Shown: positions 1 to 64,000 of the stretch, piece after piece
How positions within the stretch are numbered: the first letter of the stretch is position 1
Layout of the letters: every line of letters begins with the position of its first letter
Source: Macrostomum lignano
Lineage: Eukaryota
Direction: 5' to 3'
DNA length: 64,000 bases
Assembly: GCA_002269645.1 (NCBI GenBank)
Contig: NIVC01000369.1
Location: forward strand, 124,001 to 188,000
The notes under the pieces: model-generated
Seen by the model: the letters and a program-made list of their open reading frames with translations, nothing else
What the model was told of the DNA's origin: nothing
Databases searched by the model: none
Position numbers and translations under genes: made by a program

Positions 1-280
1 GTGAAGAGAGGCGATGGGGTGTGAGCTGACACTATACCAGCGAAAATAAATAGCGTGTACAAAGTGGAAGAGGCGGGAGGGGTGAGGAGGGCCTGCAATA
101 CCACCTCTATCCATGTCATGCGTCTTTTCACATAGCCCAGACTGCACTCCCTCCGCCTTATCGATTTTATTCTGCGCGACAGGAATAGGGGAGAGAGGAG
201 AGAGGAATGAGCGCTGTCATTCAAACCCAAGCGGCATTTAGGCTCTTGTTTATATCAAGAGTAGTTTACAGTAGTTTACA

Positions 281-363
281 CCCAAGCAACAGGTATACGC
301 GCGTAAAACGCGAACGAAAACGCGCGTTTTATGCGCGTAATACGCGCGTACCTGTTGCTTGGG
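281..363. mobile_element. 83-bp palindromic mini-MITE, CMC/EnSpm-like
   Basis: Perfect 15-bp TIR CCCAAGCAACAGGTA...TACCTGTTGCTTGGG. 2-bp CA duplication on both sides, inside a GTAGTTTACA repeat. CCC termini with a 2-bp TSD fit animal CMC/EnSpm elements. Confidence 0.7.
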
Positions 364-428
364 CAGTAGTTTACAGTAGTTTTCACAGTAGTTTACAGTG
401 GTTTACAGTAGTTTACAGTAGTTTACAG

Positions 429-628
429 AATTTCACAAGCCCTAAATTTCATAACGCCAAAAAGCACTATGGAGATACGATTTGGGGCTTGTAAAATGTT
501 GTATCTCCTTAGTGCTTTTTACGAGCGTATAGGCGTTGTGAAAGTACGGGTTAATGAAATTTCGAGCTTGTGAAAGTTTGTGTCTTGCGACGTTGTGAAG
601 TTTAGGTTTTGTGAAAGCGACCCCCCCG
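429..628. repeat. Inverted subterminal repeats (AATTTCACAA / TTGTGAAA) of a foldback-type element
   Basis: TTTCACAA motifs on the left and TTGTGAAA motifs on the right, ending in a C-run (GTGAAAGCGACCCCCCC). The same motifs and C-run end recur at 28093-28987. Confidence 0.45.
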
Positions 629-843
629 TTATATTCATATTTGGTATTTGTTTCTGGTGTCAATCTATGAAATTTGGTAGATAAGGCTAAAGTGGTGCAA
701 ATGACAGTATTAATTAGCGGTATATATATTGTCCCTTTATAAAAGTCACATTTTAAACTATTTTGTGTTTTCTGCATAATATTAATAATTTATTGAAGCT
801 TACCAGGGCTTAGTCTAGTTTATTACGTCAATATTTTACTACA

Positions 844-979
844 TGTAATTTGGCGGCTTGCAAAACAAAGCGAGTCTTGAAGAAAACGGTTGCCTTTATG
901 TTTGATTGTACCCGTGGACTAAATAGAGTAGTAAAATTGGTGTCATGGACTCAAAGTCATTAAGGCTAGCCGCCACACA
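844..979 (-). mobile_element. 3' LTR of the Gypsy element (tentative, 136 bp)
   Basis: On the minus strand the integrase stop is followed by a polypurine tract (TGGGGGGAGC, 980-989), then TGTGTGGCGG...AATTACA (TG...CA). The distal boundary is unconfirmed because no 5' LTR is present. Confidence 0.55.
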
Positions 980-3900
980 GCTCCCCCCAGCACCAAGCTA
1001 CTTGCCAAAGTGTAATGGCCGACACTTCCGATGTGGCTGTCGGCGACGCTGAATAATTGTTGGCGGCGCTGCTGGCTGTGTCTTATCCGTGTGCTCGGCT
1101 GGCTGCTGAAGTGGCGAGTCTGTAACTCTCCAACCGGTGTGAGGCGAAACGATACTGACTGGTGCCCGCCTGGGTCGACCTCGAGAGAGTAGCGCCGGCT
1201 GTGGAATGGGATCAGCAGTGTTCAACAGCGCTGGCTTTACCCTGTCCACGCTAACTCGATCTTTTCGGGTGCCTAGATCAAACAGAAAGGCTTTGGCTTC
1301 CCGCTCAATGACCTTGAATGGCCCATCATACGGTCTTTGCAACGCCGTGCAGTGACCGTCTCGACGGACGAATACGAACGTGCAGGTATCGAGGGCCGCG
1401 GGCCAAGCAGATGGACGGCTGCCGTGGTGCGACGTTGGCACCGGCCGAAAAGCCTGCACTGCTCTGCGCACTTGCGACAGGAACTGGTCGTAGCCCAGAG
1501 TGTCGGGTGGGCTGGGCAGTAGACACTCTCCGGGTAAGCTGATGGTGGCCCGTACACCAACTCTGCGGATAATGCTGGCAGATCTTCCTTGGGAGCCGTG
1601 CGGATGCCGAGAAGCACCCAGGGCAGCTCGTTTTGATCCAAGTCGGTCTGGATAAGCGCGCCATCAATGAAGCCTTTAATTGCCGATGAAAGCGCTCGAC
1701 TAGCCCATTCGACTGCGGGTGAAAAGCCGTTGTCTGGTGCAGCTGCATTCTGAGTAGCCGGGAGCAGTTCGTCCACAGCTGCGAAGTGAATTGCGAGCCC
1801 TTGTCTGATGTAATGTCAATTGGCACGCCAAAGCGGGCGACCCAATGGGAAATAAAAGCTGATGCACAGGCTGCTGCTGAAGTATCCGTCATTGGAATTG
1901 CCTCTGACCACCGAGTGAAGCGGTCCACGATGGTAAACAGGTGAGTGAAACCCTGTGACTGCGGCAGCGGTCCTACCAGATCCACGTGGACATGGGCAAA
2001 GCGCTGTCCGGGGACCCGGATGCCTTCGATGGGTGCGGTGACGTATCGATGGACTTTGGCTGTGTGGCAAGCGACACAGGTCCGGGCTCACTGGGTGACG
2101 TCCCGGTTCATTTTTCCCACACAAATTTTTCGGCCACCAAATGGCGCGTGCTGCGAACCGATGGGTGCTCGAGGCCGTGAATTGCGTCAAAAACAGCGCG
2201 GAGAAACTCCGCAGGCACGAGAGGGCGCGACCGACCGATAGAGGTGTCGCACAGCAACACCAGCCCGGGGCTGATCTCCACTCGCGCCAGCTGAATGCTG
2301 CTGCCTGTGTGAGTCACTGGGACCGCCTGTTGCGCCCTCGCTATCTTCTCGAAGTTCACACCCGGGGGCCACTGCGACCGAACTGCGGCCGCCGTACACC
2401 GAGAAAGCGCGCCGCTGCAGGGTTTTCTTTGCCCGCAATGTGCTGGATATCCGTTGTGAACTCAGATATGTAAGCTAAGTGTCGCTGCTGCCTGGCTGAC
2501 CATGGATCCGAGATTTTTGACATAGCTGCGACCAGCGGCTTATGGTCTGTGAAAGCTGTGAAAACCCGACATTCTAGAAAGTAGCGAAAGTGCTGGACAG
2601 CCATGTACAAGGCTAGCAACTCGCGGAAGAAAGCCAGCAGGCCGATCGGCGCCTTTGGCAGTGGATGCGCCAGCATTGCCGCACCTGCCAGGGCCTGCTT
2701 AGCATTGTTGAATGCGGCCGTCAGCTCGGGTGTCCAACGGACCAATTTGCCTTTTATAGCAGTAGCCTCATGAATGGGGCCCAGTAGCTGGGCGGCTCGA
2801 GGCACAAAGCGGTGGTAGAAGTTTACCATGCCGGCGAACTCCTGCAGGCCCTTGACGGTTGTGGGCAGTGCAAAACGAGCGACAGCGTCAACTTTTGAGG
2901 GCAGCGGCACGGCTCCCTGAGCGCTGGTTCGATGGCCGAGGAAATCAATTTCGCTGCGGCCGAACTGGCACTTCGCGGGGTTGACTAGAAAACCATTGCT
3001 AGCCATGCGTTGGAACAGCTTTCGCAAGTGCTCCAAGTGCTGATCCGGGTTGTGACTGGCCACTAGGAAGTCGTCAATGTAAGCAAATACAAAATCCAAG
3101 TCTTGGCAAACAGAGTCTACTAGGAGCTGGAAAGCCTGGACCGCGTTTTTTAACCCAAAATGCATCCGCAGGAATTCAAAAAGGCCAAACGGGGTGACTA
3201 CAGCTGTCTTTGGAACATCTGTAGGCGTCACTGGCACCTGATGGTATTCACGGACGAGGTCGATTTTTGAAAAAACTGAGCATCCAGCCAGTCGCGCTGA
3301 GAAATCCTGAATGTGCGGCACTGGATAGCGATCTGGCACAGTGATACTACGAGCTATCATTTAGGCGCCTGAAATCGCCACACGGTCGCCAGCCACCCGA
3401 AGACTTGGGCACCATGTGCAAGGGCGATGACCAAGGGCTGTTTGACCTGCGCACGATGCCGAGCTGCTCCAGGAGTCGGAATTCTTCTTTGGCCACCGCC
3501 AGCTTGTCCGGTGGCAGGCGGCGGGGGTGGGCATGGACCGGCGGGCCGCTCGTCGGGATGTGGTGTTCGACCCCGTGGCGCGGCTGGGCTCGGCGGAAAC
3601 TCAGGGCAGGGAAATCTGCTAGCAGCTGGCAATATGGGTCCGCAACAGCGGCTGCGGAAAGCTGCAAACCAGGGCCGGCTCCGTTCAAAAGGTTGACGCT
3701 CGCCAGGGATTGGGCGTCGAGCAGGCGTCGCTGCGGCAGGTCCACCAGCAACCCGTGGTGCCGGAGGAAATCTGCGCCGATTAGTGGTCGGGAAACCGCT
3801 GCCAGAAGGAAAGGCCACGAGCAGCGCCAGATGCCAAGATCCAGAGTGAGCTGGCGTGTGCCGAAAGTCTCGATTTTTACTGCCGTTGGCTGCATAGAGC

Positions 3901-4641
3901 GGTGGTCCTTGGCGCTTTAGTCGGGCGTCTGTTAAGGCTACTGGGAAAATACTGACCTCAATGCCTGTGTCCACTAGAAAGCGCCGGCCTGACTGTACAT
4001 CCGGGATGAGGAGTAGACTGCTGTCGCCGGCCGCTGAGCTGTTAACTGACGGCCGGCCTGCTCGTTCCCCTGAAACTTGCATGGTGCTTCGCATCGTCTA
4101 GCTTTCGCGCCGAACTTCTTGTGGTAGTAACAAAGCCTTTGGCTTCCCCGGCGCGACCTTGGGGTGGCTGAGTCCTGCTAAAGCGATTAGTTCCGCTCTG
4201 ACGTGCGACTGCGATCACAGGAAGGTCGGGCTGCTGAACTTCTGCAACCATTGGATGCGGTCGGCTGGCCCAGAGCTAGTCGGCGAGGAGCGCCACTGCT
4301 CGCGGGTCTTTAAAATAAGCGGAGACTAACGCCATGCGGATGTCCACCGGAAGCTGCTGGCCGAAAAGCTCTTCGAAAAGCAGGCACGACAACTGGTCGC
4401 CCAGCAGAGCCAACATTTCGTTCATTAGTTCGGACGGCCGCCGATCGCCGAGGCCAGCTATGTTGAGCAACCGGTTGGCCCGCTGTTGTCGCGACAAACT
4501 AAAAGTGCCAAGAAGGCGAGCTTTCAGCTGCAGGTACTTGCCCGTGTTGGGAGGGCTCTCAAGCACGTCTAGGAGTCGCTCGGTAGACTGTTGATCAAGT
4601 GCTGCGACCAGGTAGTGGTATTTGCTCTCGTCCTGTGTAAT
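844..4641 (-). mobile_element. Decayed Ty3/Gypsy LTR retrotransposon, CsRn1 clade (gag-PR-RT-RH-IN), 5'-truncated
   Basis: Gag fragment (KYHYLVAALD...GLGDRRPSELM) and CHCC knuckle CYYHKKFGAKARRCEAPC (~4078-4133). Protease FLVDTG. RT with [22 protein letters not shown] and YIDD. RNase H with the TDAS catalytic segment deleted. Integrase HHCC plus MDLVGPLP...SDKGSQF...NGLVERFHR. Several frameshifts and stops. Confidence 0.95.
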
Positions 4642-4798
4642 GCAAGTCAGGACACAGCGGGTCACGGCAAGTCAGGACACAGCGGGTCACGGCAAGTCAG
4701 GACACAGCGGGTCACGGCAAGTCAGGACACAGCGGGTCACGGCAAGTCAGGACACAGCGGGTCACGGCAAGTCAGGACACAGCGGGTCACGGCAAGCC
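4642..4798. repeat. 25-bp tandem repeat x6 (GCAAGTCAGGACACAGCGGGTCACG)
   Basis: Six perfect copies plus a partial unit, abutting the truncated gag. Confidence 0.95.
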
Positions 4799-5375
4799 AA
4801 ACGGTGGCTGTATATTTAACTGAGAACTCTTGAGTAAGCACTGGACTTCCTGCTTCAACAGTTGCTAATAAAAAGTCAGTCCAAAAATCAAATACAAAAA
4901 TCTGTGCTGGAAAAAGCGCCAAACCCAGGGGCTGAAAATGTGAAAAATTCTCGGCAACAGAAATCTGGATTAGGCATTGAGCGGTCTGAGCAGATTGGGG
5001 AATTGTGATTGGCTCTGCGCCAGAGTTTGAAAATCAACATTGATCAACTTAAAAATGAAACAGCACTCGAGTCAGCACAAAAATGTCTCATCAATTGGCA
5101 GGAGCAACCGGTAAAACAAACCCGGCAGTCAAATCAAGACTAATCAAGACAATTGACGACAAAACAATAAGTTCAAACTCTGAGCAATTCGAACAAACAA
5201 AGAAGGCGGATAAACAAAACAAAACAATTGATTAAAAATATGCAATCAGATAAATAAAAGGGCTATCGGATAAACAAAAAGGGGAAACAGGATAAGCAAA
5301 AACAGACAATGTCAGCAAGCGAAAATGACAGCTTCAAAAGCCGCTCCGCTCCCTCACAGTCCATCGCTCTCGCAG

Positions 5376-5861
5376 TCACGATGAGGCACTCAGGAAGCTG
5401 TGCCGCAGCAGCTCCGCGGTGTCCGCTCGCTTCCTCGGGTCATAGTCTACGCACCTGAGGTAGAAGTCCTTCAGGCCGGCTGAGAACCCGTCCGCAATCC
5501 GAGGCATCTCCCTCCCTGCGCACCTCAGGACGCCGATCCTGCTTTGCGGAACGTTCGCGTCAGGAGGCTGCATGGCCGTCAGCTCATACACGGTGCAGCC
5601 GAAGGCCCACACGTCGGTCTTGGCTGAGTACGGAATCGAGTTTTCCTCGCCTATGAACAGCTCGGGCGCCATGAAGTAGGGGGTGCCTTTGGGATCGACG
5701 CCTGTGCTCAGGCCGCAGGTGCCGACGATCTCCTTGGCGAGACCGAAGTCGATCAGCTTGATGACGCCCTCGTTGGTAAGCATCACGTTCTTGCAGTTTA
5801 AATCCCGGTGCAAGATGGCGCTCTCCGGCTGGCAGTGCAGGAAGTTCAGGCTTGAGCAGAT
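5376..5861 (-). pseudogene. Ser/Thr kinase (STE/MAP3K-like), last exon, subdomains VI-XI
   Basis: [31 protein letters not shown] and PRKR motifs. Acceptor CCTGCAG|ATC at 5862. A 121-bp intron (5862-5982) joins RQ|ICSS in frame. Confidence 0.85.
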
Positions 5862-5982
5862 CTGCAGGTGAAGCGGTTTTGGGCAGTCCTGAGAGTGCAC
5901 CTATCCATTCTAGATTCCACCCTTACTGATCCCACACTGATCCCACACTGATCCCACAATTCCAGAGAACCCAGAGACGCAC

Positions 5983-7155
5983 CTGTCTGGAGAAGTCCCT
6001 GACCTCGGATTCCTCGAACGGCTTGTTCTGACGCTGCATCAGCTCAAAGAGGCTGTGACCCGAGACCAGCTCGGTGAAGATGTACAGCCCATCCGACTTC
6101 TGCTCGCACTTGAGGAACTGCACAATGTTGGGATGCGAGAGTCGCTTGAGGATCACAACTTCCATTAGAAGTTTTTTCTTCAGTTCCTCAGTATTTTTTC
6201 CTTGTTTAGCTTGGCTCAGGGGCAGCACCTTGACAGCCACCGTCTGGTTGCGGTCTGTGAGAGTCTTGTACCCCTTGCCGAATCCAAGGACGACTTAAGT
6301 AGAAGGACGGGAAACCTCGTTTCTTAGAAAATTTTTGAAGGCACTTTTTCCCGAAAAAATACACTACGGAGATAGGAAATTTTCATTTTTTCAGCACAAA
6401 AATTGCTATTACTTTTGATAGGAGGCAGATCCAGTGCTCATCTTTTGATATGTTGTGCCTTTTTTATTGCTTTATCGATATTTATAAAGCTTTTCGTTCA
6501 GAAAATTAGGATTATATGTCAATTTTTTATTCTACGTACATTTCCTGTATCTGAAAATCACAAAAATGCATGACACAGCTCCAATATTTGCTTTTATGAA
6601 CCTGTTTTATCATCTCTGATACGAATATTTGCTAAACAGTCAGTTAAGAATGATAAAATATACTTCTAAAACCAAAGAGCCGAGCCGTGGCATTCTAATG
6701 TATTTCAATCACAAGACACGTAAAAATATACGGAGAATAAAAAATTTACATAGAATCCTAATTTTCTGAACTAAAAGCTTTATAAATATCGATAGAGCAA
6801 TAAAAAAGGCACAACATATCAAAAGATGAGCACTGGATCTGCCTCCTATCAAAAGTAATAGCAATTTTTGTGCTGAAAAAATGAAAATTTCCTATCTCCG
6901 TAGTGTATTTTTTCGGGAAAAAGTGCCTTCAAAAATTTTCTAAGAAACGAGGTTTCCCGTCCTTCTACTTAAGTCGTCCTTGGCCGAATCCACCACGGCC
7001 GATGAGCTGCTTTTGTTGTCTTGCAGGATGAAGTCCCAGTCGGTGAAGCTGGGGTCCAGCTGCTTCTTGGCGCTGAAACATGAGGTGAAGGAATTCGATG
7101 AGTTTTGTGTTGCTTGGGGCTTTCTGAGTACTTTGGAGTCACTCAGCCTTCTGCG
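5983..7155 (-). pseudogene. Kinase exon with subdomains I-V, interrupted by a MITE
   Basis: VAVK, alphaC Glu and HPNIV motifs. Removing 6285-6982 plus one TSD copy restores QLIGRGGFGKGYKT. The more protein-like upstream frame (LDPSFTDWDFILQDNK) is off by 1 nt at an A-run (~7015). Confidence 0.8.
6285..6982. mobile_element. 698-bp non-autonomous foldback DNA transposon (P-superfamily-like MITE)
   Basis: TIRs of ~260 bp starting CAAGGACGACTTAAGTAGAAGG, identical over roughly the first 185 bp. Perfect 8-bp TSD GCCGAATC (6277-6284 and 6983-6990). No ORF. Confidence 0.92.
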
Positions 7156-10100
7156 TCACCACCCTTCTGCGTCACTGCACCCTTCTGCATCACCGCCCTT
7201 CTGCGTCACCACCCTTCTGCATCACCACCCTTCTGCGTCACCACCCTTCTGTGTCACCACCCTTCTGTGTCACCACCCTTCTGCGTCACCACCCTTCTGT
7301 GTCACCACCCTTCTGCATCACCACCCTTCTGTGTCACCACCCTTCTGCATCACCACCCTTCTGCATCACCACCCTTCTGCGTCACCACCCTTCTGCGTCA
7401 CCACCCTTCTGCATCAACACCCTTCTGTGTCACCACCCTTCTGTGTCACCACCCTTCTGCATCACCACCCTTCTGCATCACCACCCTTCTGTGTCACCAC
7501 CCTTCTGCATCACCACCCTTCTGCATCACCACCCTTCTGCGTCACCACCCTTCTGTGTCACCACCCTTCTGTGTCACCACCCTTCTGTGTCACCACCCTT
7601 CTGCGTCACCACCCTTCTGTGTCACCACCCTTCTGCATCACCACCCTTCTGTGTCACCACCCTTCTGCATCACCACCCTTCTGCGTCACCACCCTTCTGC
7701 GTCACCACCCTTCTGCATCAACACCCTTCTGTGTCACCACCCTTCTGTGTCACCACCCTTCTGCATCACCACCCTTCTGCATCACCACCCTTCTGTGTCA
7801 CCACCCTTCTGTGTCACCACCCTTCTGCATCACCACCCTTCTGCGTCACCACCCTTCTGCGTCACCACCCTTCTGCATCAACACCCTTCTGTGTCACCAC
7901 CCTTCTGTGTCACCACCCTTCTGCATCACCACCCTTCTGCATCACCACCCTTCTGTGTCACCACCCTTCTGCATCACCACCCTTCTGCATCACCACCCTT
8001 CTGCGTCACCACCCTTCTGTGTCACCACCCTTCTGTGTCACCACCCTTCTGCATCACCACCCTTCTGCATCACCACCCTTCTGTGTCACCACCCTTCTGC
8101 ATCACCACCCTTCTGCGTCACCACCCTTCTGTGTCACCACCCTTCTGTGTCACCACCCTTCTGCATCACCACCCTTCTGCATCACCACCCTTCTGTGTCA
8201 CCACCCTTCTGCATCACCACCCTTCTGCGTCACCACCCTTCTGCATCACCACCCTTCTGTGTCACCACCCTTCTGCATCACCACCCTTCTGCGTCACCAC
8301 CCTTCTGCATCACCACCCTTCTGTGTCACCACCCTTCTGCATCACCACCCTTCTGCATCAACACCCTTCTGTGTCACCACCCTTCTGTGTCACCACCCTT
8401 CTGCATCACCACCCTTCTGCATCACCACCCTTCTGTGTCACCACCCTTCTGCATCACCACCCTTCTGCATCACCACCCTTCTGCGTCACCACCCTTCTGT
8501 GTCACCACCCTTCTGTGTCACCACCCTTCTGCATCACCACCCTTCTGCATCACCACCCTTCTGTGTCACCACCCTTCTGCATCACCACCCTTCTGCGTCA
8601 CCACCCTTCTGCATCACCACCCTTCTGTGTCACCACCCTTCTGCATCACCACCCTTCTGCGTCACCACCCTTCTGCATCACCACCCTTCTGTGTCACCAC
8701 CCTTCTGCATCACCACCCTTCTGCATCACCACCCTTCCGCGTCACCACCCTTCTGCATCACCACCCTTCTGCGTCACCACCCTTCTGCATCACCACCCTT
8801 CTGCATCACCACCCTTCTGCGTCACCACCCTTCTGCATCACTGCACCCTTTTGCATCACCACCCTTCTGCGTCACCACCCTTCTGCGTCACCACCTTTTT
8901 GCGTCACCACCCTTCTGCATCACCACCCTTCTGCGTCACCACCCTTCTGCATCACTGCACCCTTCTGCATCACCACCCTTCTGCATCACCACCCTTCTGT
9001 GTCACCACCCTTCTGCATCACCACCCTTCTGCATCACCACCCTTCTGCGTCACCACCCTTCTGCATCACCACCCTTCTGCGTCACCACCCTTCTGCATCA
9101 CCACCCTTCTGCATCACCACCCTTCTGCGTCACCACCCTTCTGCATCACTGCACCCTTCTGCATCACCACCCTTCTGCGTCACCACCCTTCTGCGTCACC
9201 ACCTTTTTGCGTCACCACCCTTCTGCATCACCACCCTTCTGCATCACCACCCTTCTGCATCACCACCCTTCTGCATCAACACCCTTCTGTGTCACCACCC
9301 TTCTGTGTCACCACCCTTCTGCATCACCACCCTTCTGCATCACCACCCTTCTGTGTCACCACCCTTCTGCATCACCACCCTTCTGCATCACCACCCTTCT
9401 GCGTCACCACCCTTCTGTGTCACCACCCTTCTGTGTCACCACCCTTCTGCATCACCACCCTTCTGCATCACCACCCTTCTGTGTCACCACCCTTCTGCAT
9501 CACCACCCTTCTGCGTCACCACCCTTCTGCATCACCACCCTTCTGTGTCACCACCCTTCTGCATCACCACCCTTCTGCGTCACCACCCTTCTGCATCACC
9601 ACCCTTCTGTGTCACCACCCTTCTGCATCACCACCCTTCTGCATCACCACCCTTCCGCGTCACCACCCTTCTGCATCACCACCCTTCTGCGTCACCACCC
9701 TTCTGCATCACCACCCTTCTGCATCACCACCCTTCTGCGTCACCACCCTTCTGCATCACTGCACCCTTCTGCATCACCACCCTTCTGCGTCACCACCCTT
9801 CTGCGTCACCACCTTTTTGCGTCACCACCCTTCTGCATCACCACCCTTCTGCGTCACCACCCTTCTGCATCACTGCACCCTTCTGCATCACCACCCTTCT
9901 GCATCACCACCCTTCTGTGTCACCACCCTTCTGCATCACCACCCTTCTGCATCACCACCCTTCTGCGTCACCACCCTTCTGCATCACCACCCTTCTGCGT
10001 CACCACCCTTCTGCATCACCACCCTTCTGCATCACCACCCTTCTGCGTCACCACCCTTCTGCATCACTGCACCCTTCTGCATCACCACCCTTCTGCGTCA

Positions 10101-10311
10101 CCACCCTTCTGCGTCACCACCTTTTTGCGTCACCACCCTTCTGCATCACCACCCTTCTGCATCACCACCCTTCTGCATCACCACCCTTCTGCGTCACCAC
10201 CCTTCTGTGTCACCACCCTTCTGCGTCACCACCCTTCTGCATCACTGCACCCTTCTGCATCACCACCCTTCTGCGTCACCACCCTTCTGCGTCACCACCT
10301 TTTTGCGTCAC
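7147..10311. repeat. 16-bp minisatellite (CACCACCCTTCTGYRT)n, ~3.2 kb
   Basis: About 200 units, with 13-bp deletion variants. It explains the three >1000-aa spurious ORFs. Confidence 0.98.
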
Positions 10312-10806
10312 TGCCACCTCATGCTCTTTTGAGCTCAGAACGGAGAAAATGCGAGTCCCAGGATATTGAGTATCACCGTGTCACTTCCGGCTTTGCTAGT
10401 TTTTGCATTACAGGTGGCTTATCGCCAATGAGTCATCTCAGCCAATCAAGCAGTTTTATACAAAAAGTCGAAGAGTTTCACAATCGTTAAATATTGATGG
10501 GTCACCATGACGACAGGCACTTAAACTGTCTTTGTGCTAAAGTCCTTCATTGTAGGCTAGATTAGCCATCCATACTATTCCTTCATGGTAGCTCCTCCTG
10601 CAAATTGATCTGTGGATGGGGGTCGGGGCGCTAATTATAGGGAGGGTGGGGCGCTTTGGGGAGGGTGGAGGTGCCATGAGGAGCTGCCGTAACAAATTCG
10701 TGACGCCCTCGCTTGGCTGTGGCGCTGCTGAGAATTTCAATGACTTTTCGCCAACAATATTCCCAGTAGGCAGCAGTTCAGGCAGCAGTTCTCAGTCAGG
10801 ACTCAC

Positions 10807-11516
10807 CCAGCTGAAATCCAGGCCCGCTTTGCTGACTGGTCTGTGCGGCACCAATAAATCTCATCAGCCGGTGTTTCGCCCTTGTTGTTCTTCAAGCTGA
10901 ACATTTCGGCTCCGATTTGGTCAAAAATGAGCTGAAGAGAGTCGACTGGCTGCCACAGAGCAGCCAAATGGACGGCCGTGTCACCGTCTTTATCAGGAGC
11001 TGTGAGACAGTCGCTGCTGAGCTCCTTCACCAGCCACTTCAGACAAGAGTTGCTTTTTCTGTTCATAGCGGCAAAGTGAGCGACTGTCTTTCCCTTTCGA
11101 TAGACAATTCTCATGCAGCCTCTGCCTCCCTTCTCTTTAACCAGCTCCATCCAAGACTCGTCCTGATGCAGGGCTGCCAAGTGCACTGGAGTCTCACCAT
11201 CACCCCTATCATTTCTTTGTGTCAGACAGTCGGGTCCGAATCTGTCAATCAGCAGCTCCAGACACGACGAACTCACCGGCTTGCAGGCCACGTGATGGGC
11301 CAGCGGCATTTTGCAAATCCGTTCAAAGGGATAGTCTTGTGTGTCAAAGCCGCCCACCTCCAGCTCGATGTTGCTGCCGACCTTGCCGCACAGTCGCTGC
11401 AGCTTCCTGCTGTCTCCAGCTTCCGGCGCCGCTCTCAGCTTCCGCTGTATCTCTGTTGCCATGTCTACACTGCTTCTCCTAGCAGCGCTTCTCTGCCGAT
11501 CTGCTGTCTGTTCCAC
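10807..11516 (-). CDS. Ankyrin-repeat protein exon, probably the 5' part of the kinase gene
   Basis: Ankyrin motifs GETPVHLAA, GKTVAHFAA, GDTAVHLAA and GETPA. Ends at donor GG|GTGAGT (10806). Same strand as, and upstream of, the kinase exons. Confidence 0.8.
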
Positions 11517-12174
11517 ACGGCTTCAAACTGGGTGCTTTGCTCTTCTTCAAGCGAATTTGCCTGCCAGCTCAGCAGCAGCAGCAAAAGTCCCGCTGTCACG
11601 GACTGAAATCTCTGAGCTCTCCCTGTGTTTAAATGGACTGAGGCCGATTCTCTGCTTTATCTTCAAGATCAGCTATATGGGTTAGTTCGACTTTGGCGCA
11701 CTTGTAGGGAGACAGAGGGCAGTGTTAAATGATAGGACAGTCGATATGTCGATGTGGGGCAGCATCGCTGTACGATAAGCGGAGTTCAAAATAAGATAAG
11801 CGGGAGAGTAGCTTTATACAAAAATTCCTCACACCCCCTATTTTTTCATGCGAAAATCAATAGGTCGTCCATGTTTAGGAGAAAGATTGCCTAATTTTTT
11901 CGTATCGTACGATTGTTATTTGCGTTTTCCAGTCTTATATGTGTAGATTTGTTTTAGGGGTAAGAAAAGGCTTGGCCACTGCGCGGCCTTGAGCGCCAAT
12001 ATATATATTTAGAAATCGATATTTGCGTGGGGTGGAGTTGCGCCTGATATACTCGTACAAGAAGCGTGCAAGCTGATTGGCTGCAGAACGACGGGGGCAG
12101 GCATTGTACACTTGAGGGTCAGAGAGTTAAACGGCGTACGGCCAACATCCTTCCCCAAGCGGATAAAAGTTAGG

Positions 12175-12488
12175 AAATACGAGCATTAGTTTCGAATATA
12201 AATACGAGCATTAGTTTCGAATATAAATATGAGCATTAGTTTTGAATATAAATACGAGCATTAGTTTCGAATATAAATATGAGCATTAGTTTTGAATATA
12301 AATACGAGCATTAGTTTCGAATATAAATACGAGCATTTGTTTCGAATATAAATACGAGCATTAGTTTCGAATATAAATACGAGCATTTGTTTCGAATATA
12401 AATACGAGCATTAGTTTCGAATATAAATACGAGCATTAGTTTCGAATATAAATACGAGCATTAGTTTCGAATATAAATACGAGCATTA
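12175..12488. repeat. 25-bp tandem repeat (AAATACGAGCATTAGTTTCGAATAT)n, ~12.5 copies
   Basis: Near-perfect head-to-tail units, no spacers. Confidence 0.95.
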
Positions 12489-12654
12489 TTTGCAAATATT
12501 TGGCCTTTGAAGCAAAAGCAAAAAGCTATGCAGCTGAAGATTAAAAAATAAAACGAGACCGGCAGGGACACCCCTTTACCAAAAATATGGAGCGCACAGT
12601 TTGCTTGTAAAATTTAAAAGATCAGTCAGTTTCTCGCAAAGTCAGTCAATTAGC

Positions 12655-13340
12655 TCAGTGGTTTAAACTCATTGGTCGGCTTTTACACACACGTGGGTGA
12701 GCCCGCAGCGCGATGGACTCGGGTGACTTCGGCCTGCCTTCGGTTGGTGGCGGCGTGGGCGGCGGTGGCGGGAAGTCGGTCGTCGGCAGGCACTTGAGGT
12801 CTGTGATGTGGCGCATGCAGGACTCGTGCGCTCTGCGCAGGATGAGGGAGTCGCCTTTAACCTCCTCGACGACCCACGGCTCTGGCTCGAAGGGTGTCTG
12901 CATTTTGGAGGCAGGGCGCCGCCTGCGCGGCACCGAGTCGCCTGCCATGACGTTGTGGCTGGCGGCTCTTCGGCGCTCATCTGCATGGCGCGCCATCCGT
13001 TGTTTGGCGGCGCTGTCGTGAGCCCTGACCGCGGCCAAAGTGCTGGGCACTCGGCTGCGCTGCCGCATGCTGGGGATGCAGTCTTGCACCTGTCGCTGGA
13101 ACATCAGCTCCGCAGGGGTGGCTCCAGTGCTGCTGTGCGGCGTGTTGCGGTAGGCATCCAGCCAGTCTTCTAGTGCGGCCCGCCAGTCGGATTTCTCGAT
13201 GCTTGCGATGCGGATGATCTTGTTAATCGAGCGGTTGATGCGTTCGGTGACTCCATTTGCTGCCAGGTGGTACGGAGTGATGGAGCGGTGCTGCACGCCG
13301 TTGCTGCGGAGGAAGTCGTAGAAGGCTTGCGAGCTGAACG
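12655..13340 (-). mobile_element. Ty3/Gypsy integrase C-terminal fragment (second family)
   Basis: GVQHRSITPYHLAANGVTERINR, AYRNTPHSSTGATPAELMF, AGDSV...PFEPEPWVVEEVKG. No LTR or RT adjacent. Confidence 0.88.
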
Positions 13341-13507
13341 GGAGGGCAGGGCTGAGGCTGGAAGCCAAGCAGAGCTCTCTGAAGATTTTCAATTCAGTTT
13401 GCAGTTGCATGGCAAATATTTTGCAGAAAATGCTTATGACTGAGGACTTTTCTGTTGCTGAACTTGAAATAGATGGAGAATGGTCACTTGGGTTTGCCAC
13501 TGACACT

Positions 13508-14030
13508 TGGCATCAGTGTCTAACGGGTGGCATCAGTATCTAACAGGTGACATATCAATATCTAACAGGTGACATCAGTATCTAACAGGTGAAATATCAA
13601 TATCTAACAGGTGACATATCAATATCTAACAGGTGACATCAGTATCTAATAGGTGACATCAGTATCTAACAGGTGATATCAGTATCTTACATGTGACATC
13701 AGTATCTAACAGGTGACATCAGTATCTAACAGATGACATCAGTATCTAACAGGTGACATATCAATATCTAACAGGTGACATCAGTATCTAACAGTTGACA
13801 TATCAATATCTAACAGTTGACATCAATATCTAACAGTTGACATCAATATCTAACAGGTGACATCAGTATCTAACAGGTGACATCAGTATCTAACAGTTGA
13901 CATCAGTATCTAACAGGTGACATCAATATCTAACAGTTGACATCAGTACCTAACAGTTGACATCAGTACCTAACAGTTGACATCAGTATCTAACAGGTGA
14001 CATCAGTATCTAACAGTTGACATTAGTATC
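13508..14030. repeat. 20/22-bp minisatellite (TAACAGGTGACATCAGTATC)n
   Basis: About 25 units with AT-insertion and G/T variants. Confidence 0.95.
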
Positions 14031-14393
14031 AAATAGTCAACACTTGCTGACATCGCTAACAAACCCACTTATTTAACTTAGACTCCAAACTTAAAGATAC
14101 AATTAAACGTGCATTTCAGTTATTAAATAAAAAAATCATACACAAAAGTTTTTCTTTAGGGCAGTTCTGGCGAGTGCCCGGCTTCTTCAGAATTTGGTGC
14201 AGACGCTCCGCCTGGCTCGGCTCGCCCGCCTGCCGGAACTCGCTCTCTGCCGAGGCCATGGTTGTCCAACAGGCTGTCGGCTTCGCTGAGACTTTTAGGG
14301 AACTGGCGGGGCCTCGGAGCAGCAGGAGGAGATCTGAGTGAGATCGGTGAGGCACCGGTGCAGCTGGGAGTGATGGCTTGTGGCACTTTTGGC

Positions 14394-14698
14394 ATGCGGT
14401 GCTGATCGAGGTGCAGGTGGGCTGGGGACACTTCTGACATGCGGTTGCTGGGGTGCAGGTGGGCTGGGGACACTTCTGACATGCGGTTGCTGGGGTGCAG
14501 GTGGGCTGGGGACACTTCTGACATGCGGTTGCTGGGGTGCAGGTGGGCTGGGGACACTTCTGACATATCATGCGGTTGCTGGGGTGCAGGTGGGCTGGGG
14601 ACACTTCTGACATGCGGTTGCTGGGGTGCAGGTGGGCTGGGGACACTTCTGACATATCAAGCGGTTGCTGGGGTGCAGGTGGGCTGGGGACACTTCTG
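14394..14698. repeat. 42-bp minisatellite (GGTGCAGGTGGGCTGGGGACACTTCTGACATGCGGTTGCTGG)n
   Basis: About 7 units, some with a 5-bp TATCA insertion. Confidence 0.92.
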
Positions 14699-16802
14699 GA
14701 CAATTGTGGATCAGCTAGATTTAGCTGTTTCCGCTACCGCTGAGCGAGCACTCGACGTACTGATGCACGCAAGGCACAGCCTGGAAAATCGACATGTACG
14801 TTCCACAAACACCATGCCACGGACTACTTAAGAAAACGATGTACGTGATGGGTTTCGACCTTCGGGCCCCTTGTTCGGGAAGCCTTCGGGCCTCAGGCCT
14901 CAGAAATAAATCAATTAGAGTCCTGGCCCCCCACTCCTGTCAGATGGTCAGCCCCATGGTAGCTTGATCGTGTGGCGAGCAGTCTAGGTCCTATAGCTAA
15001 GAGAGGGACAGAGAGAGACGAGCAGGGAGAATTTTGAAGGTAGAAATTAGCTAATCCGCAGATCAACTAACTTGCTGCCACCAGCCCGTGCGCCCTGACT
15101 CACCACACCGGGGCTCTCGAAATCGGGCTTCTGACTAGAAGGGGCTTTGCACTTACCTGCCAACTAGTGTCTTTTTGCTGTCAATCTCGAAGTCATAGCC
15201 GATGGTAAGGGACACTGCTGGACTAGATCGCATTGGCCATGCAGGTACAGAGGGGACTTGTGCAGGGGATTCTTGCAGTCGAGTCTATGGGGTAGCTACA
15301 TGTACTATTACATTGCTAAATACGAAGATATGTACTTTTGGCCTTCAACGCGCCAACTAGCCTCTCATAGCGCTGATGATAGACTAACTCGAACATCAGA
15401 GACCGCGTGATTCATTACCCGAGCCGCTTGGCTAACCTAGAGTGCACAAAGTACATCTCTGGCGCCGATTATGCACTTATGGCAGTTTTGCTCACTGATT
15501 TGATAGATTGATCGACTGAGAACTGCCTTGCCATTGGTCCACTGTGACCGGCGCCTACTAGCTTAGCTACTCATCTGAGCCATCGGCGAACAAAGAAATA
15601 AAACCGATAAAAATAACTGTTAGATTTAACCTTCTCCTTAGATCGCTTCACACCTCAGATTGAATTGGAGTTTCAGACTACTAGCAGTATTATTAAGTGA
15701 TTTCTGCCTCAGCAACAGCACTACTGAACAAAATGAGCAAAAGTGTGCGCCTAATTCAGCTACTGAAACAGGGGACAGATAGGGGATCACCCAATCAAGC
15801 AAGTCTAGGTAGCCTCTCACCCAACCAATCAGAAACTCAACAGCCGGAGACCATGGTAATCCACAGTGACCGATTCGGCTTGATGCTCTGTAGCTGTAGA
15901 CTCGGGATGATGCTGTCACAATCTTCGCTGATAGCTAGCAGGTGATGCTCTTCACTTGATGTTCGCTGCTGATGACGGGGGGACTCGTCCTTGATGATGA
16001 TGGGGGGAGTCGCAATCCGGGGATCAAGAAACGACGGTCAGGCCGGGGAAAGAGTTCCTGGCCGAGAGCAAGCGAAAAGTTACGAAGTTGCAATCCGAGC
16101 GGGCCAAAAACTCCGGTTTAAAAAGCCGCCAACTGGACCGCAGTTTGTTATAATGGAACACGTCGATTCTGATTGGCTGAGCCGTTTTGTTAAAATGAGC
16201 GCCGAATTTTCTGATTGGCTAAGCTTGTTGCTACCAGAACCACGTGACCGAGAGATCCTATCAGTTCCCACAGGGTCGTAAAAAGATGACAGGTGCGGCC
16301 ATAAATCACTCAAATCGCAACAAAATGATTTATGACTTTTTGCGTAGGATTGACAGAAATTAATGAAAAAATATACATTAGAAAGCTCTTATTAAATAGA
16401 AAGTGAAGATAATGAAGAGAAATTGCAGCTAATCGCTAATCCCAAGGTACTTTTAGGGGTAAAAACGCATAGCTGTCAAAGCTGTCACACGCTTGAGTGA
16501 ACACGAACGATAGGCTCTGACCTCATAAATCTTGATGGCCTGTCAAAATGATGAGAAAAAAGCTACCGCCCGCATCCTCTCAGACCATCTGCGCCCGTCT
16601 CAACACTGATTGAGCGCAGGTGGCTGTCAGACCAGCTTCGAAAGCGATGATTTATGACCCAAAAAGCAATGCCTATGTTATTATGACTACTAGTATGGCC
16701 AGACATTATATCTAGTATAGATTCTATGACTATTCGCAGAAAAAGGATAAAAATGCGCAATCGCCCACTAGCTGTTAGTAGGCTAGTAGGTTTAGAGCCC
16801 AT

Positions 16803-17476
16803 NNNNNNNNNNNNNNNNNNNNNNNNNNNNNNNNNNNNNNNNNNNNNNNNNNNNNNNNNNNNNNNNNNNNNNNNNNNNNNNNNNNNNNNNNNNNNNNNNN
16901 NNNNNNNNNNNNNNNNNNNNNNNNNNNNNNNNNNNNNNNNNNNNNNNNNNNNNNNNNNNNNNNNNNNNNNNNNNNNNNNNNNNNNNNNNNNNNNNNNNNN
17001 NNNNNNNNNNNNNNNNNNNNNNNNNNNNNNNNNNNNNNNNNNNNNNNNNNNNNNNNNNNNNNNNNNNNNNNNNNNNNNNNNNNNNNNNNNNNNNNNNNNN
17101 NNNNNNNNNNNNNNNNNNNNNNNNNNNNNNNNNNNNNNNNNNNNNNNNNNNNNNNNNNNNNNNNNNNNNNNNNNNNNNNNNNNNNNNNNNNNNNNNNNNN
17201 NNNNNNNNNNNNNNNNNNNNNNNNNNNNNNNNNNNNNNNNNNNNNNNNNNNNNNNNNNNNNNNNNNNNNNNNNNNNNNNNNNNNNNNNNNNNNNNNNNNN
17301 NNNNNNNNNNNNNNNNNNNNNNNNNNNNNNNNNNNNNNNNNNNNNNNNNNNNNNNNNNNNNNNNNNNNNNNNNNNNNNNNNNNNNNNNNNNNNNNNNNNN
17401 NNNNNNNNNNNNNNNNNNNNNNNNNNNNNNNNNNNNNNNNNNNNNNNNNNNNNNNNNNNNNNNNNNNNNNNNNNNN
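16803..17476. other. Assembly gap (674 N) with near-identical duplicated flanks
   Basis: 16675-16802 and 17477-17603 are the same ~127-bp sequence with a few small indels. Confidence 0.97.
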
Positions 17477-18209
17477 ATGTTATTATGACTACTAGTATGG
17501 CAGACATTATATCTAGTATAGATTCTATGACTATTTCGCAGAAAAAGGATAAAAATGCAATCGCCCACTAGCTGTTAGTAGGCTAAGTAGGTTTAGAGCC
17601 CATGTGCTAGCGTGGATTTGGGAAAAAGTGCGTCCTCATCATACGTACATATAGTCCGTGCATCGCGCACCATGTACATGTACCGCAGCAGTGCATGCAT
17701 GAGAAGATATGGATCTGCACCCAGGCTGGTCAGGGACTAGGAAGCAATTGGATCGAGAACTACCAAGACAAACAAACGAGAAACCTGACGATCAAATCGG
17801 AGTGACCCCTCACTGCCAGGTCGTGAAAAATATATATTCTCGTATCCCTGCCATATGCAGTTCACCGTCTGACAGCACTGCCAAAATATAATATTGTTCG
17901 TTGTTGTTTGATATAGTTACATAATTAACCATGCAGTTTGGTATAAGCTGCAAATTACATTTGTTTTGCCGATTTAAACAAATCATTTATTAAATTGGTA
18001 ATTGTACATTTTTCGAAAGGTATTATACGTGTACAGTAATTTAATTTACCAGGTTCTCACATCAAATGAGCCAACAACTAAGGATCGCTAGTACAAACAA
18101 ATGAAAGCTAGTGTATACAAGGACGGCTTAGATAGGCTTATGTAAAAGCCATGGGATCATACGAAATCCGGCTTTACTTAAATGGCTGACCGACTTAAGA
18201 ACAAAGTAT

Positions 18210-18251
18210 CAAGGACGACTTAAGTAGACTGACTGACTTAAGTTGTCCTTG
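18210..18251. mobile_element. 42-bp TIR-only relic of the P-like family (putative excision footprint)
   Basis: CAAGGACGACTTAAGTAGA-CTGACTG-ACTTAAGTTGTCCTTG. The first 19 nt are identical to the 6285 element terminus. Flanks CAAAGTAT / CAAAAGTA form an imperfect TSD. Confidence 0.7.
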
Positions 18252-19442
18252 CAAAAGTAATGTACAGATCGATCGGAAAGAATAAGATATTTTTCAATAA
18301 AGCCGCATTTAGGTTAATATAACAATTTTTATTTTAGATTTCACAGATTCGTTACAAATTACTCTCATTACGTAAAAACATTTCGAGTAAAAGATTAAAA
18401 GAAAATTTTGAATTAAAAGTTTTTTATTTCATAATTAGAAATGCTTCATTGATTTGCCACGGTCCCACCGTGGTTAACACGTGGCAATTCCATGGATGTG
18501 CCAGACTTCTTCAGCTGTGTTGTAGTCAACGTATTCCTGCTATCTTCCTGCATAGTTCTGCGTTTTGGGCATTTTATTTCCATGCAGGAAAGGTAGTACC
18601 TTCTATTCTATTACCATGTTCCCTTAAAAGTTCATAGTCGCTTGAATTCCTTTCCATTACAGTAGTTATCATGTCTATTTTTGGATTCGAAGTTTTTTGT
18701 ACTTTTTTAGTTTTATGACATTATGTTTACATACCGATACCACAGCACAGACACTTGTACTTGTGCTTCTATGACATAAAAAACTGTATTTGACGTTCTG
18801 TATTATATAGAATTAGCTGTAGCATTTGTATATAATGTATAAATATATGTACATCTACATACATTCCATATCTAATCTTGTCACTGGGTTTATCATTTTT
18901 CATGAGGCTCACTATAGTGTATTATTGCATTTGCATGTAAATTTAAAAAATATGCCCAATTGTTATAAAAAATAAAAGTTATCTTTATAGTTGCCATAAA
19001 ATTTGATAACTAAAGCTAGGGATAGCTATCAGTTTTACTTTTAATCTATTTTTGAATTTCAATTTTTGAATTTAATTTACTAGTTATACCTTATATTATA
19101 ATCTATACTACAATTCTATTATAGCAAATTTATATCTAGTTAATCATTTTCGTTATTTATTCATACGAGAAAGAAACCTAGCTAATTGAATAGTTTTTCA
19201 TGTTTGATTTGCATTTAAACTTAACTTTACTCAGAAATAAAAAGCACTAGAAGTTCATATAGGTATAGATACTTTTTAAAAAATCACTACGATTTCTATA
19301 ATGCTGTTTTTATTTCATTTCCCAATTTCAGATCAATAGACATGCTATATTGAAAGGTGCTTGCAATTACCACCAAGGCCAATGCAGTGGAAAACTAATC
19401 TGCAAATAAATTATTATGGATTTCTAAAGCCATCAATGCTAT

Positions 19443-19814
19443 TTGATTGTTCACTGTCAACTGCAATTGAGGCAAATGGCAGCTGCCTCATCAGCAGACA
19501 GTGAAGGCACAGGAAACTCCAGCAACGCAGCCAACTATTTGCTTGAAATGTTAAAACAATTTCGCCTAGCAAATCCCAGGTCAACAAGTGAAGAATTTAT
19601 TTTGCATATTCGAGACCAGCTGGGCAGAGTGAATTTTGCTAACTGCTACACAGCTGAAGGTTGGAGGCAGTTGATGCGGCTGGAATCAACTGTTCTATTA
19701 GATTTCTTCGCTTCTGTGCACCCTGATTTCAGAGATTATCAACTCGATATGCTGTTAGAACAGCTCACTGGCTGGTTCAGACTGGAATCCGAGTATTTTG
19801 TCTCAGTTTGTTGA
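19443..19814 (+). CDS. Possible exon of an unidentified gene
   Basis: 123-codon open frame with natural amino-acid composition in AT-rich surroundings. No recognisable domain. Confidence 0.25.
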   Translation: MIVHCQLQLRQMAAASSADSEGTGNSSNAANYLLEMLKQFRLANPRSTSEEFILHIRDQLGRVNFANCYTAEGWRQLMRLESTVLLDFFASVHPDFRDYQLDMLLEQLTGWFRLESEYFVSVC

Positions 19815-21199
19815 TAATTTGAACTCATATTTTGTTCGACACGACAATTATAAATGTCGACAGGAAATCACTGAGCAGGATGTTCTGTTTCTTTACAGAC
19901 GATTCGGTATTGTACCAGTAGACAGAGATTTCGTACAGCCATCAAATTAATGATCACTTGCATCGAATGGGTTAGTGTAACTTTTGACATGTTGTTTTCA
20001 AGGTTTTCGTCATTAGGCCCCATGCTTCACGCCAATTTATGCCGACTGTGTTTCCATAATTCGTCCGGTTTGCTATTGGAACTAACAACTGTTTGTCCAC
20101 TAACCCAGCAGACAGTTCAACATGATATGGTATTGTGCGCCGAGTGTTCCAGCTTTGTCAGGCACAGGCTGTTGTGTTGTCCATGTTGCTTTCGAAGAAT
20201 ATCCAAGGCCAAGCAAAGAAACTTGTAGCTAATCTGCTCTTAGCCATTTTATTTATCATAGCCTTTTTTAATTAAGCTTTCCTCTTCAAAACGGTACCAT
20301 AATAAGAATCGCTAAACTCTATAAAGTGATTCTGGGCGACTCTTGTGACTTTTTAACGACTCAAAAACGACTGTAATGCGACGGGGAGGTGACTGTTCAG
20401 TCACGAGCGCATCATGTGAGTAGGAGAATCGTGAAAGAGTCGTGTTAGCGCTAAAATTTCTACTAACTCGAGTAGACTAGATAGAGTTTAATAGTCTACA
20501 ATTACATGCATGTAGAAGTCATTATAGAAGCGCCCCGGAGTCACTTGCGTCGCCTCAAATTGCCTCTTTAACGACGATTCTTCGACGACTTTTTGGCGAA
20601 CTTTACCGTGACATCATGTCGTTTTAGAGACGCTTCTTGACTTCGGGACGTTTCTTGTCTTACTAGGTTACCGTTTTCATCGGGTCTGATTGCATCACTT
20701 GATTTCCCGATCTTATGCTGCATATATAGATTTGACTGTTAGCCCTTTTATGTAAAAATCTAGTGATAATAAAATTCAATAAACATATTTAACTGAACGA
20801 TTAATTAAGTTCACAGGAAATTCTTCGTTATTACTTCGCATTACTTTATTTAATTTCATTGGTGCAGCGATGTTCGTATTTAGTTTTAATCGCGGATTGC
20901 TGCCCAAATCGGCAATGCGCATGTCAAATATCTATAGGTCAATAAAAAGGTATCAAAAGATGCTTTAGTTATCTACTCTACCCTTTGCGAATCTTGCAAT
21001 AATTCCAAAAAAGAATCAGAAAATCAGAAGAAAAACCATTTATACCTGTGTCATACGTGTACACCTAACTACTATATGCTGCTTCCTCGTCCTTGAAGCA
21101 GAGCTCTACAATTCGGAGTCTACTGCACCCACTGAATCAGGTCACGTGACACAACGGAAAATTACGCGTAATAGGGACCGCTGACGTCGGCTAGCATTT

Positions 21200-21840
21200 C
21201 ACCTTCTCTCATTTTCTCAACACCTTTCTCTCCTCTCTCCTCTCTCTACTCCTCTCTCTCCTCTCGTCTCTCCTCTCTCGTCTCTCCTCTCTCATCTCTT
21301 ATCTTGTCTCTCTCCTCTCTTGTCTCTCATCTCTTATCTTCTCTCTCTCCTCTCTCATCTCTCATTTCGTCTCTCTCCTCTCTCCTCTCTCATCTCCTCT
21401 CTCTCTTCTCTCGTCTCTCCTCCCTCATCTCCACGATCTCTCCTCTCTCATCTCTCATTTCGTTTCTCTCCTCTCTCCTCTCTCATCTCCTCTCTCTCTT
21501 CTCTCGTCTCTCCTCCCTCATCTCCACGATCTCTCCTCTCTCCTCTCTCATCTCCTCTCCTCTCTCATCTCCTCTCTCATCTCCTCTCTCATCTCCTCTC
21601 TCGTCTCCTCTCTCTTCTCTCGTCTCTCCTCTCTCATCTCCTCTCTTCTCTCCCCTCTCTCATCTCCTCTCTCCTCTCTCGTCTCCTCTCTCTTCTCTTG
21701 TCCCTCCTCTCTCATCTCCTCTCTCCTGTCTCCTCTCCTCTCTTTCCTCTCTCCTCTCATCTCCTCTCTCCTGTCTCCTCTCCTCTCTTTCCTCTCTCCT
21801 CTCTCATCTCTCACTCCTCTTTTCTCTCTATTCCTCCCTC
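21200..21840. repeat. CT-rich polypyrimidine low-complexity tract
   Basis: About 640 bp of mostly C/T (CTCTCCTCT-like units). Confidence 0.95.
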
Positions 21841-21979
21841 TGGCTCCGCAGTCTTATCCTAGAGTCTACCTTATATCATGCAGTAGCATATGTAGGTCAG
21901 TATGCATATATAGGTACGTGTAATAGCGCTGTGCATGAGTTCCCATCTGCTACCAGTAATTTCAGCTATATAATTGCAC

Positions 21980-22168
21980 CTATTGCAACATCTTGTAATT
22001 GGGCAGGTAATAATTGCTCTAACGGTCTGGTGAAGAAAGACGTCCTGTCGCAATTTCAGAAGATTTATGGCTCGATCTAGCCGATTTTGGACCCTCGAAT
22101 TTTTCGTGGCGTACAGCATCTGAGCGACATCAAGATTCCCAGCTATCAGTTTCCTGTCTCCTTTTCCT
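21980..22168 (-). CDS. Possible exon of an unidentified gene (KLIAGNLDVAQMLYATKNSRVQNRLDRAINLLKLRQ...)
   Basis: Acceptor TTCACTTTACAG| and donor AATAG|GTGCAA bracket an open, protein-like frame. Family not recognised. Coordinates approximate. Confidence 0.3.
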
Positions 22169-23294
22169 GTAAAGTGAATTATCTGCACAGCAGGAATTCA
22201 GAAGTTTATCTTGAGAATAAAGTACAAAAATCCACGGATTTCCGAAACTTTAAGTTTAAGCCTACTATTGGCTTTGGGACTTTTAAAGTACTCAAATCAT
22301 TTTACTGGCTGAACAAGTCTGATTTCACACTATTCATGCGTGAACTGGTCAGGACAGACAGAAGAAGGCAATGATCCAGTTCCTGCTGCTCCCGGGCAGC
22401 CATGCAGATGTCTCTCCATCGGATGTCGCCTCCGTGTTCCCACAGTTTCTCGATCTATAAGCATCTTACAGGTAGCTAGCTACAGATGACAATTTTATTC
22501 GGTTGTATCTATTCACCTTATTCAGGTGGCAAGTCATATTGTAGCATTATTGTAGTAAAGTGAGCACGCATATTTTCAGGAAAAACTCCAAGCGACACTT
22601 GTACAATAATTAGCTATTTAGACACGCGCAAGACAGTTTATTTTCAGTAAAAATGAGGAAAAAATAATGTTTTTGTTTAAGTGCGCAGCGTAGAACATAT
22701 TTAAATATACATCAAACACGCAATTCGTTTAAGCTGCTGAGGGATTCATTTGGAACTGCATTTACTGGTAATTGCCAAGTTCAAATCACAAAAGCAACCG
22801 AGACTATACATTTTAAAAAGAAAAATTTAATTGGGAACACGATTTTCAATTTAACGATAATTGAGTTGACATATTGTAATTAGCGCAGGGAAAAAGAGTC
22901 ACTTGGGCTTATATTTAACTCTAACAGTCATTGTCTAAGGTGAATTTTCTAAATTTAGAAAACAAGGAGGCGGAGCAAACAATAATTAAAATATGATAAG
23001 ATTATAACAAAAATTTAAATTCCTCTTCAGAAAAATTTAAAGTGCATGACAAAAATTAAATTCCAATGAATGTTGACCAAAACAACAAAAACAATATCAC
23101 TAGCTAGGGATTGATAATTCAATTATAAAATCGGAGTTCAGCCGATCAACTGCTCAAAAAAACGCTCGCCTTTAGGACATTTAATCATATAACACAGTAT
23201 AGGTCGCGATTTGAAATCATACCATGAGCAATTAAAGTACGCAATTAATATTACTGCTATGCCGATTTCTAGAATAAAGGTCGAAATTACGGAC

Positions 23295-23329
23295 CAAGGA
23301 CTACTTAAGGTGTTCTTAAGTAGTCCTTG
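23295..23329. mobile_element. 35-bp TIR-only relic of the P-like family (putative excision footprint)
   Basis: CAAGGACTACTTAAG-GTGTT-CTTAAGTAGTCCTTG: perfect 15-bp inverted ends, 5-bp filler, perfect 8-bp TSD TTACGGAC (23287-23294 and 23330-23337). Confidence 0.88.
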
Positions 23330-24606
23330 TTACGGACAAACTGTTAAGGTTTCAATCAGCGACAAGGTGCAGGTAAAAACACGGAACATTGCAAAGGAAA
23401 CTGACATTACAAAACGAAACTTCTTGTATCTTATAGCATTTTTTTATTAGAGGCAGGGGTTGTGTGCACCCTGGCGCACTTTAAGCGACGCGACATAGGC
23501 ACACAACCGGCGAGAGGCATTGCTGCCCATTCCGCCGACTCCCCTGATCGAGCAGGCACACAATCTCGCGGATACGTACGCAGTCACACGCACAGGCACA
23601 CACTCACACAGGAGTGTACAGCGGGCCTAACTTTATTCAGCGCTATAGGCATGTACACGTTACTGTGTGCTTTGAAGGTTGGCCTTCAAGGCCGTTTATT
23701 GCACGAGCAGAGCCAAGCTAAGCTGAGATTCCAATCTAGCCCAAAGTGACGAGACCCTTCTGAGTTCGTGACTGCATTCATAGTGTAATATAAAATCCTA
23801 AAGTCAATGCCTGAGGACGCATTCGCATGAATTGTGTCTGGAAATTTCATCCGTTGAAAATTGAGTCCTTAATTTTGCACTTTTGTACCGGGAAATTTCC
23901 TCTCTGTCTCTCGATTGGGGTCAAGAGCGTCAGGTGTGCTGACAGTATTTTATTTGAGTTCAATATTTTCGGAGGGCGCTTTTTCATTCGTATTGATTAT
24001 ATATGTCTGGCTAGAAAATCTTCAATTCACAGAGGAACTATATTAACTATATACTGCAGGGCAAAAATCTGAGAATTTTTCTTTTTGCAAAAAGCTCAGG
24101 TGCAGGCGAATCTCAAATATCATCAGCTATTATGAGGACAATTTTCCCACATATGGTGGAGTTGTTTACTTAGCTTATAGGTGGGCATAGGTTGGAGTTG
24201 GGGGAGCTACAACTATAATGTCTTAGCGTGATCTACTGTCCCAGTTAAAAGTGCTTAATTCGCAGCCCCTATACCTACATTTATTATTTCAGGAATGCCA
24301 AATTTATTGCCAAAAGTGCGTCTGAGTCGAGTTTTAATGTGCGTACATGTGCCATGTAAATCAAGTTTGAGTAATGCAACAAAACAACAAATTCCTCTAC
24401 AACTAAAGTACAGATTTCATTTAAGTGAAAAGTTTAGCGTAAGTACAACAATGTTTATGTAAGGTTTTTAATGCATTCAAGTACAGAGAAAATAACACAT
24501 CGAGCTATGGATCTACCCAGTCATTGTATGCTGAAGAGCTTCCTAACTTGCTGTAGAGAACTGATGTAGATCTACAATTTTTAGGGAAGAAGTATAATGT
24601 CATAGA

Positions 24607-25610
24607 TACTTTGAGGATGTGACACTTTCAGGATGTGACACTGAGGATGTAACACTTTAAGGATGCGACGCTTTGAATATTTGATACTGAGGATGTGCCA
24701 CTTTGAGGATGTGACACTTTGAAGATGTGACACTTTGAGAATGTGACACTTTGAGGATGTGACACTTCGAAGATGTGACACTTTGAGAATGTGACACTTT
24801 GAGGATGTGACACTTTGAGGATGTGACACTTTGAGGATGTGATACTTTGAGGATGTGACACTTTGAGGATGTGACACAAAGGATGTGACACTTTCAGGAT
24901 GTCACACAAAGGATGTGACACTTTGAGGATGTGACACTTTGAGGATGTGGCACTTTGAGGATGTGCCACTTTGAGGATGTGCCACTTTGAGGATGTGGCA
25001 CTTTGAGGATGTGCCACTTTGAGGATGTGCCACTTTGAGGATGTGCCACTTTGAGGATGTGCCACTTTGAGGATGTGCCACTTTGAGGATGTGCCACTTT
25101 GAGGATGTGGCACTTTGAGGATGTGCCACTTTGAGGATGTGCCACTTTGAGGATGTGCCACTTTGAGGATGTGCCACTTTGAGGATGTGCCACTTTGAGG
25201 ATGTGCCACTTTGAGGATGTGCCACTTTGAGGATGTGACATTTTGAGGATGTGAGCCTTTGAGAATGTGAGTTTTTGAGAATGTGACACTTTGAGGACGT
25301 GACACTTTAAGGATGTCACACTTTAAGAATGTGACACTTTGAGGATGTGACACTGAGAATGTGACGCTTTGAAGACTTGATACCGAAGATTTGACACTTT
25401 GAGGATGTGGCACTTTGAGGGTGTGACACTTTGAGGATGTGATACTTTGAGGATGTGATACTGAAGATGTGACACTTTAGGTATGTGGCACTTTGAGGAT
25501 ATGGCACTTTGAGGATGTGACACTTTGAGGATGTGACACTTTGACGATGTCACACTTTGAGAATGTAACACTTTGAGGATGTCACACTTTGAGGATGTTA
25601 CAGTACGAAT
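24607..25610. repeat. 16-bp minisatellite (GAGGATGTGMCACTTT)n
   Basis: About 60 units, with a homogeneous centre and diverged edges. Confidence 0.95.
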
Positions 25611-25759
25611 GTAGTTTAAAAGGTCAAATGTGTTGCACTCTGAGAAGCCTACAATTTGAGGAATTAGCATTTCGAACCATAAATTATTTTTTACCAACAT
25701 AAGTGAGCGACATCTTACCTCTTTTAGTTTTTATTTTCTCTCGCCATAATTTTTGTACT

Positions 25760-25923
25760 CTAGACTCGAACAGCAGAGCTTTTGTTAGCCTTCGCGTCAG
25801 AGTAAAGCTCGCGCAGTTGCATTTCCTCATGCTCATTGGCTGATGGAGGTCTGACGGATTGGCTGCACATGGTTCCGTTGGCGGCCTGTTCCCGATTGTT
25901 CCTGCCAACCTGACGACTTCCGC
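25760..25923 (-). CDS. TRHR: TRH-receptor-like GPCR, exon 3 (C-terminal tail)
   Basis: Acceptor TTTTTTTCTCATCCGACAG|GC. Phase 1 matches the exon-2 donor and gives CGSRQVGRNNRE...SSAVRV* (2+162 nt). Confidence 0.65.
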
Positions 25924-27725
25924 CTGTCGGATGAGAAAAAAATCCATCTTCTAATGCTAATAAATGTACGAGAAATTATGTCTGCAATTTGTAACCTATA
26001 AAGGGGTATCAGTTCACTGGGAATGCCTCTGCTTTATCTGCAACACTTCTGTTCCTTTGACTGATTTTATCCGTAACACTCGAGTTTCTGGTTATAAAAC
26101 ATCCTTGGCAAGGAATGTCTTCATCAATTTTTTTGCTACTCGTAAATTGGTAGGTTTGTGTTGCTTTTGGCGCTGCAGGCAAAAGCAGACTCGTAATTTC
26201 CAACAAAATGTCAACCCCTAAGCAACCCGGAACAGGCATACATGCTCATATAAGGTGTACACTCATGAAAAGGCAAGACGAACCACAACACTCTAAGTTC
26301 AGCTTTAAGTGAAGTGGTTTTAAAGTGTGTTTGGTGTACATCCGTGATGCACTAGATTTTTTTTTCGTATGAATCTGTCAATTGGCACATTTTCGTTGGT
26401 GATGAGCTGTCATAATAATCAATTATTTCTAAGAGACATTGATAGAAATCAATCAGTTTAAAAACGTAAGGTATTTCTATTTATACATAAACGCTCGCTA
26501 TGCAGTCACTAGATACGGGTTCATTAACGCTCCGTGAATTCACAATCAACGATATAGGCATGCTTTTAAGACTCTCCCTGGCTCCCCTGACTGCATTCAG
26601 TTAGCGACTGATGAGAGTCCCACGCGCCTTGCAGCTATTCAATAAATCGTTTCAATTCTGCAAGACTACTTGCAGTTGAAATTTCAGAGGGGTATTGAAC
26701 ATTTTTAGCGATCCTTTCTACTGCTGTGATTATTTTTTTTTAAAAAGTCACAGCCGTTGAAGTGCGACAATGGCAAGTGGATTCGATGAATGAGAAGGCT
26801 CGCACTATTTTTTTAAGACAGCTAGCTCGTACGCATTGCTAACCATTTAAACTAGAAGCTTTTTACTGTTTATGGCAGTCGGGTGAGAAGCCACGCCCGT
26901 GTACAGCATTTTCCAGCCTAGTTAAACGCCCCCGCAGTGACACAGACGTTGCGATCATCGACAAATGAAAAATTAAAAGCTTTGTCTCTTTTGCACAGCT
27001 GAATCAAATCAATGGTATATTAACGTTATACTCCCCATTTATCTAGTCTCTCTCGGACTTGAAATGTAACCGTGAGATTACGTTAAATAGGTCTGGAGCA
27101 CAGAATACCACAGAATGCTCATTCTGCTACCCTGAAGAAAAAAATCTCAACGCGAAAATGATTTTTGTTTTGTGCTACTCTTCCTGTGAAGCTGTGGGAA
27201 AGTACGAGGGAGAAGAATCACCATAGACGATAGACGATAGAAGAGTAGCACATATGGTGCTTTAATTCGATACGTATTCTACTAGTCGAATGAGCATTCT
27301 GTGGTATTCTGTGTTCTGGAATGGACAGATGCCTGCAGTGTATGCAGAGAACAGAATAACAAAGACGAATCAAGAAGGGTTGAAAGACATTAATTAACAG
27401 GCAACGAAAATTCTGAGAGCGTAACGATTCATTGTTTCTTGCTGCAATGCTAGGCACCCAGGTTCATAGATTCCTCGCACTCAAATTTAGATTAGCCTGG
27501 GGACTGTGTAGTTTTCGAAAATAAGGGCCAACGCGGCCAAATGTCGCAAATTGTCACCAAGTGCCTCGTCGGTTCAACCGAACTCTTGCGACGTCAGGAT
27601 GGCTTGAAAGTTGATGTACGTTTACTCACAGGCTTAGAGGTACGTTTATTGGTACGTTTACCAGACAATAGTGTCCTTGTAGTCTGTTCAAATTAATAGT
27701 TAAAAAGCGTCATAAATAGACTCAC

Positions 27726-27957
27726 ACAGGCAGGTAAGAAGACGCTTAAATTCGCGACGAAATTTCACGGACATCGCGTTGTAGATAATTGGATTTATTG
27801 TAGAATTGACGAAGATGAGGCTACGGCTGATGGCCACGTACCACTCGGAGGCGATACGGCGGGTCCTGGGGGCGAAGCTGTTGTACACCACCATGAAGCG
27901 GTACGGCAGCCACAGGACTGCGAACATCACCACGACAACGAACAGCATCTTCACAAC
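27726..27957 (-). CDS. TRHR: TRH-receptor-like GPCR, exon 2 (TM6-TM7-H8)
   Basis: VVKMLFVVVVMFAVLWLPYR...NSTINPIIYNAMSVKFRREF matches vertebrate TRHR [20 protein letters not shown]...NSAINPVIYNLMSQKFR (recalled from memory). Acceptor CTCGCAG|, donor T|GTGAGT. Confidence 0.92.
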
Positions 27958-28092
27958 CTGCGAGAGGATTATGGAAATCATCTGTTAATAGGGAATGTTA
28001 AGGTTGCATGATAAAAGAAAAAAATCTAGTGCTGCCCTTGGCACACAAAAAATGTAAGATTAAACAAATGGAAGTGTTTTAGTGGTTTTCAA

Positions 28093-28987
28093 TAGGTCGA
28101 AATTTCACAATATCGAAAACTCTAGCAGAAGACTTCATAAGGTCGAAATTTCACAACATCGAAAACTCTAGCAGAAGACTTCATAAGGTCGAAATTTCAC
28201 AACATCGAAAACTCTAGCAGAAGATTTCATAAGGTCGAAATTTCACAACATCGAAAACTCTAGCAGAAGACTTAATAATTGTAAGCCTTCGAGGCTTTTC
28301 CCTATTCTATTGTTGTTTAGTAGGCCTATATATGTTGTTGGTGTTTTTCTGTTTGTCACTTAGTCTAATTTATCCTAACCAGTCATTGCCAAAGTTATAG
28401 GGCTTTTTTCTCTTTTCAAAGTTTTTCTCTTTCCCCTAAATTTATCCTACTTCTGATACCAAATTTTAGGTGCTTTTTACTGCTCTATTCCAAAATGCTT
28501 CCCAACTATCTAGCTAAACTTACAGCTTATGTAAACTAACCCATCGTCCCAGTAGTCATAAGACACTTACCAGGTAGCAGAGCACTCAGCACTCCTTGAC
28601 GTTGAACTACTTAAAGAAGAGGTGATTAAAAACTTCTCTGAACCAAAGCTATTAAAACAAAAAATAATAATATAAACATTGACACAATAAAGACTTTAGT
28701 TTTCTACATTGTAAAATTTTGATCTTATGAAAGTGGCTGCTATTTGAGTTTTCGACCTTGTGAAAGTGGCTGCTTTTCGAGTTTTCGATGTTGTGAAATT
28801 TCGACTTTATGAAGTCTCTTGCTAAAGTTTTCGATGTTGTGAAATTTCGACCTTGTGAAATTTCGACCTTATGAAAGTGGCTGCTTTTCGAGTTTTCGAT
28901 GTTATGAAATTTCGACCTTGTGAAATTTCGACCTTATGAAAGAGGGTGCTTTCGACGTTGTGAAATTTCGAGTTTGTGAAACCCCCC
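28093..28987. mobile_element. Foldback-type element remnant with inverted arrays of a ~46-bp subterminal repeat
   Basis: Four copies of GGTCGAAATTTCACAACATCGAAAACTC... at 28093-28272, and reverse-complement copies at ~28725-28987 ending in a C-run. Confidence 0.6.
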
Positions 28988-30270
28988 GCTCTTATCTTGA
29001 TATGGCCTTTATCTTGACGTGAGGCTCTTATCTTGATTTGTGGCGCCGTTATTTAAAAAACAATGTGACTGGCTCTCATTTTCATGCATGACCAGTTTAA
29101 GAAATCTCATTCAGCCCCGTTCGACTAAAATGATGCCAATCAACTTTTTGCCTAGACCTCTTCTCCATTTTACTCTCAATGAGGTTGATTATTAGTGAAG
29201 TCTTTTGTAAACCTTTTTTTCAAATGCTAAGAATCAAGATTGAATGTCCGTGCGCAGAAACGATATGCCCTTTCTTATAGCACGATTTCGACTGAGCAAT
29301 TTTTTGGGGGGGGGGATTTAACTATACACCGAGAGAAAGAGAGAAAGACAGAGGGAAAAGGAAAAGCATTCTCCCAATTTTAATTGCTGTCTCAACGTCG
29401 TTTAAGGGGACTCTGGCTCGAGCTTGAAGAAGAATCCACGCAGCGACGCGTTCGCACAGAAGTGCCTGCCAACTGCACGCAGTCTTCCGTACCACTCAAG
29501 ATTTCCAAAAATCAAAGAGCGAGCCCCCGAGGGTTCAAAAGAGATTGACAAAGCGCAAAGGCGTAAAAGCGTGGACGGCTATGATTAAAGCATGGACAAC
29601 TAAGGACGTTCTACCCTTGGAAATCGTGCAAAGACCTCTGGAGGAAGAGGTTTTGCTGCAAATGTCAGCATCAACAACTTCAGCATGAACAAAGTTCAGC
29701 TGTTCCTGTCTCTTCAGCGCATTTTCCCGACGGCATCTGTTGTCTATGGTTAAACCCATGCAAAACGGTAAATCTATGTAGATTTTCCGCTCTCTACACG
29801 TAAAAACTAAAAAAATTGTCCAAGTCTCATTGCCTGAACTTCTTAGATCAACCTATGAAAAAAAGAAGAAAGCAGAAAAAAACGAATGTTCATTAAACTG
29901 TTTTCAAGGTATTTTCAGGTATAGCGACTCATTTTTTAGCAATCTCCTTGCTTAGACTCAAGTCGAGAGTTGTATAGGAGGAGCTCGAAAAGAAATTCTC
30001 ATCACAGAACTGGAGCTTCTCAAGAGCTTTTTACTGCTCAAGGCCTTTCTTTCTACTCTGATCTCTCACTCTAGGCTTCACTATACTCGTATACTTCCCT
30101 CAACACTTTCCAGATATTAACTTAGAACTGACTTCCTTCAGCATCTAAAATGTATAATATTATATTTAGTGATATACAGTAGTTTCCATATATAATAGGT
30201 ACGTAACTCCTTGCAGCCATAAAGCATTTTTATTATTCAAATTTCTCCAGTCATAAAATCGACGGGTTGA

Positions 30271-30957
30271 CAAGGCTCACGGGGGTCTCTAAGATGCTAA
30301 GGCTCACGGGGGGAATCTCTGAGATGCTAAGGCTCACGGATTCTCTGAGATGCTAAGGCTCACGGGGGAATCTCTGAGATGCTAAGGCTCACGGATTCTC
30401 TGAGATGCTAAGGCTCACGGGGGGAATCTCTGAGATGCTAAGGCTCACGGGGGGGAATCTCTGAGATGCTAAGGCTCACGGATTCTCTGAGATGCTAAGG
30501 CTCACAGATTCTCTGAGATGCCAAGGCTCACGGGGGGAATCTCTGAGATGCTAAGGCTCACGGATTCTCTGAGATGCCAAGGCTCATGAAGGGGAGTCTC
30601 TGAGATGCCAAGGCTCATGAAGGGGAATCTCTGAGATGCCAAGGCTCATGAAGGGGAATCTCTGAGATGCCAAGGCTCATGAAGGGGAGTCTCTGAGATG
30701 CCAAGGCTCATGAAGGGGAGTCTCTGAGATGCCAAGGCTCATGAAGGGGAGTCTCTGAGATGCCAAGGCTCATGAAGGGGAGTCTCTGAGATGCCAAGGC
30801 TCATGAAGGGGAGTCTCTGAGATGCCAAGGCTCATGAAGGGGAGTCTCTGAGATGCCAAGGCTCATGAAGGGGAATCTCTGAGATGCCAAGGCTCATGAA
30901 GGGGAATCTCTGAGATGCCAAGGCCCACAGGGGGAGTCTCTGAGATGCCAAGGCTCA
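30271..30957. repeat. ~25-30-bp minisatellite (CTCTGAGATGCYAAGGCTCA...GGGGART)n
   Basis: About 24 units, with a variant gradient from CTAAGGCTCACGG to CCAAGGCTCATGAAGG. Confidence 0.95.
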
Positions 30958-31443
30958 AATTGGGGGTTTTTGCATCATTCTTATATTAAAACTGAAAATC
31001 TTTACATCGGGGTAATAAATTCGTATATCTTACAGGGTGAAATAAACTATCAAAAGTGACTTTCAATGTCATGCCTTGATTTCTTGGTCGCTTATTCAAC
31101 TGCTGCAAGCGATCGATAAGTTATCGATCGAGTTTTTACTGGGCTACAAAAGTACAAGGGTGTACTATACACTGAGACAGTTCAATGAAAACAACAACAA
31201 AACAACGCTTTCCAGTACAATTCTTGTCTTTCTATTCGAAAGGAAGAGCTATGACAGCTTTGCCCACGAATAACATTGCAGTTGAAATTTTTATAACCAA
31301 ACTGATTGTTTCCATGGTTACTGAAAAAATCTTTTCTTTTATTGTCTCATCTGATTACTGTCTGCGTCCGCTGTTTCTGCTTTTCAAAACAATCTGCCCC
31401 AGCTGAGCAAAACATTTTGAGCAACAAAACGGATAAACAGGGT

Positions 31444-31611
31444 TGACTGACTGACTGACTGACTGACTGACTGACTGACTGACTGACTGACTGACTGACT
31501 GACTGACTGACTGACTGACTGACTGACTGACTGACTGACTGACTGACTGACTGACTGACTGACCTGACTGACTGACTGACTGACTGACTGACTGACTGAC
31601 TGACTGACTGA
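31444..31611. repeat. (GACT)n microsatellite
   Basis: About 42 units. Confidence 0.98.
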
Positions 31612-32211
31612 AGTCAATACAGATTACTGTACAGTACCTTGGCATGAGCAGGAGAATCATAACCTAGGCATCAAGTGCTCGGCCATGTTCGACATTTCGA
31701 ATGCTCGGCTCAGGTTTTAGCTTTCATAGAGCTAGAGGTTTTTTTGGCAAACTTCGCTGCTCAAGCAATCCGTTTCTCAGGGAGGGCACTTCAGGAAAAA
31801 CTGAGAGATGGATAGCCAGTTAGTTGGCCAGCCTGAGAGAGTTCATGCCGAGGCAGGAAAAACATTTTGTCTTCTGCAGAAGAGAGATGCAGGGAGGCCC
31901 AGCTGCAGAGGCCGAGTCTTCAGCGCGTCAATCTTCATCGCCAGGCTGCAGCTGCGAGTGTAGCAGAGGATTTAGAGAACTGAGCTTATCCTTCTCCCAG
32001 CACTCGAGGGATAGGGAAATTCAACCTTCAAATGTTTCTTTCATATTTCTCTTCCAAATTTCGAAATAGCCAACTGTCACGTGGTAGCGGAGTGGTTTGT
32101 TTCCCGTTGAGTACTTCCGCAGCACCTGTCAAAATAAACTCATTCCATGCGTCATTGGGTGACTCGGGCATTGTTGATTGATGTGCCTGTGGTTCAAGTC
32201 TGTGCGGCATT

Positions 32212-32608
32212 GTCAGTCTGTCAGTCAGTCAGCCAGTCAGTCAGTCAGTCAGTCAGTCAGTCAGTCAGTCAGTCAGTCAGTCAGTCAGTCAGTCAGTCAG
32301 TCAGTCAGTCAGTCAGTCAGTCAGCCAGTCAGTCAGTCAGTCAGTCAGTCAGTCAGTCAGTCAGTCAGTCAGTCAGTCAGTCAGTCAGTCAGTCAGTCAG
32401 TCAGTCAGTCAGTCAGTCAGTCAGTCAGTCAGTCAGTCAGTCAGTCAGCCAGTCACTCAGTCAGTCAGTCAGTCAGTCGGTCAGTCAGTCAGTCAGTCAG
32501 TCAGTCAGTCAGTCAGTCAGTCAGTCAGTCAGTCAGTCAGTCATTCAGTCAGTCAGTCAGTCAGTCAGTCAGTCAGTCAGTCAGTCAGTCAGTCAGTCAG
32601 TCAGTCAG
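32212..32608. repeat. (TCAG)n microsatellite, reverse complement of the 31444 tract
   Basis: About 99 units. Confidence 0.98.
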
Positions 32609-33369
32609 AAAGTGCTCAGAAATTTATGAAATTCACCGCCTAAATGAGAATTTACACGCAGATTCGAGGCTGGTGAGTCAGCCTGGCTCTGCCAGGTGGG
32701 ACTGTAAGCTGATGAGGAAAGCTCCACTCCTGATCCGCAGCTTAAGCGTAGAATTTCTTTCTTAGAAAGTTGAGCTTCTCTCTTCTTTGCGCTGACTAAA
32801 GGTTTTTCTTTAGTTGCAACATTATTGGAGATGTGAGGGATTAACTAAGGCTGGCTCTTGGGGATAGAAGTGTCTGAGGTCCAGATCCAGCTTTTCTGGG
32901 TAAGAGTGAGCCAAGCCTTTTAATAGTTACACCAGTAGATGGGAGTGGACAATGAGAAGGGGAGGAGTAGAGAAGGAGAGAAGGGGAGAGTGGAGAAGGA
33001 GAGATGTCATGATATATCTGATTACACGGGCAGTCACCATTGTAAACAGGGGGGGGGGAATTCCGGTGAACAGGGCATTAAACCGCGCTCATCCCCACAG
33101 ATAATGAAAGTCCGGAATTAAGAATTTCGAGGAATTAGGGCAAGGGCTAATTGAAATTCACTTCTAGGCGTGGTTTATTCTGTTCCCATCAAGTAGCCAT
33201 TTGTTTACCTTATTTTCTGATGAACTAGGATTTTCTGATGAAATAGGATTTTGTGTTGAGAAATTTCTGATGAGCCACAGAGTCTTTTGAGGCGGCCAAC
33301 CAAATCCTCGATTAATTGCCTTCAAATCCGGCTCAGCTGCATTCCAGAGCTGCCGGCATAGCAACTGTC

Positions 33370-34094
<725 letters not shown>

Positions 34095-35144
34095 GCCAAT
34101 ATCCTGTGCGTGGAACACAGTCCAGTCATTATCTGGATTTATATCGCTGCTACTCAACCCAACTGAACCAAACGCTCTGGGACCTGTAGTCGGGATTCAC
34201 TGCGGTAGGTGGTGTGTTTTCTATTTCCTCCACCTGCATTTCCAAAGCGAGCTAAGCGGGATTGCCTCTCTTAGGGACAGTCATTTCTCGTTCCAGCCAA
34301 GCCCGCCCGTTTTCCCACTCACTCGGGACCGAGACAGCTCACTTTGCCTCGCTTGTCTCACCTCCCTCCAGCTCACTCAATGCCTCGCTTTGCAATCTAT
34401 TTTTCTTTACCAAGGCCTGCTTGCCTTCCCTAGCGGCAAAATAATTAATGGACTTTGTGCGTTTTTTAACCGTGGCCATTTTTCACTTTGTTCCTATTCG
34501 AATAATTCAATTATTGGTTGGCGATATGTCTCGTATAACTTCAATAGCCTATATTCAACTGGAACCCTGGTACTCCAACAGGGCCTTAGGCAGGGTAGTT
34601 GCTATGGGGAACTGCTAAAATTGGAAACAGGAGCGCCTAATCAAGGTCAGGCGCAACGCCTTCGGCGACAACGTCCCACAGGCCCTCATGAGGGTGTACA
34701 GTACGGTTCGAGAGTAAACTAATAAAGCTGATTGTCGCTTTTCTTTGATGCTTTAATATCAATTCTATGAAGCATTCGATTCTTCCTTACTTACACATTG
34801 GTAGCCTTACAATCAATGAAAATGGTTCCTTTATTTAAGCTTATTTACGAGTCTGTCTATATTACAGCGATACATTGTGAAGCTTGTAGTTGTGCAAAAT
34901 CGTTCGCTTCATTGCATTCCTTCTGTCCCATCGCGTGTACCCAACTGACTAACAGGGTGCATTAGCAAAATGTTGCTCATGAAAGCGCCAATACACACGC
35001 CTAATCCATCCGGCTTAGGTGGCCTCCCGATCTCGCCAGCTCAGCGTATCATTAAAAAGCTTTTTTTATTTTATTTCTTTAGATTAATGGAACTTAGTCA
35101 GTCGTGTGAAAATGATTACTGAGTAGTTGTATGTGTTGACTCGC

Positions 35145-35921
35145 CTGAATTCGACTCTGCAGAGCTCGCGTAGCGTTCGAAGTCCTCAACGGTTCGGAGC
35201 CCTGACAGGTGCTCGAGGAGCGGAACAGGACCCTGGCAATGGCTGAGTACAGAACCGACAGCAGTACCAGCGGAATGAAGTAGAACAGCGCCAGGTCGCC
35301 CAGGTACAGAGACATGTAGGCCCGGCTGCTTCTATCCAGCTTGTGACCGCACCGTTCAATGGTGACATTGGTGTCAGCCACGGGTTTAGGCAGCAGAGTG
35401 GCCAGGTAGAACCAGGGTGAATTGTACAGCAGGCCGAATATCCAGATTCCAGCAATGATTCTCTTGGCCCGTTTCACCGTGCAGGCAGTCTGAGCAGTGA
35501 TGGGGTAGCAGATGGCTACGAATCGTTCCACGGAGAAGGCCGTAATGGAAAAGGCCGACGTGTTGACTCCGACGTAGGACAGATAGACAGAAATCTTGCA
35601 CCCGATGATGCCGCACAGAACCCAACGATCTCTTGTAACATTTAGCTCGGAAATCATGGTAGCAACGCCCACAACTAGGGCTATGAGATCGGCTAGCGAT
35701 AGGGACACGAGGTAGCAGTTAGTTGGCGTCAGCATCCGAACTCGAGCTGTGGCCACAACTACAATTACCAGAATGTTGCCGAATACACCGATGCAGAGTA
35801 GCAGCAGGCAGAGGCTGGAGATGGTGGCTCTCAGAGGTACTGGGTAGTACAGTTGATCGTAGGTCAGGTTCCATTCCTGATGGGCCGACAGAAGCTCGTC
35901 TATTGACAGCGGAGAGTCCAT
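35145..35921 (-). CDS. TRHR: TRH-receptor-like GPCR, first coding exon seen (TM1-TM5, ICL3)
   Basis: GNILVI, TPTNCYLVSLSLADL, SITAFSVERFVAICYP, RAKRIIAGIWIFGLLYNSPW and YFIPL are TRHR-type motifs. 777 nt from the ATG at 35921 to a CAG|GCGAGT donor. An upstream acceptor at ~35947 implies a further 5' exon. Spliced product ~390 aa. Confidence 0.93.
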
Positions 35922-36775
35922 GCCTGCTTGGGCCAACGAGTCAGGACCTGTAGAGCATGGGAAGAGAGTGAACTGGAGTGGTTGTATGGGATAAAAAGCA
36001 GTGAGGATAAGACGAAAACGGGGTTTTTATAACCAATTTTCAGCAGCCAATAGGAAAGCGTCATGGAACTGTTTTTTCAGCGAACTGGATCACAAAGATG
36101 GGAAAACTATAGACATCCTATAGCCAATCCGTCTGCATTTTCATGTGTTGGTTAACATGTGGTTGGTAAGCAAAACTCCAGCCAAAATTAGAATATTTAT
36201 TATCTTTGTTCAACTTGTACTGTAGATGAATCTCAAACAAAGAACAAAACTGCTTCACTTTTGCCACAATATCTTGCACTAAAACTGCTGAAACTAGTCA
36301 TGAAGGTAAATTTTTTGACAAAACATGCAGTCAAGTTAGAATGAGCAAAGTGGCTTGGGAAACAGGAAAAACAAATCAATACATGCATACGAGCGTACTG
36401 AACTTACTTGCTGACAGGTGGACTTCAGACTTCGATTCACTTCGCGAAATCGTTGAGAAAAACTTTAGAACCACTTCAAAAAAGGCAAAAAAGCAGAAAA
36501 TTCCAGACAGAGAGAGTCCTCCCGAGCACTTAGGAGGGGCACGCATACAATTTCGAAGTGGGCAATACTCCACGCAACAGATTGCCTTAAGCGTTTGCTT
36601 AGTTTTAAAACAGAATGGACAGAGACTTAAAATAGAAAATGGGTTTTACAAAGAGCTTCATTCTTCATTGACTCTCTCGTCAGCTCAAAATCGTATGGAT
36701 AGATAGATATGAAATAAAAAGGATGCAAACTGGTGTGAGATCCACTGTTATGAGTACACGTCATATCAATAACTC

Positions 36776-38080
<1,305 letters not shown>

Positions 38081-38770
38081 CACACATACTATAGCTAAAC
38101 AATATGTTGAGCATTAAGGTTCCATTCGCGGTGCAAAATATGTTAACCAGTTAAAACAGTTGTGCCAGACAAATGAATTTCCTTCAAATATTTGTCTTAG
38201 ATGTGACGCTATCAGTGGTAGCCTAAAAGGAATAAATAAGAAATGAACTACAGGTGCTTTTACAGCGCCAGATCAGCTAATCTAATCTGCTCTTGTCACA
38301 GAACCTGTCAATTCCTCATCGGAGCCTTAGCCAGAAAAAAACTGCAAGATTGATTTTCGACAGTGCAACCCAAGCTCAAAGTGTGCTCTGTCTGCAGATT
38401 AAATCGAATTTAAGTAAATTTTTGGGCCGAACAGCGCAAAACCTATGCAATATGTCGAAAAATTGACTAACTAAGGCTTATGAGAAACTTAAGAATGATT
38501 GCCCAACCATGTGTGTTGAAAGAGAAAGCTCAAGCCTACTGCCTGCCTGTTGAAGGTTTCTATTAAAAGTTCGTCTATTGATTGAAGTCGCTTTATAGCT
38601 TGGGCAGACTGGCAGACCCAAAGAGCTGCCATTAAAAACTGTTTGCATTGAAAGTTTTCTTACCTTAAAGTGGCTGCCTGGCTTGATTGCTCTCTCTGTG
38701 TGGCTACTGTGTCTGACTTAGTAAAGAAAATGGGCAATAAAATTCGTTACTTTCTACTTGTTCAAGTAGA

Positions 38771-40014
38771 CTGAAGCTGAATTTTCTGCCTATCTGAAGC
38801 TGAATATTCTACCGATCTGAAGCTGAATATTCTGTCAATCTAAAGTTGAATATTCTGTCAATCTGAAGCTGAATATTCTGTCAATCTGAAGTTGAATATT
38901 CTGTCAATCTGAAGCTGAATATTCTGTCAATCTGAAGTTGAATATTCTGTCAATCTGAAGCTGAATATTCTGCCAATCTGATGCTGAATATTCTGCCAAT
39001 CTGAAGTTGAATATCCTGTCAATCTGAAGCTGAATATTCTGTCAATCTGAAGCTGAATATTCTGCCAATCTGATGCTGAATATTCTGCCAATCTGATGCT
39101 GAATATTCTGTCAATCTGAAGTTGAATATTCTGTCAATCTGAAGCTGAATATTCTGCCAATCTGAAGCTGAATATTCTGTCAATCTGAAGCTGAATATTC
39201 TGTCAATCTAAAGTTGAATATTCTGTCAATCTGAAGTTGAATATTCTGTCAATCTAAAGTTGAATATTCTACCTATCTGAAGCTGAATATTCTGTCAATC
39301 TGAAGCTGAATATTCTGCCAATCTGAAGCTGAATATTCTACCTATCTGAAGCTGAATTTTCTCCCTAACGTTCTCTGGGTTACTGGGTTAAGCTGAATAT
39401 TCTGCCTATTTGAAGCTGAATATTCTGAAGCTGAATATTCTGTCAATCTGAAGCTGAATATTCTGTCAATCTGAAGCTGAATATTCTGCCAATCTGAAGC
39501 TGAATATTCTGTCAATCTGAAGCTGAATATTCTGCCAATCTGAAGCTGAATATTCTACCTATCTGAAGCTGAATTTTCTCCCTAACGTTCTCTGGGTTAC
39601 TGGGTTAAGCTGAATATTCTGCCTATTTGAAGCTGAATATTCTGAAGCTGAATATTCTGCCGATCTGAAGCTGAATATTCTGTCGATCTGAAGCTGAATA
39701 TTCTGCCTATCTGAAGCTGAATATTCAGCCAATCTGAAGCTGAATATTCTGCCTATTTGAAGCTGAATATTCTGAAGCTGAATATTCTGCCGATCTGAAG
39801 CTGAATATTCTGCCTATCTGAAGCTGAATATTCAGCCAATCTGAAGCTGAATATTCAGCCAATCTGAAGCTGAATATTCTGCCTATCTGAAGCTGAATAT
39901 TCCACTTATCTGAAGCTGAATATTCTACCTATCTGAAGCTGAGTATTTTACCAATCTGAAGCTGAGTATTTTACCGATCTGAAGCTGAGTATTTTACCAA
40001 TCTGATGCTGAATA
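38771..40014. repeat. 23-bp minisatellite (CTGAAGCTGAATATTCTGTCAAT)n
   Basis: About 50 units, with a duplicated non-unit insert (CTCCCTAACGTTCTCTGGGTTACTGGG at ~39361 and ~39578). Confidence 0.95.
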
Positions 40015-40220
40015 CCTTCGCATAATGGACCCTAAAATAATTAATTCTATCTGAACATTTCCTAAAGAAGTTGATAAACAGAATGACTGGTGTAATTAAA
40101 TCGCAAAATATTTATTTGTTGTTCAAGCAATCTGAATAATCTTTTTTTTATTAAAACTGATAGCAAATTCTAACAAAAATTCTGAATATTTATTCAATTT
40201 CTAAAATTCAAATTAGTATA

Positions 40221-40446
40221 TCACTTGTCAACTGCCAGAAGTTTACTGACATCTGTATGGTTTAGTAGCTGAGGTGTGTCGCAAGTTAGGGCTGATGCAA
40301 CAGTTTCAGAAATTGGGTCGCTCAGCTGGTGCAGCAGACCCACTGCGACCCGAAGACCATGGCATACCAGTCGATATCTCCAGTAAGCATTTGTAGCATG
40401 CCAGAAATGATTTGCGGCCTCCCGTAGACTCACTGCCAATGCTGGG
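40221..40446 (-). CDS. Orphan helical protein, last exon
   Basis: Acceptor GTATTTCAG|C. Phase 2 matches the upstream donor and gives CPALAVSLREAANHFWHATNAYWRYRLVCHGLRVAVGLLHQL...VDK*. Confidence 0.65.
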
Positions 40447-40593
40447 CTGAAATACAGTGTTGGTTGATCGAATGTGTCTACTAGGCGTGTCCGGGAAGTT
40501 CAGACATTTCTTTAATCCAAGGAGCAAAAATGGAAACTGCTACAAATTAAACTTGGATGTGCAACCGACAGCTCAGCCGCAGCTATTGCGCGG

Positions 40594-40818
40594 CGCATCT
40601 GAAGGCTGCGTACGGCTGTTCAGTCCAAGGACTGGGGGTCGCCGCACACACCTTCAACTAGCCCAGCTAATGCTGGCACCCATTTTACAGCTGGGTGAAC
40701 TGAAGCAATGCAGAGTAGAGTGTCTTGCTCAAGGACACAGATTGTTTCGACTTGGTCGAGAATCGAACCCCCGACCTTTCAGTGTCGTGAGTTCGACGCT
40801 CTAACCACTAAAGGCTAC
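40594..40818 (-). mobile_element. tRNA-derived CORE-SINE, copy 1
   Basis: Minus strand: A box TAGTGGTTAG, B box GGTTCGATTCTC, then TGTGTCCTTGAGCAAGACACT...CTTCAGTTCACCCAGCTGTAAAATGGG resembling the MIR CORE. A similar copy lies at 46410-46645. Confidence 0.85.
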
Positions 40819-41131
40819 GATATAGAATTATAAAAGCTTTAAAAGCTTCTGGATTACCCCCTCGTACTATAGTACAAGTCTGAACGTCAGTTGAAACAAT
40901 AGACTGCGATCTCTCAGGGTTAGTCGTAGCTATTTTAACTGCTAAAATCGATTGATCAGTTCGCTGAGAAAGGCGCCGTGTACTGTGAGTGTGCATGTAC
41001 ATTCCACTATAATTGGATAAAACCCCAATTTTAAGCCGGGTCGTGAATTGTATTAATTCTGTCTGTCATCCCCTAAACAAAAACCCAGCGCAAAACCCAA
41101 ATAGATGCTGCAGCGTGATCACTGATCTTAC

Positions 41132-41537
41132 CAACTTTTATTTTGTCCTTTGAGAAACAGTTTAGAGGCCAAGAATTCAGCCAATAGAGCTCTGGACGCC
41201 AGTTTTACAAAGATTTGATCTTTAGTATTCAAGTTGTTAGTAGACCGTGTCGTGGGGGCTGCAGGTTTGCAATAGGTCTGCAGGTTTGTAAACTTTGGCA
41301 TGACGGTGAAAGCTTCTCCGAGTTCATATGCAGCATCCTCCAGATATTTTTCAGTCATGCCGATCATATATCTTGCATCGCTCTTTCGGCAGATTGCTCG
41401 TGTCGAATAGTTGTTGAACTTGGAGTTCGATCTGACAAACTCGGTATTAGTCCAGTACCATTTCACAAATTGGACCAGCTGCGGCAGCTGCTGACTGGGT
41501 TCCGGCGGTTGCTGAGACAGCAAAATTGTTGCTAGGG
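41132..41537 (-). CDS. Orphan helical protein, penultimate exon
   Basis: Acceptor TTCCTTGCAG|, donor TG|GTAAGA, 406-nt open frame (ALATILLSQQ...KLFLKGQNKS). Upstream exon not identified. Confidence 0.65.
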
Positions 41538-42656
41538 CTGCAAGGAATTGAGAATAAGGAAATGGGATAATCATATTGTCACTTTAGGAGTCTTAGTGAA
41601 CCAAAATATGGTATTTTTTCTCTTGATTCTTGATTTTCGTATCATTGTAGTCCAGATAGTTCCCGTATTTATCTTTAAAAAATTGGATATCCTTTGGGAA
41701 TTCCATTGCAAAGAAGTGATATCACTATAATGGTTCCTCGATCTTTCGACCAGCCATTGTTAACGGTCAAAGTTTCAATATTCATAGTTTGGTCATGCAG
41801 TAGGAAATCCCAAGTCTATTCCCCCATTGTTTTTCGTGTTGAGTACACTGTGTTCTGCCCCTATAGCTTGCATTAGCTCGTCAATTACGTCAACTGTGTT
41901 CGGCTGGCTATTATTAATTTTTCTTAGAAATTTTCAGTTTCAAAATGACAATCGAAATTCGGGGCTTAAACCATTTCTTAGTAAAAACTATGATTGATAG
42001 TATTTATAACTAGACACTGAACAATAGCACATGACAATGGTACGGTTGCTAATGGTTGAGGGCAATCGCACGTAGCGGACTCAGAGTTGTGAGTTGTTAC
42101 GCAGTGTCTGACGATGTTGCACTGCATGGGTATATTGAATACATCAATCGTAAACTGTAATAGTTCTGATCCATATATTGACCTTGAAGTGTCAATGCTT
42201 AAAGTGTCAAAGGAAGTTTTGTCAGTCTTAAATTAAAGTCTAAATGTAATTTAAACTTGTTGACTAAAGTATAGCGCAGATATTGTAAACAGCTAGATAT
42301 TCTTCAAATAGCTACAACTGGCATCTGTACATGTTTAGGTGCCCTAAGCTGCAGCAATGTTTTAGCAATGATAGCAACATCAATATTCAGCTTATAAATC
42401 TGTAAGTACGTACAATGATAGTCCTGCCAGATCTACGTAAATAGCTTCATGAATCTCTGCTTGTACACTAACTTTAGATACATGTAGCTGCTTATGTAGA
42501 TAACATTTCCGGTTCAAACACTGCATATTTATCGCGCAAATTCGTGTATATAGCTGTGATGTAAAATTTTTAATACCTAGCAAAAGCTAAATTATTATAG
42601 CCAAGTTTTGCTACGTTTAAGCTAGCCTGTTACAGTCAGCGAAAAGTAAAAAAAAT

Positions 42657-42843
42657 ATGGTTACAATAAGCTTTCATCAGGTAGCTATTGTTACGCTTTC
42701 CTCTGCCATTGTCTGCGGCCTCATTAGCCTATTCACGGCTGACTTCTTTATCAAGTTTGATGTTGTCGGATTCAATTTCATTAAACACAAAATTGGATAT
42801 TGCAACGCAACTCCGATGGGTCTTTTCGATTCGAGTGCTACAG
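42657..42843 (+). CDS. Claudin/PMP22-like four-TM protein, exon 1
   Basis: ATG...MVTISFHQVAIVTLSSAIVCGLISLFT (TM1). Donor G|GTAAGT, phase 1. Confidence 0.75.
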
Positions 42844-42984
42844 GTAAGTGAGTTGTGAGAATATATATGTTTTGAGCAGTTTGAAATGAACTCATTTAGG
42901 GGTCAGTATAATATCCTACTGCTGGACACACTGAGTCAGTGCATTAATAATTAAGCTTATATTATAATGACATTTGAATTTCAG

Positions 42985-43122
42985 CAATTAAAGTACTTCT
43001 TATCGGCGGCTTAAGCTGTGCGGGCTGCTGCCTTCTACTCGAGTTCATCTCCGTGACTGTGCACTCGGCTAGAGAGAATGCCAGCCTGAAAGCTCTGTGC
43101 ATGATTGTCTGCTTTGCTGGCA
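42985..43122 (+). CDS. Claudin/PMP22-like protein, exon 2 (TM2, start of TM3)
   Basis: TTTCAG| ... A|GTGAGT, 138 nt, phase 1-1. IKVLLIGGLSCAGCCLLLEFISV...LKALCMIVCFAG. Confidence 0.78.
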
Positions 43123-43177
43123 GTGAGTGCATTAAATTACCTTCTGAAATACATGTACGAGAATACCTTATAGACAT

Positions 43178-43731
43178 GGATGGCTAATTATCTTGAGGGG
43201 GGGCGGAAGGCTAATTATCTTGGGGGGGGGCGGAAGGCTAATTATCTTGGGGGGCGTAAGGCTAATTATCTTGGGGGCGTAAGGCTAATTATCTTGGGGG
43301 CGGAAGGCTAATTATCTTGGGGGGGCGGAAGGCTAATTATCTTGGGGGGGGGCGAAAGGCTAATTATCTTGGGGGGGCGAAAGGCTAATTATCTTGGGGG
43401 GGCGAAAGGCTAATTATCTTGGGGGGGCGGAAGGCTAATTATCTTGGGGGGGGAAGGCTAATTATCTTGGGGGGGGGGCGGAAGGCTAATTATCTTGGGG
43501 GGGAAGGCTACTAATTATCTTGGGGGGGGAAGGCTAATTATCTTGGGGGGGGGGAAGGCTAATTAATCTTATATTGGGGTGGAAGGCTAATTATCTTGGG
43601 AGGGGGGCGGAAGGCTAATTATCTTGGGGGGGGGGGCGGAAGGCTAATTATCTTGAGGGGCGGAAGGCTAATTATCATGGGGGGGGGAAGGCTACTACTA
43701 ATTATCTTGAGGGCGGAAGGCTAATTGTCTT
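43178..43731. repeat. G-run minisatellite (GGAAGGCTAATTATCTTG5-11)n in intron 2
   Basis: About 22 units with a variable-length G tract. Confidence 0.95.
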
Positions 43732-43961
43732 CACGAATCCAGAAGCTGAATATTAGTCGTCATAATTTGGCAGAGTCTTAATATTTCTTTCTCACTATAG
43801 AATGCTTTTGAAGACAACTGTATTGATAGGATCGGGAACAAACGCTCTCATTAAACATTTGAATACAGCTGTAAATAAATTTCAATACATGCAACTAATA
43901 TTCAGATTATCTAACTGAATTCATATCTAGTAGACTTGTAGTGTCTGTACTTTAACTTCAG

Positions 43962-44116
43962 GCGTGACACTGGTGACTGCGCTGGCTCTAGCGAAGCCTT
44001 CATCTGTGAGACCCGACGGAGTTGCCCGCGGCTACAGTTTTCTAATGGCGGCGGTTAGCTGCGTGTTCACCATTGAATCGCTGGTGTTCTACGTTATTCA
44101 ATGGCGCTGCCAGTAG
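43962..44116 (+). CDS. Claudin/PMP22-like protein, exon 3 (TM3-TM4, stop)
   Basis: ACTTCAG|GC, then VTLVTALAL...GYSFLMAAVSCVFTIESLVFYVIQWRCQ*. GYSF before TM4 is typical of the PMP22/claudin superfamily. Total 480 nt = 159 aa. Confidence 0.78.
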
Positions 44117-44640
44117 CAGCAGTAGTATGATGCGAACATTTTGCTGCTAGTTTTTTGATTTCGCGAATTCAATTAATTACAATTAAACAACACAAACAAT
44201 AAATTAAATTACAATATATCGCTATGAATATTCAAGTTTCAACCCTGTGGGTCAAAGCCAGAGTGTATCAACTTTAAAATGATGCTGAGTGTATTATTAA
44301 CACCAAATTGTTTTTCAAAAAGTTCTCAACTTTAAAAAAGCATGACTTCATACAGAAGAAGAAATTAACAAAAATATATGATATTCTTGTGTTTGTTTGT
44401 TTGAAACAGATTCACAAAATATTATTAGTTCTCTCATATCTGAATTAAATAAATAAAACATTCTTTTTGATTTCATTTGTACAAACACTGTGAATGCATA
44501 ATTATTCTTTAAGCTGAATTTGTTTAAATCGTTTCTAAATAACCGGTATGACGATACAAAAGATGAATTATAAGCAGTTTCGCAAGAAGAATACGACTGG
44601 ACAGTCAGTCAGTCTGGTAGCCACAGAGTATTTAACTATT

Positions 44641-44707
44641 TTAATAGCCAAGAGCCGTCAGTTCCTCGCCAATTCGCGTCAGATATGTCGGGTCAGGATA
44701 GCCATGC
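44641..44707 (-). CDS. Macro-RING-DTC protein, last exon
   Basis: CTCCGCAG|G, then HGYPDPTYLTRIGEELTALGY*, the canonical Deltex C-terminus. Phase 2 matches. Confidence 0.9.
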
Positions 44708-44798
44708 CTGCGGAGAATATCGAATTCAGGGTGTCAAAATTGAAATAAAAAACTAGCTGGTGCTTGCAAGTAATTTAACAACCAATATAGAAGTATAG

Positions 44799-45858
44799 GA
44801 GCGCCAGCTACAGAGGGGCAACAGCTACAGAGGGGGCGCCAGCTACAGAGGGGCAACAGCTACAGAGGGGCAACAGCTACAGAGGGGGCACCAGCTACAG
44901 AGAGAGGCGCCAGCTACAGAGAGGGGCACCAGCTACAGAGGGGGCACCAGCTACAGAGGGGCGCCAGCTACAGAGGGAGAGAGAGGGGCACCAGCTACAG
45001 AGAGGGGCGCCAGCTACAGAGGGAGAGAGAGGGGGCGCCAGCTACAGAGAGGGAGAGAGGGGGCGCCAGCTACAGATTAGGGCGCCAGCTACAGAGAGGG
45101 AGAGAGGGGCGCCAGCTACAGAGAGGGGGCGCCAGCTACAGAGGGGGCGCCAGCTACAGAGGGGCAACAGCTACAGAGGGGGCACCAGCTACAGAGAGGG
45201 AGAGAGGGGCGCCAGCTACAGAGAGGGAGAGAGGGGCGCCAGCTACAGAGAGGGAGAGAGGGGGCGCCAGCTACAGAGAGGGAGAGAGGGGCGCCAGCTA
45301 CAGAGAGGGAGAGAGGGGCGCCAGCTACAGATTAGGGCGCCAGCTACAGAGAGGGGGCGCCAGCTACAGAGAGGGAGAGAGGGGGCGCCAGCTACAGAGA
45401 GGGAGAGAGGGGGCGCCAGCTACAGAGAGGGAGAGAGGGGGCGCCAGCTACAGAGAGGGAGAGAGGGGGCACCAGCTACAGAGGGGCAACAGCTACAGAG
45501 GGGGCGCCAGCTACAGAGGGGCAACAGCTACAGAGGGGGCGCCAGCTACAGAGGGGCAACAGCTACAGAGGGGGCACCAGCTACAGAGGGGCGCCAGCTA
45601 CAGAGAGGGAGAGAGGGGCGCCAGCTACAGATTAGGGCGCCAGCTACAGAGAGGGGGCGCCAGCTACAGAGAGGGGCGCCAGCTACAGAGAGGGGCACCA
45701 GCTACAGAGGGGGGCGCAAGCTACAGAGAGGGGCGCCAGCTACAGAGGGGGTGCCAGCTACAGAGGGGGCCCAGCTACAGAGGGGGAGAGAGGGGGCGCC
45801 AGCTACAGAGGGGGCGCCAGCTACAGAGGGAGCGCCAGCTACAGAGGGGGGCGCCAGC
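44799..45858. repeat. GC-rich minisatellite (GCCAGCTACAGAGGGGGC)n filling the last intron of the Deltex-like gene
   Basis: About 50 units of 17-26 bp, beginning right after the donor site. Confidence 0.95.
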
Positions 45859-45862
45859 TTAC

Positions 45863-46213
45863 CCTTCAGGTCCTCCATCGATGCGAGTCTTGTGATGCAC
45901 AGTGGCCCACGTGATAGTATTATCCATGCCAGTAGTCGCACTGGTGCCAATAGTAAACACCGCCCGACCACGAAAGGCTGCTTGAAGTCGTTCAACAATC
46001 GCCCGACCTTCTGGCGAGTCGGGAAAATAAGTGACTCGAGACACGCCTCGATATGGCAGGCCGGGATTCGGGTGCTCGCGTCCTTGAACACCCGGCCCGA
46101 AAGTGTACGTGACTACTTGAGTTGCGTATCCGGGATGACCAGGCAGACTCAAGGCCTCTTTGGTGACTGTCATGGTTCCATTGGCTGGCTGACTGCCAAC
46201 TGCCGGTCTGTAT
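45863..46213 (-). CDS. Macro-RING-DTC protein, Deltex C-terminal (DTC) domain exon
   Basis: QPANGTM...YTFGPGVQGREHPNPG..Y.G..R.TYFPDSPEGR...AF.GR.VFTIGTSATTG...ITW..VHHKT. 351 nt, phase 2-2. Confidence 0.93.
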
Positions 46214-46409
46214 CTGTGTTTAGGTCAAGTGACGTCATCTAATATTCAATAATTGAATTTAGAATATGTATAAATCCAAATCAAATTTAAGTAGGCTTAA
46301 AATACCACTAAAATGAAGCAAATTTGTACTTTTAGACTCTAGGCTGAACTGCGAGGAAATACTCTGGTAGAAAACAAACTTTACAATCGATAAAGTACAA
46401 GATGAGCAC

Positions 46410-46645
46410 CGCATCTGAAGGCTGCGTACAGCTGTTCAGGCCAAGGTCTGGAGGGGGGGGGGGTCGCCACACACATTCTCAATTACCCCAGCTAATGCTG
46501 GCACCCATTTTACAGCTGGGTGAACTGAAGCAATGCAGAGTTAAGTGTCTTGCTTAAGGACACAAATTTTTTCCGACTTGGTCGAGAATCGAACCCCCGA
46601 CCTTTCAGTGGTAAGTCCAACGCTCGAACCACTATGGTACAAGCC
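46410..46645 (-). mobile_element. tRNA-derived CORE-SINE, copy 2 (intronic)
   Basis: Head GGCTTGTACCATAGTGGTTCGAGCG...GGTTCGATTCTCGACCAAGTC retains acceptor-stem pairing. CORE-like body and 3' tail are shared with copy 1. Confidence 0.85.
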
Positions 46646-46798
46646 CCTTGATACTATACTTACAGTAGGACTAGAATATTACACGTCTACAATAAAATAA
46701 TGCACGTTTATTTGATACTCTACTGATAGTAGAAATATAGGCAAATTACGATAATAATTCAGAATAACAGTGTATTAGCAATGTAACAATCATGGTAC

Positions 46799-47538
46799 CT
46801 GTCCATGCACAGCGGGCACAGTCCATTGCCAGGCGCAGCCGGGTCGTTCAGTCTGCGCACGCACGTGACGCACAATTGGCCGCGATTGCAATGAAAAGCG
46901 GCAGCAGGTTTGGCCATAGACAGCGGCTCGCAGCACAGTTCGCAGTCTGCGCCAAATTCCTCATCATCCGCGTGTAAAGAAACCGCCGCCGCCGCTGCTG
47001 CTGTATTGTTAGGACGCGACGCGAACTCGCGACCTTCTACCGAAAGATTCCGCGACGGCGGCGGCAGCACTCTGGGCAGTTGAACGCCAAATCTGGCCTC
47101 TAAAACTCGACCGAGAGTGGCCAGAGTCTCCAAGCCTAGATCGCAGATGCACAATCGGCGAAGGTCGCCGGTTCGATTCCTGCTGCCGGCAGAATGAAAC
47201 GCTTCGGCTAGTACGTGAGCAAAATCTTCGGACCGATCTGTCCAATAGGGCAAACTGGCTCCGATCGGTGTCATTCCAACCACTTGAATGCCGAGTTCAG
47301 TAGAGAGCTGAGAAAGAGTTCTCAGCAGAGCATTTATAACATCTTTCATAACTTCTTTGAACGCATTGTGATCAATAGTCTGCTCCAGTCGACTATCGTT
47401 TGGTAGCGCTAGGAACAGGATGTGACGAGCTGGCAGCTGCGAGCCCGGAGGCAAGGTCACAAGCCGAGTATCGCCGAACTTCAAGTTCTGACCTTGAAGC
47501 GCCTCCCGACACAGGCGCAGCAACTGCTGCTGACCCGA
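46799..47538 (-). CDS. Macro-RING-DTC protein, exon with macrodomain C-terminal half and RING finger
   Basis: CCGCAG|TCG...GAC AG|GTACCA, 740 nt. GS.LPARHILF and VGMTPIGAS (macro); CELC...HC...CVTC...CPLC (RING). Confidence 0.9.
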
Positions 47539-47570
47539 CTGCGGGGTGGGGGAGCGGCACTCAACTATGT

Positions 47571-47712
47571 TTGAGACCCGTAACTCCAATCTCACCTATA
47601 GATAATCGAGTGTCTGAAAGACCCATAGCTCCAATCTCACCCCTAGATAATCGAGTGTCTATGAGACCCGTAACTCCAATCTCACCCATAGATAATAGAG
47701 TGTCTAAGAGAC
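47571..47712. repeat. ~46-bp tandem repeat x3 (GAGACCCGTAACTCCAATCTCACCYATAGATAATCGAGTGTCT) in intron
   Basis: Three near-identical units. Confidence 0.85.
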
Positions 47713-47786
47713 CATTCAGAATCTCAAAGATCACAATCGTGATATCTCTGCAATTAAAACTCCATAGTTAAATTCTATTTATTCAC

Positions 47787-48004
47787 CTTGGCAGCCACAA
47801 TCCTGGCCAGGCCAAAGTTAAGCGACAGAGCACAGCTAGTGGTCACAATCAGCGCGTCACACTGCAGAGTTGTGATATCGCGCGGCTCAACTCGAAGTGA
47901 GCATCGATCGTTCAATGCCAGCTCAAAATCGTACGGTCCAAGATCGCGAAGGTACTGAGTGTCCACAGGTACAACAGCGCAAGCGCCTTCTACAGCTGGG
48001 GCAT
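47787..48004 (-). CDS. Macro-RING-DTC protein, exon with macrodomain N-terminal half
   Basis: TTTCAG|AT ... AAG|GTGAAT. LRVEPRDITTLQCDALIVTTSCALSLNFGLARIVAAK aligns to the macro consensus V..GDIT...DAIVNAAN..L..GGGVA.AI. Confidence 0.85.
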
Positions 48005-48088
48005 CTGAAATAATTAATATTTTCATTTAGGCCACATATTTGAATTGTTTCAAATGTATGCTTTAAAAAATAACAATTAGTTAGTTAC

Positions 48089-48386
48089 CCTGAGACACTA
48101 CATCTGGAAATAGAGGCCTTCTTGAACGACTGGTAGAGCTGATGACAGAAGAGGCTCGGCTCGCTGTGGACGTTGGCTGCTCAGAGGCCCATTTTCTCAA
48201 AGCTGACTGAGCACAGCTCAGCACTTCTGGATGGCAAGCATGAAGCATTGCCAGCTTTGGTTCTGTTAACTGCATTTCAACTTGATATTGCTCATCTAGA
48301 TCAACTTTGATTGGTGCCAGTTCTTGTTCAGTGAATTTTCTAGGCAGTTTAACCTTGCCAGATATGGTTGGAGGCAAGTCAGGCTC
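48089..48386 (-). CDS. Macro-RING-DTC protein, N-terminal region exon
   Basis: TTTTAG|GAG ... CAG G|GTAACT, 298 nt, phase 0-1 compatible with its neighbours. Confidence 0.75.
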
Positions 48387-48460
48387 CTAAAATAGAAAAT
48401 AATAGAAAACACTTTCAAGACATAAGAACAAAATAAAGATATTTAAAGTCACTGTCTTAC

Positions 48461-48534
48461 CTCTTTTCTTTCTACTATTTTTGCTGGCACAGTATTGTTA
48501 ATTAGAAATTCATCTGATCTTCTTGAAAATGTAA
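48461..48534 (-). CDS. Macro-RING-DTC protein, 74-nt exon
   Basis: CATTTTAG|TT ... GAG|GTAAGA, open frame TFSRRSDEFLINNTVPAKIVERKE, phase 1-0. Confidence 0.6.
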
Positions 48535-50002
48535 CTAAAATGAAAAAAAATTATATAAATTGAGTCTTAAAAACATAAATTACATAAAGCCTTGTTAATA
48601 TTACTTAGAATTGTTAGTTTTTAAGATCAAAAGATTAAATTGACCTTATTTAATTTATTTATATATTATACCAATTCTTATGAATCAGTATCTTATCTAT
48701 AGCTGCTCCCTTATCTATAAATATCCTTTTTTATTTGTAGCTAGCCTCCTATTTGTTATTCAAATTGTCAACTAGGGCATATATGTGTAACTGCTGGCTA
48801 ACCTAGCTAATCTGGCCACTATAAATTGTGGTAGACTAGGGGTAAGTCTAAAAAATCTCTATCCCAAACAATATATATACTAATTTTGCACTGTTTGTCT
48901 GTTTGTCTGTCTGTCTTTTTGTTGTCTTTGATTTTTTCAAGAACTGTCTGGCCATTTTATCAAATTTGCTTTAAAAATTCCTACTTTTTTGGGGATCATG
49001 CATAACATTTTTTGATGAAAAATTGAATGGGAAGTAGGTCAAATATTCAAAAAATATTTTTTTTGATTTTAATAGGCACTCTGTTTATAAATTTAATTGC
49101 TCAGTTTAACCATTTAAGCCTCTACTTGGCCAATGTACAGTATAGAATGTATATTTACAATAAAGTTAAGGAGTTTTATGACCCTTTATATAGTAGGCTT
49201 AAAATTTGTGGGGTTGTTTGACTTTCATTATCATTTACCAACCAGTCTAATATAGACAATTGATAAAGAGTGGGTACATAGGGAGGTTAAAAAACTGGCC
49301 TAAAATTTATCAACCCCCTAAACTGCTTTGATCTTGTTTGTCTAATAATGTGAATGATATGATAATATGATTTGAATGATCATGTGAGTTCCAAATAATC
49401 AAATTCAAATTCAATTGAATTACAACAAAGTAAAAAGGTATTTTAAAAAGAATGAAAAAGAATGATAAACATTTAGCTAGTTAATCATTAAATATTAACC
49501 TTTAAAATCACAAAGTTTTTTATACAAAACTCAAATTCTCTATACACATTATATATCCTATAGTTTAGAAAGCAAAATTTATGCTAGGATTTCCTTTCAT
49601 CCCTTTAGCCAGGATTTCCTGGCATACAAGGGTACTTTCTAACATATTTTTTAGTATACATCAATATATATCTCGGCATACATTACACAGCAAAAACATT
49701 GTGTTAATGACACATTTAATTAGTTCTAGTATACAAATGAGGTCCTGTAATTTTTACCAGCATTAGACCAGCATACACTAATAGTTGTACATAATCCAAA
49801 CTATGGTGAGCCAATTGCAAATACAAAATCATTTGACAACCATTTGATAAAATGCTAGTTGACAAAGTGACCAGCACCCATTTGTAGCTGGTATCCCCAA
49901 TCACCCAATCAGTAGTAATACTACTACATTCTTACTTAAGGGTTGCAATAATAATGTTGGCAATGCACCGAAGAAAATTCTAATATTGACAGAATTACTC
50001 AC

Positions 50003-50177
50003 CTTTGTTCTTGAAATACAGCTTTGCTAATGTGTGGTCCCCATTGAAAGGTTTGACAACACACAAAAATTCTTGCGAAAAAAGATCTGAGAAGTACGAA
50101 TGCACAAGTTCCCAACTGACTTCATTTGGGTTCGAGTGTCGTGAAGATTTAGGAATAGAAATAGTTAAGGTAAACAT
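50003..50177 (-). CDS. Macro-RING-DTC protein, putative first coding exon
   Basis: ATG...MFTLTISIPK...LAKLYFKNK G|GTGAGT. Phase 1 matches the next exon. Intervening exons cannot be excluded. Confidence 0.5.
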
Positions 50178-50956
50178 AGTGCATCAACTATATTCTGGTA
50201 ACTTGGTATGAAATTCAAGACATTGGTGGAATGAGCATGAATCTTAAGCCGAAAACGAAAACTTGTTTCTTAGGAAAAGCAGAATTTAAAATTTGTACAA
50301 CGCTTTTAAGACAGTACGACATAAAATATTATAAGTAACCTAAATATGAACTTATGTGTGTTTCTTAAGATTTATTGAAATGATAGCGTTTAATGAATAC
50401 TGAAAGTATAAACGCATAAAATTTTGTTTTATAGCGTACTTTTTAACGATGCCAGTCTGTCCGGATGATGTTTTCTTTTTTTTCAGCGGAGTTTGTCGAG
50501 TGGATTGTGTCGTGCCATTTCTGCTAACTGTCGTGCTACTAAGAGTGAGACTGGAGTCGGAAATCAGCATAAATTTTTTGGTTAACCGTTGATTTTTCGT
50601 GTTTTGACTATTAGTTCTTCTAATCTTAGCTTTGCCTCAGCACTGACTTAGTACTGTCAAGGCCCTGACACAGGCGACAGAATGGGGCTTGCTATGTCGA
50701 TACATATAGTATAGCTAGGGCCTATACTCCTCCTATAGGCCTATGTAATGTATGATGCGTGCAAAAAGCAAATTTGAATAAAAAAGTAGACTAGGCCCTA
50801 GCTTTCTTTCAAAATGAGCATCCTTGTGTTGCAATTGCAAGGCAAGTTAGGCCTACATTGAATAAAATCAAAATCCTAATTAGGCCCCTAGGCCTAATAC
50901 ATAAGTATAGAGTATAGTATAGACCCACTACCCCTACCCTACTATACACTATCTAG

Positions 50957-51357
50957 TAGAGGTCGGACGGGATCCCGATCCCGATCCCGAAATCTTGGGA
51001 TCCCAAGGAAAATTGGATTCCCGCGGGACTAGAATCCCAACCCTAAAAAACACGAGAAACGGGAACAGGTCTTTTGATTAAAAATTTATAGAATTAGTGA
51101 TTACTTGAATGTATTTTGTTTTACCTTGTACTCATTACATTATTAATTTGTTGGTTACAAAACTTGTCAATCAATCAATTTTGTTGTATTCTACTTTTTG
51201 ATCTTGACATTTTTAGCTCAATTTTGTTTAACTTTATATGGACCTACAAGCTACAATACACTAAAAGACCTGATCCCGAATCCCGATCCCGATCTTGAGA
51301 AAAAAAATATTCCCGATCCCGATCCTGCCCAAAGATTTCAATCCCGTCCGACCTCTT
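50957..51357. mobile_element. hAT-like MITE (~400 bp)
   Basis: TIR TAGAGGTCGGACGGGAT / ATCCCGTCCGACCTCT(T), subterminal ATCCCG repeats at both ends, 8-bp TSD CTATCTAG / CTATCTAA (7/8). Confidence 0.75.
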
Positions 51358-52425
51358 CTATCTAAGGCCTATCACAAAAAATCCTTGGCTTTATAAATAT
51401 AATTAAAGAAACTTTAATCTTTAGGGCCTATAAAATTAAAATAATTGGCCTACTATAACCCTAAACCATAGGGCCTAGCTAAGATGCATAATAGGCCCAA
51501 ATTATACCTAATCATATAGCATATATAAGCCTATTAACTAGGTCTAGGCCTAGTTAAAATTAAATTCATTCAAGAAAAAAACAATAAAAGAAAATGTCTA
51601 AAGCACAATGCCCTAGCTAGTTTCCTACCTTAAACTATTTTTTGACACTAAATTTGAAACAAATAAACCAAAATAAACCAAATAAGTTTGGTTTATTTTG
51701 ATAAACTAAAATAAGTTTTCTAAAGTATACTTAAGATATATGTAAGTCTTTAAACTACTGATTAAGGTCTTAAAAACAGCATTTATATAGTATGATAATA
51801 GGTCACCTTATACTATAGAAGAAGTTGCTGAAACACTGCTTAAGATAGGCCCCTAGTAGGTATTAGAAGAACTTGCTGACTGAGATAGAAATCAAAAAGG
51901 TCATTACAATCAGTTTATGACTAGTAGGGCCTAGGCCTATCATTTGTTAAATTTAGATATAAAATTTATGGGAATCGGACATTTTGTCCAAAAACTTTTT
52001 GTCTGGGTCTCTTCATCTGGATGAGAAATTTTATCTAAAGTTCTAAAAGGTATGGCATTTTGTCCAATAGGCACAACATTTTGTCCAAGTCCGATATACA
52101 AATAATTTAAAATGGTACTAGCATTATAAAATGTACTAGCATTGTAAAATGGCATTAAAACCTCAAGTAGTAAAATGATATATATAGAATGTCATGTTGA
52201 TGCAAATGTTAAGTAGGTGATGCATTAGGCCTAGGTTTAACCATTTTTGAAAAATAAATATGGCCCACAGACTTTAGGAAGCTGTTGGGGCTACTTTGTC
52301 CTTTTTTGAAAAGTTGCCACTGATGAGCAATGCATCCCTGGATTGTCTTTGATGCTTTACATTGGTATCGCAGCACAATGCCCTAGTCTAGAAGCTATTT
52401 TTGTATCAAAATCAACTGAGCCTTA

Positions 52426-55235
52426 GGTAGGGGGTCCAGTGAGAAAATTTTTTTTTTCGAAATCCAAATTTTTAATCATGCCATGTTGTAGTCCTGGATG
52501 TTATGAGTGAAATGACACCAAACTTTTGAAAATTGATCAAGTAATAAAAAAGTTATGGAGTTTTTCGTTTCAAAAAAATGGTGTTTTTTCCCTATCTGAA
52601 ATACACTAAAAACTGTGCCATTTTTGGGCAAAAAAACATGTTTTGTGCAGTAAAATGTCTGTAACTTTCTTATTTTATAACCAATTTTAGTGCTTTATGT
52701 TTTATTTTGTAGATTTTTGTTGCTACAACATTATCTGATATTTTTTTCTATATATATACTGTTCTATATATGCAGATATCTGGGGATTAGGACAAAAAGG
52801 TGAAGAAAAAAAATTTTCTGGAGTACCATTCTTTGGCTTTTTCATGGTATAGTTTCTATTTACCTTATTTTATATTACTTCCATGTCAAAGAAATACTTG
52901 TATACTATAATTAGTAAGATTTTTGACTTTCTACTATAAGTAGTATTTAAATGAGTGACTATTATTTCTATGAAAACGGGTCTTCCAAAGTACCATTCTG
53001 GATGTCTATGTTGTCTAAAAATCTATGTAGCTCGTGTCAATATTAATCTTAACTATCTTCATGCTGGAGTCATTCAAAAGATTTTTGTAGTCCATTTAAC
53101 AGCTGTAATGAATCGATACTGTATTAAGTAATATGTTACTAAATCATGTACTTTCATGTTTGAAGAGACCATGCCCATATTCAGCAATTGATCGAATATA
53201 GATTTACAGTTTATCTGCATCATTTGATTCATTTACTTGTTCACTGTGTTCACTTTTCAGCGCGATAGCTGTTCGTGGTAATCCAGTCAATTTGTCTGCT
53301 ATCAAATTCAGCTGCAGTCAGTGCAGCTCGTCAGCAAATATTTCATCTGCTGTGCTGGCCTTCTCATCGTACTATGAGTCTACTACAGTACTACAACTGT
53401 AGCTACTACAATCAAGCCAGTCAAGAATGAGACAATATTACAGGGTGGGTTTCAGGTCCTTGACACGAATGTAGGTCGCCATCGTGTCCAGGGTGCTGGA
53501 ATCAGCCAGCAGGCAGTCAACAAAACCCGTGTGCGTGCCTTTCCTCTCCAGTATTAAGGTGTCTGCAGCGTCAGTAGCATCTGCACCAGCTGCGGGCGGT
53601 ACGAACCGGCTTGGATGACATGGCCTGGCAGCTGGAGACTGGAGTCGCCAACTGCGCAACAACAGTTTGCTGAGATGGGACACCATGTTGGTGATTGGTG
53701 AATTGTGACTTGCTCGTAGCCAATCTAACAATCTTGAGCAATACACAGCGTGATTACATTGTATACTGTAGTATGTACATGCACATGTATGAGAGTATGA
53801 CAGTCGATTCGTCTGCTCCTGTTTTCATCCCCAGTCAGTTGTCTCCCAGCAGCCGAATTGGCTGAGAACCCTTTTAGTCAGTTCAGCCTCTACTCAACTG
53901 CTTCACTTTAGTGCTTTAATATTTTTAATTAGCTTGGCAGAATGTCTCAGTCTGCCTGCAGACACTAAACTAGACGCACTTTGTAACCTGTGGAGGCAGT
54001 AACAAAAGTGAAAAAGGTGCGGGACCTGTAGAGGTCAAAGGTGTGCGAGGAAGCTGCTGGCAAGCAGAGTCCCTGGGTCATCTACATGGGCCAGGCACTT
54101 GTCTTTCCTGCTGTGGTCCCAGCTGCAACTGAGCCAGAGTCGACTTCTAGCACGCCAGTTTGCCAACCTTTGCTGCTGCTGTTGCCTGGTCCCCTTCAGA
54201 GAAGAGGGCGCCGACGCAGGCCTTCGAGAAGCTGCGCGCAATCTTCGGGCCCAGCTGGAATGATCAGAGGCGACTGTAGAAAGCTTCACCCATGAGCTTG
54301 TCATGCACTCATAGTAGATACTGTATAGGCGCAGCATGTCTGGCATCTGGAAGATCTGCAAATAAAAGATGGATTAGTGAGAAATGCATAAGAAATATAG
54401 TATATCGTAAGTCCTGCTATCCCTTTTTAAAGAAAAATTGCATACATGACTTCTTTTCGAATATACAGCCCCTCAATGTACATTTTTCCTATCTCGGTAG
54501 TGTATTTTGCATGTACACCTGTGCCAATTATGCTTAATAACGTTGGTGCGGCAAAAGTTATCAGTATGTGCCTTTAGGACAAAGATTTTGGCCTGTTTTG
54601 CTATCATTTTATCGAAGAAACTAACTGGCCATTCTTTTGAGCTTCGAAAATTTCCCGATTTTAATGTCTCTTATGGGGATTTGCATGCATTTTGACGATT
54701 TCTGTTAAGCATACTGCGGCAAGAGTTACACTCATCTTGTCTTGCCTAAAAGTTTCATTTTGTCCCTAGAAGTAAGTAGCAAAAAGAATTAGGGTGGCCG
54801 CTCTTTCCATTCAAAAGTTATGGCCATTTTAAATTTTACATGTACATGTACATGTACATATTTTTGAACAAAAAAAGTTCACTTAAAATGACCTCCAGGA
54901 AGTTACCTACACTCAGTGTGCAAGCATTCTTAGCAGTTATGCACTCATTTACTAAAAAACGAATCCTCCCGATCCCATATTTTCAAGCAAATTCGGCACA
55001 GTTTTGAAAATGTACGAAAATGTACACAATGTTTGACAGGCTGTATCTTTGTAATCGTATGTCCTAAACATGAAAACTATATGTCGTTTAAAACATCTGT
55101 TTGCCTTCTTTTCAATGAATATAAGAACGTGGTCATATCTCAAATATTTAAAAAGTTACATACGTTTAAAGAAGACCACTTTTACCATTTTTCGGTTTTG
55201 CACATGCTAAAAATAGGCTCGCTGGACACCCTACC
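52426..55235. mobile_element. 2.8-kb TIR DNA transposon remnant (PIF/Harbinger-like by TSD) with decayed internal ORFs
   Basis: 18-bp TIR GGTAGGGGGTCCAGTGAG / CTCGCTGGACACCCTACC (16/18) with TTA on both sides. AT-rich subtermini and GC-rich broken reading frames at ~53440-53750 and ~54035-54360 (minus). Confidence 0.65.
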
Positions 55236-56087
55236 TTAGGTTACTAAGCACTAGAACCTTGGTTGGTTGGATAGATGATTCAATGGCAGCCAACATTGCC
55301 TTGTCTATTAGAGTCCCTATCGCACTGAACAGTCTGCAACAGCCTTCTAGCATAGCTATATTGCAACTTGCATCTTTATCATTATGCCTGCTATAGGCAA
55401 GTGCCCATATTCATGGCATTCAACTAAGTGCTTGTCAAATTGACAAACTACTGCAGAGCAAGTTGTGTCTATATTCTGGTGTATACATGCTGGTATGTAC
55501 ATATTATTAACATTACTATATACCATATTAACAATATAAATTTGCTTAAAATTTTATGTCAAAATAATTTAAGTAGGAAACTAGGGCATTGCCTAGCTAT
55601 ATAAAATGATATATTAACGATATACATAGGAACATTACAAAGTTTGCATTGCTGATTTACAATAATTTAATAGTTAATACAGCAATAGGCCCATGTTTAG
55701 GATTTATAAAATACAATATAAATATAAAATTTCAATTTTTTGTTTTAACTTTTAGCTAATAGTTTACAATATTTTTCATACAAGCAATTTTTTAATAGCA
55801 AAAACTTAAGACATTTTTCTTTTTGTCCTTGTCTTATTTCTACTAGTCTAACCTTGATTTTTTGGTAGCTAGTTCCAAAGATACAATAAAGCAAAACCTT
55901 TTTTTAATTCTAATAGATGCTTCCAAGGTAAAAATTTTATCATCAACAAGTTTTCTTTCATTGTCATAGTATTTATTTGAATTTTGTTATGATATATTGG
56001 CTATAATCACAGTACATCTCTACAAAAAATGAGTAAACTAAGCAAAATATGGTTTTATTTTGAAGCTGTAATTAAATTAAATTCCAG

Positions 56088-56198
56088 GCAGACTTTTCAT
56101 CCTTGCTGACAGAAATTGACCACTACCTTGGTTGTAGTGGTAAGCAGTCAGACAGTGGCGCCAACAACAATGAGCTGGTGCTGTCCCATCGAATTGAT
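56088..56198 (+). CDS. CIP2A: CIP2A, early exon
   Basis: TTCCAG|GCA ... GAT|GTAAGT, 111 nt, ADFSSLLTEIDHYLG.... A candidate ATGCTG|GTATGT micro start exon lies at 55487-55492. Confidence 0.7.
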
Positions 56199-56339
56199 GT
56201 AAGTCTTGTTGTTCACTAGACTCCATTGTCTCAATCGCATTTGTCAATTATCAGCTGGTATATCTCTTAGATATGAATCCCTAGATCCCATTTCTTTTTG
56301 CAAATCTTATTCCCACATCCTAGTCTATTCCCAGGTCAC

Positions 56340-57050
56340 ATTCTCTTTCCAGATCCCATTCTCTTCCCAGATCCCATTCGCTTCCCAGATCCCATTCTCT
56401 TCCCAGGTGCCATTCTCTTCTCAGATCTCATTCTCTTCCCAGGTTGAATTCCTTTCCCAGATCCCATTCTCTTATCAGGTTGCATTCATTTCCCAGATCC
56501 CATTCTCTTATCAGGTTGCATTCATTTCCCAGATCCCATTCTCTTCCCAGATCCCATTCTCTTCCCAGATCCGATTCTCTTATCAGGTTGCATTCCTTTC
56601 CCAGATCCCATTCTCTTCCCAGATCCCATTCTCTTATCAGGTTGCATTCTTTTCCCAGATCCCATTCTCTTCCCAGATCCCATTCTCTTATCAGGTTGCA
56701 TTCCTTTCCCAGATCCCATTCTCTTCCCAGATCCCATTCTCTTATCAGGTTGCATTCATTTCCCAGATCCCATTCTCTTCCCAGATCCCATTCTCTTATC
56801 AGGTTGCATTCTTTTCCCAGATCCCATTCTCTTCCCAGATCCCATTCTCTTATCAGGTTGCATTCCTTTCCCAGATCCCATTCTCTTATCAGGTTGCATT
56901 CTCTTCCCAGATCCCATTCTCTTCCCAGATCTTATTCTCTTCCTAGATCCAATCTCTTCCCAACTCCCCAGTCTCCTTCCAGACCCTAGTCTCTCCCCAG
57001 ATCCCACCCCCTCACCTGATACATTTCTTTCTCTCCCCAGATCCCATTGT
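56340..57050. repeat. 18-bp-based minisatellite (CCCAGATCCCATTCTCTT / ATCAGGTTGCATTCCTTT)
   Basis: Alternating 18-bp units. A related tract lies at ~60610-60770. Confidence 0.9.
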
Positions 57051-57180
57051 CTTCATATCTTATTGCATCTCATTATCTTCCAGTATCCCAATCTCCTAGG
57101 TTCTAGATCCCAATGCCTTCTCTACGCGTCACTTGCAATGCTAATAATATTGATATTCATTGAATTGCTCAACAATCCAG

Positions 57181-57331
57181 CACTTCTTGGGTCTGCACCC
57201 GTCACAACTGGAGCTGGAGTCCGACGTGACTCGGGATTGTCTGGAAGCACTGCTGGAACTGCTTGTCACCGGCCGGAGCGGAGTGTCTCACTCTCTTCGA
57301 CGCAGATGCGTAAAGCTATTGACCCACCTGG
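57181..57331 (+). CDS. CIP2A: CIP2A exon (ARM-like region)
   Basis: ATCCAG|CAC ... G|GTGAGT, 151 nt. RDCLEALLELL...RCVKLLTHL is similar to CIP2A SECLSCLVELL...SIIGLLSQL (recalled). Confidence 0.8.
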
Positions 57332-57429
57332 GTGAGTTCAGTTACGTTAGATAAAACTTACGTGTTTCTATTTAAGACTACTAAGATTATAATTGGGATT
57401 TCGGATTCAAATAGTTATTTATATATGAT

Positions 57430-57880
57430 ATTATTATAGGGATTTATGGGATTCTAATTCAAGAGATTTTTAAGAGATTCTAATTCGGATGTATAAAATT
57501 CTAATTCGAATTTATGAGATTCTAATTCGGAGTTTTATGAAATTCTAATTTGGATTTATGAGATTCTAATTCGGAATTTTATGAAATTCTAATTCGAATT
57601 TATGAGATGCTAATTCGGAATTTTATGAAATTCTAATTCGAATTTATGAGATGCTAATTGAGATTTATGCGTTTCTAATAGGGATTCATGGAATTCTAAT
57701 AGGGATTCATGAGATGCTAATTGAGATTTATGCGTTTCTAATTGGGATTTTATGTGTTTGTATTGGGGTTTATGAGATTCTAATTTAGATATTTGATATT
57801 CTAATAGGAATTTCTGAGAATCTAATAGGATTTATGAAATTTTAATAGGGATTTATGAGATTCGAAAAGAGATTTATGAT
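57430..57880. repeat. Degenerate ~21-bp repeat (GAGATTCTAATTCGGAATTTAT)n
   Basis: Recurrent TTTATGAGATTCTAAT units. Confidence 0.8.
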
Positions 57881-57917
57881 AACAGACAGTTATTGCCCAT
57901 TCCTAATAAATTTTCAG

Positions 57918-58134
57918 CAAGCAGTCGAGCGTGGCAGGAGACGCTGCTGGAATCGCACAGCTGCTTGGATCGACTGCCAGTGTTCTTTCATCAGCGTCCA
58001 TCGCATCCGTTGCTGACTGACGGCCTGTGCTTGCTGCAGGCGCTCTGCTTTGATTATCATTTTGGTGCTTGGACTGACGGTGACAGGGCTGCGGCTGTTG
58101 CCTCCGTGGTTTCCGTGCTGCTGTTCTATCTCAG
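57918..58134 (+). CDS. CIP2A: CIP2A exon (ARM-like region)
   Basis: TTTTCAG|CA ... AG|GTAGGC, 217 nt, phase 1-2 compatible with both neighbours. Confidence 0.8.
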
Positions 58135-58149
58135 GTAGGCTTGTAATAT

Positions 58150-59775
58150 AGCTTCAGGGAGGGGTGGGTAGCCTAAAAACTTCAGGGAGGGGTTTGTAGT
58201 ATGATAAAACAGCAAGGTGGGGTTTTGTGGCTTGATAAAACTTCAGGTAGGTGTTTGTAGCCTGATAAAACTTCAGAGAATAGTTATTAGTCTGATAAAA
58301 CTTCAGGGAGGGGTTAGTAACTTGATAAAACTTCTGGTAGGGGTTTGTAGCCTGATAAAACTTCAGAGAATAGTTATTAGTCTGATAAAACTTCAGAGAA
58401 TAGTTATTAGCCTGATAAAACTTCAGGTAGGGGTTAGTAGCCTGATAAAACTTCAGAGAATAGTTATTAGTCTGATAAAACTTCAGGGAGGGGTTAGTAA
58501 CTTGATAAAACTTCTGGTAGGGGTTTGTAGCCTGATAAAACTTCAGAGAATAATTATTAGTCTGATAAAACTTCAGGGAGGGGTTATTAACCTGATAAAA
58601 CTTCAGGGAGGGGTTTGTAGCTAGATAAAACTTCAGAGAATGGTTATTAGCCTGATAAAACTTCAGGGAGGGGTTATTAGCTTGATAAAACTTCAGAGAA
58701 TGGTTATTAGCCTGATAAAACTTCAGGGAGGGGTTAGTAGCTAGATAAAACTTCAGAGAATAGTTATTAGCCTGATAAAACTTCAGGGAGGGGTTAGTAG
58801 CTAGATAAAACTTCAGAGAATAGTTATTAGCCTGATAAAACTTCAGGGAGGGGTTAGTAGCTAGATAAAACTTCAGAGAATAGTTATTAGCCTGATAAAA
58901 CTTCAGGGAGGGGTTAGTAACTTGATAAAACTTCTGGTAGGGGTTTGTAGCCTGATAAAACTTTAGAGAATAGTTATTAGTCTGATAAAACTTCAGGGAG
59001 GGGTTAGTAACCTGATAAAACTTCAGGGAGGGGTTTGTAGCTAGATAAAACTTCAGAGAATAGTTATTAGCCTGATAAAACTTCAGGGAGGGGTTATTAG
59101 CTTGATAAAACTTCAGAGAATGGTTATTAGCCTGATAAAACTTCAGGGAGGGGTTAGTAGCTAGATAAAACTTCAGAGAATAGTTATTAGCCTGATAAAA
59201 CTTCAGGGAGGGGTTAGTAGCTAGATAAAACTTCAGAGAATAGTTATTAGCCTGATAAAACTTCAGGTAGGGGTTAGTAGCCTGATAAAACTTCAGGGAG
59301 GGGTTATTAGTCTGATAAAACTTCAGAGAATAGTTATTAGCCTGATAAAACTTCAGGTAGGGGTTAGTAGCCTGATAAAACTTCAGGGAGGGGTTATTAG
59401 CCTGATAAAACTTCAGGGAATGGTTATTAGCCTGATAAAACTTCAGGGAAGGATTAGTAGCCTGATAAAACTTCAGGGAGGGGTTATTAGTCTGATAAAA
59501 CTTCAGGGAATGGTTATTAGCCTGATAAAACTTCAGGGAGGGGTTAGTAGCTTGATAAACTTCAGGGAAGGATTAGTAGCCTGATAAAACTTCAGGGAGG
59601 GGTTATTAGTCTGATAAAACTTCAGGGAATGGTTATTAGCCTGATAAAACTTCAGGGAGGGGTTAGTAGCTTGATAAAACTTCAGGGAGGGATTAGTAGC
59701 CTGATAAAACTTCAGGGAGGGATTAGTAGCCTGATAAAAGTTCAGGGAGGGGTTCGTAGTCTAAGAAAGCTTCAG
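58150..59775. repeat. 30-bp minisatellite (CTGATAAAACTTCAGGGAGGGGTTATTAGC)n
   Basis: About 54 units in two or three alternating variants. Confidence 0.95.
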
Positions 59776-60034
59776 GGAGGGTTCGTAATTTAGTAAAACT
59801 TAATGGATGAAAGTTTAGTAATCCACATGATTCAAGAAGGGCTTGATATCACAAATTATTAAAAACAGTTTTGTAAAATTACCCTAATTAAAGCTATTTT
59901 CAGGGTTTAACAAACATAATATGCTTAAAAATTACACCGACTAATTACTGAATCTATTAATTGAGTAGTGAATTCAGGGCATGTCGTGAACAGCAATCAT
60001 AAACATTTATTTTTTATGATTTTAACTTCCCCAG

Positions 60035-60473
60035 AAACGACTCGGACATGGCAATCTACGAACCATCGCTTGGCATTCTCGCTTCCCTGCTTCGCGGCAA
60101 TACCGACTGCCAGAATTTGGTTCGCAATTCTGACAAGTTTCACTGGCTAAAAAAGCAGCTATTGAAAAATTTGGAGAATCCGTCATTAAGCATTACTATT
60201 TATTCAATGTCGCTAATCTACTATCTTGGTGGGTGTGGTGAACAGCTGTTTAACTGTCCAACCAATTCCTATCAGAGCATTCAAGCTGTGTTTCATGTAC
60301 TACTGACTGGCAGTTGCAATAGTAGATGGGCGCCATTGTATTCCGCTAATTTGCTTATTGATATTGCCACTTCTGGCTTCAATCAGGACTTGTTGCCTAC
60401 TTATGAGTATTTGCCAGTCTGCTTGGGACCGCTGTTGGATCAGCTGACAGCGGAGAAGCTGCTTCAAGGCAAG
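60035..60473 (+). CDS. CIP2A: CIP2A exon (conserved ARM core); the gene presumably continues beyond
   Basis: PSLGILASLLRGN, GEQLF, QAVFHVLLTG, YSANLLIDI and TYEYLPVCL align with human CIP2A PCLGLLANLCRHN, GEKLF, QLIFNILING, YSVDLLMDL and RYEHFSSCL (recalled). CCCCAG|A ... AAG|GTGAGT. Confidence 0.9.
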
Positions 60474-60774
60474 GTGAGTGAAATTTTGTGCCTATTTTGT
60501 AAAATTGTTCTCAGATCAGTTTTAATATAATCATCTCAAATAATTAGAACACGATACTAAGATCCCTGTGTCTTCTGACATCCAGTTGCCTCATCCTTGT
60601 CTCTTCTTAACTCCCATTCTCCCAGATCCCATTCTCAATTCCCAGAACCCATTACCTTCTCAGATCCCCTTACCTTCTCAGATCCCCTTACCTTCCCAGA
60701 TCCCATTATCTTCCTAGATTCCATTCTCTTCCCAAATCCCATTCTATCTCTCTTCCCAAATCCCATAGATAGAG

Positions 60775-61515
60775 AAGGATCTAGGGTTATAAAAGGGTCT
60801 AGGGTAAGAGAAGGGCTTAGGGTAAGAGAAGGGTTTAGGGTAAGAGAAGGGCTTAGGGTAAGAGAAGGGCTTAGGGTAAGAGAAGGGTTTAGGGTAAGAG
60901 AAGGGTTTAGGGTAAGAGAAGGGTTTAGGGTAAGAGAAGGGTTTAGGGTAAGAGAAGGGTTTAGGGTAAGAGAAGGGCTTAGGGTAAGAGAAGGGATTAG
61001 GTAAGAGAAGGGTTTAGGGTAAGAGAAGGCTTAGGGTAAGAGAAGGGTTTGGGGTAAGAGAAGGGCTTAGGGTAAGAGAAGGGTTTAGGGTAAGAGAAGG
61101 GTTTAGGGTAAGAGAAGGTTTAGGGTAAGAGAAGGGCTTAGGGTAAGAGAAGGGTTTGGGGTAAGAGAGGGCTTAGGGTAAGAGAAAGGTTTAGGGTAAG
61201 AGAAGGGTTTAGGGTAAGAGAAGGGCTTAGGGTAAGAGAAGGGTTTGGGGTAAGAGAAGGGTTTAGGGTAAGAGAAGGGTTTAGGGTAAGAGAAGGGTTT
61301 AGGGTAAGAGAAGGGCTTAGGGTAAGAGAAGGGCTTAGGGTAAGAGAAGGGTTTGGGGTAAGAGAAGGCTTAGGGTAAGAGAAAGGTTTAGGGTAAGAGA
61401 AGGGTTTAGGGTAAGAGAAGGGTTTAGGGTAAGAGAAGGGTCTAGGGTAATAGAAGGGTCTAGGATAAGCGAAGGGTTTAGGGTAAGAGAAGGGTTTAGG
61501 GTAAGAGAAGGATTC
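60775..61515. repeat. 18-bp minisatellite (GGTAAGAGAAGGGYTTAG)n containing TTAGGG
   Basis: About 40 units, most with one TTAGGG. Confidence 0.95.
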
Positions 61516-62020
61516 AGAACTAAAGGATCTAGGGAATTGACGAAATAGGAAACAATTATGTGGGTCAAAGATTTGAGAGTCATCTTAAACTATGGCGATA
61601 TTAAGAAAGGGTAAACTGGTCTAGGACCTTCATGAAGTACATGATACGTTGTGCTCGCGCGTCAGCGTTCAATCATAAGCTAGTCTAGGATAATTTGAGT
61701 CGTGACGTTTCGCTGTGGTGACTACGATTTAATTTCTTATCGTTAAATCGAAAGCATCGGTAAGACAGACGGCGAGTTCTGAGGACGCTAAGGCGGCAAT
61801 TTCGACAGGCAGACAATTGACTAGATATATTCGTAATACACCTAAGGGTCACGGTCAGATTCGTGTCTGAGCTTGATCACGAGTTGATAGACAACGGTGT
61901 CGAATCGCACCTATCAGACGTCAAATTAGTCGTGCAATGTCTTCGAAAGCTTGCATTACAACAAGCGACCCGCGAATAACGTTTGACGACCCGACATTCT
62001 TACGAAAAAGTTCACAGTTA

Positions 62021-63620
62021 AGAGGGTCTAGGGGTAATCGATGGGGTTAGAGGGTCTAGGGGTAATCGATGTCAAGAGGGTCTAGGGGTAATCGATGTTA
62101 AGAGGGTCTAGGGGTAATCGATGCATGTCAAGAGGGTATAGGGGTAATCGATGTCAAGAGGGTCTAGGGGTAATCGATGACAAGAGGGTCTAGGGGTAAT
62201 CGATGTCAAGAGGGTCTAGGGGTAATCGATGTTAAGAGGGTCTAGGGGTGATCGATGTTAAGAAGATCTAGGGTAATTGATGTTCACAGGGTCTAGGGGT
62301 ACTCAATGTTAAGAGGGTCTAGGGATACTCAATGTTAAGAGGGTCTAGGGGTACTCAATGTTAAGAGGGTCTAGGGATAATCGATGCTAGAGGGTATAGG
62401 GATAATCGATGTTAAGAGGGTCTAGGGGTACTCAATGTTAAGAGGGTCTAGGGATAATCGATGCTAGAGGGTATAGGGATAATCGATGTTAAGAGGGTCT
62501 AAGGGTACTCAATGTTAAGAGGGTCTAGGGATACTCAATGTTAAGAGGGTCTAGGGGTACTCAATGTTAAGAGGGTCTAGGGATAATCGATGCTAGAGGG
62601 TATAGGGATAATCGATGTTAAGAAAGTCTAAGGGTACTCGATGTTAGAGGATCTAGGGATAATCGATGTTAAGAGGGTCTAGGGGTAATCGATGTTAAGA
62701 GGGTCTAGGGGTAATCGATGTTAAGAGGGTCTAGTGGTAATCGATGTTAAGAGGGTCTATGGTAATCGATGTCAAGAGGGTCTAGGGGTAATCGATGTAA
62801 GAGGGTCTAGGGGTAATCGATGTTAAGAGGGTCTAGGGGTGATCGATGTTAAGAAGATCTAGGGGTAATTGATGTTCACAGGGTCTAGGGGTACTCAATG
62901 TTAAGAGGGTCTAGGGATACTCAATGTTAAGAGGGTCTAGGGGTACTCAATGTTAAGAGGGTCTAGGGATAATCGATGCTAGAGGGTATAGGGATAATCG
63001 ATGTTAAGAAAGTCTAAGGGTACTCGATGTTAGAGGATCTAGGGATAATCGATGTTAAGAGGGTCTATGGGTAATCGATGTTAAGAGGGTCTAGGGGTAA
63101 TCGATGTTAAGAGGGTCTAGGGGTAATCGATGTTAAGAGGGTCTATGGGTAATCGATGTTAAGAGGGTCTAGGGGTAATCGATGTTAAGAGGGTCTAGGG
63201 GTAATCGATGTCAAGAGGGTCTAGGGGTAATCGATGTTAAGAGGGTCTAGGGGTAATCGATGTTAAGAGGGTCTAGGGGTGATCGATGTTAAGAAGATCT
63301 AGGGGTAATTGATGTTCACAGGGTCTAGGGGTACTCAATGTTAAGAGGGTCTAGGGGTACTCAATGTTAAGAGGGTCTAGGGGTAATCGATGTCAAGAGG
63401 GTCTAGGGGTAATCGATGTTAAGAGGGTCTAGGGGTAATCGATGTTGAGAGGGTCTAGGAGTGATCGATGTTAAGAGGGTCTAGGGGTAATCGATCGTAA
63501 GAGGGTCTTAGGGGTAATCGATCGTAAGAGGGTCTTAGGGGTAATCGATCGTAAGAGGGTCTAGGGGTAATCGATCGTAAGAGGGTCTAGGGGTAATCGA
63601 TCGTAAGAGGGTCTTAGGGT
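62021..63620. repeat. 26-bp minisatellite (GATGTTAAGAGGGTCTAGGGGTAATC)n
   Basis: About 60 units with duplicated variant blocks. Confidence 0.95.
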
Positions 63621-64000
63621 CTAGCGGTAATAGCACGTTAAGGCGTCTGGACACGTTGGTCGGCGTTACCACGCTAGACTAACCAGCGGTTGACCATTGA
63701 CTTGCGACGGAGCTGGATGAACTAACCGATCGCTCGTTCACGACGATACACCCTGCTAGCGTTCTAATAGCGTCCGCGAGAACCTAGATGAAACCGGTTC
63801 ACACGTCGTAGGCAAACGACACCGATAACACGGCCTAATCGTTAAAACCGCAGTTATCATTGTTCGGAAATCGGTTAGTCTAACTTCGATCTGAAAGATG
63901 ACTATGATGACTCTGATCATCATTGCCGCTTGTAGGTTTCGTTAGAAGTTGTAGCACAAGGGACCGAGCAGATGATCGAACGCCAGAGCAGATAGTAACG

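What the first reader, a model, noticed from the sequence alone, without database searches (positions are those of the whole stretch)
44641..50177. Single-chain Macrodomain-RING-Deltex C-terminal protein: PARP9/DTX3L-like reader and ligase fused in one gene
Seen: seven phase-compatible exons (50003-50177, 48461-48534, 48089-48386, 47787-48004, 46799-47538, 45863-46213, 44641-44707) total 1923 nt, about 640 aa, with a macrodomain directly before a RING-DTC module. Established: in vertebrates DTX3L (RING-DTC) lacks a macrodomain and gets ADP-ribose-binding macrodomains from its partner PARP9; Deltex RING-DTC modules ubiquitylate ADP-ribose/NAD+, and the complex acts in interferon/antiviral and DNA-damage responses. 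Inference: this invertebrate protein is a Rosetta-stone fusion that could recognise ADP-ribosylated targets and ubiquitylate them without a partner, pointing to an ADP-ribose/ubiquitin immune or repair module.
Basis: partly seen in the sequence, partly recalled or inferred. Interest (0 to 1): 0.8.

Follow-up and report, generated by a model that had tools for sequence, protein, structure and literature searches.

The report
Flatworm Deltex ligase with hidden macrodomain
This is a real, already annotated gene of the flatworm Macrostomum lignano that joins a very diverged ADP-ribose-reader-like (macro) domain to a Deltex-type ubiquitin ligase. A 2026 preprint describes this layout as the older form of DTX3L, so it is a useful example rather than a discovery.

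Summary
The seven minus-strand exons splice through GT..AG introns into a 640-aa ORF. That ORF is 100% identical to GenBank PAA84524.1 (Macrostomum lignano BOX15_Mlig007561g3), and the annotated gene span is exactly 44641-50177.

The C-terminus is an unambiguous Deltex DTC domain (Pfam E 2.8e-46). All DTX2 ADP-ribose-contact and catalytic residues are kept. It follows a RING-like zinc finger that has seven canonical Cys but lacks the canonical His ligand.

The "macrodomain" is not found by the Pfam Macro HMM. Other evidence supports it:
- an exhaustive phmmer search hits an amphioxus PARP14-like third macrodomain (E 1e-5);
- profile-profile comparison gives 96% probability, and reversed or shuffled controls fail;
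- an AlphaFold model matches solved macrodomains (TM about 0.8).

The macrodomain keeps the adenine-binding Asp but has lost the catalytic Asn and both glycine-rich loops. It is at best a reader, not a hydrolase.

One exon encodes the second half of the macrodomain plus the RING, so the fusion is genuine. M. lignano also has a paralogue with the same layout.

Novelty is low. The gene is annotated, and a 2026 preprint reports that DTX3L orthologues outside tetrapods carry a macrodomain, which was lost when PARP9 arose.

Verdict: new member of a known kind, interest about 0.3.

The parts
44641..50177 (-). Whole gene (CDS span): 7 exons, 640 aa, M. lignano BOX15_Mlig007561g3
   Evidence: Spliced ORF and GT..AG introns. 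100% identity to PAA84524.1. The annotated span is identical.
50003..50177 (-). Exon 1 (aa 1-59): start codon and first part of an unassigned N-terminal region
   Evidence: In-frame stop just upstream of the ATG. Conserved in paralogue P0003 (MF[TS]..F[LI]CV[VI][KR]P[FY]). No Pfam, PDB or RRM match.
48461..48534 (-). Exon 2 (aa 59-83): N-terminal region
48089..48386 (-). Exon 3 (aa 84-183): helical segment, low-complexity Ser-rich linker and the conserved RRPLFP motif (aa 172-177)
   Evidence: Alignment with the paralogue. AF2 helices at 103-152 with modest confidence.
47787..48004 (-). Exon 4 (aa 183-255): N-terminal third of the macro-fold domain, including RDITT (D225) and the degenerate loop 1 (VTTSCALSLNFGLA)
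   Evidence: BLASTP to all three macrodomains of amphioxus PARP14-like P0004. Alignment A6. hhalign.
47059..47538 (-). Exon 5, first part (aa 256-415): remainder of the macro-fold domain
   Evidence: hhalign 96% over 189 columns. AF2 pLDDT about 85-95. Foldseek hits to macroH2A, PARP14 and PARP9 macrodomains.
46807..46944 (-). Exon 5, later part (aa 454-499): RING-like zinc finger (C454, C457, [H471] C472, C478, C481, C496, C499), in the same exon as the macrodomain C-half
   Evidence: Cys residues align with the RING Cys of DTX3-like proteins. Sub-threshold Pfam zf-RING_4/zf-RING_2. NOT4 RING E 0.011. A single 278-aa ORF covers both domains.
45863..46213 (-). Exon 6 (aa 502-619): main part of the Deltex C-terminal (DTC) domain, with R561, W604, H608
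   Evidence: Pfam PF18102 E 2.8e-46. DTX2/DTX3L/DTX1 structures at 1e-39 to 1e-31. Residue roles from PMC7442474 and PMC7615817.
44641..44707 (-). Exon 7 (aa 619-640 plus stop): end of the DTC, with H620-G-Y-P-D and E634

Best explanation
This is a genuine single gene of Macrostomum lignano encoding a Deltex-family E3 ubiquitin ligase. Its layout is: unassigned N-terminal region (aa 1-185), highly diverged macrodomain (about 205-415), variant RING (454-499), canonical DTC (508-639).

Shown: the gene structure, the DTC identity with all ADP-ribose-contact and catalytic residues, the macro fold, and the fact that macrodomain and RING share one exon.

Inferred mechanism: the RING recruits an E2~ubiquitin. 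The DTC pocket (R561, W604, H608, H620) holds the ADP-ribose of a mono- or poly-ADP-ribosylated substrate. The H608/E634 pair activates the 3'-hydroxyl of the adenine-proximal ribose, so that ubiquitin is esterified onto ADP-ribose, as shown for DTX2 and DTX3L.

The macrodomain keeps the adenine-contacting Asp (D225) and the fold, but has lost the catalytic Asn and both Gly-rich loops. It is not a hydrolase. It most likely acts as a second, in-cis ADP-ribose reader or substrate-docking module. WWE domains fill that role in DTX1/2/4, and PARP9/PARP14 macrodomains fill it in trans for tetrapod DTX3L.
For: Gene model. A paralogue family (P0003/P0143, Mlig011245/011146, 34-37% identical) has the same four-part layout.

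DTC: Pfam PF18102 at 157 bits against a cutoff of 25. PDB DTX2 4.9e-39 and DTX3L 9.6e-38. R561/W604/H608/H620/E634 align with DTX2 R535/W578/H582/H594/E608. Their roles are given in PMC7442474 and PMC7615817.

Macrodomain:
- Exhaustive phmmer against 1.84 billion representatives found, beyond M. lignano itself, amphioxus PARP14-like (E 1.3e-5) and a sea-slug Macro protein (E 1.6e-4).
- The region aligns in register with all three macrodomains of the amphioxus protein.
- hhalign of a profile of the two flatworm paralogues against 32 bona fide macrodomains gives 96% probability, E 2.5e-9, over 189 columns.
- Reversed and column-shuffled controls give <0.5%.
- AF2 pLDDT is about 85-95 over 205-415, and Foldseek TM is about 0.8 to macroH2A, PARP14 MD1-3 and PARP9 MD1.

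RING: seven Cys are in register with DTX3-like RINGs. The hydrophobic residue after C1 (L456) and the Pro after C7 (P497) are kept. The Cys pattern and the His-Cys pair are conserved in the paralogue.
Against: - Pfam Macro does not hit, even at E <= 10. A profile of the two flatworm sequences alone finds no macrodomain in the PDB.
- The AF2 alignment contained real macrodomains, so the model and its Foldseek matches are not independent of the homology inference.
- Loop 1 (NAAN..HGGG becomes VTTS..LNFG) and loop 2 (PAISTGIFG becomes TPIGASLPYW) are more degenerate than in human PARP14 macrodomain 2 as displayed. ADP-ribose binding may be lost.
- RING ligand 4 (His) is missing from its canonical place, and all Pfam RING scores are below gathering thresholds. 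E2 recruitment is not assured.
- There is no expression or biochemical data. No paper mentions the gene.
Confidence: 0.6

Rival explanations
1. The macrodomain is a degenerate relic that no longer binds ADP-ribose. It serves as a structural spacer, a protein-protein interaction surface, or an autoinhibitory lid for the DTC. All ADP-ribose recognition is done by the DTC.
For: Loss of the Asn-x6-GG[VLI] loop and of the G-x-G loop. No Pfam Macro hit. AF2 confidence dips at 300-310 and at 350-360; the 350-360 dip covers part of loop 2. The DTC alone binds ADP-ribose in DTX2 (PMC7442474).
Against: The adenine-contacting Asp (D225) and T227, G247 and P301 are invariant across all 32 sequences of alignment A6, including bona fide macrodomains. 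The domain is kept at 34% identity in two paralogue families, with conserved motifs around the pocket. From literature knowledge rather than a test here, human PARP14 macrodomain 2 also lacks the classical loop-1 motif (sequence shown) and still binds ADP-ribose.
Confidence: 0.3
2. The protein is a pseudo-ligase. The variant RING cannot bind two zinc ions or an E2, so the protein only reads ADP-ribose (DTC plus macrodomain) and acts as an adaptor or competitor.
For: The canonical His ligand 4 is absent and the C3-C5 spacing is altered. All RING HMM scores are below threshold.
Against: Seven Cys plus an adjacent His471 are conserved between paralogues that are only about 35% identical. E2-contact positions (L456, P497) are retained. 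The catalytic E634 of the DTC would be pointless without ubiquitin transfer, yet it is conserved. Variant RINGs such as the NOT4 finger, the best RING-type structure match (that NOT4 is a functional C4C4 RING is literature knowledge, not tested here), are functional.
Confidence: 0.08
3. The macrodomain is an active ADP-ribosyl hydrolase (eraser) fused to the ligase, as in PARP14 MD1 or PARP9 MD1.
For: Fold similarity to PARP9 MD1 and PARP14 MD1.
Against: The conserved Asn of the NAAN motif is Ser239, and HGGG is LNFG. These positions are nearly invariant in the 28 MacroD/YmdB-type sequences of A6.
Confidence: 0.02
4. The gene model is an artefact that merges two neighbouring genes, a macrodomain gene and a RING-DTC gene.
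For: Exons 1-2 lie in AT-rich DNA (28-37% GC) and exons 3-7 are 48-56% GC. Exons 1-3 have no homologue outside M. lignano.
Against: Exon 5 is one open reading frame encoding macrodomain aa 256-415, the linker and the RING. The exon 4/5 junction falls inside the macrodomain, and homology runs across it. A paralogue at other loci has the same N-terminus-to-DTC layout in a separate set of database entries.
Confidence: 0.02

Closest known systems
DTX3L-PARP9 (and PARP14) complex of tetrapods
   Same: Both combine macrodomain(s) with a RING-DTC ligase that ubiquitylates ADP-ribose. The DTC catalytic and ADP-ribose-binding residues are conserved. The nearest relative of the flatworm macrodomain is a macrodomain of a PARP14-like protein.
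   Different: Here the two functions are on one chain. No PARP catalytic domain, KH or PARP14-type RRM domain was detected. No PARP gene was found in the 64-kb window. There is one macrodomain, not two or three, and it is much more degenerate.
Macrodomain-bearing DTX3L orthologues of non-tetrapod animals (bioRxiv 10.64898/2026.04.23.720386)
   Same: The architecture is the same in principle: a macrodomain in the same polypeptide as RING-DTC. The preprint says this macrodomain was lost from DTX3L when PARP9 emerged.
   Different: The preprint reports an RRM in most metazoan DTX3L orthologues, and none is detectable here. Flatworms are not mentioned in its text. Orthology of this protein to DTX3L, rather than DTX3 or an unassigned Deltex, was not established. 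The best database matches are named DTX3.
DTX1/DTX2/DTX4 (WWE-WWE-RING-DTC)
   Same: An ADP-ribose reader module lies N-terminal to RING-DTC on one chain, and the DTC chemistry is the same. DTX2 RING-DTC is the best solved-structure match.
Cnidarian RRM-RING-DTC 'DTX3' proteins (e.g. Acropora XP_029192768.2)
   Same: RING-DTC is 45% identical.
   Different: They carry a PARP14-type RRM/NID domain instead of a macrodomain.

Membership tests
Deltex family E3 ligases (RING-DTC) | C-terminal DTC domain (Pfam PF18102) above the gathering threshold | tested here: met
   157.4 bits against a cutoff of 25, E 2.8e-46, profile positions 2-132 of 133. DTX2, DTX3L and DTX1 structures at 1e-39 to 1e-31.
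Deltex family E3 ligases (RING-DTC) | ADP-ribose-contact residues and the catalytic His/Glu of the DTC (DTX2 R535, W578, H582, H594, E608) | tested here: met
   R561, W604, H608, H620 and E634 are in register. Residue roles come from PMC7442474 and PMC7615817.
Deltex family E3 ligases (RING-DTC) | Canonical C3HC4/C3H2C3 RING immediately upstream of the DTC | tested here: inconclusive
   Seven Cys are in register with DTX3-like RINGs. The His ligand 4 is absent from its canonical place, and H471 precedes C472 instead. Pfam RING models reach only 12-16 bits against cutoffs of 27. The pattern is conserved in the paralogue.
Deltex family E3 ligases (RING-DTC) | E2-dependent ubiquitylation of ADP-ribose or NAD+ | not testable with these tools
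   Needs biochemistry.
Macrodomain (Pfam PF01661 / macro fold) | Match to the Pfam Macro HMM | tested here: not met
   No hit for the whole protein or for the isolated region, even at E <= 10.
Macrodomain (Pfam PF01661 / macro fold) | Statistically supported remote homology to bona fide macrodomains | tested here: met
   phmmer E 1.3e-5 and 1.6e-4 against a library of 1.84 billion sequences. hhalign 96%, E 2.5e-9; controls <0.5%.
Macrodomain (Pfam PF01661 / macro fold) | Three-layer alpha/beta/alpha macro fold | tested here: met
   AF2 pLDDT about 85-95 for aa 205-415. Foldseek E about 1e-10 and target-normalised TM 0.75-0.84 to many solved macrodomains. Caveat: the input alignment contained macrodomains.
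Macrodomain (Pfam PF01661 / macro fold) | ADP-ribose pocket motifs: adenine Asp, Asn-x6-GG[VLI] loop 1, G-x-G/aromatic loop 2 | tested here: inconclusive
   The Asp is kept (D225). Only the last Gly of loop 1 is kept (G247), and its Asn is Ser239. Loop 2 reads TPIGASLPYW instead of PAISTGIFG.
MacroD / PARP14-MD1-type ADP-ribosyl hydrolases | Conserved Asn and Gly-rich catalytic loop | tested here: not met
   Ser239 and L244-N245-F246-G247 replace N and HGGG.
DTX3L orthologue group | N-terminal RRM / KH-like domains shared with PARP14 | tested here: not met
   No Pfam hit in aa 1-153 at E <= 10. hmmsearch of the N-terminal profile against RRM-bearing DTX and PARP14 proteins found nothing. PDB profile search found nothing.
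DTX3L orthologue group | Phylogenetic placement with DTX3L rather than DTX3 or others | not tested
   PDB scores for DTX2 and DTX3L are almost equal, and the best database hits are named DTX3.
DTX3L orthologue group | Genomic linkage to a macro-PARP gene (PARP9/PARP14) | tested here: not met
   The neighbours are a CIP2A-like gene and a 159-aa gene without a Pfam match. tblastn with amphioxus PARP14-like proteins finds no PARP domain in the 64 kb.

The most novel reading that the evidence does not exclude
The flatworm protein is a self-sufficient reader-writer. Its cryptic macrodomain, invisible to standard HMMs, still binds mono-ADP-ribose and delivers substrates in cis to the DTC. It would then be a natural single-chain minimal equivalent of the PARP9-DTX3L machine. 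It could be used to dissect how macrodomain reading and ADP-ribose ubiquitylation are coupled. It would also mark an ADP-ribose/ubiquitin defence or repair module in a regenerating invertebrate that lacks interferon.
Probability: 0.3. Interest if true: 0.5.

Novelty: new member of a known kind. Interest (0 to 1): 0.3.

Why it matters
That would be convenient for structural and biochemical work on ADP-ribose ubiquitylation. It also shows that standard domain annotation (only DTC is called in the databases) misses a macrodomain in both M. lignano paralogue families, so surveys of macro-Deltex architectures that rely on Pfam will undercount them. It does not change current understanding. The link between ADP-ribose readers and Deltex ligases is established, and macrodomain-bearing DTX3L orthologues have been reported.

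Tried and rejected
- Single-sequence AlphaFold of the full protein gave mean pLDDT 35.6 and was unusable.
- The word-indexed homologue search with the full protein returned only the protein itself and one homeologue, probably because low-complexity words dominated.
- The same tool with the RING-DTC alone gave 11 Deltex proteins, none with a Macro domain. The prevalence of the architecture therefore could not be counted directly.
- The third search, with a macrodomain profile, was swamped by bacterial MacroD/YmdB proteins. It was useful only as an alignment source.
- A profile of the two flatworm macro regions alone against the PDB found no macrodomain.
- A full-length MAFFT alignment mixing macrodomain and DTC homologues misaligned macrodomain C-halves onto the DTC and was discarded.
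- The N-terminal 160-185 aa gave no Pfam, PDB or RRM signal. The idea that it is a PARP14/DTX3L-type RRM is unsupported.
- The hit to P0005, a bacterial DUF11/SdrD repeat protein at E 4e-5, was judged a repeat or compositional artefact.
- A literature search for the gene identifier found nothing. Searches for other explicit descriptions of macro-RING-DTC proteins found only the 2026 preprint.
- ARAGORN finds no intact tRNA in the window.

Full report

Yes. Every internal intron begins GT and ends AG, and the phases are compatible. An in-frame stop lies just upstream of the ATG at 50177.

The 640-aa translation is identical over its full length to GenBank PAA84524.1 / UniRef A0A267GGM3. That entry is 'hypothetical protein BOX15_Mlig007561g3', UniProt name 'E3 ubiquitin-protein ligase', from the free-living flatworm Macrostomum lignano. 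On contig NIVC01000369.1 of assembly GCA_002269645.1 the called gene spans 5537 bp, which is exactly window 44641-50177. The exon model is therefore not a chance reading. It reproduces the public annotation base for base.

**2. Anatomy.**

In protein coordinates the exons cover aa 1-59, 59-83, 84-183, 183-255, 256-502, 502-619 and 619-640.

(a) *DTC domain.* Residues 508-639 match Pfam PF18102 (Deltex C-terminal domain) at 157 bits against a cutoff of 25, E 2.8e-46, over profile positions 2-132 of 133. They match the solved RING-DTC structures of DTX2 (4.9e-39), DTX3L (9.6e-38) and DTX1 (3.8e-31). Counting along the DTX2 alignment:
- R561, W604, H608 and H620 correspond to DTX2 R535, W578, H582 and H594. 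These contact the diphosphate, adenine and proximal ribose of ADP-ribose (PMC7442474).
- H608 and E634 correspond to H582 and E608, the pair proposed to activate the 3'-hydroxyl for ubiquitin transfer (PMC7615817).

(b) *RING-like finger.* Residues 454-499 lie exactly where Deltex proteins have their RING. C454, C457, C472, C478, C481, C496 and C499 align with zinc ligands 1, 2, 3, 5, 6, 7 and 8 of DTX3-like RINGs. The hydrophobic residue after ligand 1 (L456) and the Pro after ligand 7 (P497) are retained. The canonical His ligand 4 is missing, and a His (H471) sits directly before C472 instead. This 'FHC' arrangement is also present in the paralogue. Pfam RING models reach only 12-16 bits against cutoffs of 27. 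The best RING-type structure hit is the NOT4 finger at E 0.011. I treat the RING as a conserved variant whose activity is unproven.

(c) *Macrodomain.* The region between about 205 and 415 is the domain in question.
- Against: the Pfam Macro HMM does not hit it, either in the whole protein or as an isolated segment at E <= 10. A two-sequence profile of the flatworm paralogues finds no macrodomain in the PDB.
- For: an exhaustive phmmer of aa 1-433 against 1.84 billion representatives returned only five proteins. These were a homeologue, a paralogue, a Branchiostoma PARP14-like protein (E 1.3e-5), a Plakobranchus protein with a Pfam Macro domain at the matched place (E 1.6e-4), and one bacterial repeat protein that I regard as spurious.
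- For: pairwise BLASTP places the flatworm segment in register with all three macrodomains of the amphioxus protein, best with the third (1e-10).
- For: a profile-profile comparison of the two flatworm sequences alone against 32 bona fide macrodomains gave 96% probability, E 2.5e-9, over 189 columns. Reversed and eight column-shuffled versions gave <0.5%.
- For: AlphaFold2 with an alignment of the paralogue plus macrodomains modelled aa 205-415 at pLDDT about 85-95. Foldseek matched macroH2A, PARP14 macrodomains 1-3, PARP9 macrodomain 1, Af1521 and others at E about 1e-10, with target-normalised TM 0.75-0.84. Because the alignment contained real macrodomains, this is corroboration, not an independent test.

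Conclusion: it is a macro fold, but a strongly diverged one.

(d) *Pocket motifs* (alignment A6; residue numbers).
- Kept: the Asp that contacts the adenine amino group in characterised macrodomains (D225 in 'RDITT'; this role is from established knowledge), together with T227, D232, G247, A249 and P301. All of these are invariant across the 32 aligned sequences.
- Lost: the 'NAAN..HGGG' loop, which reads 'VTTS..LNFG' (Ser239 for the conserved Asn).
- Lost: the 'PAISTGIFG' phosphate loop, which reads 'TPIGASLPYW'.

Hydrolase activity is therefore very unlikely. Ligand binding cannot be decided from sequence. Human PARP14 macrodomain 2 also lacks the classical loop 1 (sequence shown) and is a reader by literature knowledge, but the flatworm loops are more degenerate still.

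(e) *N-terminal region.* Residues 1-185 have no detectable relative outside M. lignano and no Pfam, PDB or PARP14-type RRM signal. The paralogue conserves an N-terminal beta-alpha-beta-beta segment and an 'RRPLFP' motif at 172-177.

**3. Is the fusion genuine?**

Yes. Exon 5 (46799-47538) is one open frame that encodes macrodomain residues 256-415, a roughly 40-aa linker and the whole RING. The exon 4/5 junction lies inside the macrodomain and the 5/6 and 6/7 junctions lie inside RING-DTC, and homology runs straight across all three.

A second M. lignano gene family (Mlig011245/011146; P0003/P0143, 739-742 aa, 34-37% identical) has the same N-terminus / macrodomain / RING / DTC order. The Mlig007561 family has three near-identical copies, g1-g3.

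**4. Surroundings.**

Within 10 kb the called neighbours are a CIP2A-like gene and a 159-aa gene with no Pfam match. Elsewhere the window holds:
- an LTR-retroelement pol (RT, RNase H, integrase);
- a protein-kinase gene;
- an ankyrin-repeat exon;
- a rhodopsin-type GPCR;
- many mini- and microsatellites and an assembly gap.

tblastn with amphioxus PARP14-like proteins finds no PARP catalytic domain in the 64 kb. There is no genomic coupling to a macro-PARP here, unlike the tetrapod DTX3L-PARP9 locus.

**5. Most likely mechanism.**

Shown: the protein has a DTC with an intact ADP-ribose pocket and catalytic His/Glu, preceded by a conserved RING-like finger and a macro fold.

Inferred from DTX2/DTX3L biochemistry (PMC7615817, PMC7442474, PMC10810221): the RING brings E2~Ub, the DTC binds the ADP-ribose on a modified macromolecule, and ubiquitin is esterified to the 3'-OH of the adenine-proximal ribose.

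Inferred from architecture: the non-catalytic macrodomain provides a second ADP-ribose (or ADP-ribosylated-substrate) docking site in cis. This is analogous to the WWE domains of DTX1/2/4 and to the PARP9/PARP14 macrodomains that work with DTX3L in trans.

The main rival (0.3) is that the macrodomain no longer binds ADP-ribose and is structural or regulatory. Smaller rivals are an inactive RING (0.08), an active hydrolase (0.02) and a gene-model artefact (0.02).

**6. Comparison with what is known.**

It is a member of the Deltex family by its DTC, with a caveat on the RING. It has a macro fold but fails the Pfam Macro membership test. It works like the PARP9-DTX3L pair collapsed into one chain.

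A 2026 preprint on DTX3L evolution (10.64898/2026.04.23.720386) states that most metazoan DTX3L orthologues have an RRM plus RING-DTC. [quoted passage not shown] A macrodomain on the same chain as RING-DTC is thus already described and is interpreted as the older state.

I could not assign the flatworm protein to the DTX3L clade:
- PDB scores for DTX2 and DTX3L are nearly equal.
- The best database matches are named DTX3.
- No RRM or KH domain is detectable.
- The preprint's text does not mention flatworms.

I could not count macro-DTC proteins directly with the available searches.

**7. Novelty and verdict.**

The gene is real and already annotated, and its class of architecture is already reported. 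New here is the recognition that both M. lignano paralogue families carry a cryptic, degenerate macrodomain that domain databases miss, together with an atypical RING.

This is a new member of a known kind. Interest is about 0.3. It would rise to about 0.5 if the macrodomain proves to be a functional in-cis reader, which would make the protein a convenient single-chain model for ADP-ribose-directed ubiquitylation.

Noticed in passing
window 44797-45859 (intron 6 of the gene): A GC-rich 17/18-bp minisatellite (unit about AGGGGCGCCAGCTACAG, about 65 copies, with 28- and 35-bp higher-order variants) fills almost the whole 1155-bp last intron. It starts about 3 nt after the exon 6 donor and gives this intron 64% GC, against 21-42% for the other introns.
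   Followed up: partly
window 47436-47538 (start of exon 5): An in-frame alternative 3' splice site (CAG|CTG at 47437|47436) lies 102 nt inside exon 5. The UniProt model of a homeologue (A0A1I8GDN0 = P0002) uses the equivalent site and lacks aa 256-289, which would delete a core part of the macrodomain. Whether this is a real isoform or an annotation difference is unknown.
   Followed up: partly
window 46459-46595 (intron 5) and 40634-40769: Two copies (90% identical over 115 nt, plus an identical 16-nt GGTTCGATTCTCGACC box) of an interspersed repeat with a tRNA-like T-arm motif. This suggests a tRNA-derived SINE. ARAGORN calls no intact tRNA.
   Followed up: partly
window 47573-47713 (intron 4): A 45-bp tandem repeat, 3.1 copies, 86% matches.
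   Followed up: no
protein aa 172-177 (window about 48107-48124): The short motif RRPLFP is invariant between the two paralogue families, inside an otherwise poorly conserved low-complexity linker between the N-terminal region and the macrodomain. It may be a linear docking motif or a cleavage site.
   Followed up: no
window 43178-43694: A 25-bp minisatellite (GGAAGGCTAATTATCTTGGGGGGGC, about 20 copies) lies inside the span of the neighbouring 159-aa gene, which has no Pfam match (window 42657-44116, + strand).
   Followed up: no
window 1329-4097 (- strand) and 12658-13512: Retroelement pol remnants: RVT_1 plus RNase H (2359-3360), integrase core (1329-2087), and a second integrase fragment (12658-13512). 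These indicate LTR-retrotransposon insertions.
   Followed up: partly
window 5379-6294 (-), 10806-11522 (-), 27703-27984 and 35097-36026 (-), 60003-60527 (+): Other coding exons in the window: a protein kinase domain split over two ORFs, an ankyrin-repeat exon, a rhodopsin-family GPCR in two exons about 7 kb apart, and a CIP2A N-terminal domain exon.
   Followed up: partly
window 6944-10487; 33291-34719 and 36630-38150; about 16800-17480: A roughly 3.5-kb tandem array with strong C-over-G skew that is open in three frames. Long arrays that translate as (SIYL)n lie on both sides of the GPCR exon. There is also a run of N (assembly gap).
   Followed up: no
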